This document shows positions 1 to 64,000 of a stretch of DNA of 64,000 nucleotides, in pieces (the stretch's first letter is position 1; each line of letters begins with the position of its first letter). Under the pieces are notes generated by a model. The model ran no database searches. It was not told the DNA's origin and saw nothing but the letters and a program-made list of their open reading frames with translations. Where the stretch lies: NCBI GenBank assembly GCA_913054425.1, contig CAJXJG010000001.1, positions 9,339 through 73,338 on the forward strand, read 5' to 3'. The translations under genes were made by a program, and so were the position numbers. The DNA is from an uncultured Fidelibacterota bacterium. GTDB taxonomy: Bacteria; Fidelibacterota; Marinisomatia; Marinisomatales; UBA8229.

Positions 1-1077
1 GTACAGAAAATAATAGACCGGTGCTGTGAAGAGGGCGCCCGTATGGCCGAACCCGGTGAGTTTACCCGTAGATCCTTTATTAATGGGAAGATTGATCTTC
101 TTCAGGCCGAGTCTGTCTCTTCCCTTATTTATTCGAAATCATGTGAGGGCGCATCTCTAAACCATAAAATATTACAGGGCAAGCTTTCAAAAAAAATAAT
201 CGAGATTAAAGAAAAAATTATTACTCTATTAATAATGGTTGAGTTCGAGCTTGATTTTTCAGAAGAAGATCTTCAGCCAGACCTAAGAAAAAATCTTCTT
301 TCCAAAATAAAACCAATCCTAAGTGAAATAGAAAAACTTCTAAGCACCCGCAAAGAGGGCCGCCTATTAACAGAGGGGGCGCTGGTTGTCATAACCGGAA
401 AACCAAACGTTGGAAAATCAACCCTGTTAAACTCATTAACAGAAACAGATCGCGCAATTACAAGCCCTATCCCCGGAACAACAAGAGACAGCATTGAGGT
501 TTCTCTTTTGTTGTTTGGTGTTCCTGTTCGCTTTTGTGACACTGCCGGCATTCGCAAGGGGGCTGTAGACGTTGAGCAGGAAGGAATTCGACGAACAAAA
601 ATCCTTACACAAAAGGCCGACCTTGTTCTTTGTCTCTATGAATATAAAAAAAACCACACAAACAAACAAAAACCAGTAGACCTGCGCCAGGAAATACATA
701 TCATTAATAAAACGGATTTAATAATGCCTGGTGAATTAAAAAACCTTAAAAAACTTCTTCCTAACTACGTTTTTATATCTGCCAAAAAGAAAGACGGGCT
801 TAATATACTAAAAAGAAAAATAAAGGATTTGCTCGGCATTTCATCGTCTCTTTCAAACACTTTCTCTCTCACTACAGCAAGGCAGCGAATTGCCCTTGAG
901 GACACCTGCAATTGTTTAGCAGCCGGAATTAAACTTCTTCAAGACAACAACTTTTCCTGTGAGCTCCTCTCTTTTGAGCTTTGTTCTGCTTTAGACAGCA
1001 TTGATTCTCTTCTTGGAACAACAGCCCCAAATGAAATTATCAACCGCGTTTTTAGTTCGTTTTGTGTTGGGAAATAG
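1..1077 (+). CDS. mnmE: tRNA modification GTPase MnmE (TrmE), 5'-truncated by window edge
   Basis: Frame 1 is open from base 1, with no stop before the ATG at 43, so the gene continues upstream. G-domain motifs GKPNVGKST, DTAGIR and NKTD are present, with the family-typical C-terminal FCVGK tail. Confidence 0.9.
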   Translation, partial: VQKIIDRCCEEGARMAEPGEFTRRSFINGKIDLLQAESVSSLIYSKSCEGASLNHKILQGKLSKKIIEIKEKIITLLIMVEFELDFSEEDLQPDLRKNLLSKIKPILSEIEKLLSTRKEGRLLTEGALVVITGKPNVGKSTLLNSLTETDRAITSPIPGTTRDSIEVSLLLFGVPVRFCDTAGIRKGAVDVEQEGIRRTKILTQKADLVLCLYEYKKNHTNKQKPVDLRQEIHIINKTDLIMPGELKNLKKLLPNYVFISAKKKDGLNILKRKIKDLLGISSSLSNTFSLTTARQRIALEDTCNCLAAGIKLLQDNNFSCELLSFELCSALDSIDSLLGTTAPNEIINRVFSSFCVGK

Positions 1078-1083
1078 TTTCAC

Positions 1084-2961
1084 GTGAAACATAAGTCAAA
1101 ACATTTTGACGTTATCGTTGTTGGTGCCGGGCACGCTGGGGTTGAGTCGGTACACGCCGCAGTCAAATTAAAGCAGCGAGTAGCCCTTGTAACGCTAGAC
1201 CCCGCGTCGCTTGGTCGAATGTCCTGTAATCCGGCTATTGGTGGCATTGCAAAAGGACAGCTTGTGCGGGAGCTGGACGTTTTTGGGGGCCTTATGCCCC
1301 TCATTTCTGATGTTTCCGGTGTTCAGTTTAAACTGTTAAACCTTTCAAAGGGTCGCGCCGTGTGGTCTCCGCGCGCACAAATTGATAAACGAGTATATGA
1401 GCGCTCCGCCCAAAAAGCCTTGTTATTTCATTCTCGTCTAAAAATATTCCGCGATGAGGTAATTAATGTGCTACTTATTAAAAATAAAATTTCTGGCGTT
1501 TTACTGCGTACGGGACAAGCCATACATGCGCCCACCGTTGTATTAACCTGTGGCACCTTTTTAGGCGGGCTTGTGCATATAGGGGAACAAAAAATTCAGG
1601 CAGGAAGAATGGGCGAACACCGCGCAGAGGGGATTACTGAGGCTTTGGAGTCTCTTGGAATACGGTCAGGGAGGCTAAAAACGGGAACACCCCCCCGCCT
1701 GCTTCGCGCCTCGATAAACTGGGACAAAACAAATGCTGTTTTCGGAGACACAAACCCGATTCCCTTTTCCTACTCAACAATCAACTTTTCCCCTCCAAAC
1801 CTTCCCTGTTATCACATAAAAACCAACCCAGAGTGTCACGGTGTTATACAAAAAAATCTTTTTAAATCGCCCATGTATTCCGGAGACATCACCGGCGTTG
1901 GTCCACGATATTGTCCATCGATTGAAGATAAAATACATCGTTTTGTAGACAAAGAGTCTCATCTCCTCTACCTTGAGCCCGAATGGACAGGTTCTGATCA
2001 AATCTATGTCAACGGTTTTTCCACAAGCCTTCCAGAAAAAATTCAACTCATTGCATTAAGAGAAATTCCGGCTCTTAAAAATGTTGAGTTTCTCCGCCCA
2101 GGCTATGCTATTGAATATAGCTTTTTTCCTCCAGCCCAACTTAAGTCTTCTTTGGAGTCAAAACATATACAAGGCCTCTTTTTTGCCGGCCAAATTAACG
2201 GAACCTCGGGCTATGAGGAGGCTGCGGCGCAAGGCCTTATTGCTGGTGTAAACGCTTCTATGTATAATAAAAACCAAGAGCCCCTTGTCCTTGGAAGAGA
2301 CGAGGCATATATTGGTGTCTTAATTGACGACCTTATAACAAAAGACACCTCGGAGCCCTATCGAATGTTTACATCTCGTGCTGAATTTAGGCTTTTACTT
2401 CGTTATTCTAATGCTGATATGCGCTTATTAGAAAAAGCAAACCGCTTTAATCTTATTACAAACAGGCTGTATGATACCTTACATAAGAAACTAAAATTAA
2501 CAAACCATACCATCGGCGGCTTAAACGGCTCTCTTTCACAAGAAGAGATTTTTAACATTCTTCCTCAATTAAAAACAAAAAAACCTCCCCACCCCGCTCC
2601 TGCAAAAAGGTTTCTTAAAAGACCTGAGGTTTCAATAAGCTCTATACCAAAAAGGTTTTTTACTGAATTAAACAATAAAGACATAAATCCATTGTGGGTA
2701 CGCGAAATTTTCCTTGAAGTAGAAACACAAATAAAATATGAAGGTTATATCTTACGCCAGCTAAAGCAGGTAGAACGAATGGCGAAGCAAGAACACGTTT
2801 CCATTCCTCATGATATAGAGTATTCGAAAATAAACACCCTTTCCAAAGAAGCTCGTGAAAAGCTACAATTTGTCAGACCAGAAACTCTTGGTCAGGCTTT
2901 TCGTGTTTCTGGTGTAACGCCCGCCGACATTTCCGTTCTTTCTGTACTTATTTATAAATAA
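1084..2961 (+). CDS. mnmG: tRNA uridine 5-carboxymethylaminomethyl modification enzyme MnmG (GidA)
   Basis: GTG start. N-terminal FAD fold FDVIVVGAGHAGVE. GidA blocks GPRYCPSIEDK and FFAGQINGTSGYEEAAAQG. 625 aa, directly downstream of mnmE. Confidence 0.95.
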   Translation: MKHKSKHFDVIVVGAGHAGVESVHAAVKLKQRVALVTLDPASLGRMSCNPAIGGIAKGQLVRELDVFGGLMPLISDVSGVQFKLLNLSKGRAVWSPRAQIDKRVYERSAQKALLFHSRLKIFRDEVINVLLIKNKISGVLLRTGQAIHAPTVVLTCGTFLGGLVHIGEQKIQAGRMGEHRAEGITEALESLGIRSGRLKTGTPPRLLRASINWDKTNAVFGDTNPIPFSYSTINFSPPNLPCYHIKTNPECHGVIQKNLFKSPMYSGDITGVGPRYCPSIEDKIHRFVDKESHLLYLEPEWTGSDQIYVNGFSTSLPEKIQLIALREIPALKNVEFLRPGYAIEYSFFPPAQLKSSLESKHIQGLFFAGQINGTSGYEEAAAQGLIAGVNASMYNKNQEPLVLGRDEAYIGVLIDDLITKDTSEPYRMFTSRAEFRLLLRYSNADMRLLEKANRFNLITNRLYDTLHKKLKLTNHTIGGLNGSLSQEEIFNILPQLKTKKPPHPAPAKRFLKRPEVSISSIPKRFFTELNNKDINPLWVREIFLEVETQIKYEGYILRQLKQVERMAKQEHVSIPHDIEYSKINTLSKEAREKLQFVRPETLGQAFRVSGVTPADISVLSVLIYK

Positions 2962-2971
2962 TTTTTTTTTA

Positions 2972-5900
2972 GTGAATAAACAAAAACTAATAACTTTTGA
3001 TTTTTTCCTTAGTTGGTTTTCTAAAGCGCTTAACCTAAATGGCCTTAATTACCACGGGTTGCAAATTCCCGCTCTTGGGTTTTTCCTGTTATCACACTTT
3101 AAAAAAACCGGAAAAAACCATCTTGTTCTTTGTGATAAGGAAGTTTTAGCAAAAATTCTATACGAATTTTGTTACTGTTTTTTCCCTAAAGTTGTTTACT
3201 ATTTCCCAGAAACGGATAAATCCAATTCACATTTACACGGCTTTATTCCTGAATATGAACGATATCAAACAGAGTCTTATTGTGCCCTTTCTTTAAAAAA
3301 GCCTTTTCTTTTAATTTGTACTGTTTCTAGCGTACACGAAAGGTTGTTTTCAGCCAATTCCCGTGGTTTTAAAGAACTATTATTAAAAGAAAACAAAGAA
3401 ATGGATCGTGATTTTTTAATCCACACTCTGGGGGATTGGGGTTATAACAAAAGTGAAAAAACAACACTCCCAAAAACATATTCAGCAAGGGGCGGTATTG
3501 TTGATATTTACCCGGTTACATCAAGGTATCCGCTAAGGATAGAGTTTTTTGGAAACAAAATTGAATCTATTCGGTTTTTTAATCCGGCCTCACAGAGAAC
3601 AATAAGAAAAACTGAAGAAACAATCCTTTTTTCCCCCCTAAAAACAAATAAAAAAATGTTATCTATTTTCAATGTGTCCGATAAAAACACAAAGAAGCTC
3701 TTTGTAAACACTAAAAACAACTCCTATACGGTAACAGAACATGGCTCTGTTTTAAACACTAAAAAGATTCAGTGCTCTCTAGTTGAAAAAAAGGAAGTCA
3801 ATACAATTATAAAATCAAGGCCCACACTCATAAAAACATTTATTTTCTGTAATAACACAAAACATATAAAAAAAATTACAAATCTTATTTCTCAAAAAAC
3901 CATTATTGTTTCTGGCATCCTACCAAAGAGCATAATTTTTAACAAACACCAGCTTTGTTTTCTTTCTTCTTCAGATCTTCCCGGCATCACCCACGAACAC
4001 AATTCACGATGGGGGATTGATTATAGCCCGGGCAGCTCCGGGCAGCTAAGAATAACCAGGCTAAAAGATTTAATGCTTGGCGAATTTTTGGTTCATAAAA
4101 ATTTTGGGATAGGACAATACCAGGGATTGAAAATTATTACAGCAGGAGAGAAAAAATATGAGTGCATAAAACTAATTTATTCAAACAACAGTGTTCTTTA
4201 TTTGCCGGTCGAAGACCTAACGATGATTTACAAATATCATCAACAACGAAAAAACACTATCCATCTCTCTACCCTGGGCACATCTAAATGGTTACAGGAA
4301 AAACACCGTGCTAATCAGTCTGCAAAAGAAATAATAAAAGATATTATCAATACCCAAGCTTTACGCTCCAAGCCTCGCGGGTTTATTTATGATTATAACG
4401 ATGACCTGTATGACAGCCTTGCGCGTTCATTTCCCTATAAAGAGACGCCCGATCAAAAAAAAGCAATCTTATGTGTAATTCAAGATATGGAGAAAAAAAT
4501 ACCGATGGACCGGCTTATCTGTGGCGACGTTGGGTTTGGAAAAACTGAGATAGCTCTCCGGGCGATAATAAAAGCAGTCTCAAGCAACAAAAAAGTGTTC
4601 TTTCTTGCTCCCACAACACTCTTGGCTGATCAACACTATATTTTATCAAAGGAAAGGCTTGGTCCTCTTGGAGTAGAGATTGAGCTTTTTTCTAGATTTA
4701 AAACAAAAGCAGAGCAAAAAATAATTCTTGAAAAAATCGCAAATGGGTTTGTTGATCTAGTTGTGGGCACACACCGTCTTTTATCGCCGGATATTCATGC
4801 TCCAGGGCTTAGTCTATTGATTGTTGATGAAGAGCAGCGCTTTGGTGTACAACATAAAGAAAAAATTAAAAAAATGCGTACAAACATTGATATATTAACC
4901 CTGTCTGCGACCCCCATTCCAAGAACACTACATCAAGCTCTTGTTGGTATCAAAAATATCAGCAAAATAGACACACCCCCAAAACTAAGAAAACCAATAC
5001 AAACCGTTATTTCTTATTTTAATTGGGAAGCAATCCTGTTCAGCATTAAAAGAGAAACTACCCGAAATGGACAGGTTTATTTTTTACATAATGATATAAA
5101 CACTTTGCCTTTTTATCATGAAAAGCTTTCTAATTTCTTCCCTTTGTTGTCAATTGCCATTGCACATGGAAAAATGAAAAGCAAAAACCTTGAGTCTGTT
5201 ATTTTATCCTTTTTCGCTGGCAATATTGACATCCTTCTTTGTACAACAATTGTTGAGTCTGGCTTAGACGTTGCAAACGCAAACACTATTATTATAAATA
5301 ACGCACAAAATTTTGGATTGTCACAGCTCTATCAAATTCGCGGCAGGGTTGGACGTAGCCCGAGACAGGCCTTTTGCCGTCTTTTTGTCCCCCGTGGAAT
5401 TTCTATTAACATAGCTGCCATTAGCCGGCTAAAAGCAATGGAAATATATACCACGCTTGGCTCTGGCTATGAAATTGCACTTAAAGATCTTGAGCTTCGG
5501 GGTGCGGGAAATATGTTTGGCCATGAACAAAGTGGCCACATCGCCCCGGTGGGATACGAAATGTATTGCGATCTGTTAAAAGAAGCCTCTGACAAAGCCC
5601 TCGGTAAACACCCAAAAAAAAGAAGACGCCCCACGATACAGTTCGATGGACATGCCTTGATTTCCCCCGAACATGTCCCCCATGAAGACGACCGGCTTTA
5701 TTTCTACCAACGCATATCAGAGGCCGACAGTCTTGCCCAAATTAAAGACATTGCCGCAGAGCTCAAAGATCGCTTTGGGCGTCTGCCCGGGCCGACATCA
5801 ACGCTGTTCAGGCTTAATCAAATGCGCGTTTCTTTGCTTGGCTCTGCTGTTCAAAAACTAAAAATAACGAAATCCTCTTTTTCAATTACACTGGGCTCCG

Positions 5901-6067
5901 CGCTTCCTTTTCCAATGTTGAAATCAATGAAAGACAGCAGACACAACAAACAATATAATTTTAAAATAAAACAGAAAAACGGAGACACAATCGTCACCAC
6001 CCCAGCTTCCAGCATTTCTGACTCCTTGAAAACAGCAAAAAATTTTATTAATTTACTCAGCATATGA
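2972..6067 (+). CDS. mfd: transcription-repair coupling factor Mfd
   Basis: GTG start, 1031 aa. CarD/TRCF-like segment (GEFLVHKNFGIGQYQGL). SF2 helicase motifs GDVGFGKTE and VDEEQRFGV. C-terminal translocase region. Confidence 0.9.
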   Translation: MNKQKLITFDFFLSWFSKALNLNGLNYHGLQIPALGFFLLSHFKKTGKNHLVLCDKEVLAKILYEFCYCFFPKVVYYFPETDKSNSHLHGFIPEYERYQTESYCALSLKKPFLLICTVSSVHERLFSANSRGFKELLLKENKEMDRDFLIHTLGDWGYNKSEKTTLPKTYSARGGIVDIYPVTSRYPLRIEFFGNKIESIRFFNPASQRTIRKTEETILFSPLKTNKKMLSIFNVSDKNTKKLFVNTKNNSYTVTEHGSVLNTKKIQCSLVEKKEVNTIIKSRPTLIKTFIFCNNTKHIKKITNLISQKTIIVSGILPKSIIFNKHQLCFLSSSDLPGITHEHNSRWGIDYSPGSSGQLRITRLKDLMLGEFLVHKNFGIGQYQGLKIITAGEKKYECIKLIYSNNSVLYLPVEDLTMIYKYHQQRKNTIHLSTLGTSKWLQEKHRANQSAKEIIKDIINTQALRSKPRGFIYDYNDDLYDSLARSFPYKETPDQKKAILCVIQDMEKKIPMDRLICGDVGFGKTEIALRAIIKAVSSNKKVFFLAPTTLLADQHYILSKERLGPLGVEIELFSRFKTKAEQKIILEKIANGFVDLVVGTHRLLSPDIHAPGLSLLIVDEEQRFGVQHKEKIKKMRTNIDILTLSATPIPRTLHQALVGIKNISKIDTPPKLRKPIQTVISYFNWEAILFSIKRETTRNGQVYFLHNDINTLPFYHEKLSNFFPLLSIAIAHGKMKSKNLESVILSFFAGNIDILLCTTIVESGLDVANANTIIINNAQNFGLSQLYQIRGRVGRSPRQAFCRLFVPRGISINIAAISRLKAMEIYTTLGSGYEIALKDLELRGAGNMFGHEQSGHIAPVGYEMYCDLLKEASDKALGKHPKKRRRPTIQFDGHALISPEHVPHEDDRLYFYQRISEADSLAQIKDIAAELKDRFGRLPGPTSTLFRLNQMRVSLLGSAVQKLKITKSSFSITLGSALPFPMLKSMKDSRHNKQYNFKIKQKNGDTIVTTPASSISDSLKTAKNFINLLSI

Positions 6068-6097
6068 TTTCTCATTTTGGTACATTTTACAGGTAAG

Positions 6098-6892
6098 ATG
6101 AATAATAAAATAACCTTTTTGTTTATTGTCACTTTTCTTTTGGGCTGTTTGCAGAACAAAAACAATACGCCTAATATTGTTGCTATTGTAAACAAGGTTT
6201 CTTTTACTGAAACTATGTTAAAAAACAGGGCTTCTGAAAACCCACACATCCCAAAAAAGGAACAAATTGACGCTTGGATTAATGATGAGTTGCTCTATCA
6301 GGCCGCCCTAAACCTAAATATTCATACCGGTTTTAAACTAAAGGCAACTATAGATCAAATTTCAAGAGCCCTTACAATTAAAACCTACCTTGATCTTTTG
6401 TATCAATTCTCTATAAAAATTACACACAATGAAATAAAAGAATTTTACACAAAGAACAAAAGAGAGTTTTACCGAAAGACATCGGCCGCAAGAATAAATC
6501 ATTTTATTATAAAAAACAAAAAGGAAGCCCTTAAAATAAAAGCCTTCTTATTAAAACAAAAATCCGCACGGGAAAAAGAGATACCTTATATGAACTTCCG
6601 CGTTTTCTCCGGTATAGTAGAAATGGGTACACTAAACAATATTATCAACACCTCTCTTTTTAAAAAGAATAAAAAAACTAATGTCATTGGACCTTTAAAT
6701 ATTGAAAACAATTTTCACCTTGTTGAGGTCCTTGAAACATTTCCAAAGGGGACAGCTGTGGGGCTCGACCTTGTCTATGACGAAATATACCAGCGGTTGA
6801 TAAACAGAAAACAGGCCGTTAAAAAAACTGAGGTTCTCGATAGCCTTAAAAACAAAGCAGAAATTGCAATTAATTACAAAATAAAAAAATGA
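6098..6892 (+). CDS. putative lipoprotein, SurA-N/parvulin-like peptidyl-prolyl isomerase family (degenerate)
   Basis: The ORF opens at 6077, but the internal Met at 6098 gives a signal peptide with lipobox FLLGC. The layout resembles a SurA-N chaperone region plus a weak parvulin-like segment (INHFIIKNKKEALKIK ... NFHLVEVLE). It is followed by surA with a 4-nt overlap. Confidence 0.5.
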   Translation: MNNKITFLFIVTFLLGCLQNKNNTPNIVAIVNKVSFTETMLKNRASENPHIPKKEQIDAWINDELLYQAALNLNIHTGFKLKATIDQISRALTIKTYLDLLYQFSIKITHNEIKEFYTKNKREFYRKTSAARINHFIIKNKKEALKIKAFLLKQKSAREKEIPYMNFRVFSGIVEMGTLNNIINTSLFKKNKKTNVIGPLNIENNFHLVEVLETFPKGTAVGLDLVYDEIYQRLINRKQAVKKTEVLDSLKNKAEIAINYKIKK

Positions 6893-8184
6893 TGTCTTTT
6901 TTATTACTGTTTTTATTCTTTTTAACCAATCTCTTTACAGCAACAGCATATTCACAAAACCAGGATAAACACCTGGACGGTCTTGCTGCCATTGTTGGTG
7001 ATAACATTATACTTAAAAGCGATCTTTCACAACTCGTTTCCATGGCTGCTTTACAACAACAGATTAATCCTGCCAATGACTACAAACGATTTCAAAAACT
7101 CCAATTAGAAATCCTTCAATCTCTGGTTGATCAGAAAATTATCCTTGAAATGGCCGAGCTGGATTCAATCGAAGTAAAAGAAAAAGATGTGGACAATGCT
7201 TTAAATAAACAGATAGAAAACTTTATTACTCAGGCAGGAAGTAAAGAAAGCGCTGAAACATCGATTGGACAATCATTAAAATCATTTAGGCGTGAGTTTT
7301 GGCCTGAAATGCGCGATAGATTAATTTCGGAACAATATCAATATTCATTACTCTCAAACATAAAGACAAGCAAGGAAGATGTCTTCTCTTTTTTCAACAC
7401 TTATAAAGACAGCCTGCCAATGTTACCCGCCCTGATTAACCTCTACCATCTTTTAATTGTTGTTAAGCCTGGCAAAGAAAGTAAAAACATTGCTTTTGAG
7501 ACGATTAAAAACCTGCGAACACAGATTCTTAATGGAGAATCATTCGAAAAACTTGCACAAAGTTTTTCACAAGACCCGGGAAGCAAATCAAAAGGAGGAA
7601 GCCTTGGACTCGTTAAGCGGGGTTCTCTTGTTAAAGAATTTGAAACAGTAGCCTTTACTTTAGAGCCTGGTACCATAAGTAACCCGGTGGAAACTGTTTT
7701 TGGATATCATCTTATTAATGTACAAGAAAAACAAGGAGACAAAGCTCAGGTTAGCCACATTCTTATTTCCCCAACAATAACAGAAAAGGATGAACAAAGA
7801 GCTTATCATTTATCGTTAGAATTAAGCGATTCTATTGTCTCTTTAGACCTGTTTAAAAAGTATGCTGCTAAATACTCAGACGATGAAAAGACAAAACAGG
7901 TTGGTGGAAATATTGGGTGGATAGATCCGTTGGTTTATTCAGTATCAGGCATTTCCTCTTTTATACGAAAAAACAATCTAAACTTAAACGAATGTAGTCG
8001 GCCTGTCAAAACAGATTTTGGATATCATCTTCTTTGGATATCGGCAATTAAACCCGGCGGTAAGCCTAACCTATCTGATCATTGGATTGATATTGAATTA
8101 ATGGCGTTAAATCAAAAGAAAATGCTTTGGTATCGTAATTGGATGAAAGAAGCAAGAAAACAAGTTTATATTGAAATGTATTAA
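6889..8184 (+). CDS. surA: periplasmic chaperone / peptidyl-prolyl isomerase, SurA-like with two parvulin domains
   Basis: N-terminal signal peptide and SurA-N-like region (LDGLAAIVGDNIILKSDL). Two parvulin signatures (GGSLGLV...FGYHLINV and GGNIGWI...FGYHLLWI). Confidence 0.65.
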   Translation: MMSFLLLFLFFLTNLFTATAYSQNQDKHLDGLAAIVGDNIILKSDLSQLVSMAALQQQINPANDYKRFQKLQLEILQSLVDQKIILEMAELDSIEVKEKDVDNALNKQIENFITQAGSKESAETSIGQSLKSFRREFWPEMRDRLISEQYQYSLLSNIKTSKEDVFSFFNTYKDSLPMLPALINLYHLLIVVKPGKESKNIAFETIKNLRTQILNGESFEKLAQSFSQDPGSKSKGGSLGLVKRGSLVKEFETVAFTLEPGTISNPVETVFGYHLINVQEKQGDKAQVSHILISPTITEKDEQRAYHLSLELSDSIVSLDLFKKYAAKYSDDEKTKQVGGNIGWIDPLVYSVSGISSFIRKNNLNLNECSRPVKTDFGYHLLWISAIKPGGKPNLSDHWIDIELMALNQKKMLWYRNWMKEARKQVYIEMY

Positions 8185-8461
8185 TTAGTTTATTCATATA
8201 ATTAATGTCTTTTTTCATTGAAATTAGTTTGTTTTTAACATAATGTGTTACATTAGAAAATCAAGATTATATCTTGATTTTACTGGGAAATTTATGGTGT
8301 GAATTAATTTTTTTTACACAATTACACTTATATAATAATATTATATCTATAATAAAAGATTTACTTATTATTTTTAAAGTTTATTGTGAATAATAAAGAA
8401 CTTAGTTTAAATCCGTTATTCTTTTATATTAAGTTCAAATCAAGTATTCAGAGGTGTTTAC
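8185..8461. other. AT-rich non-coding spacer with DnaA-box-like motifs; candidate oriC or DnaA-regulated dnaN promoter region
   Basis: 277 bp without an ORF. One perfect TTATNCACA box (TGTGAATAA on + at 8385-8393). One-mismatch boxes at 8190-8198, 8298-8306 and 8312-8320. Lies between the mnmE/mnmG side and dnaN-gyrBA. Confidence 0.35.
8257..8281. repeat. perfect palindrome, 11-bp arms (AAAATCAAGAT tat ATCTTGATTTT)
   Basis: Read directly from the sequence. It lies inside the dnaN upstream spacer. Function unknown; it could be an operator, a surA 3' hairpin or an origin element. Confidence 0.6.
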
Positions 8462-9577
8462 ATGAAGATATCTATAAATAAAAACGAACTTCAATCTGCT
8501 TTACAAAAATTATTCAAGGCAATACCAAACAGGTCGACGCTTCCTATTTTAAGTTGTGTTTTATTTCAATCAAGAAAGAATGAAATAGTTTTAAGAAGCA
8601 CAGATCTTGAAATAACAATTATAATAAACGTACCAGCAAGCATAGAAAGAGAGGGCTCTTCTGCAATACCAATTCAAAAATTGATTGATATCACTAGTGA
8701 ACTTCCAGAAGGCAGAATTACAATTGAAGTTAATGATCAATATAAAGTTAAGTTAATTACGGAATTGGGCGTTTATAATCTTATGGGAAAATCTGTGGAA
8801 GAGTTCCCCGCAGTACCTGAAACTGATGAAAAAAAACCCCTTGCAATTAAAGCGGAGATATTAAATGAAATTATAAAATCTACCAGCTTTGTTATTAGCC
8901 AGGACGATCTAAAACCAGCACTTACAGGCCTCTACCTAAAAATAGAAAAGAAGAAGCTAACAACTGTTGCGACAGATGGACATCGTCTTGTAAGATATGT
9001 TGTTAGTGACTATGTAACAAAGGAGTTTACGGGTGAAGTAATTATCCCAAGAAAATTTTTGAATTTATTAAGTGCATTATTAGTTGATAATGATAAAACT
9101 CAATTATGGGTGAGTGCAAATCATGCAACAGCAACAAGCAACGGGGTAAAGATTTTAACCAGAATTATTGATGAAAGGTATCCAGACTATGAAAGTGTTA
9201 TTCCAAAAGACAACGAAAAGATATTGGTTGTTAATAAAGAAAGGTTTTTGGGAGCAGTAAGGAGGACGTCGATTTTTTCAAACAAAATGACTCACCAAAT
9301 TTCAATTACCCTAGACAAAGATAAGATTTTAATAAAAACAGAGGACCCAGAAACGGCCTCAATGGGCCAAGAAGAAATGAGTGGTGAGTTTTCGGGTGAA
9401 CCACTCACAATTGGATACAATGCAAACTATCTTAAAGATATTCTTTCTCATATAAACGACGAAAACATAGTAATAAAACTGAACACACCAATCAGCTCAA
9501 CCCTCTTTAATGGTGAAACAACGGAAAAAAACCGTGAAATTACAATGTTGTTAATGCCCATCCGTCTAAACGATTAA
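8462..9577 (+). CDS. dnaN: DNA polymerase III beta sliding clamp
   Basis: 371 aa with the typical N-terminus (MKISINKNELQSAL...STLPILSCVLF), internal GHRL and a C-terminal MPIRL tail. GAGGTG lies 8-13 nt upstream of the ATG. Confidence 0.95.
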   Translation: MKISINKNELQSALQKLFKAIPNRSTLPILSCVLFQSRKNEIVLRSTDLEITIIINVPASIEREGSSAIPIQKLIDITSELPEGRITIEVNDQYKVKLITELGVYNLMGKSVEEFPAVPETDEKKPLAIKAEILNEIIKSTSFVISQDDLKPALTGLYLKIEKKKLTTVATDGHRLVRYVVSDYVTKEFTGEVIIPRKFLNLLSALLVDNDKTQLWVSANHATATSNGVKILTRIIDERYPDYESVIPKDNEKILVVNKERFLGAVRRTSIFSNKMTHQISITLDKDKILIKTEDPETASMGQEEMSGEFSGEPLTIGYNANYLKDILSHINDENIVIKLNTPISSTLFNGETTEKNREITMLLMPIRLND

Positions 9578-9607
9578 AAAAAACACAAATTATTAAACAA
9601 TTATAAA

Positions 9608-11856
<2,249 letters not shown>

Positions 11857-11862
11857 TAAATA

Positions 11863-14370
11863 ATGGACATAGCTAGGGACAACACTTTTCCACGAGACAT
11901 CGTGGATGAAATGAAGGAAAGCTATCTTAACTATTCTATGTCTGTGATAGTTTCTAGGGCTCTTCCCGATGTTAGGGATGGCCTGAAGCCCGTCCACAGG
12001 CGGATATTATATGGAATGAACGACCTTGCTGCCGGGTGGAACAGGCCGTATAAAAAGTCTGCTAGAATAGTAGGAGAGGTCATGGGAAAATACCACCCGC
12101 ACGGTGACTCCGCAATATATGACGCCCTGGTTCGAATGGCACAGGATTTTTCTATGCGTTATCAATTAATTGACGGACAAGGAAACTTTGGTTCTATAGA
12201 TGGAGATCGTGCGGCTGCCATGCGGTATACAGAATCAAGGATGACGAGGCTTGGGTCTGAGTTTTTACGGGATTTAGAAAAAGACACGGTTGACTGGGTT
12301 CCTAACTTTGATGAGTCTCTTCGTGAGCCGTCTCTTCTTCCAACAACTATTCCTGGGCTGCTGATAAACGGTTCTGAGGGAATAGCTGTTGGAATGGCGA
12401 CAAAGATTCCCCCACACAATTTGAACGAAGTGGTGGATGGGCTGGTTGCTCTAATTGACAACAGTGACACCTCTTTGGATGATTTGATAAGTAAAATTCC
12501 CGGCCCAGATTTTCCGACAGGCGGAATGATGCTGGGAACTGATGGCGTTAGGTCTGCTTACGAAAGCGGCCGGGGAAAAATAAAGATTCGTGGGCGAGCA
12601 CACATAGAAACCAGAGAAAGTGGAAAGGAAAGCATTATAATTACTGAAATACCTTTTCAGGTTAACAAGGCAAAACTAATTGAAAAAATCGCGGATCTTG
12701 TTAGAGATAAAAAGATAGAGGGCATCAGCGACCTTAGAGACGAATCTGATAAAGATGGAATGAGAATTGTTATAGAAACTAAAAGGGGGTCGGTACCAGA
12801 AGTTATTTTGAATCTACTGTATAAACACACCCAGTTACAGGACACCTTTGGTATTATTCTTTTGGCTCTTATTGGCGGGGTTCCGCGAGTTATGGGTCTT
12901 GCGGAAATACTCCAGCACTTTATTGATTTTCGTCATGGAATAGTTATCCGAAGGACGGAGTTTGAGCTAAGGGAAGCAGAAGCCAGAGCACACATATTAG
13001 AAGGTCTTAAGATTGCGCTAGATAATATTGATGATGTTATTGTCATCATAAGAGGAAGCAAGGACCCAGTTCAGGCGAAAGAAGGGCTGATGAATGGTTT
13101 TGATCTCTCGGAAACCCAGTCTCAGGCAATTCTTGATATGCGCCTCCAAAGATTAACAGGCCTAGAGGTAGATAAGGTTGTTACTGAATATAAGGAAATC
13201 ATTAAAAACATTTCTAAACTGAAGGGGATCTTGGAGAGCAAGTCTCAACGCATGAATATTATAAAACAAGAGTTGTTAGAAATCAGAGATCAGTTTGGAG
13301 ACGAAAGGCGGACTGAAATAGTAGATGTGATGACGGATTTCTCTATTGAGGATATGATTGCAGAGGAAGACATGGTAATCACCATTACTCACAGTGGCTA
13401 CATAAAACGGACTGCCGTGACAACATATCGATCGCAGCGCAGGGGGGGGCGCGGCGTCCAGGGTGCCGGATCCAGAGAGGAAGACTTTGTTCAGCACCTG
13501 TTTATAGCAAATACACATAATTATATGCTCTTTTTTACGGACAGGGGAAAGTGTTATTGGTTGAAGGTATATGATATTCCTCAGGGAGGCCGTGCGGCCA
13601 GAGGAAGAGCTGTTGTAAACCTTATTGGTTGTGAGCCCGGAGAAAAGGTAGAAGCCTTTGTTAGTATAAAAGAGTTTGACGATGAGCACTTTATTGCTAT
13701 GGCTACGAAAAATGGAATTGTTAAAAAGACGGCTCTTTCTGCTTATGGAAACCCACGGAAGGGTGGAATTTATGCGATAGAAATACGCGAGGACGACAGG
13801 CTAATAGAAGCCCGCATTACAGATGGCGAGAATGATATCCTGATTGGGACACGGGAAGGCAAATCAATCCGTTTCAGCGAGGGAGACATTCGTGCAACGG
13901 GGAGAAAAACAATGGGCGTAAAGGGAATAGCGCTCAGCTCGAAATCGGATTTTGTTGTTGGAATGCTTGTAGTAAAAAGGGAGGGAACTATTCTTGTTGC
14001 TACTGAAAAAGGCTATGGAAAGAGAACGGACGTTATTCAGTACCGCACACAAAAAAGAGGCGGAAAAGGGGTAATGACCATGCGGACGACAGATAAGACA
14101 GGGAAGATGGTTTCAATTATGGAGGTTGTGGACTCCGACGATTTAATTGTTATTACAAATAAGGGCGTGTTAATGCGCCAACCAATTGCAAAGATACGTA
14201 CAATTGGCAGGGTAACACAGGGAGTAAGGCTGGTAAAATTGGATAAAGGATCAACTATTTCCTCAATCACCCGGGTGATTCATGAAGATGAGGCCACAAG
14301 CAATAACAATAAAGAGGAAGACATTGAACAGAGCGCGAATGGTGAAGAAATTAATCAAAAAGAGCAGTGA
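11863..14370 (+). CDS. gyrA: DNA gyrase subunit A
   Basis: N-terminal [24 protein letters not shown] and active-site AAAMRYTE. A GyrA-box QRRGGRG at the start of the beta-pinwheel CTD distinguishes it from ParC. Confidence 0.97.
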
Positions 14371-15074
14371 GCTTATCAAGTAGCCTTACAGAAATAAGGA
14401 AAAAAATAATAAGGGCACAGAGACGGGGTGGGTATAACCACCCCGTTTTGATTGTTGCTGTTACAAAAACACATCCGGCAGAGCTTATAGAACTTGCCTA
14501 TGCCAATGGAATAAGATGCATAGGTGAAAACAAGGTGCAGGAAGGGGAAGAGAAGTTCTCTTTGTTGCCCAATCTCCCAGGATTAAAAAAAAGGATGATC
14601 GGGCATCTCCAATCAAACAAGATTAACAAGGCAATCCGGTTGTTTGATTCAATTGATTCAATAAACAGCTTGAGATTGGCAGAGAAACTAAATATTCGTG
14701 CAAATAATTTCGGGAGAACCATTTCTGTTTTGTTGGAAGTAAATACAAGCGGTGAAAAAACAAAGTTTGGGTTTTCCCCTAAAACTATTGATGATATGTT
14801 GGCCGTCTGTGAATTGAACAGAATTGATGTTCAGGGTTTGATGACAGTTGGCCCCCTTACCTCCAATAAAAAAGAAATTAGAAATTCATTTATTTGTTTA
14901 AAAAAAGCCCGGGAGACCTTGAACTCTCAGTTGTCTGGATATATGCTTACAGATTTGTCTATGGGCATGAGCAATGATTACGAACTTGCTGTGGAAGAGG
15001 GTAGCACAATGGTGCGCCTGGGAGCAGCTTTGTTTGGTCCTCGCGGGGAATACTCAAAACAGAGACAAGAATGA
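14367..15074 (+). CDS. yggS: YggS-family pyridoxal-phosphate-binding (PLP homeostasis) protein
   Basis: GTG start overlapping the gyrA stop. 235 aa with VAVTKTHP (PLP lysine), [14 protein letters not shown] and the [12 protein letters not shown] block. Confidence 0.85.
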
Positions 15075-15628
15075 AGCTTTCCTCTTTTCATCATATCTAT
15101 TTATGTACAAACATAGCAAAACACCCACTGAAGGTTAACTCTTCTGTGAGATTTGCCGGGCATTTAATTTTAGATTATGGAAGGAAGAAGTTAATTTGTC
15201 CTGAAAAATTTACTGAAAACAAAATTTCACCTAAGTATTTCAAGAGGCTAAAGGATAAGCTAAATATCAATAATATTTTATTAATAGACAGGCTAGAACC
15301 GTCGGCGAAATTAGCATCAATTGTCGGGCATGTAAACCGATCTGGCTGTTCATTTCTTCGCGGAAGAACGCCCTATAAAAACTTCCCACAATTTTCTGAT
15401 ATGTCACATATTTATTCTCAAGTTAGTATGCTTCCGACAACAGTTGTTCATGCCTTAGGACCGGAAAGATTTATAAAACAACCAAAGGGGGGTGGGCTAG
15501 TCTGGGGCGAAGCCTCTGGTATAATTGCGGTGGTTGCTCATTATGTTGGCATAAGGGTGTTTGCTGTCGGTGCAGAAAGCAGCCAGGTAATAAAAAAGAC
15601 TTTGAAAGAGATAATTGATAGCAAATAA
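15071..15628 (+). CDS. hypothetical protein, divergent/truncated purine-nucleoside-phosphorylase-like (PNP_UDP superfamily)
   Basis: ATGA overlap with yggS. GHVNRSG..FLRG...FPQFSDMSHIY and GEASGIIAVVAHYVGIRVFAVG resemble the central and C-terminal blocks of PunA-type PNPs. The N-terminal phosphate-binding region is missing. Confidence 0.4.
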   Translation: MKLSSFHHIYLCTNIAKHPLKVNSSVRFAGHLILDYGRKKLICPEKFTENKISPKYFKRLKDKLNINNILLIDRLEPSAKLASIVGHVNRSGCSFLRGRTPYKNFPQFSDMSHIYSQVSMLPTTVVHALGPERFIKQPKGGGLVWGEASGIIAVVAHYVGIRVFAVGAESSQVIKKTLKEIIDSK

Positions 15629-15707
15629 ATGAAAACACACCGGAACACAATCTTTATTCTTTTACTATGTTCGTATGAACTTTTTGTTTCCAGTGCAGAA
15701 CATGGGG

Positions 15708-15725
15708 CGATTTTCCGGAAAAACG
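15708..15725. promoter_or_regulatory. near-perfect palindrome CGATTTTCCGGAAAAACG (core TTTTCCGGAAAA) upstream of aceE
   Basis: Read directly. It lies about 170 nt upstream of the aceE start, in a 262-nt non-coding gap. No regulator is assigned. Confidence 0.2.
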
Positions 15726-15890
15726 TGAATATTTCGTTATTGCCAGCCGTAGCATAAACAATTTCAAGGTAGGGCAGGGTTTCGATTAAAAAAGTTTAAA
15801 ATATAATTCTTGCTCTCTTTTTCTTTGTTGTGGAAAATAAGTAGATTTTCTTACGATTAACCGAGTAAAAAGGAAAAAGATAATAGTATT

Positions 15891-18545
15891 TTGATCCGAA
15901 ACAAAAAAGACATTGACCCAGAAGAAACACAAGAGTGGTTGGAGTCAATCAGCGATACTCTGGAGGTCCATGGAGCTGATCGCACTCAATATTTGCTTGA
16001 AAGATTAGTAAATTTTGCGCAGGAGCGTGGCGCCCGCCTTCCTTTTAATATAAACACTCCGTTTATAAATACTATTATGTTAGACAACCAGCCTAAATTT
16101 CCCGGAGACAGAAAAATAGAGCGGCGTATCAAATCACTTGTTCGGTGGAATGCTATGGCTATGGTGGTTCAGGCAAACAAAGAAACCCCGGGAATAGGAG
16201 GACACATTTCTACCTACGCTTCGTCTGCCACATTATATGAGATAGGATTCAATCATTTTTTCAAAGGTCCTGAATATCCCGGAGGTGCTGATTTAGTGTT
16301 TTTCCAGGGTCACGCGTCGCCGGGGATTTATGCCCGAGCCTTCATGGAAGGTCGGCTAACGAAAAACAATTTACATAATTTTCGAAGGGAACTTTCTTTG
16401 GATGGGGGCCTTTCATCTTATCCACACCCGCGTCTAATGTCTGATTTTTGGCAATTTGCTACAGTATCAATGGGCTTGGGAGCTCTTATGGCTATTTACC
16501 AGGCTCGTTTTCTGCATTATTTGATTGATCGTGGGATTATAGAAGATAGCGGTCGAAAGGTATGGGCGTTTTTGGGCGATGGCGAAATGGATGAGCCGGA
16601 ATCAAAAGGCGCTTTAACTTTGGCCGCGCGGGAAGTGCTTGACAACCTGATTTTTGTGATAAACTGTAATTTACAACGGCTGGACGGGCCCGTTCGGGGG
16701 AATAGTAAAATAGTTCAGGAGCTGGAGGGCGCTTTTCGGGGCGCGGGCTGGAACGTGATAAAGGTTATTTGGGGGTCAGATTGGGATCCTCTTTTGGAAC
16801 ACGAATCAAGAAATGCGTTGTTGCGAAGGATTGAAGAAGTTGTTGATGGAGACCTTCTTAAATATGTTGTAGAGGGCGGCAGCTATGTCCGGGAACATTT
16901 CTTTGGGAAAAACCCAGAACTATTGAGAATGGTAAGCCATATTAGTGATGATAAATTAGGCAAAATGCGCCTGGGTGGTCATGATCCAGAAAAAGTGTTT
17001 GCAGCCTATAGCGAAGCTGTGAGTTTTAAGGGGGCTCCAACAGTAATACTAGCAAGAACCATAAAAGGCTACGGAATGGGGGAGGCAGGCGAAGGAAGAA
17101 ACATTACCCATCAACAGAAAAAACTAAATGAAAAGGAGTTGTTAAATTTTCGGGATAGATTTAATGTTCCACTGTCTGATGATCAGGCTATGAAAGCGCC
17201 CTTTTTTAAACCACCCGAAGACAGCGAAGAAATGCAGTATTTAAAAAGATGTCGCCAAAAGCTAGGCGGTTTTCTGCCCTCAAGAAAGGATAATGCACAA
17301 AATTTGGATATACCGGATATTTCAATTTTTCAGGAATTGATGAACGGAACGGGGGAGAGGGAAATTTCCACTACAATGGCCTTTGTAAGGCTCCTAACCT
17401 TATTGACGAAAGATAAAAGAATAGGGAAATATATTGTTCCAATTGTTCCGGACGAAGCACGAACCTTTGGCATGGAGCCTCTTTTTAGAGAACTAGGGAT
17501 ATATGCTCACAAGGGGCAGTTATATGAGCCCGTAGATTCAGAACAGTTTTTATATTATAAGGAAGCAAAAGACGGACAAATACTGGAAGAAGGTATTAGT
17601 GAGGCTGGAGCGATTTCTTCTTTTATTGCTGCGGGGACAAGCTACAGCACAAACGGTATTAATATGGTTCCGTTCTATATTTATTACTCTATGTTTGGGT
17701 TTCAGCGTGTTTGGGACTTTATCTGGGCTGCGGGGGACATGTGTGTGCGTGGGTTTCTCATTGGTGGTACTGCAGGCAGGACCACTCTCAATGGTGAGGG
17801 GCTTCAACATCAGGATGGTCACAGCCACTTGGCAGCGGCAGCAACGCCAAACATTAAAGCATATGATTTGGCATATGCTTATGAAATCGCTATCGTTGTA
17901 GACAGAGGAATGAAAGAAATGTTTCAAGAAGAAAAAAATGTTATTTACTACCTGACCGTTGAAAACGAAAACTATCTTCATCCGCCAATACCAGACGGCG
18001 TGGCAAATGATGTTATTCGTGGTCTTTATAAAATTCATTCCACAGAAAAACCTACTGTTCGAATACTTGGAAGCGGTCCGCTTATGGGTGAAACATTGGC
18101 TGCGGCGAAACTTTTAGAAAAAGACTGGGGAATTGAACCCGGCATATGGAATGTAACCAGCTTTAGTGAACTGAGAAGAGACGCTGAAGAAGTAGAGCGC
18201 TGGAACCTAATAAACCCGGATAAAAAACCAAAGAAGTCTCATCTGGAGAAATGTTTGAGTAAACACAGTGTCCCGACAATTGCTGTGTCTGATTATGTTA
18301 AAATGGTTTCTGAACAAATCGGCCCTTATGTTCCTGGGTCTTATTATGCGCTTGGAACAGATGGGTTTGGTCGTAGCGACACAAGAGAAAACTTGCGGCA
18401 TTATTTTGAGGTTGACCGTTATTATATTGTACTAACAGCCATCCGGGCATTGGCGATTGACGGTAAGCTTGATATGAAAGTAGCTGAAGAGGTGATGAAG
18501 AAATATAATATTGATAAGGATAAACCAAGTCCAATAACGGTATAG
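15891..18545 (+). CDS. aceE: pyruvate dehydrogenase E1 component, homodimeric type
   Basis: TTG start; the in-frame TAA at 15858 limits any N-terminal extension. 884 aa. The N-terminus aligns with the AceE DIDPEETQEWLESI block, and the ThDP motif is GDGEMDEPES...NCNLQRLDGPV. Confidence 0.95.
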   Translation: MIRNKKDIDPEETQEWLESISDTLEVHGADRTQYLLERLVNFAQERGARLPFNINTPFINTIMLDNQPKFPGDRKIERRIKSLVRWNAMAMVVQANKETPGIGGHISTYASSATLYEIGFNHFFKGPEYPGGADLVFFQGHASPGIYARAFMEGRLTKNNLHNFRRELSLDGGLSSYPHPRLMSDFWQFATVSMGLGALMAIYQARFLHYLIDRGIIEDSGRKVWAFLGDGEMDEPESKGALTLAAREVLDNLIFVINCNLQRLDGPVRGNSKIVQELEGAFRGAGWNVIKVIWGSDWDPLLEHESRNALLRRIEEVVDGDLLKYVVEGGSYVREHFFGKNPELLRMVSHISDDKLGKMRLGGHDPEKVFAAYSEAVSFKGAPTVILARTIKGYGMGEAGEGRNITHQQKKLNEKELLNFRDRFNVPLSDDQAMKAPFFKPPEDSEEMQYLKRCRQKLGGFLPSRKDNAQNLDIPDISIFQELMNGTGEREISTTMAFVRLLTLLTKDKRIGKYIVPIVPDEARTFGMEPLFRELGIYAHKGQLYEPVDSEQFLYYKEAKDGQILEEGISEAGAISSFIAAGTSYSTNGINMVPFYIYYSMFGFQRVWDFIWAAGDMCVRGFLIGGTAGRTTLNGEGLQHQDGHSHLAAAATPNIKAYDLAYAYEIAIVVDRGMKEMFQEEKNVIYYLTVENENYLHPPIPDGVANDVIRGLYKIHSTEKPTVRILGSGPLMGETLAAAKLLEKDWGIEPGIWNVTSFSELRRDAEEVERWNLINPDKKPKKSHLEKCLSKHSVPTIAVSDYVKMVSEQIGPYVPGSYYALGTDGFGRSDTRENLRHYFEVDRYYIVLTAIRALAIDGKLDMKVAEEVMKKYNIDKDKPSPITV

Positions 18546-18554
18546 GATGTTAAC

Positions 18555-19790
18555 TTGATAAAAGATATCGTATTACCTCGGCTTGGCGAAGGAATCGAGG
18601 GAGCCGAAGTTAGCGAGGTCACAGTCGTGGTGGGTGATACTATAAAAAAAGACGATACTATTGTTGTTCTAGAATCAGAAAAAGCGTCTATGGAAATCCC
18701 TGCTGGGGTTGATGGAAAAGTTGTAAGAATTTTTATAAAAGATGGAGAGGAAGTTCGTACAGGTGAAATATTAATCCAGATTAATCTTAAAGGCAGTGAT
18801 AAGAGAGCAGAAGAGAAAACCGCTCAAAAGGAAGAAAAATATAAACCCATAGTTAAACAGCCTAATATACAACCAGCTAAGCAGCTCAAGACGGGACATT
18901 CCTTTGCCAGCCCGAGTGTCCGTCGCCTTTCTCGGGAACTGGAGATTGATCTGAAAGTCATTAATGGGTCGGGCCCGAAAGGACGCACCACCAAAGAGGA
19001 CCTTCATGGCTACATTAAAAGTCAACTAGCAAAAGCATCCGGTGGATTGTCGCCAATAGAGAAACAAAAAATTGATTTTTCTCAATGGGGAGAAATTGAG
19101 ATAAAACCCCTGACAAAGGTAAACCAGATCACCGGGGACCGGCTGCAAAGGGCTTGGCAGACTATTCCCCATGTAACCCAATTTGATGAAGCGGATATAA
19201 CTGATTTAGATTCATACAGAAAGAAATTAAAAGCCAAAACAACAAAGAAGGACGTTAAAGTTACGTTTTTACCGTTTTTGATGAAAGCGGCTGCAAAGAT
19301 GTTACACGAAATGAATATTTTTAATAGTTCGTTGGATTATACGGGCAAAAACATGGTCATAAAAAAATATATTCATATTGGAGTAGCGGTGGATACACCC
19401 TCGGGGCTCAGGGTTCCGGTAATTCGGGATGTGAACAAGAAGTCTCTTTTAGAATTATCAAAAGAATTGATGGATGTGAGCGAAAGGGCAAGAGCCAAGA
19501 GGCTGACACCAGATGAGATGAGAGGAGGTTCTTTTACTGTTTCTAGCCTGGGCGGAATAGGGGGGACATATTTCACACCAATAGTAAACCCCCCTGAAGT
19601 GGCTATAATGGGAGTATCTCGAAGCAGGTGGAGGAACGCTTTCGATGAAAAAACACTTGAATTTGCTCCCAGACTTATCATGCCGTTTTCTCTTTCTTAT
19701 GATCACCGCGTAATAGATGGGGCTGCTGCCGCAGCGTTTACATCCCGCTTTGCAGGTCTTTTATCTGAAGTGTCATTTTTTAAAGAATAA
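18555..19790 (+). CDS. aceF: dihydrolipoamide acetyltransferase E2 (single lipoyl domain)
   Basis: TTG start. Lipoyl site LESEKASMEIPA, E3-binding domain ASPSVRRLSRELEIDL and catalytic DHRVIDGA. Confidence 0.9.
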   Translation: MIKDIVLPRLGEGIEGAEVSEVTVVVGDTIKKDDTIVVLESEKASMEIPAGVDGKVVRIFIKDGEEVRTGEILIQINLKGSDKRAEEKTAQKEEKYKPIVKQPNIQPAKQLKTGHSFASPSVRRLSRELEIDLKVINGSGPKGRTTKEDLHGYIKSQLAKASGGLSPIEKQKIDFSQWGEIEIKPLTKVNQITGDRLQRAWQTIPHVTQFDEADITDLDSYRKKLKAKTTKKDVKVTFLPFLMKAAAKMLHEMNIFNSSLDYTGKNMVIKKYIHIGVAVDTPSGLRVPVIRDVNKKSLLELSKELMDVSERARAKRLTPDEMRGGSFTVSSLGGIGGTYFTPIVNPPEVAIMGVSRSRWRNAFDEKTLEFAPRLIMPFSLSYDHRVIDGAAAAAFTSRFAGLLSEVSFFKE

Positions 19791-19809
19791 AATATGTGGT
19801 TTACTTTAA

Positions 19810-21219
19810 ATGTCAATAAAAGAACACGCTGAGGTTGTTGTTATAGGGGCTGGTCCCGGAGGGTATGCCGCAGCGTTTCGTGCCGCAGACCTGGGCAAAA
19901 AAGTGTTGCTGGTCGATAGTGATAAGGAACTTGGGGGTGTATGTCTTAACCGGGGCTGTATTCCCTCTAAGGCTTTGTTGCATATTTCAAAGGTTATAGA
20001 AGAAGCAAAGGGTCTTTCCACAAGAGGAGTGACCTTTGGGGCGCCTGTCCTTGATATTGATGCAGTACGGTCTTATAAGGAAAAGATTGTTTTACAGTTG
20101 AATGGCGGCATTGCCCAGATGGCAAAAGCCCGCAATGTGAAGATTCAAAGAGGCCAGGCAAAATTTAATTCTAACGATGAATTGTTGGTTAAGTTAGAGA
20201 ATAAACACATCTCTGTCAGCTTTGATCATTGTATTGTTGCTGGAGGATCGGTGTCAGTAATGGTACCTGGAATTCCCACAGGACACCCTTCTGTAATGAC
20301 ATCCCGGGCTGCCTTGGAACTGAAAGATATACCGGAAAGTCTGATGGTGGTTGGTGGTGGGGTTATAGGGCTGGAATTGGGCCAGGTCTACGCAGCCCTA
20401 GGCTCTAAGATCACGGTGGTAGAATTTATGCCCCAACTATTGTCAGGAATAGATATGGATTTGGTGAAACCTCTTCAGAAGAGATTAGAAAAACAATTTG
20501 AATCCATCTTTGTTTCTACAAAGGTGTCCAGGGTTATTCCAGGTGAAAGTGGAGAATTAAGAGTGTTCATGAGTTCGAACGGAGAGAAAATAGAAAAAAA
20601 TGTTCAAAAGGTTTTAGTATCGGTAGGCCGCAAGCCAAATTCTGATATATTATGTCTCGAGAAAACAGACATTAAAGTAGATGGAGGCGGATTTATAACT
20701 GTTGATGAACATCAGAGGACATCTGTCCACAATATCTATGCCATTGGTGATATAGCGGGCAAACCGCTATTGGCACATAAAGCGACCCACGAGGGGAAAG
20801 TAGCGGCAGAGAGTCTATGTGGTTTATCAGCCTCGTTTGATAAAAAAGCAATACCCTCTGTAATATATACTGATCCGGAGATTGCTTGGGCAGGAATAAC
20901 AGAGACAGAAGCAAAGGAGCAGGGTGTTTCTTACAAAAAGGGAAACTTCCCCTGGACTGCAAATGGTCGTGCAACTGTTATAGGAGCTACCGATGGAATA
21001 ACAAAAATCATATTTGATTCCGACACGGACAAAATTATTGGTATTGGCATTGTAGGTACTGGTGCAGGGGACCTGATTTCAGAGGGAGTTCTGGCCATTG
21101 AAATGGGCGCAGACGCAGAAGATATCGGTCTAACAGTTCATCCCCACCCAACTATGAGCGAAACTATTGGAAATGCTTCTGAGGTGGTAACAGGAACAGT
21201 AACAGATATATATTTATAA
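19810..21219 (+). CDS. lpdA: dihydrolipoyl dehydrogenase E3
   Basis: GAGPGGY FAD fold, redox-active GGVCLNRGCIPSK and the C-terminal HPHPTMSE interface motif. Confidence 0.93.
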   Translation: MSIKEHAEVVVIGAGPGGYAAAFRAADLGKKVLLVDSDKELGGVCLNRGCIPSKALLHISKVIEEAKGLSTRGVTFGAPVLDIDAVRSYKEKIVLQLNGGIAQMAKARNVKIQRGQAKFNSNDELLVKLENKHISVSFDHCIVAGGSVSVMVPGIPTGHPSVMTSRAALELKDIPESLMVVGGGVIGLELGQVYAALGSKITVVEFMPQLLSGIDMDLVKPLQKRLEKQFESIFVSTKVSRVIPGESGELRVFMSSNGEKIEKNVQKVLVSVGRKPNSDILCLEKTDIKVDGGGFITVDEHQRTSVHNIYAIGDIAGKPLLAHKATHEGKVAAESLCGLSASFDKKAIPSVIYTDPEIAWAGITETEAKEQGVSYKKGNFPWTANGRATVIGATDGITKIIFDSDTDKIIGIGIVGTGAGDLISEGVLAIEMGADAEDIGLTVHPHPTMSETIGNASEVVTGTVTDIYL

Positions 21220-21244
21220 CATAAATATTAGTAGGAGAGATATC

Positions 21245-23809
21245 ATGAGAGTTAGTCGACTGACGTTGTTATTGCTTTTTGTTTTTTTTGGAAAAATATC
21301 AGCCATAGAGAACAATTCAGGCCAGAGCTTGGATAGTACAAAAGTTGTTAAAGAAGACTCCACAAAAAAAACGATTGAGTCTTTGGACCAAAAAGTAAAG
21401 GGGATGACAAAATTTGACGGGTTGTTTACATTTTATCAGGACACAACAGACGGCAACTTGTTTATGCTGATAAAAAAAAGTCAGGAAGGTGAAGAATTTA
21501 TTTATTTTGTCCAGTCAGTAGATGGCATCGTGGACGTGCGGTTTAATCGTGGATCTTATAGGCAAAGTAGAATTTTTTCCATACAGAAGTATTTTAATAG
21601 AATAGAGCTAGTCAATGAAAACGTGTCCTTTTATTTTGACCCAGATAATGCGATAAGCCGTGCGAAGAGCGCGAATATAAGTGCTTCAATTATGGCGTCC
21701 CAAAAAATAGTTGCAATGGATTCGCTAAAAAATAAATTTTTGGTAGAAGCAGATGGAATCTTTTTAAACGAAAGCCTTCAACAAATTAAACTACCCCCCC
21801 CCTTAGGTAAAGAAGAGAATAAGCGGTTTAATCTTGGGAATTTAAATAAAGAAAAGAGCAAATATATAGCAGTTAAAAACTATCCTATGAATTCTGATGT
21901 TATTGTACAATATACTTATGATAATCCCACACCACAAAACAGAGGAAGAAGCGGCATTACAGATCCGCGCTCTGTTAATATTACACTCAGACACAGCTTT
22001 TTAAAAGTCCCTGATAATGATTATATGCCACGCTTAGACGACCCTCGTGTCGGTTATTTTACAACCAGAGTAACAGACATGACATCCACAAGCGTAGCCC
22101 CCTATCGAGACCTGATTCACCGCTGGAACCTTAAGAAAAAGAAACCACAGGAGAAGTTATCAGAACCAGTTGTACCTGTCGTTTTCTGGATTGAAAATAC
22201 CACACCAGATGAATTTAGACCTGCAGTAGAGGAAGGCGTGTTGGCTTGGAACAAAGCATTTGAAAAGGCAGGATTTGAGAATGCGGTTCAGGTAAAAACA
22301 CAGCCGGACGATGCTGAGTGGGACGCAGGAGATATTCGCTACAATGTCATTAGATGGACATCTTCGCCCAGTCCGCCTTTTGGTGGTTATGGTCCAAGCT
22401 TTGTTAATCCTAGAACCGGTGAGATTTTGGGTGCGGATATTATGATGGAATATGTTTATTTCACCAACCGCGTTAAATATGATTATTTGTTTAAACAAGA
22501 ACCGGCTGAGTTTGATGAAAATAATTGTAATGCAGGCGAATTTATTCATCAGGGGAATTTATTTGGAACGACCGCTATAAATTTTGTGTCAAATAAAGAG
22601 CTATTAGCAAAAGAATTGATAAGGCAATCCTTGGTCCGTTTGGTGCTTCATGAAGTTGGACACACAATAGGACTTAACCACAATTTTAAATCCAGCTATC
22701 TTCATGACAATATTGATATTCACAACAAAGAGCTTACAAAGAAAGTTGGTCTTACGGGTTCTGTTATGGATTATACACCTGTAAATCTATCATTAGAGAG
22801 AGAAAAACAAGGACAATATTACTCAACAGTTCCAGGCACTTATGATGATTGGGCTGTTGAATTTGGATATTCGCCAACCGTAAACAATGTAGATCAGGAA
22901 AAAATTAGAATTAATGATATTCTTTCTCGTTCTGTCGAGAGGGAACTTCTGTTTGGTAATGATGCTGACGACATGAGATCTCCGGGGAAGGGAATAGACC
23001 CAAGAGCAATGATCGGCGATCTATCAAGCAACCCGATTGAATACTCAGAGAAAAGAATTGAATTGATTAATATTCTTATGGAGGGCCTGAAGGAGCAATA
23101 TACTATTGCCGGAGAATCTTTTCATGGACTGAGAAATGCTTATTATATTTTAATTAGAGAATATAGAAATTCATTAACTGCTGTTTCCCGGTTTGTTGGG
23201 GGTGTTTATGTAGACCGTTCTTTTGTTGGTCAGGAAAGCACAGACATGCCTTATGAACCAGTTTCTTATGAAACGCAAAAATATGCAATGTCTGTTTTAG
23301 AGAATCTCTTGTTTTCTCCAGGCGCGCTTAAAATGCCGGAAGTGCTCGCTAATCATCTTCAGCAGCAGAGACGTGGTTTTGATTTTTTTGGACAAACTGA
23401 AGATCCAAAAATCCATGAAATAGTACTGGGTATTCAAAAATCAGTTTTAGATCATTTGCTTCATGTAAATGTGTTAAAAAGGCTTAGTGATTCACAACTG
23501 TATGGAAACGAATACAGGCTAAACGAAATGTTGCAAGATTTGACAGCCTCAGTATTTCAGGAGGATTCAAAAACACAGGTTAACACCTACCGGCAAAATC
23601 TGCAGGTTGAGTATGTAAACAGACTGATTAAAATAGCAGGATTACAAAAGGAATCTTCCTATGATTATTTATCACAGGCAGGGGCCTTGGAAAATCTTAA
23701 AAACGTTTTACAGTTGGTTTCAAAAAGAATTAGGGCTGATTCAGAGACAAAGATTCACCGTAATTTTATAGTATACAAAATATCAACAGCTTTTGACGAA
23801 AAACAATAG
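21245..23809 (+). CDS. secreted zinc-dependent metalloprotease (large DUF4953/DUF5117-type family)
   Basis: Signal peptide. HEVGHTIGLNHNF zinc site followed by GSVMDY. 854 aa. AGGAGAG lies upstream of the ATG. Confidence 0.8.
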   Translation: MRVSRLTLLLLFVFFGKISAIENNSGQSLDSTKVVKEDSTKKTIESLDQKVKGMTKFDGLFTFYQDTTDGNLFMLIKKSQEGEEFIYFVQSVDGIVDVRFNRGSYRQSRIFSIQKYFNRIELVNENVSFYFDPDNAISRAKSANISASIMASQKIVAMDSLKNKFLVEADGIFLNESLQQIKLPPPLGKEENKRFNLGNLNKEKSKYIAVKNYPMNSDVIVQYTYDNPTPQNRGRSGITDPRSVNITLRHSFLKVPDNDYMPRLDDPRVGYFTTRVTDMTSTSVAPYRDLIHRWNLKKKKPQEKLSEPVVPVVFWIENTTPDEFRPAVEEGVLAWNKAFEKAGFENAVQVKTQPDDAEWDAGDIRYNVIRWTSSPSPPFGGYGPSFVNPRTGEILGADIMMEYVYFTNRVKYDYLFKQEPAEFDENNCNAGEFIHQGNLFGTTAINFVSNKELLAKELIRQSLVRLVLHEVGHTIGLNHNFKSSYLHDNIDIHNKELTKKVGLTGSVMDYTPVNLSLEREKQGQYYSTVPGTYDDWAVEFGYSPTVNNVDQEKIRINDILSRSVERELLFGNDADDMRSPGKGIDPRAMIGDLSSNPIEYSEKRIELINILMEGLKEQYTIAGESFHGLRNAYYILIREYRNSLTAVSRFVGGVYVDRSFVGQESTDMPYEPVSYETQKYAMSVLENLLFSPGALKMPEVLANHLQQQRRGFDFFGQTEDPKIHEIVLGIQKSVLDHLLHVNVLKRLSDSQLYGNEYRLNEMLQDLTASVFQEDSKTQVNTYRQNLQVEYVNRLIKIAGLQKESSYDYLSQAGALENLKNVLQLVSKRIRADSETKIHRNFIVYKISTAFDEKQ
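21794..21802 (+). repeat. C9 homopolymer inside the metalloprotease CDS (encodes PPP)
   Basis: cta ccc ccc ccc tta, read directly. It is the longest G/C homopolymer I noticed in this AT-rich window. Confidence 0.9.
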
Positions 23810-24284
23810 ACAGAAAAGATCCGTCTCCAAAAAACGAGAAATTATTGGTATTGCTGCTGTTACCGCCAATGGCTATATAGCAAGACATAGTAACGAGCAG
23901 ATACTATGGTCTAAAGATCTCGCTCTATTTAAAAAACAGACCCGTAATTGTCCGGTTATTATGGGTTCAAACACCTATAGAACACTGGTGAGTAGTTTGC
24001 CAAACCGGGAAATGGTTGTTGTTAACAGGAAAGATACTCCAGAAGATATTTTGAAAAGGATCCACGCAAGGCGATGTTTTGTTATTGGAGGTGGGCGCAC
24101 ATACACAAAATTTTCTTCCTATTTGACACACCTTTATTTAACGATACATCCCCTCATTTTTGCAAAAGGCATTAGCTTGTTTGTGAACCTTGAAAAAAAG
24201 ATTTTAATTTCTTTTATTAAAATGGTTCCTGTAGTAGCAAAGGAAGGTGTTTTTCAATTTCAATATAAAGTTGAACAACGCTAG
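23793..24284 (+). CDS. folA: dihydrofolate reductase
   Basis: IGIAAVTANGYIA ... LWSKDLALFKKQTRNCPVIMGSNTYRTL ... VIGGGRTY matches the FolA layout. The only canonical start is the TTG at 23793, which overlaps the upstream gene by 17 nt, so the start is uncertain. Confidence 0.7.
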   Translation: MTKNNRQKRSVSKKREIIGIAAVTANGYIARHSNEQILWSKDLALFKKQTRNCPVIMGSNTYRTLVSSLPNREMVVVNRKDTPEDILKRIHARRCFVIGGGRTYTKFSSYLTHLYLTIHPLIFAKGISLFVNLEKKILISFIKMVPVVAKEGVFQFQYKVEQR

Positions 24285-24428
24285 TTTTTTCATGCTTGTC
24301 TGGTACTTTTTATAAAAAACATTGTTTTTTATATTCTTTTTGATACTTATGAGCAATTCCCATCATTTCTATCCAAAAACATACACTGTCTTTTTTAAAT
24401 TAAAAATAGACTGACCTGACGGAGGATC

Positions 24429-26846
24429 ATGGGTAAGCGCTCAATTACAATAATGATCATTTTTGCCTGTTGCGTTTTTTTAGGGTATATAATAACAAGG
24501 GTGCTTATCTACCAAGAGTTGCCGGTATATGAAGGCAGCATTACTGTGGCAGGAATAGAGGACACAGTAGAGGTTTTTACCGATCAATTCGGCGTTCCTC
24601 ATGTATTTGCAGAGAACGAAGACGATTTGTTTTTTACTGCAGGCTATATCGCAGCACGGGAAAGACTGTTTCAAATGTCCATGGTTTCATATGCTGTCCG
24701 CGGGGAACTGGCGTCTATGTTGGGAGATGAATATCTTGCTACAGATATTTATTTACGGACATGGAGGATACGTGACGTATCAAAAAAAATAACAGAAGCA
24801 ATGGATGTGGAAACCAAAAAAATACTGAGCTCATTTTGTAAAGGGATCAATGTTTGGATAGATGAGAGCGGGGACAACTTACCGTTAGAATTCAGAATAT
24901 TGGGTATAAAGCCGCGGCACTGGGAACCTTCCAATGTTGTTGGATATGCCAGGATGATGGCGCACGAGCTTCAGTCTTCATGGAAAGCAGAAATTGTTTA
25001 CGGGGCTGTGTTGCAATATTTTGGGGTGAATAAACTTGCTGAAATCTATCCAGAATATGGTGATTCACAGCCAATTATATCTGAACAGTTGAAAAACAAA
25101 AAGATTAAACTTGTGTATAATCAAATTTTGGAGAAGGAATTTTTTCTTCGAAACCTTCTTGGTTTCAGATCCCCAAACATAGGTTCAAACAGCTGGGTCC
25201 TCTCCGGAAAAATGACTGAAACCGGGTTGCCATTTTTAGCAAATGACCCTCATTTGGATTTTACTCAGCCGGCAAGGTGGTATGAAATGCACCTGAAGGG
25301 AGGAAGGTTTAATGTAAGCGGCGTGTGTATGGCAGGAATTCCTGTCCCTATTATTGGACAAAACGAAACCTGTGCCTGGGGGTTTACAAACAGCATGGTT
25401 GATGATGTTGATTTTTTTCTTGAAACAATCAATCCAAATAATCCCAATCAATACAAAAGCGGAGACAGTTGGTTGGATATGGAATTAATAAAGGAAACCA
25501 TATTATTAAAAGACGGAACGGACACAACTATAGTTGTTCGGTTAACACATCACGGGCCCATAATAAGCGATATTCATCCACTCTTAAGGGGAGAGAATAC
25601 GGCGATGTCAATGGCCTGGACAGGGCATTGGAATACAAAGGAGATTGATGGTTTTTTCACATTAAATCTAATGAAAAATTGGGAGGATTTTACGGAAGCG
25701 GCACGCCTGTTTGGCGTTCCAGGACAAAATATGATTTATGCTGATGTAGCTGGGAATATAGGCTGGCGTCCTGCGGTATATATACCGCTCCGGAAAAAGG
25801 GAGAAAGTCTCATTCCAAGACCAGGAGATGACCCGGCATATGACTGGCACGGAAAAGTACCCTTTGAGGAAATGCCATATATATTGAATCCTGACCATGG
25901 TTACATTGTTACAGCAAACAATAAAATTATTGATGAAACTTTTCCGTATTATATCTCAGGGTTATGGGCTGATCCAAGCCGGGCGGAGCGGATTTTAGAG
26001 AGAGTTAAATCCGTTGCCAGCGCAACCGTAAATGATATGCAGTCAATCCAGTTGGATGTTACGTCTCCATTTGCCCGGGAAATTATTCCCTATTTTTTAG
26101 CAACTGAAACTGGAAAAGAGAAAGAGAGCTTGCGGAAAGTGTATGGGTTATTAAAAAAATGGAATGGAGAAGAGTCAATACAGTCTGCAGCTGCGTTGTT
26201 ATTTCAGTCGGCATTAAATAGACTCATTAGAAATATTTATGGGGATGAGATGTCCGTGCTTGGCCCACATTATTTAGAAGCATTCATAGGGATGAAATAT
26301 TTACACACGAGAAACTTGCGGGATATTTTGAAAAGTGGTAATTCGTCCTGGTTTGATGATATTAGAACGGTCAATATTGTTGAATCCAGAGACGAAATTT
26401 TATTAAAGTCATTGAAAGAAGCTGTCAACAGGTTGGAAACACAGGTTGGTACAAACATAGCCAGTTGGAAGTGGGGTTATGAACACACCCTGACTCATCC
26501 CCATGTTTTAGGGAACATAAAACTGTTAGACTGGCTGTTCAGGTTTAATGTAGGTCCATACCCTTCCGGGGGTTCGGACAAGACACCGAATGCGGGAGGG
26601 TATTCATTTAACAAACCATTCAAACAAACAGCAGGTGCCTCTATGCGGAGAATTGTGGATTTCAGCACATTAAACCGTACGCGCATGGTTTTACCCACAG
26701 GACAATCAGGTCTTTATAATAGTCCGCACTACCGTGATCAGGCTGAACTTTATCACAACGGAAAATACCGGATCACCCACTTTGATGAAGGGTTTATTAG
26801 AACCAGCGATAATTACAGGCGGCTGATCTTGGTCCCGAAAAAATAA
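24429..26846 (+). CDS. penicillin acylase family Ntn-hydrolase (penicillin/AHL acylase-like)
   Basis: 805 aa with an N-terminal TM/signal segment. Family blocks include FFTAGYIAARERLFQM and the beta-subunit nucleophile context GSNSWVLSG. GGAGGA lies upstream of the ATG. Confidence 0.85.
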   Translation: MGKRSITIMIIFACCVFLGYIITRVLIYQELPVYEGSITVAGIEDTVEVFTDQFGVPHVFAENEDDLFFTAGYIAARERLFQMSMVSYAVRGELASMLGDEYLATDIYLRTWRIRDVSKKITEAMDVETKKILSSFCKGINVWIDESGDNLPLEFRILGIKPRHWEPSNVVGYARMMAHELQSSWKAEIVYGAVLQYFGVNKLAEIYPEYGDSQPIISEQLKNKKIKLVYNQILEKEFFLRNLLGFRSPNIGSNSWVLSGKMTETGLPFLANDPHLDFTQPARWYEMHLKGGRFNVSGVCMAGIPVPIIGQNETCAWGFTNSMVDDVDFFLETINPNNPNQYKSGDSWLDMELIKETILLKDGTDTTIVVRLTHHGPIISDIHPLLRGENTAMSMAWTGHWNTKEIDGFFTLNLMKNWEDFTEAARLFGVPGQNMIYADVAGNIGWRPAVYIPLRKKGESLIPRPGDDPAYDWHGKVPFEEMPYILNPDHGYIVTANNKIIDETFPYYISGLWADPSRAERILERVKSVASATVNDMQSIQLDVTSPFAREIIPYFLATETGKEKESLRKVYGLLKKWNGEESIQSAAALLFQSALNRLIRNIYGDEMSVLGPHYLEAFIGMKYLHTRNLRDILKSGNSSWFDDIRTVNIVESRDEILLKSLKEAVNRLETQVGTNIASWKWGYEHTLTHPHVLGNIKLLDWLFRFNVGPYPSGGSDKTPNAGGYSFNKPFKQTAGASMRRIVDFSTLNRTRMVLPTGQSGLYNSPHYRDQAELYHNGKYRITHFDEGFIRTSDNYRRLILVPKK

Positions 26847-26848
26847 TC

Positions 26849-27634
26849 ATGGGAGTCCTTGTTGCGGTAATTATTATAGCCATAGGTATTAGATACATTT
26901 TCTTTTGGAAACCTATAAATACAAAGGAAATTTTTGATTCTACACCAATTATAATAGCACATAGGGGAACGCTTACGGATATTCCAGAAAACACATTAGA
27001 GTCATTTAGCACTGCAATTGCCAACGGTTTCAAGGCGATTGAAGTGGATGTGTGCAGCACGCGGGATAAAACCGTTATATGTTCACATAATATTGATCTG
27101 GAAAGAGAAACGGACGGACAGGGATTTATTGATGAGATTAATTATCAGGAAGTAAAGCAGGCAAAAGCGGGTATTTATTCTCATCCAAAGCAGACAAAAG
27201 AAATTCTCACGCTGTATGATTTATTGAAAGAAATCCCTCAGGGTATTTTGGTGAACATTGAAATAAAAACCACCAGCCCCTGGAGTGTTGGCACTGCCTT
27301 GGGGGTGGTCAGGCTGATAAAGGCCAGAAGGATTACTCAAACAGTAATTATATCCAGTTTTAATCCTATTGTTCTTTGGTTAATAAAGTTATTAGCTCCC
27401 AACATTGTTACGGGATATTTATTTAAAACAACACAACACCTTTGGGCGATTCATTTCTTTCATCCTGACTGTCTCCACCCTGAGGCTGGAATTGTAACCC
27501 AGGAACTTGTAAACAGGTCCCATGACCTTGGTCAGCGGGTTAGTGTGTGGACCGTGAACAGTCTCCCCGGTAAGCGCTGGCTGAAAAAATTAAATGTAGA
27601 TGGAATCATCACAAATTATTATTCAGAAAACTAA
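26849..27634 (+). CDS. glycerophosphodiester phosphodiesterase family protein (membrane-anchored)
   Basis: N-terminal TM helix. GDPD motif IIAHRG..DIPENTLESF...AIEVDV...HN. Confidence 0.8.
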   Translation: MGVLVAVIIIAIGIRYIFFWKPINTKEIFDSTPIIIAHRGTLTDIPENTLESFSTAIANGFKAIEVDVCSTRDKTVICSHNIDLERETDGQGFIDEINYQEVKQAKAGIYSHPKQTKEILTLYDLLKEIPQGILVNIEIKTTSPWSVGTALGVVRLIKARRITQTVIISSFNPIVLWLIKLLAPNIVTGYLFKTTQHLWAIHFFHPDCLHPEAGIVTQELVNRSHDLGQRVSVWTVNSLPGKRWLKKLNVDGIITNYYSEN

Positions 27635-29187
27635 TGTCTGAAGCAGCGAACTCCGGTAAAGGTCATAGCAATGTCATATTCATTGCAAGCAGCGATAATT
27701 TCTTGATCTCGAATTGATCCGCCGGGCTGTATAACAGTTGTAATCCCCGAATCTTTTATCGCATCAATGCTGTCACGGAAAGGGAAAAAGGCATCAGAAG
27801 CCAAGACGCCGCCTTTCACATCTTTACCGCCTTTTCGAAGCGCCATATGAACCGCATCTACCCGACTTACCTGCCCACCACCTAAACCAACTGTTGTGTT
27901 GTTTTTTGCAATTAGGATTCCATTGGATTTTGCATGACGCAATACTTTCCATGAAAACAAGGCTGTTTCTAATTCTTGTTCTGTTGGCTTTTTTTGTGTA
28001 ACTGTGTTTAAGTCTTCGAGTGTTAATGTGTTTATATCTGTATCTTGAACCAGAAGGCCCCCATCAATATAACGATATTCTAACTTCGCCTGGCGTTTTC
28101 CGAATTGTCCAATTTCTAAAATACGCAGGTTTTTTTTCTTTTTGAATATTTCCAATGCTTCCGAATCAAAACTAGGAGCCAGAACGATTTCCACAAATCC
28201 CCTTCTGATTTCTTCCGCAACGTCTTTTGTGCACGTGCGATTGAATGCAACAATGCCACCAAAAGCAGAAAGTGAATCGGCATTGAAAGCTCTCATGTAC
28301 ACATCAAGTAAGTTGTTACCCACAGCAACACCGCAAGGGCTGGCATGCTTCACAACCACGCAAGCCGTTTCATCAAATTCTCGTACACAGGCCAACGCGC
28401 CATCAGCATCCATAATATTATTATAGGAGAGCTGTTTTCCTTGGTGGAATTTGGCATTCAGAATGTTGGGTTCAGTATTTCCGGGTATCTTGTAAGCTGC
28501 GGCGAACTGGTGCGGGTTTTCTCCATACCGCATTGCAGAGTGCTTTTCAAATGTGAGTGAAAAATCGTCAGATAAGGTTTCTTCCTTCAAATAATTATGT
28601 ATAATGGTTTCGTATTGGGCCGTGTGACCAAAGGCTTTGGCGGACAGCTTTTTTCGCATATTGAAAGACAGCTCAACAGATGTATCAAGCGCATTTGTGA
28701 TGCGTGAATAATCTGCGGGATCTACCAAGGCGCAAACCCACCCGATGTTTTTGGCCGCCGAGCGAATCATGGTTGTACCGCCAATATCCACATTTTCCAG
28801 CGCCAAAGCTAAATCACAATCTTCTTTTAAAATGGTTTCTGAAAAAGGATAAAGATTGCAAACCACAAGGTCGATCCATTGAATATTATTGGCTTCAGCG
28901 TCATCGCTGTGTTTATCCCGAAGCCCGAGAATACCACCTCCTATCAACGGATTAATTGTCTTTACACGACCGTCCATAATCTCCGGGTATTGGGTATAAT
29001 CACTCACATCTGCAATTGGAACGTCATTATCTCGTAATGTTTTTGCTGTTCCACCAGTAGACAGAATTTCCACCCCAAGATTGGATAAGGCTTGTGCCAG
29101 TTCAACAACATTTGTTTTGTCAAATACAGAAATAAGCGCTCGTTTTATTTTGATCGGGTTTTGATTTAAAGTCGGATTGTTAATCAT
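27631..29187 (-). CDS. purH: bifunctional AICAR transformylase / IMP cyclohydrolase
   Basis: 518 aa. MGS-like N-terminus (RALISVFDKT, GGTAKTL) and C-terminal TGVRCFRH. The stop overlaps the convergent GDPD stop. Confidence 0.97.
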   Translation of the reverse strand: MINNPTLNQNPIKIKRALISVFDKTNVVELAQALSNLGVEILSTGGTAKTLRDNDVPIADVSDYTQYPEIMDGRVKTINPLIGGGILGLRDKHSDDAEANNIQWIDLVVCNLYPFSETILKEDCDLALALENVDIGGTTMIRSAAKNIGWVCALVDPADYSRITNALDTSVELSFNMRKKLSAKAFGHTAQYETIIHNYLKEETLSDDFSLTFEKHSAMRYGENPHQFAAAYKIPGNTEPNILNAKFHQGKQLSYNNIMDADGALACVREFDETACVVVKHASPCGVAVGNNLLDVYMRAFNADSLSAFGGIVAFNRTCTKDVAEEIRRGFVEIVLAPSFDSEALEIFKKKKNLRILEIGQFGKRQAKLEYRYIDGGLLVQDTDINTLTLEDLNTVTQKKPTEQELETALFSWKVLRHAKSNGILIAKNNTTVGLGGGQVSRVDAVHMALRKGGKDVKGGVLASDAFFPFRDSIDAIKDSGITTVIQPGGSIRDQEIIAACNEYDIAMTFTGVRCFRH

Positions 29188-29188
29188 A

Positions 29189-29255
29189 GTGTTTTTAAAA
29201 GTGTTTTAGTGTTTGGGTGTTTATGTGTTAAAGAGAAGAGGCTTTGCATGAACAC
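29189..29255 (-). repeat. purN-purH spacer repeats: five GTGTT (AACAC in gene sense) plus one opposed AACAC
   Basis: GTGTT at 29189, 29201, 29209, 29217 and 29225 (spacing 12, 8, 8, 8 nt). AACAC at 29251-29255. The last copy abuts the purH ATG. Confidence 0.8.
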
Positions 29256-29263
29256 TTTAACTC

Positions 29264-29848
29264 TTAAATACGTTCAAACTTTTTAATCGCTTCAATAAAA
29301 GCTTCTCCTTCTAGTTGTTGAACTTTTGTTTTTAACGTATCCACGGTGTCATGGGAATCTATATTACATTTTTTCTGAATTAATATCGGACCACCATCGA
29401 CCTCATTTGTAACAAAATGGATGGTACACCCCGTTTCTGTTTCACCATTTTTTAATACTTCTTTATGAACATTCGTATCCATCCCACCGGCATATTTTGG
29501 AAGTAAAGACGGGTGCACATTCAGAAGTTTGTCGCGCCATTCTCTACAAAACCCTGCGGACAAAATTCGCATGAACCCGACAAGAAAAACCAAACCAACA
29601 TTATGACTCTTTAAAACAGTGGTCATTTCAGAGTCAAATTTTTCACGAGTTTTGCCTTTGTGGGAGATAAAAAATGCCGGTACGGAATGATTTTTCGCCC
29701 GCTCCAATATGTAGGCCTTCTTCCGATTCGAAAGAACCACAGAAACATCAGCATTCAACTCTCCGAGAGCAATAGCATCTAATATGGACTGAAGATCGGT
29801 TCCGTTGGTGGAGCCAAGGACGCCTAATCGTATCGTATTGGTATTCAT
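29264..29848 (-). CDS. purN: phosphoribosylglycinamide formyltransferase
   Basis: 194 aa with GSTNGTDLQSILDA, the NVHPSLLPKYAGG active-site block and VDGGPI. Confidence 0.93.
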   Translation of the reverse strand: MNTNTIRLGVLGSTNGTDLQSILDAIALGELNADVSVVLSNRKKAYILERAKNHSVPAFFISHKGKTREKFDSEMTTVLKSHNVGLVFLVGFMRILSAGFCREWRDKLLNVHPSLLPKYAGGMDTNVHKEVLKNGETETGCTIHFVTNEVDGGPILIQKKCNIDSHDTVDTLKTKVQQLEGEAFIEAIKKFERI

Positions 29849-29909
29849 GTGTTCGGGTGTTCAAGTATTAACGTTAAAAAATAACCAGTGACAGCTAACA
29901 CCTTAACAC
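29849..29909 (-). repeat. purD-purN spacer bipartite inverted repeat (GTGTTnnGGTGTT / AACACCnnAACAC)
   Basis: The arms at 29849-29861 and 29897-29909 match 11/13 as reverse complements. In gene sense the 5' arm starts directly after the purD stop and the 3' arm ends directly at the purN ATG. Confidence 0.85.
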
Positions 29910-31235
29910 CTAAATACTTTCGCGTTTTAATTTTTTCATATGCTCAATTCGTTTTTGAATCGCCGCGTTAGTCCCAATATCCGTTCTGTGAAACAACGGA
30001 CCAGAAATAGATAAAACCTCTTTTTCTGCAATTGTTTCCGCTTCAGAAATCGTATCTGCAATTCCCACAACGGCGATTGTTCGACTCCCCGCCTCTACTA
30101 GGATTGTTTCTTTAAAATCAACAGATGCATAAAATAACCTATAGTGGTTTTTGATTTTAGATACATCAATTGGTTCGCCTTTTATAGGATTGTCCGGATA
30201 GCCTTCCGGCACAGCATATTTACAAACGGTGGCTTTGGTTGAAAATCGAACATCAACTTTATCTAATGTGCCATCAGTGATACTGGTACAAATTTCAATA
30301 AAATCTGATTCGAGTAAAGATAAAACATTTATGGCTTCCGGATCGCCAAGCCGGGCATTGTATTCAATGAGCTTTACGCCGTTTGCTGTGGACATAAACC
30401 CACCGTAAAGGATTCCTTTGTAGCCTTCGCCGAATTTATCTTTTACCGCTTGGACGGTTTTATTGTTGATTTCCTGTGCTTGAGAAATATCATAATCCGT
30501 TAAAAATGGAAGCGAATGATTGGCGTCAGAATAGGCTCCCATACCGCCGGTATTTGGACCCACATCTTCATCGTAAGCGCGTTTGTGATCTTGCACGATG
30601 GGCATATGTTTCAACACATTACCATCACAAAAACTCATGAGTGAAAATTCTTCTCCGATGAATTTTTCTTCAATAACAAATTTACCGTTATTATTTACTA
30701 ATTCTTGACAATAAGCTAACGCTTCAGAGCGTGAATGCAAATGATCGCCAGACACTTTTACGCCCTTACCGCCGGCAAGACCATTATACTTTACCACATA
30801 ATTGTTTCCCAATCTTTTTAAGAAATCTGCCACACCTTCCATGGAATTGAATGTTTGATATTTGGGTCCGCCGGGAATGTTGTATTCTTTCAGCAAATCC
30901 CGAGCAAACGATTTGGATGTTTCCAGTTGAGCTAAATCTTTTTTTGGGCCAACCACTTTAATGCCAGCGTCCCAAAGCGCATCGGCTACGCCGTTTGCCA
31001 GGGGGTTTTCTGGTCCGATGATTGCCAGCGTTGCACCTACTTTCTTTGTATGGCTCACCACAAAACTAGGGTCGTTGAAATTTCCGATTAAGATTTTATC
31101 ACAGAGCTCAGCAATCCCGGGGTTCATATTGGAAGCCAGACAATAAATCTCTTTTTCTTTGGGGGATCGATACAAAGCGCGGACAATGGCATGTTCCCTG
31201 GCACCGGAACCAATAACTAAAATTTTATTTTTCAT
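29910..31235 (-). CDS. purD: phosphoribosylamine-glycine ligase
   Basis: 441 aa with MKNKILVIGSGAREHAI, an ATP-grasp core and the conserved LIEYNARLGDPE block. Confidence 0.95.
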   Translation of the reverse strand: MKNKILVIGSGAREHAIVRALYRSPKEKEIYCLASNMNPGIAELCDKILIGNFNDPSFVVSHTKKVGATLAIIGPENPLANGVADALWDAGIKVVGPKKDLAQLETSKSFARDLLKEYNIPGGPKYQTFNSMEGVADFLKRLGNNYVVKYNGLAGGKGVKVSGDHLHSRSEALAYCQELVNNNGKFVIEEKFIGEEFSLMSFCDGNVLKHMPIVQDHKRAYDEDVGPNTGGMGAYSDANHSLPFLTDYDISQAQEINNKTVQAVKDKFGEGYKGILYGGFMSTANGVKLIEYNARLGDPEAINVLSLLESDFIEICTSITDGTLDKVDVRFSTKATVCKYAVPEGYPDNPIKGEPIDVSKIKNHYRLFYASVDFKETILVEAGSRTIAVVGIADTISEAETIAEKEVLSISGPLFHRTDIGTNAAIQKRIEHMKKLKRESI

Positions 31236-31284
31236 TTAATTATATGCCACTAAAACACAAAGGAAACAAAAGATAAAAAGCTTT

Positions 31285-31482
31285 TTATGTACACCTCAAG
31301 TCAATGCGATTATTTAATTTTACATGGATATAAATAATGATAAATATCATTCTTAATGCGGGTCCAAAAACCACACCCCTTGCAATCTCCATATTGCCGA
31401 AGGCAGTACCAGGTGAAATACCCATTCCGCTCCCCATAGCAAGACCCAAGCAAATTGGAACATTCTTTTTATCTTCATTCAT
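31285..31482 (-). CDS. possible small glycine-zipper membrane protein (65 aa)
   Basis: The internal Met at 31482 lies 4 nt after the purF stop. It contains GLAMGSGMGISPGTAFG followed by a hydrophobic tail. This is the only ORF filling the 251-nt purF-purD gap, and there is no homology support. Confidence 0.3.
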   Translation of the reverse strand: MNEDKKNVPICLGLAMGSGMGISPGTAFGNMEIARGVVFGPALRMIFIIIYIHVKLNNRIDLRCT

Positions 31483-31486
31483 CAGC

Positions 31487-32962
31487 CTAACCACAATTCC
31501 GGTCATTCGTCCGTATTGTTCCCATTTCTACAATTTTAGCTTCATCAATATCATTAGCCACATAGTTTCCATCCAAACATGCCATGCAGGGTGTATCAAT
31601 GTGGTGGTCCCCTTTCCGTGTAACGGCTTCAACTAAATCGTCAATTTTCTGATAAAGGAGCGCATCAACTTTCAGGTGATCCTGGATTTCATCTTCCGTT
31701 ATATTTCCTGCGATGAGCTCACTTTTTGTGGGCATATCAACACCATAAAAACAGGGAAATTTTACAGGTGGACACGCTACCGCAAAATAAACCTCTTTTG
31801 CACCAAAGTCTTTAAGCATCCGGACAATTTCTCGACTCGTATTTCCACGGACAATACTGTCATCCATAATCATCACTTTTTTATCACGGATTTCTGTTTC
31901 TTGGGGCACCAGTTTATATTTTACCGATTTCTTCCGCTCCGCTTGCCCTGTCATAATAAATGTTCGTCCAATAAAAGTGTTTTTATATAATCCTTCCGAA
32001 TATCGCACACCCAACTCATGAGCAAAAGAAAGAGCAGACGTGTTGGCTGTGCTGGGTGCGGGAATCACAATATCTGGAATGATGTCAGGATATTTTTTCT
32101 TCCAGGCATCCGCCAGATTTTGCCCCATTCGCAATCGCGAGCGATATACACTTACGTCGTTCAAGGTGGCATCCGGCCGAGAAAAGTAAACATATTCAAA
32201 AATGCAGGGGTTGAATTTTTTTTTCGCCAGACGCTTGCTAAAGACCCTGCCATCTTCATCCACATAAATAAGTTCACCTGGAAGCACAGTTCCTTTTGGT
32301 TCAAATCCCATAGAATAAAACATGGTGTTTTCCGACGCAAAAATATAATCTTTTCCACCGTTTCCATTGGATCTCTCACCTTTTACAAGGGGACGAATTC
32401 CCTGTGGATCGCGAAAAACAACAAGCCCTTTTCCGATCACAAGGCTCACCACAGAATATGCGCCATTCACCCGTTTAAAAATTTTGGTAACCGCATTACA
32501 CAATAGATAAAAAAATTCTTCACTATCTTCAGGTGGGTTATTGGTGTGCAGCAAATCCGCGAAAAAATGAAGCAACACTTCTGAATCGGACGTGGTGTTT
32601 AAATAGCGGCTATTTTTTTGGGTAATTTCTTCCGCAAGGCTTTGGTAGTTGGTAAGGTTTCCATTATGTGCCAAAGCGATACCGTAAGGAACAGACGTCC
32701 AAAACGGCTGTATTTCGCCATGACTAAAACCGCCGTGGGTGGGATATCGATTATGAGAAATTCCAATATTTCCTGTAAGCAATTCCATGTTGGTATCATT
32801 GAACACTTCTTTCGCAAGGCCCATCCCTTTTTCTTTATGCATGCGATCATCGTAGGTCATAATCCCGGCAGCATCTTGCCCACGATGTTGCAGATGAATG
32901 ATACTGTCGTAAAGTTCTGTTGCTACAGGTTTATGAGAGTAAATACCGGCGATACCACACAT
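31487..32962 (-). CDS. purF: amidophosphoribosyltransferase
   Basis: MCGIAGIY N-terminal nucleophile and a PRTase motif (VMIMDDSIVRGNTS). The C-terminal cysteines (CFYGVD...PCMACLDG) are compatible with the Fe-S type. Confidence 0.96.
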   Translation of the reverse strand: MCGIAGIYSHKPVATELYDSIIHLQHRGQDAAGIMTYDDRMHKEKGMGLAKEVFNDTNMELLTGNIGISHNRYPTHGGFSHGEIQPFWTSVPYGIALAHNGNLTNYQSLAEEITQKNSRYLNTTSDSEVLLHFFADLLHTNNPPEDSEEFFYLLCNAVTKIFKRVNGAYSVVSLVIGKGLVVFRDPQGIRPLVKGERSNGNGGKDYIFASENTMFYSMGFEPKGTVLPGELIYVDEDGRVFSKRLAKKKFNPCIFEYVYFSRPDATLNDVSVYRSRLRMGQNLADAWKKKYPDIIPDIVIPAPSTANTSALSFAHELGVRYSEGLYKNTFIGRTFIMTGQAERKKSVKYKLVPQETEIRDKKVMIMDDSIVRGNTSREIVRMLKDFGAKEVYFAVACPPVKFPCFYGVDMPTKSELIAGNITEDEIQDHLKVDALLYQKIDDLVEAVTRKGDHHIDTPCMACLDGNYVANDIDEAKIVEMGTIRTNDRNCG

Positions 32963-34305
32963 TAGATTAGATCCACCAATTTTGAAGAAAGACCACTATA
33001 GTTTTCGGGCGTTAGACTCAAAAGCGCACGCTTATTTTCATCAGAAATCTTTAATCCAGAGACAAATTCATCCATAGACTCTGCATTAATGGTCTCCCCG
33101 TGAGTTAACTCTTTCAATTGCTCGTAAGCATCTGTTTTCCCCGATTTCCGTAAGATGGTTTGGACTGCTTCCGCCAACACTTCCCAATGATTGTTTAGTT
33201 CTGCAGACATATTCATTTTATTGATAGTGATTCGGCTTAAGCCTTTTAATATATTTTTTAATGCCAAGAAAGAATGTCCCAGGGCCACGCCTTGGTTTCG
33301 CAGAGTTGTGGAGTCGGTGAGATCCCGTTGCATTCGGGAAACAGGTAATTTTACGGCAAGATGATTCAGCAAAGCATTGGCGATCCCCATGTTCCCTTCC
33401 GCATTTTCAAAGTGGATTGGATTAATTTTATGGGGCATTGCTGATGAGCCAACTTCCCCGACCACTTTCTTTTGTCCCAGAATGGCGCGACTAATATAAG
33501 ACCACATATCTCGACACAAATCCGTTAAAATTGAATTTACCCGAACCACCTGATGGAGACTTTCTGCTAGTGAATCGTGGGGTTCAATTTGTGTCGTAAT
33601 TAAGTTGGGCTTGAGCCCCAGTTTATTAATGAATCGTTTAGAGAAGTTTAACCAATTCACTTTTGGATAAGCCACTATCTGGGCAGACCAGGTTCCGGTT
33701 GCGCCGCCAAATTTTCCTAATAACTTGTGAACTTTAATTTGAGAAATTTGTCTATCAAGTCGCGAATAAAACACAGCTAATTCTTTTCCAAATGTTGTGG
33801 GTGTTGCGGGTTGACCATGGGTCAGGGTAAGCATAGATCTGTTTTTATGTTTTCGGGCTAATTTTTTTAATTCTTTATTTAAAGAAAGTAGCATTGGTAG
33901 ATAAACCTGTTTTAGTCCGTCTTGCCACATGAGTGAATAGGACAAATTATTAACATCTTCAGACGTGAGCGCAAAGTGAATCCAGGGATGAAGTGCCTTT
34001 TCCACCTTTCCTTGAATGTAATACTCAATCGCTTTTACATCATGGTTTGTAGTGGCTTCAATTTCTTTTACCTTTTCCCCTCCGGCCGAATTAAAGTTTT
34101 CATAGATTTTACGTAAGTGGGATTGTTCATTTTTGCTAAATGGCAAAAGTTCTTTGATTCCTTTTTCCTTGCCCATTGCTATGAGATATTCAATCTCCAC
34201 TTTCAAGCGGTAGCGCATGAGCGTAGATTCGCTAAAATATTTTGAAAGTTCCGCTATGCTGTTCGCATAACGACCGTCAAGTGGTGAAATTTGGTGAATC
34301 AACAT
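32962..34305 (-). CDS. purB: adenylosuccinate lyase
   Basis: SPLDGRYAN start and fumarate-lyase signature GSSAMPHKINP. 447 aa. The stop shares 1 nt with the purF ATG (TAATG). Confidence 0.95.
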   Translation of the reverse strand: MLIHQISPLDGRYANSIAELSKYFSESTLMRYRLKVEIEYLIAMGKEKGIKELLPFSKNEQSHLRKIYENFNSAGGEKVKEIEATTNHDVKAIEYYIQGKVEKALHPWIHFALTSEDVNNLSYSLMWQDGLKQVYLPMLLSLNKELKKLARKHKNRSMLTLTHGQPATPTTFGKELAVFYSRLDRQISQIKVHKLLGKFGGATGTWSAQIVAYPKVNWLNFSKRFINKLGLKPNLITTQIEPHDSLAESLHQVVRVNSILTDLCRDMWSYISRAILGQKKVVGEVGSSAMPHKINPIHFENAEGNMGIANALLNHLAVKLPVSRMQRDLTDSTTLRNQGVALGHSFLALKNILKGLSRITINKMNMSAELNNHWEVLAEAVQTILRKSGKTDAYEQLKELTHGETINAESMDEFVSGLKISDENKRALLSLTPENYSGLSSKLVDLI

Positions 34306-34763
34306 TTTTCCTTAATTGGCGCTGAGTGGGTTAATGAGAGTTTCCATTTATCATTTTTTTTGCATACAACAGACTCGGACCAATTGCTTTCAGTGTTTTT
34401 GCCGTTATCATCAAATATAGATTTTAGCCTATAGACCACAACCGCTGTTTCAGAATAGACATCAATATTTAAGAATTCAATTTCATTTGTCCGTTTTACA
34501 TCTGTTGGTGTAAACAGATATTTTATCTTGTCTTTTAAATTCCAAATATTTCCATCTTCGATTAAAATATAGTTCTTTGTAACCTTTGCTTTGTGGCCGT
34601 TTATATCAACATTTGATAACGTTTCGTAATCATCTGTTGTCAATTGAGTTATTTTAAGTGAATCAATATTAGTTTGAGAAAAAATATTTACACAGACCAA
34701 CAAACAGAGAACACAAAACACCCTGTGTGTTTTAGACTTTTTAATATTTCTTTCTTTGTGCAC
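34299..34763 (-). CDS. hypothetical secreted protein, NTF2/SnoaL-like (DUF4440-like)
   Basis: GTG start and a signal peptide (VFCVLCLLVCVNIFSQ). The C-terminal pattern TAVVVYRL ... NDKWKLSLTHSAP is typical of NTF2-like folds. It overlaps purB by 7 nt. Confidence 0.5.
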   Translation of the reverse strand: MHKERNIKKSKTHRVFCVLCLLVCVNIFSQTNIDSLKITQLTTDDYETLSNVDINGHKAKVTKNYILIEDGNIWNLKDKIKYLFTPTDVKRTNEIEFLNIDVYSETAVVVYRLKSIFDDNGKNTESNWSESVVCKKNDKWKLSLTHSAPIKEKC

Positions 34764-34778
34764 TCTGTGGCCCTGATT

Positions 34779-35165
34779 CTAAACCCCAAAGATTCTTTTT
34801 ATGGCCAACGCACAATTCTCCGGATCTAAAATAGTAAGCACGGGTGTATTGCTTGGCATTTGTAAGGTGGAATGAATATTCACCAACATATCTGTTTTAT
34901 CAGAAAAGGGCGGACAGCCAATAGTTGGGAATTCACAGTTAGCAGCTACAAACCCGGATAAAGCATTGGAACGGCCGGCGATGGTGATATAAACAATATC
35001 CTTCTCATTTTCATTGGCCGTCAAAATATCTAAAACCTTCAAGGGTTGTTTGTGGGCCGATGCTGCATGCTGTTCCCAGGCAATGCCGTATTCATCTAAT
35101 TTGTCCGTTATTTTTTTTGCGTGGGGTTCGTCAGATGTAGAACCCATTATTACAATTGTCTTCAT
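34779..35165 (-). CDS. purE: PurE, class II-type (AIR carboxylase) by motif
   Basis: MKTIVIMGSTSD start; the ORF opens at 35195, but the Met at 35165 fits the family. It has AGRSNALSG and PTIGCPP, where class I enzymes have AGGAAHLPG and PVLGVPV. Confidence 0.8.
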   Translation of the reverse strand: MKTIVIMGSTSDEPHAKKITDKLDEYGIAWEQHAASAHKQPLKVLDILTANENEKDIVYITIAGRSNALSGFVAANCEFPTIGCPPFSDKTDMLVNIHSTLQMPSNTPVLTILDPENCALAIKRIFGV

Positions 35166-35174
35166 AATTAATAA

Positions 35175-35228
35175 CCACAGGACCAAAGAGCGCACAGTGA
35201 TAATCTCGGCGCTTTTGTGTCTTCGTGG
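35175..35228 (-). repeat. purC-purE spacer: degenerate member of the CCACAGAG inverted-repeat family
   Basis: Arms CCACAGGACCAAAGAG (35175-35190) and CTTTTGTGTCTTCGTGG (35212-35228). The right arm ends 1 nt from the purC stop codon and the left arm lies 9 nt from the purE ATG. Confidence 0.5.
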
Positions 35229-35229
35229 T

Positions 35230-36216
35230 TTACAGAACTCCTTTTAAGTTTTCATTAATTCGGTCATTCATAGCCTTCCCAGAATCAGGGAATGGAAACA
35301 CACCGCCCGTAATGGTTTCGTATAAATAGATGTAGCGACTCGACAGTTCGGTGACTAATTCTTCCGGTGCTTTCGGCAATGTTTCATCGTTGTAGGGATC
35401 GCAATTATCTATAAACCACAGTCGTAAAAATTCTTTATCAATGTTTTGTGGTTCTTGTCCGGCTGCCATGCGTTCATCGTACGTTTTGGCTATCCAATAT
35501 CGGCTGGAATCAGGCGTGTGGATTTCATCAATAAGCATAATATTTCCACCCACATCCCTGCCCATTTCATATTTAGTGTCCACCAAAATCATGCCGTTTT
35601 CCGCAGCTTTCTTTTGTCCGAAGGTAAAAAGCGCCAACGCCTTTTTACTGCAATAATCCCAGTCTTCTTGTTTCATCCAGCCTTCGCTGACAATTTCATC
35701 TGGAGCGATGGGACGATCGTGATGCTCTTCTTTGGTGGTAGGTGTAAGCATATTGGCATCCAACTTCTGATTTTTAATCAACCCTTCAGGTAAATCATTT
35801 CCGCAATATTCTCTGTCGCCGTTATTATAAACCGTCCAAAGGGATGTGCTCGTGCTGCCTGTAATGTGTCCGCGAACCACAAATTCAATGGGGAAAACAT
35901 CACACTTTTTCGCGAGTGTTACATTGGGATCGGGTATGGAAATTATATGATTAGGAACAATATGTTTCGTTTGCTCAAACCACCACGCGCTGGTGAGATT
36001 TAACACCTGACCCTTAAATGGAATGGAAGCAAGTACGCGATCGAAAGCGCTTTGGCGATCTGTGGTAATAAGAGCCACTTTATCGCCAAAATCATACTGG
36101 TCTCTGACCTTCCCCGTGCGCTTGGATCCGCCGGGAAAAGCCGTTTCGGTTAAGGTGTTATTCAGTTCTGCCTTGATTCGGATTTTATAATGTTTAGTTG
36201 ATTCGATAGCATTCAT
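35230..36216 (-). CDS. purC: SAICAR synthetase (long form)
   Basis: GKVRDQYDF ... ITTDRQSAFDRVL ... IPFKGQVLN blocks. The ORF opens at 36273, but the Met at 36216 (MNAIEST) fits family length better. It overlaps the purQ/S 3' end. Confidence 0.88.
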   Translation of the reverse strand: MNAIESTKHYKIRIKAELNNTLTETAFPGGSKRTGKVRDQYDFGDKVALITTDRQSAFDRVLASIPFKGQVLNLTSAWWFEQTKHIVPNHIISIPDPNVTLAKKCDVFPIEFVVRGHITGSTSTSLWTVYNNGDREYCGNDLPEGLIKNQKLDANMLTPTTKEEHHDRPIAPDEIVSEGWMKQEDWDYCSKKALALFTFGQKKAAENGMILVDTKYEMGRDVGGNIMLIDEIHTPDSSRYWIAKTYDERMAAGQEPQNIDKEFLRLWFIDNCDPYNDETLPKAPEELVTELSSRYIYLYETITGGVFPFPDSGKAMNDRINENLKGVL

Positions 36217-37459
36217 GAGAAAGTGGATTGAATAATATGTGTGAGTACAAAATTTGTTTAAAAACAGTTTCAAAATTACCGCTACTAACGGTTATTGTCC
36301 ATAAAATACCCCGTTTTAATTTAGTTATTCCGACAATTTCAAATCGCTCTGTCAGGGCTTCGAGTTTCGCCCGTCCGATTATATCTTCTTTTTGTTGAAC
36401 TAATAGAGAGGCGGTGTTTTCCTCTGATACGATTTTGCCGATGAATTCTTTATTAGAATTATAGAGTTCGCCCGTTTTATCAATTTTTTGTAGGATGGAT
36501 TCTGGCTCGCCGTTCGTAGATATTTCCCAATGGGTTTGCCGAGAAATTGATACATCAAAACCTAAATGATCCAGCGCATTATGAACAGATGACGCTTCAT
36601 TATCCGTAATTATCATATCAATAATCCATTCGGTTGAATAAACGCTGGATTTATAATTTTTAACTTCATAATGGGGACGGTTAAAAGATAATGTGTGGTT
36701 GGTAACAGGGTTTCCGTTTTCGATAAAATCTTTTATGGAGGAAAAAATAGCATCCCCATTTTCCGTCCGCTCGGGGTGGGGCATCATGGCCATAACATTC
36801 CCTTGAGCATTACACGCTGCCGCTAAATTGTGCACGGATCCGTTGGGATTGGTAGGGAACTCGTCAACAATATTTCCTTCATCATCACAATAACGAAAAA
36901 CTGTTTGATTGTTAGAAATCATTTTTTCCAGCAATTCATTGGGGATAATAAATCGACCTTCACCGTGAGCCAAGGGAATATTGATAAAGTCACCAGATTT
37001 CAAATGGCGCGTAAATGCACAGCGGTGAGAAGGCGCAGACATTTGCAAATTTGCCCAGGTATTATAATAACCAACGCCAAGCACATGACCGGATTTAACT
37101 CGTTTGTTATCGGTGAGCGCAATCCCAATGCGGTGATTTTCCAACCCCGGGACGAGTCCGCTTTCTACTAAAATTTGCGCCCCATTGCAAATACCGAGAA
37201 CCGGTTTTCCTTTTTTGGCTTCAACCTTGATTTGTTTCATAATGGGATCCAATGCGGCAATCACGCCGGCCCGGGAACGGTCTTCGTATGCGAACCCACC
37301 TACAATAATATATCCATCAAAACCCGGCAATTTTTTTGGTGGCTCATTCCACAAAAATTCTACAGGATTTAACCCCACACGATGGCAGGCCATAATTGTT
37401 TCCCGCTCTGTGTTGGAACCGGGAAATTGAATGATTGCTATTTTTGCCACAAAGCTCAC
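36194..37459 (-). CDS. purQ: FGAM synthase glutaminase PurQ fused to two C-terminal PurS-like repeats
   Basis: The N-terminal ~265 aa are PurQ (IAIIQFPGSN, LGICNGAQILVESG, MMPHPER). The C-terminal ~155 aa contain two PurS-like units (NALDHLGFDV...GELYNSNKE and LEALTERFEI...ILFNPLSHECYRI). The start is the GTG at 37459 or the GTG at 37450. Confidence 0.85.
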   Translation of the reverse strand: MSFVAKIAIIQFPGSNTERETIMACHRVGLNPVEFLWNEPPKKLPGFDGYIIVGGFAYEDRSRAGVIAALDPIMKQIKVEAKKGKPVLGICNGAQILVESGLVPGLENHRIGIALTDNKRVKSGHVLGVGYYNTWANLQMSAPSHRCAFTRHLKSGDFINIPLAHGEGRFIIPNELLEKMISNNQTVFRYCDDEGNIVDEFPTNPNGSVHNLAAACNAQGNVMAMMPHPERTENGDAIFSSIKDFIENGNPVTNHTLSFNRPHYEVKNYKSSVYSTEWIIDMIITDNEASSVHNALDHLGFDVSISRQTHWEISTNGEPESILQKIDKTGELYNSNKEFIGKIVSEENTASLLVQQKEDIIGRAKLEALTERFEIVGITKLKRGILWTITVSSGNFETVFKQILYSHILFNPLSHECYRIN

Positions 37460-37509
37460 AGAGAAAACTTCCTATATATTTTTCTCTTAATACTCTGTGT
37501 GCTCTGTGG
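37447..37509 (-). repeat. purM-purQ spacer bipartite inverted repeat (17-nt arms, 29-nt AT-rich loop)
   Basis: + strand CCACAAAGCTCACAGAG (37447-37463) and CTCTGTGTGCTCTGTGG (37493-37509). 15/17 are complementary, 16/17 in RNA when one G-U is counted. This gives two helices (8+7 bp) split by a 2x2 internal loop. The repeat ends 1 nt from the purM stop and overlaps the purQ start. Confidence 0.85.
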
Positions 37510-37510
37510 C

Positions 37511-38554
37511 TTATGAAACCAAAACATGTTTTTCTCCACTTACAACAAAACCAATCTTATATACTTCTGTTAAATCTTTTAATGCATCTTTTACCGAAGC
37601 CACATCAGCAGAACCCACAATAAAAACCATACCGACTCCCATATTGAATGCGCGGAACATTTCATTTTTATCTACATCACCGATGGATTGTATTACATCA
37701 AAGACAGGAAGAGAAGGCCAGGATTCTGTTTGGATTTCAACACCACAGCTGTCCGGCAAAACTCTAGGAATATTTTCCACCAAGCCACCACCGGTGATAT
37801 GAGCGATGCCTTTTACATCAATCCCATTGTCCAAAACAGAAAAAACATGATTCGTATAATTAATGTGTGATTCCAATAAAGTAAGTCCAACTGATTTGTC
37901 CAATTCTGGAATGGAATCGTTCACGTCATATCCACCAATTTCGAAAAAGAGTTTTCGGGCGAAAGAGTAGCCGTTGGTATGAAGCCCGCTTGATGGAAGT
38001 CCCAATACAGCATCGCCAGGCTTGATATTCTCGCCCGTAATAATTTTTTCTTTTTCTACCACGCCGGTAATGATACCAACTAAATCGTATTCACCGGGAA
38101 GATAAGTGTCAGGCATTTCTGCTGTTTCTCCTCCCACCAAAGAGACGCCTGTTTCCTTGCATGCTTTCACCATCCCGGACACAATTTCTTCTACAACTTC
38201 TGGTTTTAGTTTATCGTTGGCAATATAATCCAAAAAGGTGAGTGGCCGTGCACCCATGACCAAAATATCGTTGGCGGCAGCGCTCAAAAGATCAATGCCA
38301 ATCGTATCAAATTTTCCCATTTTCCGGGCGATAATGGTTTTGGTCCCAACACCGTCAACACTCTGAACCATCACGGGGTGATCATAGTTTTCTAAAATGG
38401 GTTTAAGATCATAGAGCGACCCAAAACTCCCGATCCCCGTAAGCACATTGGATGTAAAAGTGGATTTCACGCCATCTTTGATGCGTTCCACCGCTTCATT
38501 CCCAGCCTCAATATCTACCCCGGCTGATTTGTAATCTATTTTATTTTTAGTCAT
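37511..38554 (-). CDS. purM: phosphoribosylformylglycinamidine cyclo-ligase (AIR synthetase)
   Basis: 347 aa with YKSAGVDIEAGN, DGVGTK and the typical PurM N- and C-domain blocks. Confidence 0.96.
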   Translation of the reverse strand: MTKNKIDYKSAGVDIEAGNEAVERIKDGVKSTFTSNVLTGIGSFGSLYDLKPILENYDHPVMVQSVDGVGTKTIIARKMGKFDTIGIDLLSAAANDILVMGARPLTFLDYIANDKLKPEVVEEIVSGMVKACKETGVSLVGGETAEMPDTYLPGEYDLVGIITGVVEKEKIITGENIKPGDAVLGLPSSGLHTNGYSFARKLFFEIGGYDVNDSIPELDKSVGLTLLESHINYTNHVFSVLDNGIDVKGIAHITGGGLVENIPRVLPDSCGVEIQTESWPSLPVFDVIQSIGDVDKNEMFRAFNMGVGMVFIVGSADVASVKDALKDLTEVYKIGFVVSGEKHVLVS

Positions 38555-38564
38555 TATTATTTTA

Positions 38565-38602
38565 CCAGGGAGACACGGAGTTTAAATAATAATTCTCTGT
38601 GG
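38565..38602 (-). repeat. purL-purM spacer member of the CCACAGAG family
   Basis: CCAGGGAGACACGGAG (38565-38580) lies 10 nt from the purM ATG. CTCTGTGG (38595-38602) lies 1 nt from the purL stop codon. Confidence 0.6.
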
Positions 38603-38603
38603 T

Positions 38604-40937
38604 TTATAGCTTCTCACGTAACCCATTCGTCCACGCTTCTTTTGTTTCATTTACAGATATATTTATGACATTATTAATTTGAATTAAATCACCGCCTGTT
38701 TTTCCAATCTCAAAAACATCCAATTTATATTTTGAAAAGTTTTCTTTAATTGTTTCAACATTTTCAGAAGAAGATTCTAATACAAACCCCCCCGTTTCAG
38801 AAAATAACAATTTTTCCACTGAAAGATTACCAACAATTGTTACACCACACCCAACTCCCCTTTTGAATGTCATTTCCGCAAGAGCTGAAGCAATACCACC
38901 ATCGGAAATATCATGGCATGACAGCACCAAACTATCATCAATACAATCGGTTAAGGCAAAAATTTGAATTTTCACTTCTTCCAAAGCCGGCTTCGGAACA
39001 TTGGCGCCCATTTCACCATGAAGACTGTAATAAACGGATCCACCCAATTCGTTTTTCCGTTTGCCAATCATTATCAAAATAGAATCGGTTTTTTGGAAAT
39101 GCATAGGCACCACTTTATTTACATTTTTGAATCGACCCAAACAACTCACAATCGGACTTGGGGGAATTGCGCCACTTTTTGATTCATTATAAAAACTCAC
39201 ATTTCCTGCAATAATGGGGGTGGCATCATTTGGATTGTCTTTTAACGTAATGGTATGACACGCATCAGCTACACCGCGGACGCTTTCAGTAAACTCCCAC
39301 ATTTGATAGGGCTTTTCAGGATTCCCGAAACAGAGACAATCCGACAAAGCATGGGGCGTTGCCCCAACGGCGGCCACGTTCCGCATGGACTCCACCACAG
39401 CATTAATGCCGCCCCAATACGGATCAATAAGTCCGTACCTTGGATTGTGATCGGTGGAAAGAGCAACACCCACATTTCGAATTTCTTCCGGGTATTTTTC
39501 AGAATTAAAGGGCGCCATTACGCCGGAATCTGCCAAGCCGGTTTCCATATAAATCCGACCTTGGACCTGTTTATCATATTGTTCAAAAATGGGCTCGCGG
39601 CTCGCCATGTTTTCGTGGGATAAAATATTTAACAAAGTCTGGTTATAATCTGTCGGTTCAGGTAGAGCTGGTTCTACAAAATTTGATTCCCACGCTTCAA
39701 AAGGTCGATCGTATAAAAACCCTTCTGTTACTTCTTTTGCTTTCGCATTGACAATTTCTTCGTCGCCATTATGTACAATATATTGACCGTCATTTCTGAT
39801 TTTTCCAATGACAGACGCTCTGGCGCCTGTGCTCACACCGGGAAGGTCAAAGACATTATTATAATGGTCTAAAATCATGGGCGTTACTTCAGGTGAACAA
39901 ACCCACATAAATCGCTCTTGGGTTTCGCTGCAAAGATAAACGGACGGATGCAATCCTTCCATGCTGATATGAATTTTCTCCATCCACACTTCTGCACCGT
40001 AACCGGATGTTTCTGCTAATTCCACACTGGCGCAAGCCACGCCACCGGCACCCAAATCCTTAAAGCCGATTTTATTGATCAATCCTTTTTCTTTTAAGAT
40101 TTCAAAGAGAGCGTAGGATGACTTAAGTAAGTGCCGCCCCAAAAATGCGTTGGGCTCTTGAACGGCCCCTTTGTTTTGTTTCTTCTTTTTTTCTTCGAGC
40201 TCTAATGAAGCAAAGCTGGCGCCGCCGAACCCACTATTGTCGGTAGGTTTGCCCAGTAAAATTAAATCATATCCGTTTGCGTTTTTTGGTGCATAGGAAT
40301 GAATAATATCATTTTCCCGAACAATGCCAAGCGTCACCAGGGTCACTAAACAGTTTTCGTTATAGCCGTTGTGATAATATAAATCACCACCGACGTTTGG
40401 AATGCCCAGGGGATTTCCATAGCCGGCAACACCGGTCACCACGCCATCGTGAATCCATTTTGTTTTATTGTTTTTAATTTCACCAAAGCGGAATGAGTCG
40501 GTGACCGCAATGACCTCCGCACCCATACATAAAACATCCCGGACGTTGCCACCCACGCCAGTGGCGGCGCCTTCATAAGGTACAATTTGTGATGGATGAT
40601 TATGGGATTCATGGCTCATAACAATACACCAGCGATGCCCATCATTGTCTGTAGCAATTGCAACCACGCCCGCATCTTCTTTAGCGCCGAGAATCACATC
40701 AGGACCTTCGGTGGTAAATTGTTTTAAATGATTACGACTGCTTTTATAAGAGCAGTGTTCCGAACCTTGAATAGAAAACAGAATAAGTTCCGTCAAGGAA
40801 GGAGCCCGCCCCAGCATATCATTCTGAATTTTGCGTGCTTCATTAGTGGTGAGCGGAATATTTAATTCAGAAAGTTTGGCTTTAATGGCAGAATCGGACA
40901 GCCCATCAAAGTCTATTATTTCTAGGGTAAACGCCAT
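38604..40937 (-). CDS. purL: phosphoribosylformylglycinamidine synthase subunit PurL (small type)
   Basis: 777 aa with SHESHNHPSQIVPYEGAATGVGG and duplicated PurM-like domains. Confidence 0.96.
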   Translation of the reverse strand: MAFTLEIIDFDGLSDSAIKAKLSELNIPLTTNEARKIQNDMLGRAPSLTELILFSIQGSEHCSYKSSRNHLKQFTTEGPDVILGAKEDAGVVAIATDNDGHRWCIVMSHESHNHPSQIVPYEGAATGVGGNVRDVLCMGAEVIAVTDSFRFGEIKNNKTKWIHDGVVTGVAGYGNPLGIPNVGGDLYYHNGYNENCLVTLVTLGIVRENDIIHSYAPKNANGYDLILLGKPTDNSGFGGASFASLELEEKKKKQNKGAVQEPNAFLGRHLLKSSYALFEILKEKGLINKIGFKDLGAGGVACASVELAETSGYGAEVWMEKIHISMEGLHPSVYLCSETQERFMWVCSPEVTPMILDHYNNVFDLPGVSTGARASVIGKIRNDGQYIVHNGDEEIVNAKAKEVTEGFLYDRPFEAWESNFVEPALPEPTDYNQTLLNILSHENMASREPIFEQYDKQVQGRIYMETGLADSGVMAPFNSEKYPEEIRNVGVALSTDHNPRYGLIDPYWGGINAVVESMRNVAAVGATPHALSDCLCFGNPEKPYQMWEFTESVRGVADACHTITLKDNPNDATPIIAGNVSFYNESKSGAIPPSPIVSCLGRFKNVNKVVPMHFQKTDSILIMIGKRKNELGGSVYYSLHGEMGANVPKPALEEVKIQIFALTDCIDDSLVLSCHDISDGGIASALAEMTFKRGVGCGVTIVGNLSVEKLLFSETGGFVLESSSENVETIKENFSKYKLDVFEIGKTGGDLIQINNVINISVNETKEAWTNGLREKL

Positions 40938-40947
40938 GATTAAAAAA

Positions 40948-40998
40948 CTACAAAGGCACAGAGATCACAGAGTTTATATTTAAAATTTTTCTCTGTGG
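40948..40998 (-). repeat. purA-purL spacer member of the CCACAGAG family
   Basis: CTACAAAGGCACAGAG (40948-40963) lies 10 nt from the purL ATG, with an extra CACAGAG at 40966-40972. CTCTGTGG (40991-40998) lies 12 nt from the purA stop. Confidence 0.65.
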
Positions 40999-41010
40999 CG
41001 GCGTGGTAAA

Positions 41011-42339
<1,329 letters not shown>

Positions 42340-42427
42340 TTAATGTCACTTAAAAAAAAATATGGTTGGAAAGTTTACAATTGAGAAGCTGTCAGTTAAA
42401 AGAAAGAAAGCTATATTATGAAAATTA

Positions 42428-44980
42428 TTAATATCCCATATCCATGGTATCTCCGCCACCCTCACGCCCAAGTCCCTGCCTATTTTTTCTCTGATCCTCC
42501 TGTATCTTCCCAAAATTGTATTTGAAATTAAGAGTGAATGTGCGGGGATGGCGGGACATATTTACGTCGGTAAATTCATCTGCATAATAACCGGTATTAT
42601 CATAAAGAGGCTTCTCTATGTTCAATTGAAATCCGCCACTGTTGAAAAGATTGTTAATGCCGAAGGATACTGTCAATTTTCCTTCCAAAAAGGATTTTGA
42701 TATTCCACTGTTTGCCCACAAGGTACCCTTATCTCCAAACAGACTGCCCCCCGGCACTTTTATAGCCATATAATAAAAACCGAATTCATAATCGAATAGT
42801 TTGATAAATTTTTCCGGTAAGCTGATTCTGGAAAATATGTTGAAATGTTCCCGAGTACCAATGAGTTCATAGTTTTGGGAATCATCCTCCAGTTTTGATT
42901 GGCTGTATCCAGCGCCAACGATTTGTCCCATAACCATGGCAAACAGTTCAATACCGACTTTTGTGCCTAAATCTGCATTGTCGAAAGTAAGTATGTCTGC
43001 ATTCTCAAATCGGTCGTCATCCACCCATTCAATAATATCTTCAAGTTGATGGTAATACAGGTTTGTGTAGGCAAACCCCATGGGGATAGAGCTTTTAAAT
43101 GAAAGGTCATATTGTGTAGAATATTCTGGTTTTAGAAATGGATTTCCCATAAAGATAAACCTTTCGGAATATAAATCTCTTGGGAAAGGACGAATAGATC
43201 GTGACCCTCGACCATGACCGCCAGCCCCGGGGCGGTTTACCCGTTTGCTCATACCAAACTGAATGCTCTGCTTTTTATTCGGCAAATAGGTGAAATGTAA
43301 GTCAGGATAAATTGTCCGATAATCATCCTGAAGGGATTGATTCCCCAGGGAGTCTAGAATTTGAGCGTAAATAATTGAATCATTGTTTTGGGTAATAATT
43401 GAAGTAAATGAAATATTTTTACCCACATACTCAAGCCGGATACTGGGTTTAATACTGAAGGATGTGTTAAGCTTGTAATCATATTCTGCAAACACAGCAT
43501 GGATATTCCGTTTATAGCCAAAATTATTTGTTCCAGAAAATGGCTGGAAATTTTCATCTTCGGAATCAGTAAATATAAAGTCCATAAATTCGGTATTATT
43601 GTCGAATCTTCCGTCATATCCCAATTCAAATTTAGTGTCATTAGATAGGGGCCAGGTATATAGCAGGTTTATTTCTGATAAATTTATATTGCTGCTTAAA
43701 ATGGTCCTGTCAGTATATGTTGGATGAATCAATTCAACATACCCGGAGTCAATCTTTTGATTATTATAGAGAGAGAACGAAAATTTATGTTCTGGCCTGT
43801 CAAATGTTTTTATCATACCCAATCTACCGTTGATACTATAATTCCCCCCAAAATCAGCGTTTCGAGTGGCAACGGTCTCAATTATAGGTAAGGAGTATAA
43901 TTTATTTTCTGAAGAATTATGCTTATTTATGACATACCTGATTTCTCCATTGATTTCAAGAAATTCACCTAAAAAATAATCTGTGCCGAGTGTGAGGGAA
44001 TTCCCGGGGCGTTGGGAGTCAACATTTAAGTTGTAATGACTTGAAAAAGTAGGATCACCATTTAAATATTTTGTATCTACATTTCGATATCCCTTCATTG
44101 TCCTTATACGACTATTCAAATTCAGCGAAGAATATAAATTCCATCTTTCAGTTTTATAATTACCGTAGACAGTATAACCGTTCATTTTGTCGAAACTGTT
44201 AAATTTATTATGTTTACCATTAATTTTGATGCTTCCATTCAGCCCTTCGTATTTTCCTTTTTTTAAGATAATATTTATAATACCTGCCATTCCATCCGGG
44301 TCATATTTAGCAGAAGGAGAGGTAATTATCTCAACTTTATCAATTAAGGATGCAGGAATGTTATCAACCTTGTTCGCTTCAGCTCCAGTGCGATTGGGGC
44401 GTCCGTTTACCAATATTTTAACATTGGGATTGCCACGCAAAGAAATTTCCCCTTCCATGTCTACTGTTACCATGGGCACTTTATTTAACACATCTTCAGC
44501 AGTACCGCTGTCCGCGATAATATCATCAGATGAATTGTAAATCATTTTATCCGTTTTAAACTCAAATATTGGACGATCTTCTGTCACAGTGGCTCCCTCA
44601 AGCGGAATTAGGACTTGGATTAGTTTTACTATTCCTACGTTCTTTTTAATAGTACCCTGAAAGGACAGTTTAATTTTTTTTATAACCACCGGTGCATATC
44701 CCATGAATTCAACTTTAAGATCATAGTGCCCAGGCCTTATCTCCTGGATATAAAACCTCCCATCCTTATTGGTTACCCCCCCTGTTTCGATTTCTTTATT
44801 TTTTCTGATAACGGATATAGATGCATATTCAATGGGTTGATTGGTTAACGAATCAACCACTATACCAGAGATTTCACAGATTGCCGGAATTTTATCCCGG
44901 CTGTGATGTTGTCCGGAAAGGACAACCGGTATTGATAAAAGGAAGAATAATTGTATTAACAGTAATTTGTTTTGTACCAT
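42428..44980 (-). CDS. TonB-dependent receptor / outer-membrane beta-barrel protein with N-terminal carboxypeptidase-regulatory-like domain
   Basis: Signal peptide. CarboxypepD_reg-like segment (ISGIVVDSLTNQPIEYASISV...TNKDGRFYI...GHYDLKVEFMGY), then a plug-like region and a long alternating beta-strand pattern. 850 aa. Confidence 0.8.
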   Translation of the reverse strand: MVQNKLLLIQLFFLLSIPVVLSGQHHSRDKIPAICEISGIVVDSLTNQPIEYASISVIRKNKEIETGGVTNKDGRFYIQEIRPGHYDLKVEFMGYAPVVIKKIKLSFQGTIKKNVGIVKLIQVLIPLEGATVTEDRPIFEFKTDKMIYNSSDDIIADSGTAEDVLNKVPMVTVDMEGEISLRGNPNVKILVNGRPNRTGAEANKVDNIPASLIDKVEIITSPSAKYDPDGMAGIINIILKKGKYEGLNGSIKINGKHNKFNSFDKMNGYTVYGNYKTERWNLYSSLNLNSRIRTMKGYRNVDTKYLNGDPTFSSHYNLNVDSQRPGNSLTLGTDYFLGEFLEINGEIRYVINKHNSSENKLYSLPIIETVATRNADFGGNYSINGRLGMIKTFDRPEHKFSFSLYNNQKIDSGYVELIHPTYTDRTILSSNINLSEINLLYTWPLSNDTKFELGYDGRFDNNTEFMDFIFTDSEDENFQPFSGTNNFGYKRNIHAVFAEYDYKLNTSFSIKPSIRLEYVGKNISFTSIITQNNDSIIYAQILDSLGNQSLQDDYRTIYPDLHFTYLPNKKQSIQFGMSKRVNRPGAGGHGRGSRSIRPFPRDLYSERFIFMGNPFLKPEYSTQYDLSFKSSIPMGFAYTNLYYHQLEDIIEWVDDDRFENADILTFDNADLGTKVGIELFAMVMGQIVGAGYSQSKLEDDSQNYELIGTREHFNIFSRISLPEKFIKLFDYEFGFYYMAIKVPGGSLFGDKGTLWANSGISKSFLEGKLTVSFGINNLFNSGGFQLNIEKPLYDNTGYYADEFTDVNMSRHPRTFTLNFKYNFGKIQEDQRKNRQGLGREGGGDTMDMGY

Positions 44981-45188
44981 AAAATTTTTTGTTTCATAAA
45001 AATGATTAATAAAAAAATATTTTCAACCAGGTAAAAATACAGAATAATTTTATAATTGTAATTCAGAACTGTTTTTTCTGATGATTATGTATGTGGAGGT
45101 AAGTATTATTATCAGACAACTTTTCAGTGGGAAACTATTGAAAAAGAAAAAAGGAAACAAATTTAATATCTCATAAATTAATGGCACT

Positions 45189-47402
45189 ATGGAAGCGAAT
45201 CAACATATTGAACTCATTATAGAGGGTATGCATTGTGCTGGCTGTGTTTCGACGGTAGAAAAAGCACTTCAAAATGTAGCGGGTGTAAAATCTGTTTTAG
45301 TGAATTTAACCTTGGAAAAAGCGAAGATAGAGGGGGACGCGGACCCCGAGAAACTAATTGAGGCAGTGAAAGCAACCGGCTATGGTGTAAATCTTATTGA
45401 TCCTGGTGAAAAGGATTCCACAGAAAACCTTTCCCTGAAAACCGAGCAGCAAATTAGTACCGCAAGACATAATATAGTAATTGCATGGGGTTTAACTATT
45501 CCTGCGATGCTATGGATGTTTGTGGAGATGGTCTTTGGTGTTGCTTGGCCAACAGAAGATATATTCCATTTAGGGATGATTATTATGAGTGGCTTTGTTT
45601 TGTTCCTGCCCGGTAAAGAAACCATGAAAAGCGCTTGGTTATCCTCAATCCATCGCAATCCAAATATGGACGTGCTGATTGCCATGGGTTCTTTGGCTGC
45701 ACTCTCAACTGGTTTTTTAGGGTTTTATTTTCCTCTTCATTCATTTGCTGGAATTGCAGGAATGATTATGGCGTTTCATTTGACCGGTCGGTTTATAGAG
45801 ACCAGAGCACGGGGAAGGTCGTCGGAATCTATTCGCAAACTTATGGATTTGGAAGCAAAACAAGCTCTGGTGGTTGATGGATTGGGTGTGGAAACCGTGA
45901 TTGATGTACGCGATCTTAAAATAGGACAAGTAATGATTGTACGAGCGGGAGAAAATATTCCAACCGATGGAATAGTTGTTGGTAGCAGCTCTGCAGTTGA
46001 CGAATCCATGGTAACGGGCGAGTCACTTCCTGTAACCAAAGGTCCTAATGATGAAGTTATTGGAGGAACCATCAGCATTGATGGTACACTGAAGGTGGAG
46101 GTGACACGCGTTGGAAAAGAAACCTTTTTATCCCACGTTATTAAAATGGTGGAAACTGCCCAAAATACGAAAGTACCAATACAGATTTTTGCAGATAAGA
46201 TTGTTTCAGTTTTTGTCCCAATTATTTTAGGGTTTGCAGTATTGACGTTTATTGTGTGGTTAGTTTTTCCAGGCGCAATGAAATCTGCAGCGGAAATATT
46301 CGCTCCTTGGGTTCCCTGGTTGAATTTATCGCTAACTCCTGTGGAGTCGGCTCTTTTTGCCGCGATTGCTGTATTAGTAATTGCTTGCCCCTGTGCTCTT
46401 GGCTTAGCAACCCCTACTGCTCTTATGGTGGGGAGCGGGTTGGGGGCCGAAAACGGTATACTGATCAGGGATGGTGGAGCGATTCAGAGAATGAAGGAAA
46501 TCACTACAATTATGTTTGATAAAACAGGCACCTTGACAGATGGAAAGATGGAGGTTATAAAAATTAAAGTAACAGGTAAATATTCTGCAGATGAATTGCT
46601 CCAGCTTGCGGCTTCGGTTGAAAAAGAATCCACACACCCCTTAGCATGGGCAATTGTTCGTTTTGCAGAGAGAAAAGAAATCGCCTTAATTCCTACAAAA
46701 GACGTGAAAGTTGTTCCAGGACAAGGGGTCAGTGCTTTGGTAAACGGCAGGGAGATAAAAGTGGGGAATTCAAAATTTGTTTCTGCAAACAGCAATGAGA
46801 AAGCAAATCTGACAGTTGTTTATATTTCAGTGGATAGCACTGTATATGGTTTCATTGAATTTGTAGACAGTATAAAAAAAGATGCTATAGCAGCGATAAA
46901 TGAATTAAAACAAAGGGGAATACGTTGCGTTATGCTTACTGGGGACCGCAGTGAGGTTGCAGAATCTTTTGGAGAAATTTTCGGGATTACAGAGGTGCAC
47001 GCCGAAGTTCTTCCAGGCGAAAAAGCTGGGATTATTTCCCGCTATCAGGATCAAGGGGAAATCGTCGCAATGGTTGGAGATGGAATTAACGATGCTCCGG
47101 CACTGACGCAAGCAGACGTGGGCATTGCCTTGGGAACGGGGACGGATATTGCAATAGAATCTGGGGATATTGTGTTGGTGAAAGGAGATTTGGGTGGCGT
47201 TGTTCGTACAGCAATTCTAGCGGAAGCCACGTTTAAAAAAATTAAGCAAAATTTATTCTGGGCTTTTATATACAATGTAATTGCATTGCCCATGGCGTTT
47301 TTGGGATTGTTACATCCGATAATCGCTGAGGGAGCCATGGCTCTTTCCTCTATTAATGTTGTAGGGAACTCGAATCGATTAAGAAGAAAACACCTATCAT
47401 AA
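45189..47402 (+). CDS. copA: copper-translocating P1B-type ATPase
   Basis: N-terminal HMA domain GMHCAGC, transmembrane CPC motif (ACPCALGLATP), DKTGTLT phosphorylation site and GDGINDAP. Confidence 0.92.
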   Translation: MEANQHIELIIEGMHCAGCVSTVEKALQNVAGVKSVLVNLTLEKAKIEGDADPEKLIEAVKATGYGVNLIDPGEKDSTENLSLKTEQQISTARHNIVIAWGLTIPAMLWMFVEMVFGVAWPTEDIFHLGMIIMSGFVLFLPGKETMKSAWLSSIHRNPNMDVLIAMGSLAALSTGFLGFYFPLHSFAGIAGMIMAFHLTGRFIETRARGRSSESIRKLMDLEAKQALVVDGLGVETVIDVRDLKIGQVMIVRAGENIPTDGIVVGSSSAVDESMVTGESLPVTKGPNDEVIGGTISIDGTLKVEVTRVGKETFLSHVIKMVETAQNTKVPIQIFADKIVSVFVPIILGFAVLTFIVWLVFPGAMKSAAEIFAPWVPWLNLSLTPVESALFAAIAVLVIACPCALGLATPTALMVGSGLGAENGILIRDGGAIQRMKEITTIMFDKTGTLTDGKMEVIKIKVTGKYSADELLQLAASVEKESTHPLAWAIVRFAERKEIALIPTKDVKVVPGQGVSALVNGREIKVGNSKFVSANSNEKANLTVVYISVDSTVYGFIEFVDSIKKDAIAAINELKQRGIRCVMLTGDRSEVAESFGEIFGITEVHAEVLPGEKAGIISRYQDQGEIVAMVGDGINDAPALTQADVGIALGTGTDIAIESGDIVLVKGDLGGVVRTAILAEATFKKIKQNLFWAFIYNVIALPMAFLGLLHPIIAEGAMALSSINVVGNSNRLRRKHLS

Positions 47403-47526
47403 GCATTGTATAATCAATTAGTGTTACGCTGTATTTATTTCAAATTCAGGAGGGAGATGCTGTACAAACCCAAAAAATGATCTTGTTAAAATAGGAATTT
47501 TAGGGGGATAATATTGAGGGTGTTCT

Positions 47527-48228
47527 TTATTTTGTTCTTATCAGTGTCAAATATAACGCTGAGGAAATGCCCGTTGAGCTAAAGATCATACACATAACCA
47601 TGATTTGATATTTTACCGCTATGATTGGAGAAATACCGGACAATATCATTCCGGTCATGGTCCCTGGCAGGGAAACTAAACCAGCGGCCAGAAGAGAATT
47701 GGTAATGGGAATAAGAGAAGCGCTGAATGCAATGTTTCTCTGCTTTTCAAAGGATAATCCGTTTTCATTTTCATTTTCAAATCGTTCAGCTGCAAGACTA
47801 ATTGAATTCATGCAATTAGCAAAAACCATTCCCCCCAAAGGAATTAAAAAATTCGGATTATACCACGGATTGATATGAATAACGTGTTGTGTCACAATAT
47901 AAAGTGTAGTAGATCCTGAAAGAAAAATGGCTATAGTTGAAAATAAATAGTGGAAAGATTGTTTTTTCTTCAGGGGTCTGGGAGCAATATAACCCGCTAT
48001 TATAATCATGACAGTAAGGATCAGTAAAATGATGGCAGGATGGTTATTGTTAAAAATATATTTTAGACAATATCCGATAGCTATGAGTTGTATAAACATA
48101 CGGACATGTGCATAGATTACTATTGAATATTCTAACTGCCATTTAAAATATATATATATGACGATGCATACCGGAATAAGAATATAAATAAGATCAAAAT
48201 AAGAAATGGATTGGGTTGCTTCGGGCAT
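47527..48228 (-). CDS. fetB: FetB/YbbM-family (UPF0014) putative metal-export ABC permease
   Basis: Multi-TM, 233 aa. IQLIAIGYCLKYIF and GLVSLPGTMTGMILSGISPIIAVKYQIMV closely resemble the E. coli FetB blocks as I recall them. No partner ATPase gene is adjacent. Confidence 0.65.
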   Translation of the reverse strand: MPEATQSISYFDLIYILIPVCIVIYIYFKWQLEYSIVIYAHVRMFIQLIAIGYCLKYIFNNNHPAIILLILTVMIIIAGYIAPRPLKKKQSFHYLFSTIAIFLSGSTTLYIVTQHVIHINPWYNPNFLIPLGGMVFANCMNSISLAAERFENENENGLSFEKQRNIAFSASLIPITNSLLAAGLVSLPGTMTGMILSGISPIIAVKYQIMVMCMIFSSTGISSALYLTLIRTK

Positions 48229-48295
48229 GAATTAATATCTGTTTTAATAAGATTTTATTGAAGAAGAAGAAACCTCTTGTGGTTTTATTGCTAGA

Positions 48296-49351
48296 CTAAT
48301 AAGAGAAAATCTTGTTTAATAAAGGGATAAGGTCATCGTATGAAAGCCCCTGTCCCAGATAGAACTCCCCGCTTTTGTTTTGTAAAAGCAACTCACAGTG
48401 AAGGTGAGCATTGTCTCTGACACCCCTTGCTGATGGTTCTGTTCCTGAATTGCCGGACATTCCGATTAACTGTCCTCCTTCAACAATAACCCCTGGCCGG
48501 ATTGTGTCTTCGATATATGACAGATGTGCATAAATGGAAACAGCACGATACCCAGGGAGAAGACTGAATCCATGATCAATATAGACAGTTTGTCCAAGAA
48601 GAATATGTTCAAAAATATCTGAAGGTGTATATCCGGTTTTTTTTGTTTTATTAAGTAATGATTGACGGAATTCAGGTGAGATTTCACTATAGTTATGCTC
48701 TGCTCGAATGACAACACCGTCCGCCATAGCATTGATATTAGTTCCCCAATCAATATAAAAATCAATTCCTCTGTGAATTCCGTTTCGATAAGCCCTTGGA
48801 GCATTTGGTAAGAGTTTTGACAACTTTGGAACTAAGGCGCCACCGAAGGGTTTCATCAGCTTTATCAGATATAATTCTTCAATGGAGGGGAAAGTTGCTT
48901 TGTTGTTAAAAAGCAATGAGGTTTGAATGCGCCCGGGATTGGAATACCTGTTTATTATGGGTTTAACAATTTTTCTAATTGATGCTGTGTCCACAGCATA
49001 GTAAAGAATAGATGATTGTGCCGAAATTTTTGCGTCTTGCAATTTATAGTCTAGTGCCTTCGGGGGCAATGCGGACAAAATAATGCTTCGTACGGCGACT
49101 CTGAGCGAATCATCCAGAATAGAAGTTAACATATTTGATAATAGCGAACCTGGAGAAAGAGATGGTGGAGTTTCGGATGAAAATGGCCCTGTCGTTCCAG
49201 ATGAAACTATAACAGTCATATTGATTTTATCATTAGAGTAATAAATATCAGGTTGTTTAGACTTTTTGCTGATTGTAGGTTTTGGTTTATTGGCACAATC
49301 CCATAGAATTAATAATAGAGCCGGGCAGAGGAAGACACGAAAAGATGACAC
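48296..49351 (-). CDS. M23 family metallopeptidase (LytM-like)
   Basis: GTG start and a signal peptide. M23 motifs HRGIDF, VYIDHG, GMSGNSG and HLHCEL. Confidence 0.8.
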   Translation of the reverse strand: MSSFRVFLCPALLLILWDCANKPKPTISKKSKQPDIYYSNDKINMTVIVSSGTTGPFSSETPPSLSPGSLLSNMLTSILDDSLRVAVRSIILSALPPKALDYKLQDAKISAQSSILYYAVDTASIRKIVKPIINRYSNPGRIQTSLLFNNKATFPSIEELYLIKLMKPFGGALVPKLSKLLPNAPRAYRNGIHRGIDFYIDWGTNINAMADGVVIRAEHNYSEISPEFRQSLLNKTKKTGYTPSDIFEHILLGQTVYIDHGFSLLPGYRAVSIYAHLSYIEDTIRPGVIVEGGQLIGMSGNSGTEPSARGVRDNAHLHCELLLQNKSGEFYLGQGLSYDDLIPLLNKIFSY

Positions 49352-49361
49352 GATTTTTGGA

Positions 49362-49802
49362 TTAAAGAGTTTTCTGTATATGGCGAATTAAACGATCTAT
49401 TCCATAAGTAAATACTTCTTCGGGAAGACCTTCTATGGAATCAATACACATGTCAGTGAGTATAGAATCTTTTTTTCCGGTTCCCATAAAGAAGGTTCCC
49501 TCAAAAAATATTTCTACTACAGGAAGTTTAATTAACTGAAGTGTTTCTTTCAGGACATATTCAAATTTTGCCCATGCCATGGGTGCAATTAGAATTCCAT
49601 CGGTCCAGTTTCTATTTCTTTGTAGTGAGGTAACTACTTTTTCTATTTTGTTGGTCTGAAGAAATTTTAAGTTGATACTCTTGCTTTTTACTTGGATCCG
49701 AAGGTTTTTGTTTATTTTATCTAAAGTAATGTGTTTTCCAACCTGAGAAGATTTTTTACCCAAAAGATTAAGGTTAGGTCCCTGTATAATTAGAAGGTTC
49801 AT
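49362..49802 (-). CDS. type II 3-dehydroquinate dehydratase (AroQ)-like protein lacking recognised catalytic residues
   Basis: MNLLIIQGPNLNLLGKK, FLQTN, GILIAP and LPVVEI align colinearly with AroQ. The Arg/Tyr lid, the Asn of I-N-P-G, the His of the H-T-S block and the H-L-S/T-N...RE-F-R block are all substituted. Confidence 0.7.
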   Translation of the reverse strand: MNLLIIQGPNLNLLGKKSSQVGKHITLDKINKNLRIQVKSKSINLKFLQTNKIEKVVTSLQRNRNWTDGILIAPMAWAKFEYVLKETLQLIKLPVVEIFFEGTFFMGTGKKDSILTDMCIDSIEGLPEEVFTYGIDRLIRHIQKTL

Positions 49803-49868
49803 AGCTAGGAATGATTGTTTATGTTAGGTATGAATAAAAAAGAATAGATAAAATACATATTGTTCGGC

Positions 49869-50246
49869 TTACCTTAATGGAATTATGTGGCCGAGAACAT
49901 ATCCAATAACTATTCCGGTTAAGAGAGCAACAGTAAGCACCCTTGAGCTGGCGACCTCTTTTGTGTATCCCTTTTTTATGGCTAATAAAGATACAAAATA
50001 TCCCAAAGCGTTTAATATCCAGAAGAATGGGATTGTAAATACTTTTACGATGAAAGGGCCGATCCAGGGAATTAGAGCAATAAGGGCTCCCAATCCGGAA
50101 AACACCTGAGTGAACAAACCGAGGAGAAGGGTAAAAAAGACAACAGCCTTTTCATCAATCCCCATTTTGAGTGCAATAATAATACCGAAAAGGAGAATTG
50201 CCCAGATTAGAAAATGATTCTTATTTCTTTTTAGAAAATCATTCAA
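49869..50246 (-). CDS. hypothetical small integral membrane protein (3-4 TM)
   Basis: 125 aa, strongly hydrophobic segments. Overlaps the upstream ORF by 8 nt. No recognisable motif. Confidence 0.5.
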   Translation of the reverse strand: MNDFLKRNKNHFLIWAILLFGIIIALKMGIDEKAVVFFTLLLGLFTQVFSGLGALIALIPWIGPFIVKVFTIPFFWILNALGYFVSLLAIKKGYTKEVASSRVLTVALLTGIVIGYVLGHIIPLR

Positions 50247-50982
50247 GATTAATGATTGCTTTCATAGTTAATCTAGACATCTGAACTGATGCCTGAATAA
50301 TTTTTCTTTCACCAGACTTTTCTACCCACAGTTGTTTTATAAGATTAGACTGGGTAATATTTTCGCTAAAATAATCGGTTTGATCAAGTATTTTTATTTT
50401 ATTTTCAGTTGAGTCAATATCCAACCGATAATGATCACAAAGGATGGAGTCGTTTCCTGCCCAAACATTAATGGAGTCAGCCCAAAGAAGCCGAGCCTTA
50501 AACAGTCCTCCCTCGTGTTCCATCGGGTACCATATTGTATCAAGCTTATCAGCTTTTTGCTTGCTTACTCTGGTTAAAATGGTAAAGATTGTTTGACAGT
50601 CGCCAGGCCGCATCACAAGAGATTTGTCATAGAGAATTCCCTTTTGTTCCGGTATCCACACCCCCTTGAGTTTTTGTTTGAACTCTCCCTGATGAATTTT
50701 CTTTTCATAGGAACGGATTCCGTAGGTTACTGTATCAAAAGTGGTTTTGTATTGGTTGTCAAATGGCCAGAGATAGTTCATTAATCCGATAGATTTTGTT
50801 GTGATTTGAATTGATTCGTGATTGTTCTTTTCAAAATGTATCTCTCCAATTTTAATGCCCCAGACAGTCAGGTTGTACATTTGTCCTGGAAGGAAAGACA
50901 AAATAAACATCCAGGGGATATAATTAATTGCTGCTGTTTTAAGTTGGTTTCTGTAAAAAAGTGATTTTTTCGTAAGAAGCAT
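50239..50982 (-). CDS. hypothetical protein with N-terminal hydrophobic anchor (possibly DUF3108-like)
   Basis: 247 aa. Begins 1 nt after the GT2 stop. The beta-rich pattern gives only weak resemblance to DUF3108. Confidence 0.45.
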   Translation of the reverse strand: MLLTKKSLFYRNQLKTAAINYIPWMFILSFLPGQMYNLTVWGIKIGEIHFEKNNHESIQITTKSIGLMNYLWPFDNQYKTTFDTVTYGIRSYEKKIHQGEFKQKLKGVWIPEQKGILYDKSLVMRPGDCQTIFTILTRVSKQKADKLDTIWYPMEHEGGLFKARLLWADSINVWAGNDSILCDHYRLDIDSTENKIKILDQTDYFSENITQSNLIKQLWVEKSGERKIIQASVQMSRLTMKAIINLE

Positions 50983-50983
50983 T

Positions 50984-52090
50984 TTAAGTTTTCCAGCGAA
51001 ATTTCCCTATCAGTCCGGAAAAACCAATAAACGGGATATAGACAGGTTGAAAAAGCGACCAAACGATGAATGTTGAGATCTTTATCGGAGTGTTGAATTT
51101 TGTGCTTCCTGCTTGAATTACAAGACCATCGAAAAAAGTTTTTCCACCCCAAAAAATTGGAAAATAATACAATATGGGAGTAAAAAAAAATCCAAGCAAT
51201 AAAGACAGGTTACAGAGAAAAGCGGAAAAGAGAAAAAAGAGAAAAAAAGTGTTTTGTTTTGCTAACGTGCGAGCGTTAGAGGCCCAGCGAATTCTTTGAT
51301 TTAAATACTGTTTTACTGATAACACAGGAGATGTTTTGACAAAACCTTCCGGTGAAGTGTTGAAAATAACCCCGTGTTTTTTCGAAATGGACTGTACTAA
51401 ATACATATCATCGCCAGAAACCTGATTGGAAACAGGAGTAAAACCACTAATCATATCAAAAGCAGATCGACGAAAAGCAAGGTTTTGTCCGGAGCCCGAC
51501 CAGGCATTTTCCCATCCTAGGGAGCCGGCATTTGCAGACATGAGCGCTAAGAAATCCAGCGCTTGATAATGGCATAAAAATGATTTCTGGGACCGGTCTA
51601 TTGCAGAATATCCCACCACAATCCCGGTACTTTTTTTAAATGAAGAAACCATACTTGATATCCATGTTTTCGATACGAAACAATCAGCATCGGTGGATAT
51701 AATTATTTCTCCAGACGAAAGATCAATTGCCCTAGAGAGAGCATGTTTTTTAGGAGACATCTTTTTTGACTGCTCAGTTATTTTAATGCCCGAAAAGTGG
51801 GGAAACCGATTGGAGTAGTTTGTAATACATTCCCATGTTTTGTCTGTTGATCTGTCATCTGCTATGATAATTTCTAATTTATCAACGGGATAATCTTGTT
51901 TTACCAGCGTTGAGAGGAGCCTTGGCAGAAGGAACTCTTCATTTCTTGCTGCTACAATCACAGATACAGGAGGATAATGTTTACGGATATTTTGATTTGG
52001 TTTTAGGCGTTTTAATCCTATCCAGAAATAAAGTGTAAAGCAAATATAAAGGCTTAAGCTGGAAACAAGAACAATTAAGAGAAAAATCAT
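50984..52090 (-). CDS. membrane-embedded family 2 glycosyltransferase with processive-type QxxRW motif
   Basis: N-terminal TM. VSVIVAARNEE, IIADDRSTD, TDADC, SGDD and QRIRW motifs. C-terminal TM helices. 368 aa. Confidence 0.85.
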   Translation of the reverse strand: MIFLLIVLVSSLSLYICFTLYFWIGLKRLKPNQNIRKHYPPVSVIVAARNEEFLLPRLLSTLVKQDYPVDKLEIIIADDRSTDKTWECITNYSNRFPHFSGIKITEQSKKMSPKKHALSRAIDLSSGEIIISTDADCFVSKTWISSMVSSFKKSTGIVVGYSAIDRSQKSFLCHYQALDFLALMSANAGSLGWENAWSGSGQNLAFRRSAFDMISGFTPVSNQVSGDDMYLVQSISKKHGVIFNTSPEGFVKTSPVLSVKQYLNQRIRWASNARTLAKQNTFFLFFLFSAFLCNLSLLLGFFFTPILYYFPIFWGGKTFFDGLVIQAGSTKFNTPIKISTFIVWSLFQPVYIPFIGFSGLIGKFRWKT

Positions 52091-53460
52091 CCGCTGGGAA
52101 TAAGAGCAGAAGCTATCAGGAAATAAAGAGTAACACCTATAATGTCAATGCTGGTTGTGACAAAGGGACCCGTAGCAATTGCAGGATCAATAGTCAGCTT
52201 TCGGAAAAGAAGAGGCACAAGCGTACCTACAAAGGTAGAGATGATCATTGATGATAATATGCTCAATGAGATTATAAGTCCTAAATAAGGTGTTGTGTTG
52301 ACAAATTTTAGAGTCGCAAAAACCCCCAATAACAGTCCATATAAAATCCCAAGGATGAGACCGACCTTAATTTCTTTTAAGATGATTTTTAGGTTATTGC
52401 CAATATCAACACGCCCAGTAGCTAGGCCTCGAACAATAATTGTGGATGATTGGATTCCAATATTACCACCCATGCCAATAATAACCGGAATGAATGCTGC
52501 GAGGGCAACGGTGGTTTCAAGCATGTTTTTGAAAACACCAATTATAGCTACAGCAGCTACTCCACCGATACAACTCGCAAAAAGCCATGGGAGCCTTGAG
52601 CGGGCATTTCCCCAGGCAGATTTTAGAAGTATTTCCCGGTCTTTTCCAGCGCCTGCCATTTGGAGAAAATCTTCTGTTGCCTCTTCTCTGATTACATCCA
52701 CCACGTCGTCTACCGTAACGATTCCAAGCATATGGTCTTCTAAGTCAATAACAGGTACTGCCAGGTAATTGTACCGAGAAACTATTTTTGCCACCTCTTC
52801 CTGGTCTGTTTCTGGCTGGACAGAAACGACATTTTTTGTCATGATGTTGCCTAGTGTTTTTTCAGGATGAGCAATTACAAGATCCCGGAGTGATATAACA
52901 CCGACAAGACAGTCGTCGTTGTCAGTTACATAAAGATAAAAAACCATTTCGGCTTCTTCTTGATCTTGGAGGCTTTGAATAGCGTCCCGGGCAATTATGT
53001 TTTCATGGAGGGTAAATACATCTGTGGACATCAGGCCCCCGGCGCTGTCTTCTGGATAACCCATAATCTCTTCCACTTCTTTCTTTTCTTCTTTCTGAAG
53101 CAGTTCAAGAACGGCATTCGTCATTTGTTCAGATAAAAGATTTAGAATATCAGCCTGATCATTTGAACCTAGTTCATGAAAGATAGTTGCTATTCTCTCA
53201 GGATCTTCATTCTCAAGAATTTTAACAAGAATTGCTTCATCTAATTCTGTTAAAAATTCTGCAGTGTGTTCTTCTTCTCTCATGAGATCAAACAGAGTTT
53301 TTTGCTCAACATCAGTAAAATACCGGAAGAGTACCGCTAAATCTGCAGGGTGTGTTTTCTGTATAATTTTTGTCAGATTTGTGTGGGCGTGTCGGCGGAG
53401 CAGCCGGCGGAAGGTGTTCCTAAGGACGGAAATTTCATGGCTGAACATTTCTTTTTTCAT
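52087..53460 (-). CDS. mgtE: magnesium transporter MgtE
   Basis: MgtE N-domain, tandem CBS region and a C-terminal 5-TM domain with the GNIGIQSSTI and ATGPFVTT blocks. 4-nt overlaps on both sides. Confidence 0.93.
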   Translation of the reverse strand: MKKEMFSHEISVLRNTFRRLLRRHAHTNLTKIIQKTHPADLAVLFRYFTDVEQKTLFDLMREEEHTAEFLTELDEAILVKILENEDPERIATIFHELGSNDQADILNLLSEQMTNAVLELLQKEEKKEVEEIMGYPEDSAGGLMSTDVFTLHENIIARDAIQSLQDQEEAEMVFYLYVTDNDDCLVGVISLRDLVIAHPEKTLGNIMTKNVVSVQPETDQEEVAKIVSRYNYLAVPVIDLEDHMLGIVTVDDVVDVIREEATEDFLQMAGAGKDREILLKSAWGNARSRLPWLFASCIGGVAAVAIIGVFKNMLETTVALAAFIPVIIGMGGNIGIQSSTIIVRGLATGRVDIGNNLKIILKEIKVGLILGILYGLLLGVFATLKFVNTTPYLGLIISLSILSSMIISTFVGTLVPLLFRKLTIDPAIATGPFVTTSIDIIGVTLYFLIASALIPSG

Positions 53461-54260
53461 GATAGGATCTCCAAATGAGTGTGTAATCGTTTAAATCCAA
53501 TAATTATTAGCCCTACTGCTGCCGCTAACAGCAGGGGGGAAACGTGGCCATTCCAGGAATAAATTTTTTCTATTGATGGTGTAGTATTGTTTAGCAACAG
53601 AGCGAAGCTGTTGTTTAATCCATGAAGAATAAAACTAGGAATAATAGATCCCGTTCGCCATGCAAGATATCCCAAGAGAACGCCCATAAAATAAATCTGA
53701 ATTATCCAGTAAGGGTTCATATGAATGAAGGCAAAGAAAATACTGGTTATTAGAATAGCTTTTGTGACATCTTTCCAGGATTCTTCCAAAAATTTTTGGA
53801 GAAAACCACGAAATATAAGTTCTTCGGTCAATGGAGCAAGAATCGAAATGGTGAACAGAAGAAAAACCGCTGACCAGATAGAATCAAATCTTAGCATATT
53901 TGCCAGTTGATCAAAAGAGTCTGGCTGTGGCAGTATCAGGTTTGTTAGACGATCAATTTCATCTGAAATTACAATAATGCCGACAGATAAAAGAATAGTT
54001 GCAGATAGAACAGTTGTTGGTACCGACTGAAGACGGAATCTGTTCGCAAATGATTCTTTTCTAAAATAGAGAAAAACCAGGAGAGGAATAATCATGAAAC
54101 CCTGCCCAAGGAAAATAGACAGCAGTGAAAGCGTACGCGTGTTTTCTTCAGGTAAAAATGTGGAGCTAAAGAAAAAAGGAAAAGATCCGGCCAGTATCGC
54201 GATCAGGACAGAGACGAGTACAATGCCGAAAGCGGTTTTGACAGTAAGGGTCTGGTTCAT
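53457..54260 (-). CDS. CPBP family intramembrane glutamic endopeptidase (CAAX protease-like)
   Basis: Multi-TM, with the EELIFRGF, FAFIHMN and HGLNN motifs. Confidence 0.85.
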   Translation of the reverse strand: MNQTLTVKTAFGIVLVSVLIAILAGSFPFFFSSTFLPEENTRTLSLLSIFLGQGFMIIPLLVFLYFRKESFANRFRLQSVPTTVLSATILLSVGIIVISDEIDRLTNLILPQPDSFDQLANMLRFDSIWSAVFLLFTISILAPLTEELIFRGFLQKFLEESWKDVTKAILITSIFFAFIHMNPYWIIQIYFMGVLLGYLAWRTGSIIPSFILHGLNNSFALLLNNTTPSIEKIYSWNGHVSPLLLAAAVGLIIIGFKRLHTHLEILS

Positions 54261-54347
54261 GTGGGTCTGATTCCTTATTTTTCATAGCACACGAAATTAC
54301 GTTTTTTATAAGAACAAGGAAAGAAGTTAGGTTTCCCTTCCTATTCT

Positions 54348-55109
54348 TTAAAGGGAAGTTATTTGGTGAAGTATGATTCCGCCGGCTATTGCTACATTTA
54401 GCGAATCTCCCATACCAATTTTTGGAATGGAAACGGTACAATCTAGTAGCGGGATATTTCTTAATGAAATACCATCCGCTTCGTTTCCCAGCACTAACAC
54501 CCAGGGCATTGAGTTTGAGAGTGTTATGTTGCTAAGGGGGGTACCGTTTTGATCTGCCCCAACGGCAGTATATTTGTGTGTTTTATATTCAGATAAATCC
54601 ATGTTTTGATAGATGGAAAGATGAAAATGCGACCCCATGCCGCCGCGAACAACTTTTTGGTTGTACGGATCAATACAGCCCGGGGAAAAAGCAACATGGG
54701 TAACATGAAACCATGCCGCCGTCCTGAGGAGAGTGCCTAGATTCCCAGGGTCACGGATGCAATCTAAATAGAGCCAATTTACCCTTTTTGAGAGATCGGG
54801 GGAGTCTTGTTTTGGCAAGGAACACGTGGCAATAATGCCCGGTGGAGTTACTGTACCAGAAAGTTTTTTCATTATTGATTCTTGAACAGTTGTCAGAACG
54901 TAATTTGTCTTTTGAAGGGTTTGGAGAAAACGGACGTGTTTGGGATGTTGTGCAAATGAATCCGTCATATAAATCTGCAGATTTGGTGTTGTACTTTTCA
55001 CGGCCTCAGTAATGGGACGTAAACCCTCTATGATAAATTGCTCATATTGTTTACGGTATTTTTTCTTTGACAGGGAACGGATTTGTTTTATTTCAGTCTT
55101 AGTTATCAT
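54348..55109 (-). CDS. SpoU/TrmH-family RNA 2'-O-methyltransferase (RlmB-like)
   Basis: N-terminal substrate-binding-like domain. SPOUT motifs DPGNLGTLLRTA, LVLGNEADGIS and LNVAIAGGIILH. Confidence 0.85.
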   Translation of the reverse strand: MITKTEIKQIRSLSKKKYRKQYEQFIIEGLRPITEAVKSTTPNLQIYMTDSFAQHPKHVRFLQTLQKTNYVLTTVQESIMKKLSGTVTPPGIIATCSLPKQDSPDLSKRVNWLYLDCIRDPGNLGTLLRTAAWFHVTHVAFSPGCIDPYNQKVVRGGMGSHFHLSIYQNMDLSEYKTHKYTAVGADQNGTPLSNITLSNSMPWVLVLGNEADGISLRNIPLLDCTVSIPKIGMGDSLNVAIAGGIILHQITSL

Positions 55110-56674
55110 TCAGCGTACACCACCTTTCCGTTAACAATTGTGAATAATACTTTTGTATGTAAGATATCTTCTGGTGGAATAGATGTCAGGTTATTTGAAA
55201 GAACAGTAAAGTGTGCATGAAACCCGGATTTTATTTTTCCTCTTGTGTTTTCTGTAAAAGCGGCGTAGGCAGGCCATTCAGTGTACATAAGAATTGCCTG
55301 TTCAATGGTAAGCCGCTCATGTCTTCTCCAGCCGCCAGCGGGGTGTCCGGAGTTATCCTTCCGGGTGACGGCAGCGTAAATCCCGGAGAGCGGATCTGGG
55401 GATTCAACCGGGGCATCCGAACCTCCAGCAATAATGGTTCCTGATGTGAGAAGAGACTGCCAATTATATGCTTTATGTAAACGATCTGTCCCTAGTCGTT
55501 TATTAATCCAATGCATATCGCTGGTGCAGTGGGCTGGTTGCATGGAAGGAATAACTCCAATCTCAGCAAAACGTTTAATATCATTTGGATGAAGAATTTG
55601 AGCATGTTCAATACGATTACGTAATTTTCTCTCTCCCACGGTTTCAAAAATATGAAGACCAATTCGGTTGGCACGATCGCCAATACAATGGATACTGACT
55701 TGGAATCCCGCACCATTAAATTTTTTGACTTTATTGATGGCTTGTTGTGTATTAAGTAATATAATTCCGGTATTCTCAGGATCATCATAGTAGGGGCGCA
55801 GAAGAGCCGCCCCCCTTGAGCCAAGAGCGCCATCCAGAAATAGTTTTATGGTTCTTATAGTGAGATAGCCATTGTCATCAAAAAACGGTCCAGATGTTAA
55901 GTAGCTGTCATAGACCCTATGATCATCGTTTAACATGGCGTAAATACAAATGTTAAGTTGTTTTTCAGAAATGATATCCTTTAGAATTTCAATTGTTTCA
56001 AGATCAGTTCCAGCATCGTGGACAAAGGTAATTCCCAGACGGTTTAGCAGGGAAATGGCCATGAGTAGCATTCTTTTTTTAGCTGCTCTGGAATATTTTG
56101 GAATGAATCGACTGACCAATTCCATTGCACTGTCAATTAAAATGCCAGTGGGTTCTCCATAATTGTCCCGGAGTATTTTTCCCCCATCCGGATCTTTTGT
56201 GTCCTTTGTAATATTTGCAATTGTTAATGCTCTAGAATTAACCCAGGCAGTGTGCCCATCTATCCGCTTGAGGTAAATGGGAATATTAGGGGAGACAGCA
56301 TCAAGCATCTCTTTAGTGGGATAACCAGTGTCTGCCCAATTGTTTTGGTCCCATCCCCACCCTTGAAACCACTGTTCTTTGCTGACTTTTTTTATTTTTT
56401 GAACCACTTTTTCAATAATTTTCTCCAAGCTGATAATGTTATTTAGGCATAGAGTTTCCAGGGACACTCCAAGCCCAAGGAGATGTATGTGTGAATCTGT
56501 GAAACCGGGATAGACTATACCACCCCTTAAATCAATCGTTTCATCACCGCTTATTTCGTCGGAAAGACCAATTGTTTTGATAGTTCCTTCTCTGCAAAGG
56601 ATGGCATCAGCTTTTGGGTGTCCGCCGATAGTACAGTTGATAAATCGGGTTGATTTTCTAAAGGGTGTTATCAT
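55106..56674 (-). CDS. amidohydrolase family protein (YtcJ-like, Amidohydro_3)
   Basis: 522 aa. Metal-binding GFTDSHIHLLG, IHCIGD, EHAQ and the GGSDAPVE blocks. Confidence 0.8.
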   Translation of the reverse strand: MITPFRKSTRFINCTIGGHPKADAILCREGTIKTIGLSDEISGDETIDLRGGIVYPGFTDSHIHLLGLGVSLETLCLNNIISLEKIIEKVVQKIKKVSKEQWFQGWGWDQNNWADTGYPTKEMLDAVSPNIPIYLKRIDGHTAWVNSRALTIANITKDTKDPDGGKILRDNYGEPTGILIDSAMELVSRFIPKYSRAAKKRMLLMAISLLNRLGITFVHDAGTDLETIEILKDIISEKQLNICIYAMLNDDHRVYDSYLTSGPFFDDNGYLTIRTIKLFLDGALGSRGAALLRPYYDDPENTGIILLNTQQAINKVKKFNGAGFQVSIHCIGDRANRIGLHIFETVGERKLRNRIEHAQILHPNDIKRFAEIGVIPSMQPAHCTSDMHWINKRLGTDRLHKAYNWQSLLTSGTIIAGGSDAPVESPDPLSGIYAAVTRKDNSGHPAGGWRRHERLTIEQAILMYTEWPAYAAFTENTRGKIKSGFHAHFTVLSNNLTSIPPEDILHTKVLFTIVNGKVVYAE

Positions 56675-56881
56675 AAAATCTTGTTATAAGTTGAGCAATA
56701 CTCCGTGTGTTTTTGGTAATTCTTAAAAGAAAATAGGAAAAATCATGAGAATAAAAAAACAAGGAAGGTCTTAAAACGTTTTTATTGAATGCTCCGGTCA
56801 TCCCCGGTAATTTCTATTCAAGTCTTTATTCAAATTATAATAGAGAAATCAACCAGATTAAATTGTTAAAAAATCAGGATT

Positions 56882-58351
56882 ATGTCTAAGGGTATTACGC
56901 CGCAGAGCCAAAATTATGCTTCCTGGTATACTGATGTGGTCAAGCAGGCCGGGCTTGCAGATTATGGTCCTGTGAAGGGTACTATGGTTATCAGGCCGTA
57001 CGGTTTTATTCTCTGGGAGAACATTAAGGAACCTTTGGATCGTATGATTAAAGAGACTGGACATGTCAATGCATATTTCCCGCTGTTGATCCCCAAGTCT
57101 TTTTTTTCCAAGGAGGCAGAACATATTAAGGGCTTTGCAAAAGAGTGTGCAGTGGTAACTCACACGAGGCTTAAAATTGATGATGAGGGCGAAATTATTG
57201 TTGATCCAGAATCAAAACTTGAAGAAGAAGTAATAATACGACCGACCTCTGAAACCGTCATTTGGTCTATGTACAAAAAATGGATTCAATCCTACCGTGA
57301 TCTTCCGGTACTTATTAATCAATGGGTAAATATAGTAAGGTGGGAAATGAGAACGCGCCTTTTCTTGAGAACCTCTGAATTTTTATGGCAGGAAGGACAC
57401 ACTGCCCATGCCACGGCGGAGGAGGCTGAGGAAGAAACCTTGAAGATCCTTGGATTATATAAGAAACTGGCAGAAGAATTTCTCGCAATCCCGGTTTTAA
57501 CAGGATTGAAATCAGAATCGGAAAAGTTTGCTGGGGCAGAACAGACCTATTGTATAGAAGCTATGATGAGGGATAAGAGAGCGCTTCAGGCTGGCACATC
57601 TCATAACTTAGGGCAAAATTTTTCTCGAGCTTTTAATGTTACCTTTCAAAATAGAGACAACCAAGAAGAGCTGGTTTTTGCTACCAGCTGGGGTGTGAGT
57701 ACCCGTCTTGTTGGGGCTGTAATTATGGCCCATGGTGATGATAAAGGTTTACGCCTGCCTCCGAAAATTGCTCCATACCAAGTTGTGATGGTTCCTATTT
57801 CCCGGGATGAAAGTGGGTGTTTAAAAGTGCGAAAATTTATTTCTCCTGTTTTAGATGAAATGAGAGCCAAGGGTGTTCGTATCTATGAAGACTGGAGCGA
57901 TAATACCCCAGGATTTAAATTTAATGAATGGGAGATGAAAGGTGTTCCCCTCCGGCTTGAAGTGGGCCCAAGGGATATCGAGGGTGGGAAAGCAGTTCTT
58001 GTTCGCCGTGACACAGGCGAAAAGATAATCCTTGAAAAAAACGTATTAACAGAACAAATTCCCTTATTACTTGAAGAAATTCAGAAAGGGTTGTTTGATC
58101 AGGCGCTGGCATTTAGACAAAAGAACACCCACACGGTTTCGTCTTATAGTAACTTTAAGGATATTATTGAAAATAAAGGCGGTTTTATTCGCTGTGGATG
58201 GGATGGAACACAGAAAACAGAAATGAAAATAAAAGAGGATACAAAAGCAACAATCCGCTGTATTTTATATAAAGAGGACCCCAGTGAAATGAGGTGTGTT
58301 TATTCCGGGAATTCTGCAAAACATGTTGTTATCTATGGGAAAGCGTATTAA
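56882..58351 (+). CDS. proS: prolyl-tRNA synthetase, archaeal/eukaryote-like type
   Basis: 489 aa with no bacterial INS editing insertion. Class II motifs (IRPTSET, FLRTSEFLWQEGHTAH, GTSHNLGQNF) and a C-terminal zinc-domain tail ending in Y. Confidence 0.92.
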   Translation: MSKGITPQSQNYASWYTDVVKQAGLADYGPVKGTMVIRPYGFILWENIKEPLDRMIKETGHVNAYFPLLIPKSFFSKEAEHIKGFAKECAVVTHTRLKIDDEGEIIVDPESKLEEEVIIRPTSETVIWSMYKKWIQSYRDLPVLINQWVNIVRWEMRTRLFLRTSEFLWQEGHTAHATAEEAEEETLKILGLYKKLAEEFLAIPVLTGLKSESEKFAGAEQTYCIEAMMRDKRALQAGTSHNLGQNFSRAFNVTFQNRDNQEELVFATSWGVSTRLVGAVIMAHGDDKGLRLPPKIAPYQVVMVPISRDESGCLKVRKFISPVLDEMRAKGVRIYEDWSDNTPGFKFNEWEMKGVPLRLEVGPRDIEGGKAVLVRRDTGEKIILEKNVLTEQIPLLLEEIQKGLFDQALAFRQKNTHTVSSYSNFKDIIENKGGFIRCGWDGTQKTEMKIKEDTKATIRCILYKEDPSEMRCVYSGNSAKHVVIYGKAY

Positions 58352-58437
58352 CACGATCCATAATTTATTTAATCAAAGTTAAAAAAACCTTTCAAAAATT
58401 TATGGTTTTTATTTTTACTAATAAATCCTGAAATATA

Positions 58438-59124
58438 ATGATCGTTCATTCCCGTGCTATTGTTCTTAAAAGTTTTTCCTATAGTAACACAAGCATTATT
58501 GCAAGGTGCCTTACGAGAGAGAAGGGAAAGATCAGTGTTATTATTCATGGGGCAAAGAAAAAAAATTCGCAAAAAGCTGCATATTTTCAACCTGCTAATT
58601 ATCTTGATTTAGTGCTTTATTTTAAAGAAACAAGAGAGATTCAAACAGTATCAAAGGTTTCTTTTGTCCAAACATGGTCACATTTGCAAAATGACCTAAA
58701 AAAAATTGCTTATGTGCTTTCCGTAATAGAATTGACTGACAAAACAGTTATAGACCATGATCCGCATAAGGAATTATTTGATGAGCTGGTGAATGTAATC
58801 CGGCTGTTTAATATTGGAGATAATCGGTTTAACCTGGTGTTTTGGTCTTTTGAATTAAAGCTATTGTCTCTCCTCGGCTTTAAACCAGACTTTAAGAAAA
58901 GGGATTTCGCAGGCATTATTTTTCCTAATCCATTTGCAGGTCCAAACAGTCGGGCGTTATTGAATGGACTTCAGAATAGTTCTCCGGATTCATTGAAAGA
59001 CATTCCAATTACTAAAAAGGACAGAGCTGTGATTAGTGAGTATTTAACCACTTGTTTTCAGTATCATTTTGAAGGATTAAAGAAACTAAAGTCATTTGAA
59101 GTCTTGAGGAAAGTTCTCGTATGA
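58438..59124 (+). CDS. recO: DNA repair protein RecO
   Basis: 228 aa. OB-fold N-terminus (RAIVLKSFSYSNTSIIARCLTREKGKISVIIHGAKK) typical of RecO. Confidence 0.8.
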   Translation: MIVHSRAIVLKSFSYSNTSIIARCLTREKGKISVIIHGAKKKNSQKAAYFQPANYLDLVLYFKETREIQTVSKVSFVQTWSHLQNDLKKIAYVLSVIELTDKTVIDHDPHKELFDELVNVIRLFNIGDNRFNLVFWSFELKLLSLLGFKPDFKKRDFAGIIFPNPFAGPNSRALLNGLQNSSPDSLKDIPITKKDRAVISEYLTTCFQYHFEGLKKLKSFEVLRKVLV

Positions 59125-59984
59125 CGGAGAAAAATAAAATTTATAAAGGGATATTAACCCAAATGGGAAAAAAAACTTTTTTGCAGGGAAAGCGCGAGGA
59201 TATTTATTTCGAAAATGAAAAGATATGGAGCGGGTATCTGGATCACTGGAAAGGTCAATCAGTTTACGGACGGCTTCTTCCACAACGGGATTATGAGGAC
59301 AACCTTCCAATTGTTATCATGTGGCCGAATGTCCCCGAGACCGAGACACCCTTTGTAGAGCTTTATTATAATGAACGATTGGTAAAGTACTGGTATTCCA
59401 GCTTAGGGCATAATGCTATTAATGTAAATGGACAAATTTTCAATTATTCTCATTTATTGAATGAGAATGAAATTATGTCTGCAGAGGAATATTTTTTTCG
59501 TCCTGCGATAGGTGAGTTTGCCCCTTCTCCAAATAACGACGCATTTGAGGTGTTGGACAATGGGCAGGTTTATTACGATAAATTTGGACGAAATTTTATG
59601 AGGACTATTCACGTGGTACGGGTTGAGGGTATTGATACCGATCACCTTTCACAAGTATATTGTCGAGAGTTGGATCTCATTCGTTCTGCAAAATCAAATC
59701 CGAAGAAACCGGAAAAATATCGTGGTTTTAATATGTTTACCCGGAGTTGCAGCACAATTATAAGGGACGGTTTAAATGAAATTGGGTTAACAAAGATTAA
59801 AGGGGTTTTCCCTTTTGACCTTTTTGTAAGTGCTGCACACCATTTTTTAAAAACAGAAGGATTAAATACAAGCATTTATAAAAAACATCAACTACGGGTT
59901 CCGGAAGCTCCCCCTAGCGCCATGACACCCCTGTTAAACCTTCGGAACCGATTTAGACAGAAACAGTTGCATTACGAGAATTGA
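59121..59984 (+). CDS. hypothetical protein with His...Cys dyad suggestive of a permuted papain-like (PPPDE/YiiX-like) hydrolase
   Basis: ATGA overlap with recO. LGHNAINVNGQIFNYS and FTRSCSTIIRDGL resemble the His and Cys blocks of permuted papain-fold families. This assignment is weak. Confidence 0.5.
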   Translation: MTEKNKIYKGILTQMGKKTFLQGKREDIYFENEKIWSGYLDHWKGQSVYGRLLPQRDYEDNLPIVIMWPNVPETETPFVELYYNERLVKYWYSSLGHNAINVNGQIFNYSHLLNENEIMSAEEYFFRPAIGEFAPSPNNDAFEVLDNGQVYYDKFGRNFMRTIHVVRVEGIDTDHLSQVYCRELDLIRSAKSNPKKPEKYRGFNMFTRSCSTIIRDGLNEIGLTKIKGVFPFDLFVSAAHHFLKTEGLNTSIYKKHQLRVPEAPPSAMTPLLNLRNRFRQKQLHYEN

Positions 59985-59985
59985 T

Positions 59986-60813
59986 ATGCGATATCAACTA
60001 CAATCACAACACGGGCAATTTTCATGGAAACCCCGGTACTTTACCGATGTAATCAAGGTTATTATTGGAATAAATTTACTTCTGTTTGTTTTTAAGATTA
60101 TAGCACAAGACCAAGTGGACCTTGCAGGGATTTTTGGTTTGTCTCCAGCCACAATTTGGCCCATGATTTGGCAACCATTTACGTACATATTTATTCACGG
60201 AGGATTTTGGCACGTTGCCATAAATATGTTAGTGCTATGGATGTTTGGATCAGAAATGGAAATGATTTGGGGTAAACAGGAGTTTTTAAAATATTATTTC
60301 ATTACAGGAATTGGTTCCGGAATAGTCTGGCTTTTATTAAATATATCATCTGAAAATTATATGGTTCTTATTGGCGCCAGCGGTGCTGTGTACGGAATTC
60401 TTATGGCCTACGGCCTCATGTTTCCAAACCGAACTGTATATCTCTATTTTCTAATTCCTATAAAAGTAAAATGGTTTGTACTCTTTGTTGGTGCTCTTGC
60501 ATTCTTTTCATCCATGGAAGCAGGATCAAACATCAGCCACTTAACGCATCTCTCTGGTATGATTATTGGGTATATATATCTGAAGTCCAACAGGCACTGG
60601 CAGGGTTTGTCTTTTATATTTCGAAAGAGCATAGCTGACGTTGGATATTGGATAGATGAAAAAAAACAGGCAAAACGATGGAAATTTCAATGTGAAGTAG
60701 ATCGTATCTTGGACCGTATTAATAAAATTGGATATGAAAATCTGTCAGAAGACGAGAAAAATCTTCTTTACAAAGCAAGTAAGGAACGGTATAAAGGCCG
60801 TCAAAAAGATTAG
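59986..60813 (+). CDS. rhomboid family intramembrane serine protease
   Basis: Six TM pattern, HGGFWHVAINM, catalytic GASGAVYG and HLSGMIIGY. Cytoplasmic C-terminal tail. Confidence 0.88.
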   Translation: MRYQLQSQHGQFSWKPRYFTDVIKVIIGINLLLFVFKIIAQDQVDLAGIFGLSPATIWPMIWQPFTYIFIHGGFWHVAINMLVLWMFGSEMEMIWGKQEFLKYYFITGIGSGIVWLLLNISSENYMVLIGASGAVYGILMAYGLMFPNRTVYLYFLIPIKVKWFVLFVGALAFFSSMEAGSNISHLTHLSGMIIGYIYLKSNRHWQGLSFIFRKSIADVGYWIDEKKQAKRWKFQCEVDRILDRINKIGYENLSEDEKNLLYKASKERYKGRQKD

Positions 60814-60861
60814 TTTTAATGAATAATATTATAAACCTAATTCGTTATTGAAATTATCTAG

Positions 60862-61944
60862 ATGTTTTTAGAAGACGATAAAATATTTATGGCGAGAGCA
60901 CTAAAGCTAGCGGTGCGGGGCAGGGGTCATGTGTCTCCAAATCCTTTGGTTGGATGTGTCTTGGTAAAAAATGGCAGTATCATCGGCGAGGGATACCATG
61001 AGAATTTCGGTGGATCTCATGCGGAGATTACGGCCTTTCGTAATTCAAGTAAAGACCCTAAAGATTCTACTGCATATATCACACTAGAGCCATGCTGTGT
61101 AGCCGGTAAAACGCCCCCCTGCACTAAAGCGTTGATGGAAAGAGGCGTCCGGGAGGTATACATTGCTATGCTGGATCCCAATCCCCTGGTGAATGGAAGG
61201 GGAGCAGGCGAGCTGAAAAGGGCAGGGATTATAGTGCATACGGGTATCTTACAGGAAGAAGCAGAAGACCAAAACAAAGCATTTTCTAAATGGATTACCA
61301 CAGGAAGGCCCTGGGTGTCTGCAAAGGTTGCACAATCTGCTAATGGATATATGGGAATTGATTCACAAACGTCCATCTGGCTCACAGGGGAGGCATCCAA
61401 AAAACATGTTCATCAATTACGTACACAGGTGGATGCTATCATGGTGGGCCGGAATACGGCCCTGGTTGACAATCCAAAGCTGACGGTAAGAAAAGCGGTG
61501 GGACGTAATCCCAAACGAATTGTTACTGATACTCATTGCACCTTACCGCTGACATTGCATTTATTTCAAGACGGGGAAGCAGAGACTATTATTCTCTGTT
61601 CTGAACAGAAATTCAAACAGAATCAGACAGCATTTTATAAATATATACCCATCAAGGAGGAAAACGGTTATTTATCCCCAGAACATATTTTGCAGGTACT
61701 GGGAGAAGAAGGTATCACCTCTCTGCTTATTGAGGGAGGTTATGAACTGCTAAGTTCTTTTAAACGGGCGGATATGATTGATGAGGTTTATGTTTATACC
61801 ACACCGGAAACTTTAGAAAATGCAGAATTAAAGAATCCTATTCAGATATCTTCGTACTGGGAAATCAGGAAGGAACAGGCCCTGGGTTCTGATCATTTGA
61901 TTGTGGCAGAAAAAAGAAAAGTAGAATGTTTACAGGAATTATAG
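60862..61944 (+). CDS. ribD: bifunctional riboflavin biosynthesis deaminase/reductase RibD
   Basis: CMP/dCMP deaminase zinc motif HAEI...PCCVAGKTPPC, followed by the RibD C-terminal reductase domain. Confidence 0.93.
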   Translation: MFLEDDKIFMARALKLAVRGRGHVSPNPLVGCVLVKNGSIIGEGYHENFGGSHAEITAFRNSSKDPKDSTAYITLEPCCVAGKTPPCTKALMERGVREVYIAMLDPNPLVNGRGAGELKRAGIIVHTGILQEEAEDQNKAFSKWITTGRPWVSAKVAQSANGYMGIDSQTSIWLTGEASKKHVHQLRTQVDAIMVGRNTALVDNPKLTVRKAVGRNPKRIVTDTHCTLPLTLHLFQDGEAETIILCSEQKFKQNQTAFYKYIPIKEENGYLSPEHILQVLGEEGITSLLIEGGYELLSSFKRADMIDEVYVYTTPETLENAELKNPIQISSYWEIRKEQALGSDHLIVAEKRKVECLQEL

Positions 61945-62513
61945 AAGAACTGGGAACATTGAGGGAGGAAAACACTACCTCAACGGGTAAACAGTTTATG
62001 ATAAGCGCCCGGAAAGTACTTGATGATTTAACGAGAGGTGAAAGCATCTCCGTCAATGGTGTTTGCTTGACTGTTGTTCATTGTGATAAAAAAAGTCTCT
62101 GTCTGGATTTGGTTCATGAGACCCTAGACAAGTCGAATCTTGGTGGATTAAAGATAGGCGCCCAGATGAATTTAGAGCGGGCTCTGAAATTATCTACCAG
62201 GTTAGGCGGACATATCCTCCAGGGGCATGTTGAAACTGTCGGTGTTATCCTTGAAAAGGAAAAAGACGGTGAGGGTGCCATTATTACAGTTAGGCTTGAT
62301 AAAAAATGGATGAAGTATTGTGTTCCAAAAGGATCCATTGCATTGGATGGGATTTCTCTTACGATCGCATCCGCATCAGAAAATATTATCAAGGTGGCGC
62401 TTATTCCCCATACATTGGAACAGACCACTCTGGGAATTAAAGACAAATCCGCTACACTGAACATAGAAACAGACATCATAGGTAAATATATAGAAAGCTT
62501 ATTGCATCGATAG
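61926..62513 (+). CDS. ribE: riboflavin synthase
   Basis: [10 protein letters not shown] start and a duplicated lumazine-binding repeat ([13 protein letters not shown] / [12 protein letters not shown]). Confidence 0.93.
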
Positions 62514-62517
62514 TAAA

Positions 62518-63744
62518 GTGTCCAATTTAAAAAAAACAATAAAGACTATTGAAGAATTCCGAGCTGGGAAGATGGTTATTGTCTCTGATGATAAGGACAG
62601 GGAAAACGAGGGAGATTTTTTTATAGCTGCTGAAAAGGCAACACCTGCAGATATTAATTTTATGATGAAATATGGGAGAGGTCTTATTTGTATGCCAATT
62701 GATAATACAATAGCAGACAGGCTTCACTTAAGCCCAATGGTACCTACGAATACTTCCCTGCACGAGACTAAATTTACAGTTAGCGTGGACGCGATTTCTA
62801 ATGTAACAACGGGGATTTCTGCCAAAGACAGGTGGCAGACAGTTCAGGTTATTCTCGATGAAAATTCTAAACCAAAAGATCTTGCGAGGCCTGGACATCT
62901 TTTTCCTCTTGTAGGAGAGAAGGGTGGTGTTTTAAGGAGAGCTGGCCATACCGAAGCCTGCTTGGACCTTACCCGCATGGCCGGCTTGTCCCCTGCGGCG
63001 CTCCTGGTAGAAATTATTGATGAAGATGGTTCAATGGCTAAGCCTAAAAGGCTGAGAGAAATTGCAAAAGAGCATGGTTTATCTTTAATAAGCATCGCAG
63101 ATTTGATAAAATACAGAAGAAGTTATGATAAGCTTGTAAAAGAAATTGTGACTGTTCCCCTTCCAAGTAAATTTGGTGATTTTAAAATTAGGTTGTTTGA
63201 AGATACGATTTATGGTGATCATCACATTGCATTAATAAAAGGGGATATCCATATTGATGATGAGGTTTTAGTTCGGGTGCATTCGCAATGTATTACAGGT
63301 GATATTTTTGCTTCAAAACGATGTGATTGTGGTGAGCAGCTGGAAATTTCTTTAAAAAAAATTGAGGAGTCGAAAAAGGGTGTTTTTATCTATCTAAGAC
63401 AAGAAGGCAGGGGTATTGGTTTAAAAAACAAACTTTTTGCTTATCAATTGCAGGATGAAGGGCTGGATACAGTTGAAGCAAATCATAAGTTGGGTTTCCC
63501 GACAGATTTAAGAGAATATGGCATTGGTGCACAAATTTTAAGAGAATGTAATGTGAGGCGAATGAGATTGCTCACAAATAACCCTAAAAAACTGGTAGGG
63601 CTTGAGGGATATAATTTAGCAATTATAGGAAGAGAACCAATCGAGACAACCCCCACAGCCGAGAACAAAAAATATTTACTTACAAAAAAACATAAACTTG
63701 GTCATTTTATTAGCAATGAAAATATTGAAAACAGGGAAAAATAA
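62518..63744 (+). CDS. ribBA: bifunctional 3,4-dihydroxy-2-butanone-4-phosphate synthase / GTP cyclohydrolase II
   Basis: GTG start. DHBP synthase block DRENEGDF...HTEA, and GCHII block [19 protein letters not shown]...[10 protein letters not shown]. Confidence 0.95.
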
Positions 63745-64000
63745 ACTTGCGATAATTGTAAGTGACTTCAATAAAAAAGTTACTCAGGAACTCCTAAAGG
63801 GAACGTTGGAGGAATTAGAACGGCATTCTATCTATAAAAAAGATATAATGGTAGTAAGGGTACCGGGTGCATTAGAGATCCCGGGAACACTCAACATGAT
63901 AATTAAATATAATGCCCCGGAAGTAATTATTGCTTTGGGCTCTGTAATTAAAGGGGAGACCGCTCATTTTGAAATGGTTGCTGAAAACTCATCTCGTTTG
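63716..64000 (+). CDS. ribH: 6,7-dimethyl-8-ribityllumazine synthase, 3'-truncated by window edge
   Basis: Not in the supplied ORF track because there is no stop within the window. The ATG at 63716 opens [23 protein letters not shown]...VVRVPGALEIP...IALGSVIKGETAHFEMVA, the RibH pattern. It overlaps the ribBA end by 29 nt. Confidence 0.85.
   Translation, partial: MKILKTGKNKLAIIVSDFNKKVTQELLKGTLEELERHSIYKKDIMVVRVPGALEIPGTLNMIIKYNAPEVIIALGSVIKGETAHFEMVAENSSRL

Follow-up and report, generated by a model that had tools for sequence, protein, structure and literature searches.

The locus lies in a 64-kb stretch of DNA, here called the window, from an uncultured marine bacterium of the Marinimicrobia/SAR406 group. 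SAR406, or Marinisomatota, is a major dark-ocean lineage. The window carries a purine cluster in the order purA-L-M-QSS-C-E-B-F-D-N-H, which holds the other de novo steps found; purK was not seen in this cluster. The genes described below are all on the minus strand. A small-type purL (38604..40937, 777 aa) encodes, according to Pfam, an FGAR-AT linker at aa 18-65 followed by two AIRS/AIRS_C pairs. It is followed by purM (37511..38554; AIRS and AIRS_C) and then by the gene of interest (36194..37459), a complete purQ-(purS-like)x2 fusion of 421 codons plus a stop, with a GTG start. Next comes purC (35230..36216; SAICAR_synt, E 5.5e-66), which starts at an ATG (36214-36216) inside the fusion gene and overlaps its end by 23 nt, as read directly at the junction. 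An Rfam scan of the window found no RNA element. The ORF list shows the fusion as a single frame of 421 aa with no internal stop, which bears out the claim of an earlier, sequence-only reading that one uninterrupted polypeptide is encoded.

PurQ is the glutaminase of FGAR amidotransferase, the enzyme of step 4 of purine synthesis. Residues 6-245 of the fusion protein (36725..37444) are a bona fide PurQ glutaminase with an intact triad. Pfam GATase_5 matches aa 6-233 (E 1.5e-43, 149.3 bits against a cut-off of 27), and the NCBIfam PurQ model TIGR01737 scores 215.3 bits, above the family cut-off of 177.8, while the model for the large-PurL glutaminase reaches 92 bits against a cut-off of 1123. 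Class I glutamine amidotransferases use a Cys-His-Glu triad for catalysis, and here it consists of Cys91 (37187-37189) in a GICNG motif and of His228 (36776-36778) and Glu230 (36770-36772) in an HPE motif. Across 59 homologues, E230 never varies, and C91 and H228 hardly do. By fold, the PurQ part superimposes on T. maritima PurQ (3d54_D) with a TM of 0.89 on the target and an rmsd of 2.6. The gene context is also that of a PurQ, a purine cluster that includes a small-type purL, here two genes upstream. The sequence-only reading had assigned PurQ motifs to the first ~265 aa. TIGR01737 and GATase_5 uphold the identity, but the end of the domain belongs nearer aa 245-250, because Thermotoga PurQ (213 aa) aligns by sequence to aa 7-245.

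A linker (aa 246-274, 36638..36724), delimited with AlphaFold2 and homologue comparison, joins the glutaminase to what follows. It is predicted to lack regular secondary structure save for a short bridge at aa 267-268, its pLDDT of 84-89 is below that of both flanks, and it differs in length and sequence between homologues.

The ~170 aa after the PurQ part make up two units. Unit 1 (aa 275-344, 36428..36637) carries the motifs ITDNEA and GELYNSNKE and was placed using a weak PF02700 match, hhalign and predicted secondary structure. Unit 2 (aa 347-421, 36197..36421) carries KEDxxG and HILFNPLSHECY and was placed using hhalign and a profile match to 2zw2. Plain Pfam and NCBIfam scans were rejected as a means of calling PurS, as neither the protein nor either unit gave a usable PurS match: Pfam PurS (PF02700) did not match the full fusion protein or unit 2 alone, and unit 1 alone reached 13.4 bits (E 0.093), below the gathering threshold of 22.2. 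A PDB profile search with the module had S. tokodaii PurS (2zw2) as its top match, located in unit 2. The match is weak (E 0.76), level with that to an Xre antitoxin, an unrelated protein (E 0.78), and was not accepted as proof by itself.

The family as a whole gives a clearer signal. The C-terminal modules of 45 diverse homologues were scanned with Pfam, counting matches at E <= 1, and PF02700 was found in 16 of the 45 (best E 1.2e-6), the sole Pfam family to recur. With hhalign, both units align in register with five solved PurS sequences (unit 1 at 82 %, E 1e-5; unit 2 at 84 %, E 8e-6), and they align with each other at 96 %, E 1e-8. The register includes the C-terminal (L/F)xNP-type tail of PurS, with 'ELYNSNK' and 'ILFNPLSHEC' standing opposite 'LLANTVIEDY' of B. 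subtilis PurS. These alignments support the homology of both C-terminal units to PurS. PurS is otherwise a separate small dimerising protein, whereas here two copies stand in tandem on the PurQ chain; the count of two is kept.

AlphaFold2 confidently predicts the module (pLDDT 97, pTM 0.90) as a double ferredoxin-like fold, two times beta-alpha-beta-beta-alpha-beta. In the full-length model (pLDDT 95.1, pTM 0.93), unit 1 has strand segments at 275-282, 303-315 and 338-341 and helices at 287-298 and 319-329, and unit 2 has strand segments at 349-356, 378-391 and 415-420 and helices at 360-372 and 396-406. The ~80-residue fold of PurS is thus predicted twice in the module. The full-length pTM suggests that a fixed packing of the module on PurQ is predicted with confidence.

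Foldseek was used to compare the predicted module with the PDB. Large PurL accounts for every one of the 18 best matches, which span 150-155 columns with probability 1.00 and TM 0.62-0.68, at a sequence identity of 6-12 %. After these come stand-alone PurS chains over ~77 columns, among them 1vq3, 2yx5 and 2cuw, for which the matches cover 73-78 columns and have a target TM of 0.53-0.63. From the match length (~152 columns) and the published description, we infer that the part of large PurL that is matched is its PurS-dimer-like N-domain, in which case the module would share the double subdomain fold of that domain. It does not share its position, which in large PurL is N-terminal on the same chain as linker, synthetase and glutaminase. 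Together, the family-level profiles and the structural evidence agree with the PurQ-PurS-PurS identity first proposed. The two tandem units are seen by hhalign, by PF02700 and in the AlphaFold2 double unit, and the PurS-type tails said to end each unit are real. The proposed profile check for PurS in the C-terminal residues had a mixed outcome: plain Pfam on the single protein nearly refuted the assignment, but the family-level and structural results overturned that refutation.

The neighbouring PurL begins at the FGAR-AT linker at aa 18; it lacks an N-domain and leaves no room for a PurS-like one. Therefore the PurS-like pair follows the glutaminase rather than preceding the synthetase, and the domain order differs from that of large PurL, as had been claimed. 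This small PurL is the predicted partner of the fusion protein.

The claim that the cluster holds no separate purS also stands, on the evidence of a small-ORF check and a scan of the window in six frames. Outside the long genes of the window lie 15 small ORFs, and not one is similar to PurS. The six-frame scan, run with a PurS HMM from five solved sequences and an HMM for each unit, found nothing else in the window; the five-protein PurS HMM misses the module too, and its negatives therefore rule out canonical PurS and not very divergent copies. No canonical PurS was found in 80 related Marinisomatota loci (the best 80 of 242 loci with the fusion), covering flanks of up to 6-10 kb, nor among the called genes around the two examples from other phyla, one from Spirochaetaceae and one from Gammaproteobacteria. 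That no other purS turned up in the window or these loci gives indirect support to the module taking the part of PurS, which PurL and PurQ require for assembly and activity.

The spread of the architecture, which the sequence-only reading had left open, was traced in protein and genome collections. ENA, JGI, NCBI, Logan and Tara together yield more than 120 independent proteins, 414-421 aa in length, that match the query at 97-100 % coverage, and full-length homologues are 78-100 % identical. A genome-collection scan with an 8-sequence alignment as query found the fusion in 242 GTDB species loci. Among the best 80 of these 242, which were examined, PurQ and the module share one stop-free frame in all 72 loci that are uncut by a contig end, each from a different species. 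In Marinisomatota the fusion is the norm, and in other phyla it occurs sporadically; it is kept down to ~30 % identity and across phyla, the taxa of distant members being those given in cluster names. The order purL-purM-purQSS-purC occurs in Marinisomatota, in one Spirochaetaceae MAG and in one Gammaproteobacteria MAG. In some other lineages, purC is fused in frame as well, giving PurQ-SS-PurC.

Annotation overlooks the fusion: the precomputed Pfam lists of homologues contain glutaminase families only, without PurS. Sources that name the homologues use only PurQ, FGAM synthase I or FGAM synthase. In the literature, no paper describing a PurQ-PurS fusion was found. The term 'PurQSL' in an Akkermansia paper is a name for the complex and not for a fusion.

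Based on these results, it is very probable that one chain combines PurQ with a C-terminal tandem PurS-like pair, an intramolecular pseudo-dimer that is the counterpart of the PurS dimer in PurL:PurQ:PurS2 and of the large-PurL N-domain. The predicted structure suggests that the pair folds as such a pseudo-dimer, and it would correspond to the PurS dimer of Bacillus and Thermotoga as well as to the N-terminal domain of large PurL. The fusion protein and the small PurL encoded two genes upstream would form a 1:1 heterodimer in which the PurS-like module bridges glutaminase and synthetase, and ammonia freed at Cys91 would pass to the PurL active site. The organism would then need no separate purS, and the holoenzyme would consist of two chains in place of four. 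Two PurS-like units sit on one glutaminase chain, in keeping with the suggestion that the fusion hard-wires the 1:2 PurQ:PurS stoichiometry. Read end to end, PurL and the fusion protein would have the order linker-synthetase-glutaminase-PurS2, which is that of large PurL circularly permuted. What is new is the way in which the domains of a well-known enzyme are arranged; neither the function nor the fold is new.

The module could have the same function and a different origin, having come from a split and rearranged large-PurL N-domain instead of from a purS that was fused to purQ and duplicated. It is indeed large PurL that matches best in structure, across the whole module, and the second half of the N-domain of Salmonella PurL gives a weak alignment with unit 2 (E 1.3e-3), slightly better than the one that the solved PurS sequences give (E 0.063). 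The large-PurL template behind this comparison is two sequences only, and its matches are weak, with a probability of 7-18 %. The glutaminase part scores as PurQ and not as the large-PurL glutaminase, and the recurrent Pfam match is to PurS. The two units are also closer to each other than to PurS, which fits internal duplication. We regard an origin from large PurL as improbable.

A second alternative is that the module is a ferredoxin-like or ACT-like regulatory domain, which binds a ligand and modulates the glutaminase, with the PurS function supplied by a gene elsewhere. ACT domains have a beta-alpha-beta-beta-alpha-beta fold, like PurS. Regulatory subunits of acetohydroxyacid synthase are among the weak Foldseek matches, and the purS search covered the 64-kb window, the flanks of the 80 Marinisomatota loci and the two examples from other phyla. 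But ACT-type matches have a probability of 0.06-0.11 and TM ~0.16-0.20, far from the values for large PurL, and the sequence signal is specific to PurS down to its tail motif. Moreover, the fusion gene is always near a small purL without an N-domain, with no purS nearby, in three phyla. A regulatory role in place of a PurS role is thus very unlikely. That the long ORF is an artefact, with purQ and one or two separate purS genes run together by a frameshift, by an error in sequencing or by assembly of a chimera, might be suspected at first sight from the glutaminase-only Pfam lists, but this reading is refuted by the conservation data (the proteins of 414-421 aa from five independent sources, the 72 of 72 uncut loci among the best 80 of 242, and the persistence across phyla to ~30 % identity), with the confident AlphaFold2 model of the whole chain also against it, and its probability is negligible.

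Returning to PurQ with a tandem PurS-like pair as the preferred reading, a broader proposal can be put forward tentatively. A covalently wired FGAR amidotransferase, permuted relative to large PurL and with the module permanently on the glutaminase, may have evolved independently by way of the PurQ-PurS2 fusion. The cluster purL-purM-purQSS-purC may have passed from one phylum to another as a block (Marinisomatota, Spirochaetota, Gammaproteobacteria, Bipolaricaulia), with further fusion to PurC in some lineages. We hold this proposal to be possible, with the balance somewhat against it. If it is true, assembly of the complex might not need recruitment of free PurS and could even be constitutive.

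Pathway reconstructions of SAR406/Marinisomatota probably report a missing PurS subunit, because the homologues are named only PurQ or FGAM synthase and their Pfam lists lack PurS. The fusion would account for this 'missing' purS. A natural protein in which each glutaminase carries exactly two PurS units would give independent support to the 1:1:2 stoichiometry, and would also back the PurS dimer as the functional unit. It may further offer a simpler two-protein system in which to study how glutaminase and synthetase are coupled through the PurS module.

The arrangement can be compared with three known systems. The first is the PurL/PurQ/PurS complex of B. subtilis and T. maritima (3D54). Small PurL needs PurS alongside it (PMC3261824). 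Shared with that system are a small PurL made of a linker and two AIRS/AIRS_C pairs, a PurQ-type triad glutaminase, and two PurS-fold units per glutaminase. This number agrees with the 1:1:2 stoichiometry given in PMC10912719 (citing Hoskins 2004 and Anand 2004), which also has the large-PurL N-domain touching both other domains. The present system differs in having both PurS units on the PurQ chain, linked covalently to its C-terminus and to one another. It has two gene products rather than three and two chains rather than four, and the units have diverged so much that in this protein they escape the Pfam PurS model. Large PurL (Salmonella 1T3T, human PFAS 9NB3) likewise has a covalent pseudo-dimer of PurS-like subdomains. 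It is one chain, however, with the pair N-terminal, ahead of linker and synthetase, whereas here the pair comes after the glutaminase, with the synthetase on a chain of its own. The mdPurL of some methanogens also joins a divergent PurS-like segment to a partner, usually in the absence of a separate purS (PMC3261824). That case, like this one, was built on low sequence similarity and gene absence, but the mdPurL segment is a ~200-aa extension on the PurL N-terminus, and here it is on the PurQ C-terminus. Beside large PurL and mdPurL, the fusion would be a third mode of tethering the PurS module, with the order permuted.

A cluster of purine-biosynthesis genes lies on the minus strand of the window and reads, in transcription order: purA (41011-42306, assigned from sequence only), purL (38604-40937, small type, 777 aa), purM (37511-38554), the fusion gene purQSS (36194-37459), purC (35230-36216), purE (34779-35195), a 154-aa ORF with no Pfam match (34299-34763), purB (32962-34305), purF (31487-32962), purD (29910-31235), purN (29264-29848) and purH (27631-29187). 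As first read, the fusion gene is a single ORF of 421 codons without internal stops. The purC ATG (36214-36216) lies in a different frame inside its last 23 nt (36194-36216), an overlap which suggests translational coupling. The 154-aa ORF between purE and purB has a hydrophobic N-terminus and overlaps the purB start by 7 nt; a homologue was found in 1 of 80 related loci, and the ORF looks like a lineage-specific insertion. PurE is short, with an ORF of 138 aa and a likely start at MKTIVIMG that leaves about 128 aa, and its match to the 148-position AIRC profile runs from position 3 to 128. No purK turned up among the cluster's genes. An Rfam scan of the window (1-64000) gave no family at gathering score, and thus no purine riboswitch ahead of the cluster. 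Near 27.6 kb the genes change from the plus to the minus strand, and the cumulative GC skew turns there too.

The N-terminal 245 residues of the fusion protein are PurQ, in keeping with the motifs noticed there before any search. The Pfam family GATase_5 matches aa 6-233 (E 1.5e-43). The NCBIfam model for FGAM synthase I, TIGR01737, gives 215 bits where 178 are required, and the large-PurL models give only about 90 where 783-1123 are required. T. maritima PurQ (213 residues) aligns by sequence to aa 7-245 and matches by fold with TM 0.89 on target and rmsd 2.6 A. Across 59 homologues Glu230 never changes, and Cys91 and His228 hardly do. On these family scores, fold match and conserved residues, the glutaminase should be active.

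Two PurS-like units make up the C-terminal ~150 residues: unit 1 (about aa 275-344) and unit 2 (about aa 347-421). The proposed Pfam check stood only in part: PurS was not called in the full protein, unit 1 alone stayed below the gathering score (E 0.093, 13.4 versus 22.2 bits) and unit 2 alone gave nothing, but searches with many relatives did find PurS. Relatives of the C-terminal 171 residues were gathered from 1.84 billion representative proteins, where only 188 clusters matched at E <= 0.001; full-length matching proteins were mostly 400-460 aa with the match at the C-terminal end, and no free-standing, full-length PurS was among the matches listed. In an alignment of 45 modules (26-53 % identity to the query), PF02700 PurS was the sole Pfam family with repeated matches, in 16 of the 45 at E <= 1 (best 1.2e-6). 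A PDB profile search with this alignment placed S. tokodaii PurS 2zw2 on top, weakly (E 0.76), in unit 2 and including the NP tail. Five solved PurS sequences from the PDB search results were made into a small alignment. Against it, hhalign gave 82 % for unit 1 (E 1e-5) and 84 % for unit 2 (E 8e-6), and 96 % for the units against each other (E 1e-8). All three pairings set the 'DPxG' position opposite 'TDNEA'/'EDxxG' and the 'LLANPVIE' tail opposite 'ELYNSNKE'/'ILFNPLSHE', which bears out the two tandem units with PurS-type tails. By fold and remote homology the module belongs with PurS; it falls short of the Pfam threshold and is no free subunit.

The AlphaFold2 model of the module (pLDDT 97.0, pTM 0.90) shows beta-alpha-beta-beta-alpha-beta twice, and the two PurS-homologous units are predicted to form one compact module. 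A Foldseek search of the PDB ranked large PurL structures in the first 18 places, from Salmonella (FGAR-AT, E 2e-5 to 2e-4) and from human (PFAS); these aligned over 150-155 columns at probability 1.00, with a TM of 0.62-0.68 on query. The part matched would be the N-terminal domain: the match length fits, as does that domain's published description, and unit 2 shows a weak, collinear alignment to Salmonella PurL residues 72-119. Stand-alone PurS chains 2yx5, 1vq3 and 2cuw came next (73-78 columns, TM 0.53-0.63 on target), and ACT-type regulatory subunits had a probability of merely 0.06-0.11. The full-length model (pTM 0.93, pLDDT 95.1) suggests that the module packs on the glutaminase in a confidently predicted, fixed arrangement. 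No PDB chain covered both the PurQ part and the module; the best TM on query was about 0.5.

The fusion is real and conserved, and not an artefact. The best 120 database relatives are 414-421 aa long, cover 97-100 % of the query and stem from assemblies of ENA, JGI, NCBI, Logan and Tara. With each GTDB species represented by one genome, a scan gave 242 fusion loci, and the best 80 are labelled almost all Marinimicrobia, Neomarinimicrobiota or Fidelibacterota, most commonly with the order purA-purL-purM-purQSS-purC-purE-purB-purF-purD-purN. A frameshift or assembly join of separate purQ and purS genes, the alternative raised by the sequence-only reading, is dismissed by these loci: the module was detected in 76 of the 80, and in 72 of those it and the PurQ domain lie in one frame without a stop; the remaining 4 are truncated at a contig end.

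The lack of a separate purS also held up. The window has 15 small ORFs beyond its long genes, and none of them is PurS-like; a six-frame scan of the window with the PurS HMM and an HMM of each unit gave no further candidate. The PurS HMM found nothing in the best 80 of the 242 loci, and no PF02700 gene was among the called neighbours on a Spirochaetaceae and a Gammaproteobacteria contig. The purL product has the FGAR-AT linker from aa 18 and then two AIRS/AIRS_C pairs (Pfam), and on these domains it is a small PurL without a PurS-like N-domain. Small PurL is known to depend on PurS, with which it and PurQ form a 1:1:2 complex (PMC3261824; PMC10912719, citing Hoskins 2004). The gene context, a small PurL adjacent and no separate purS nearby, supports a PurS function of the module.

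Divergent members occur, by source name, in Spirochaetaceae (TVR69549.1), Sphaerochaetaceae (MFA7539964.1), Thiotrichales (PCI36416.1), Gammaproteobacteria MAGs and Candidatus Bipolaricaulia (MFQ5796380.1), and their named entries read PurQ, FGAM synthase I or FGAM synthase, and nothing else. The order small purL, purM, purQSS, purC recurs in a Spirochaetaceae MAG (L081, 6493-12335) and a Gammaproteobacteria MAG (L083, 6644-12052); Marinisomatota have it too, a hint that the four genes are passed between phyla together. Some lineages carry in-frame PurQ-SS-PurC fusions (P0188, 683 aa; P0249, 726 aa), easy to understand since the purC ATG already lies inside the fusion gene in the window. The Spirochaetaceae contig also encodes, in the same cluster, a 664-aa PurD-PurN fusion (14306-16300; GARS_N/A/C and Formyl_trans_N). 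Two metagenomic PurQ-SS proteins (P0220, 647 aa; P0282, 686 aa) have an extra C-terminal tail of ~250 residues with a weak DUF4328 match (E about 2e-3); the tail looks membrane-like and could be a real extension or gene-calling read-through.

The fusion is a previously unannotated domain fusion of a known enzyme system, and its function is not new; it is of moderate interest to enzymologists and helps in annotating Marinisomatota metabolism. Full-text literature searches brought up no account of PurQ fused to PurS. The fusion chain would bind PurL 1:1, with the module standing in for the PurS dimer or the large-PurL N-domain in a putative docking geometry, and the holoenzyme would thus be a two-chain version of the four-chain complex. 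According to PMC10912719, the large-PurL N-domain contacts both synthetase and glutaminase and presumably couples them. The parts of the fusion protein and small PurL are those of the PurL/PurQ/PurS system, large PurL is the source of the covalent PurS pseudo-dimer idea that the module shares, and mdPurL of methanogens (PMC3261824) is an earlier case of purS replaced by a divergent PurS-like extension. Unlike in large PurL and mdPurL, the carrier is PurQ and not PurL, and the position is C-terminal. The resulting order, glutaminase first and PurS last, agrees with the initial reading, and PurL and the fusion protein read end to end may be seen as a circular permutation of large PurL.
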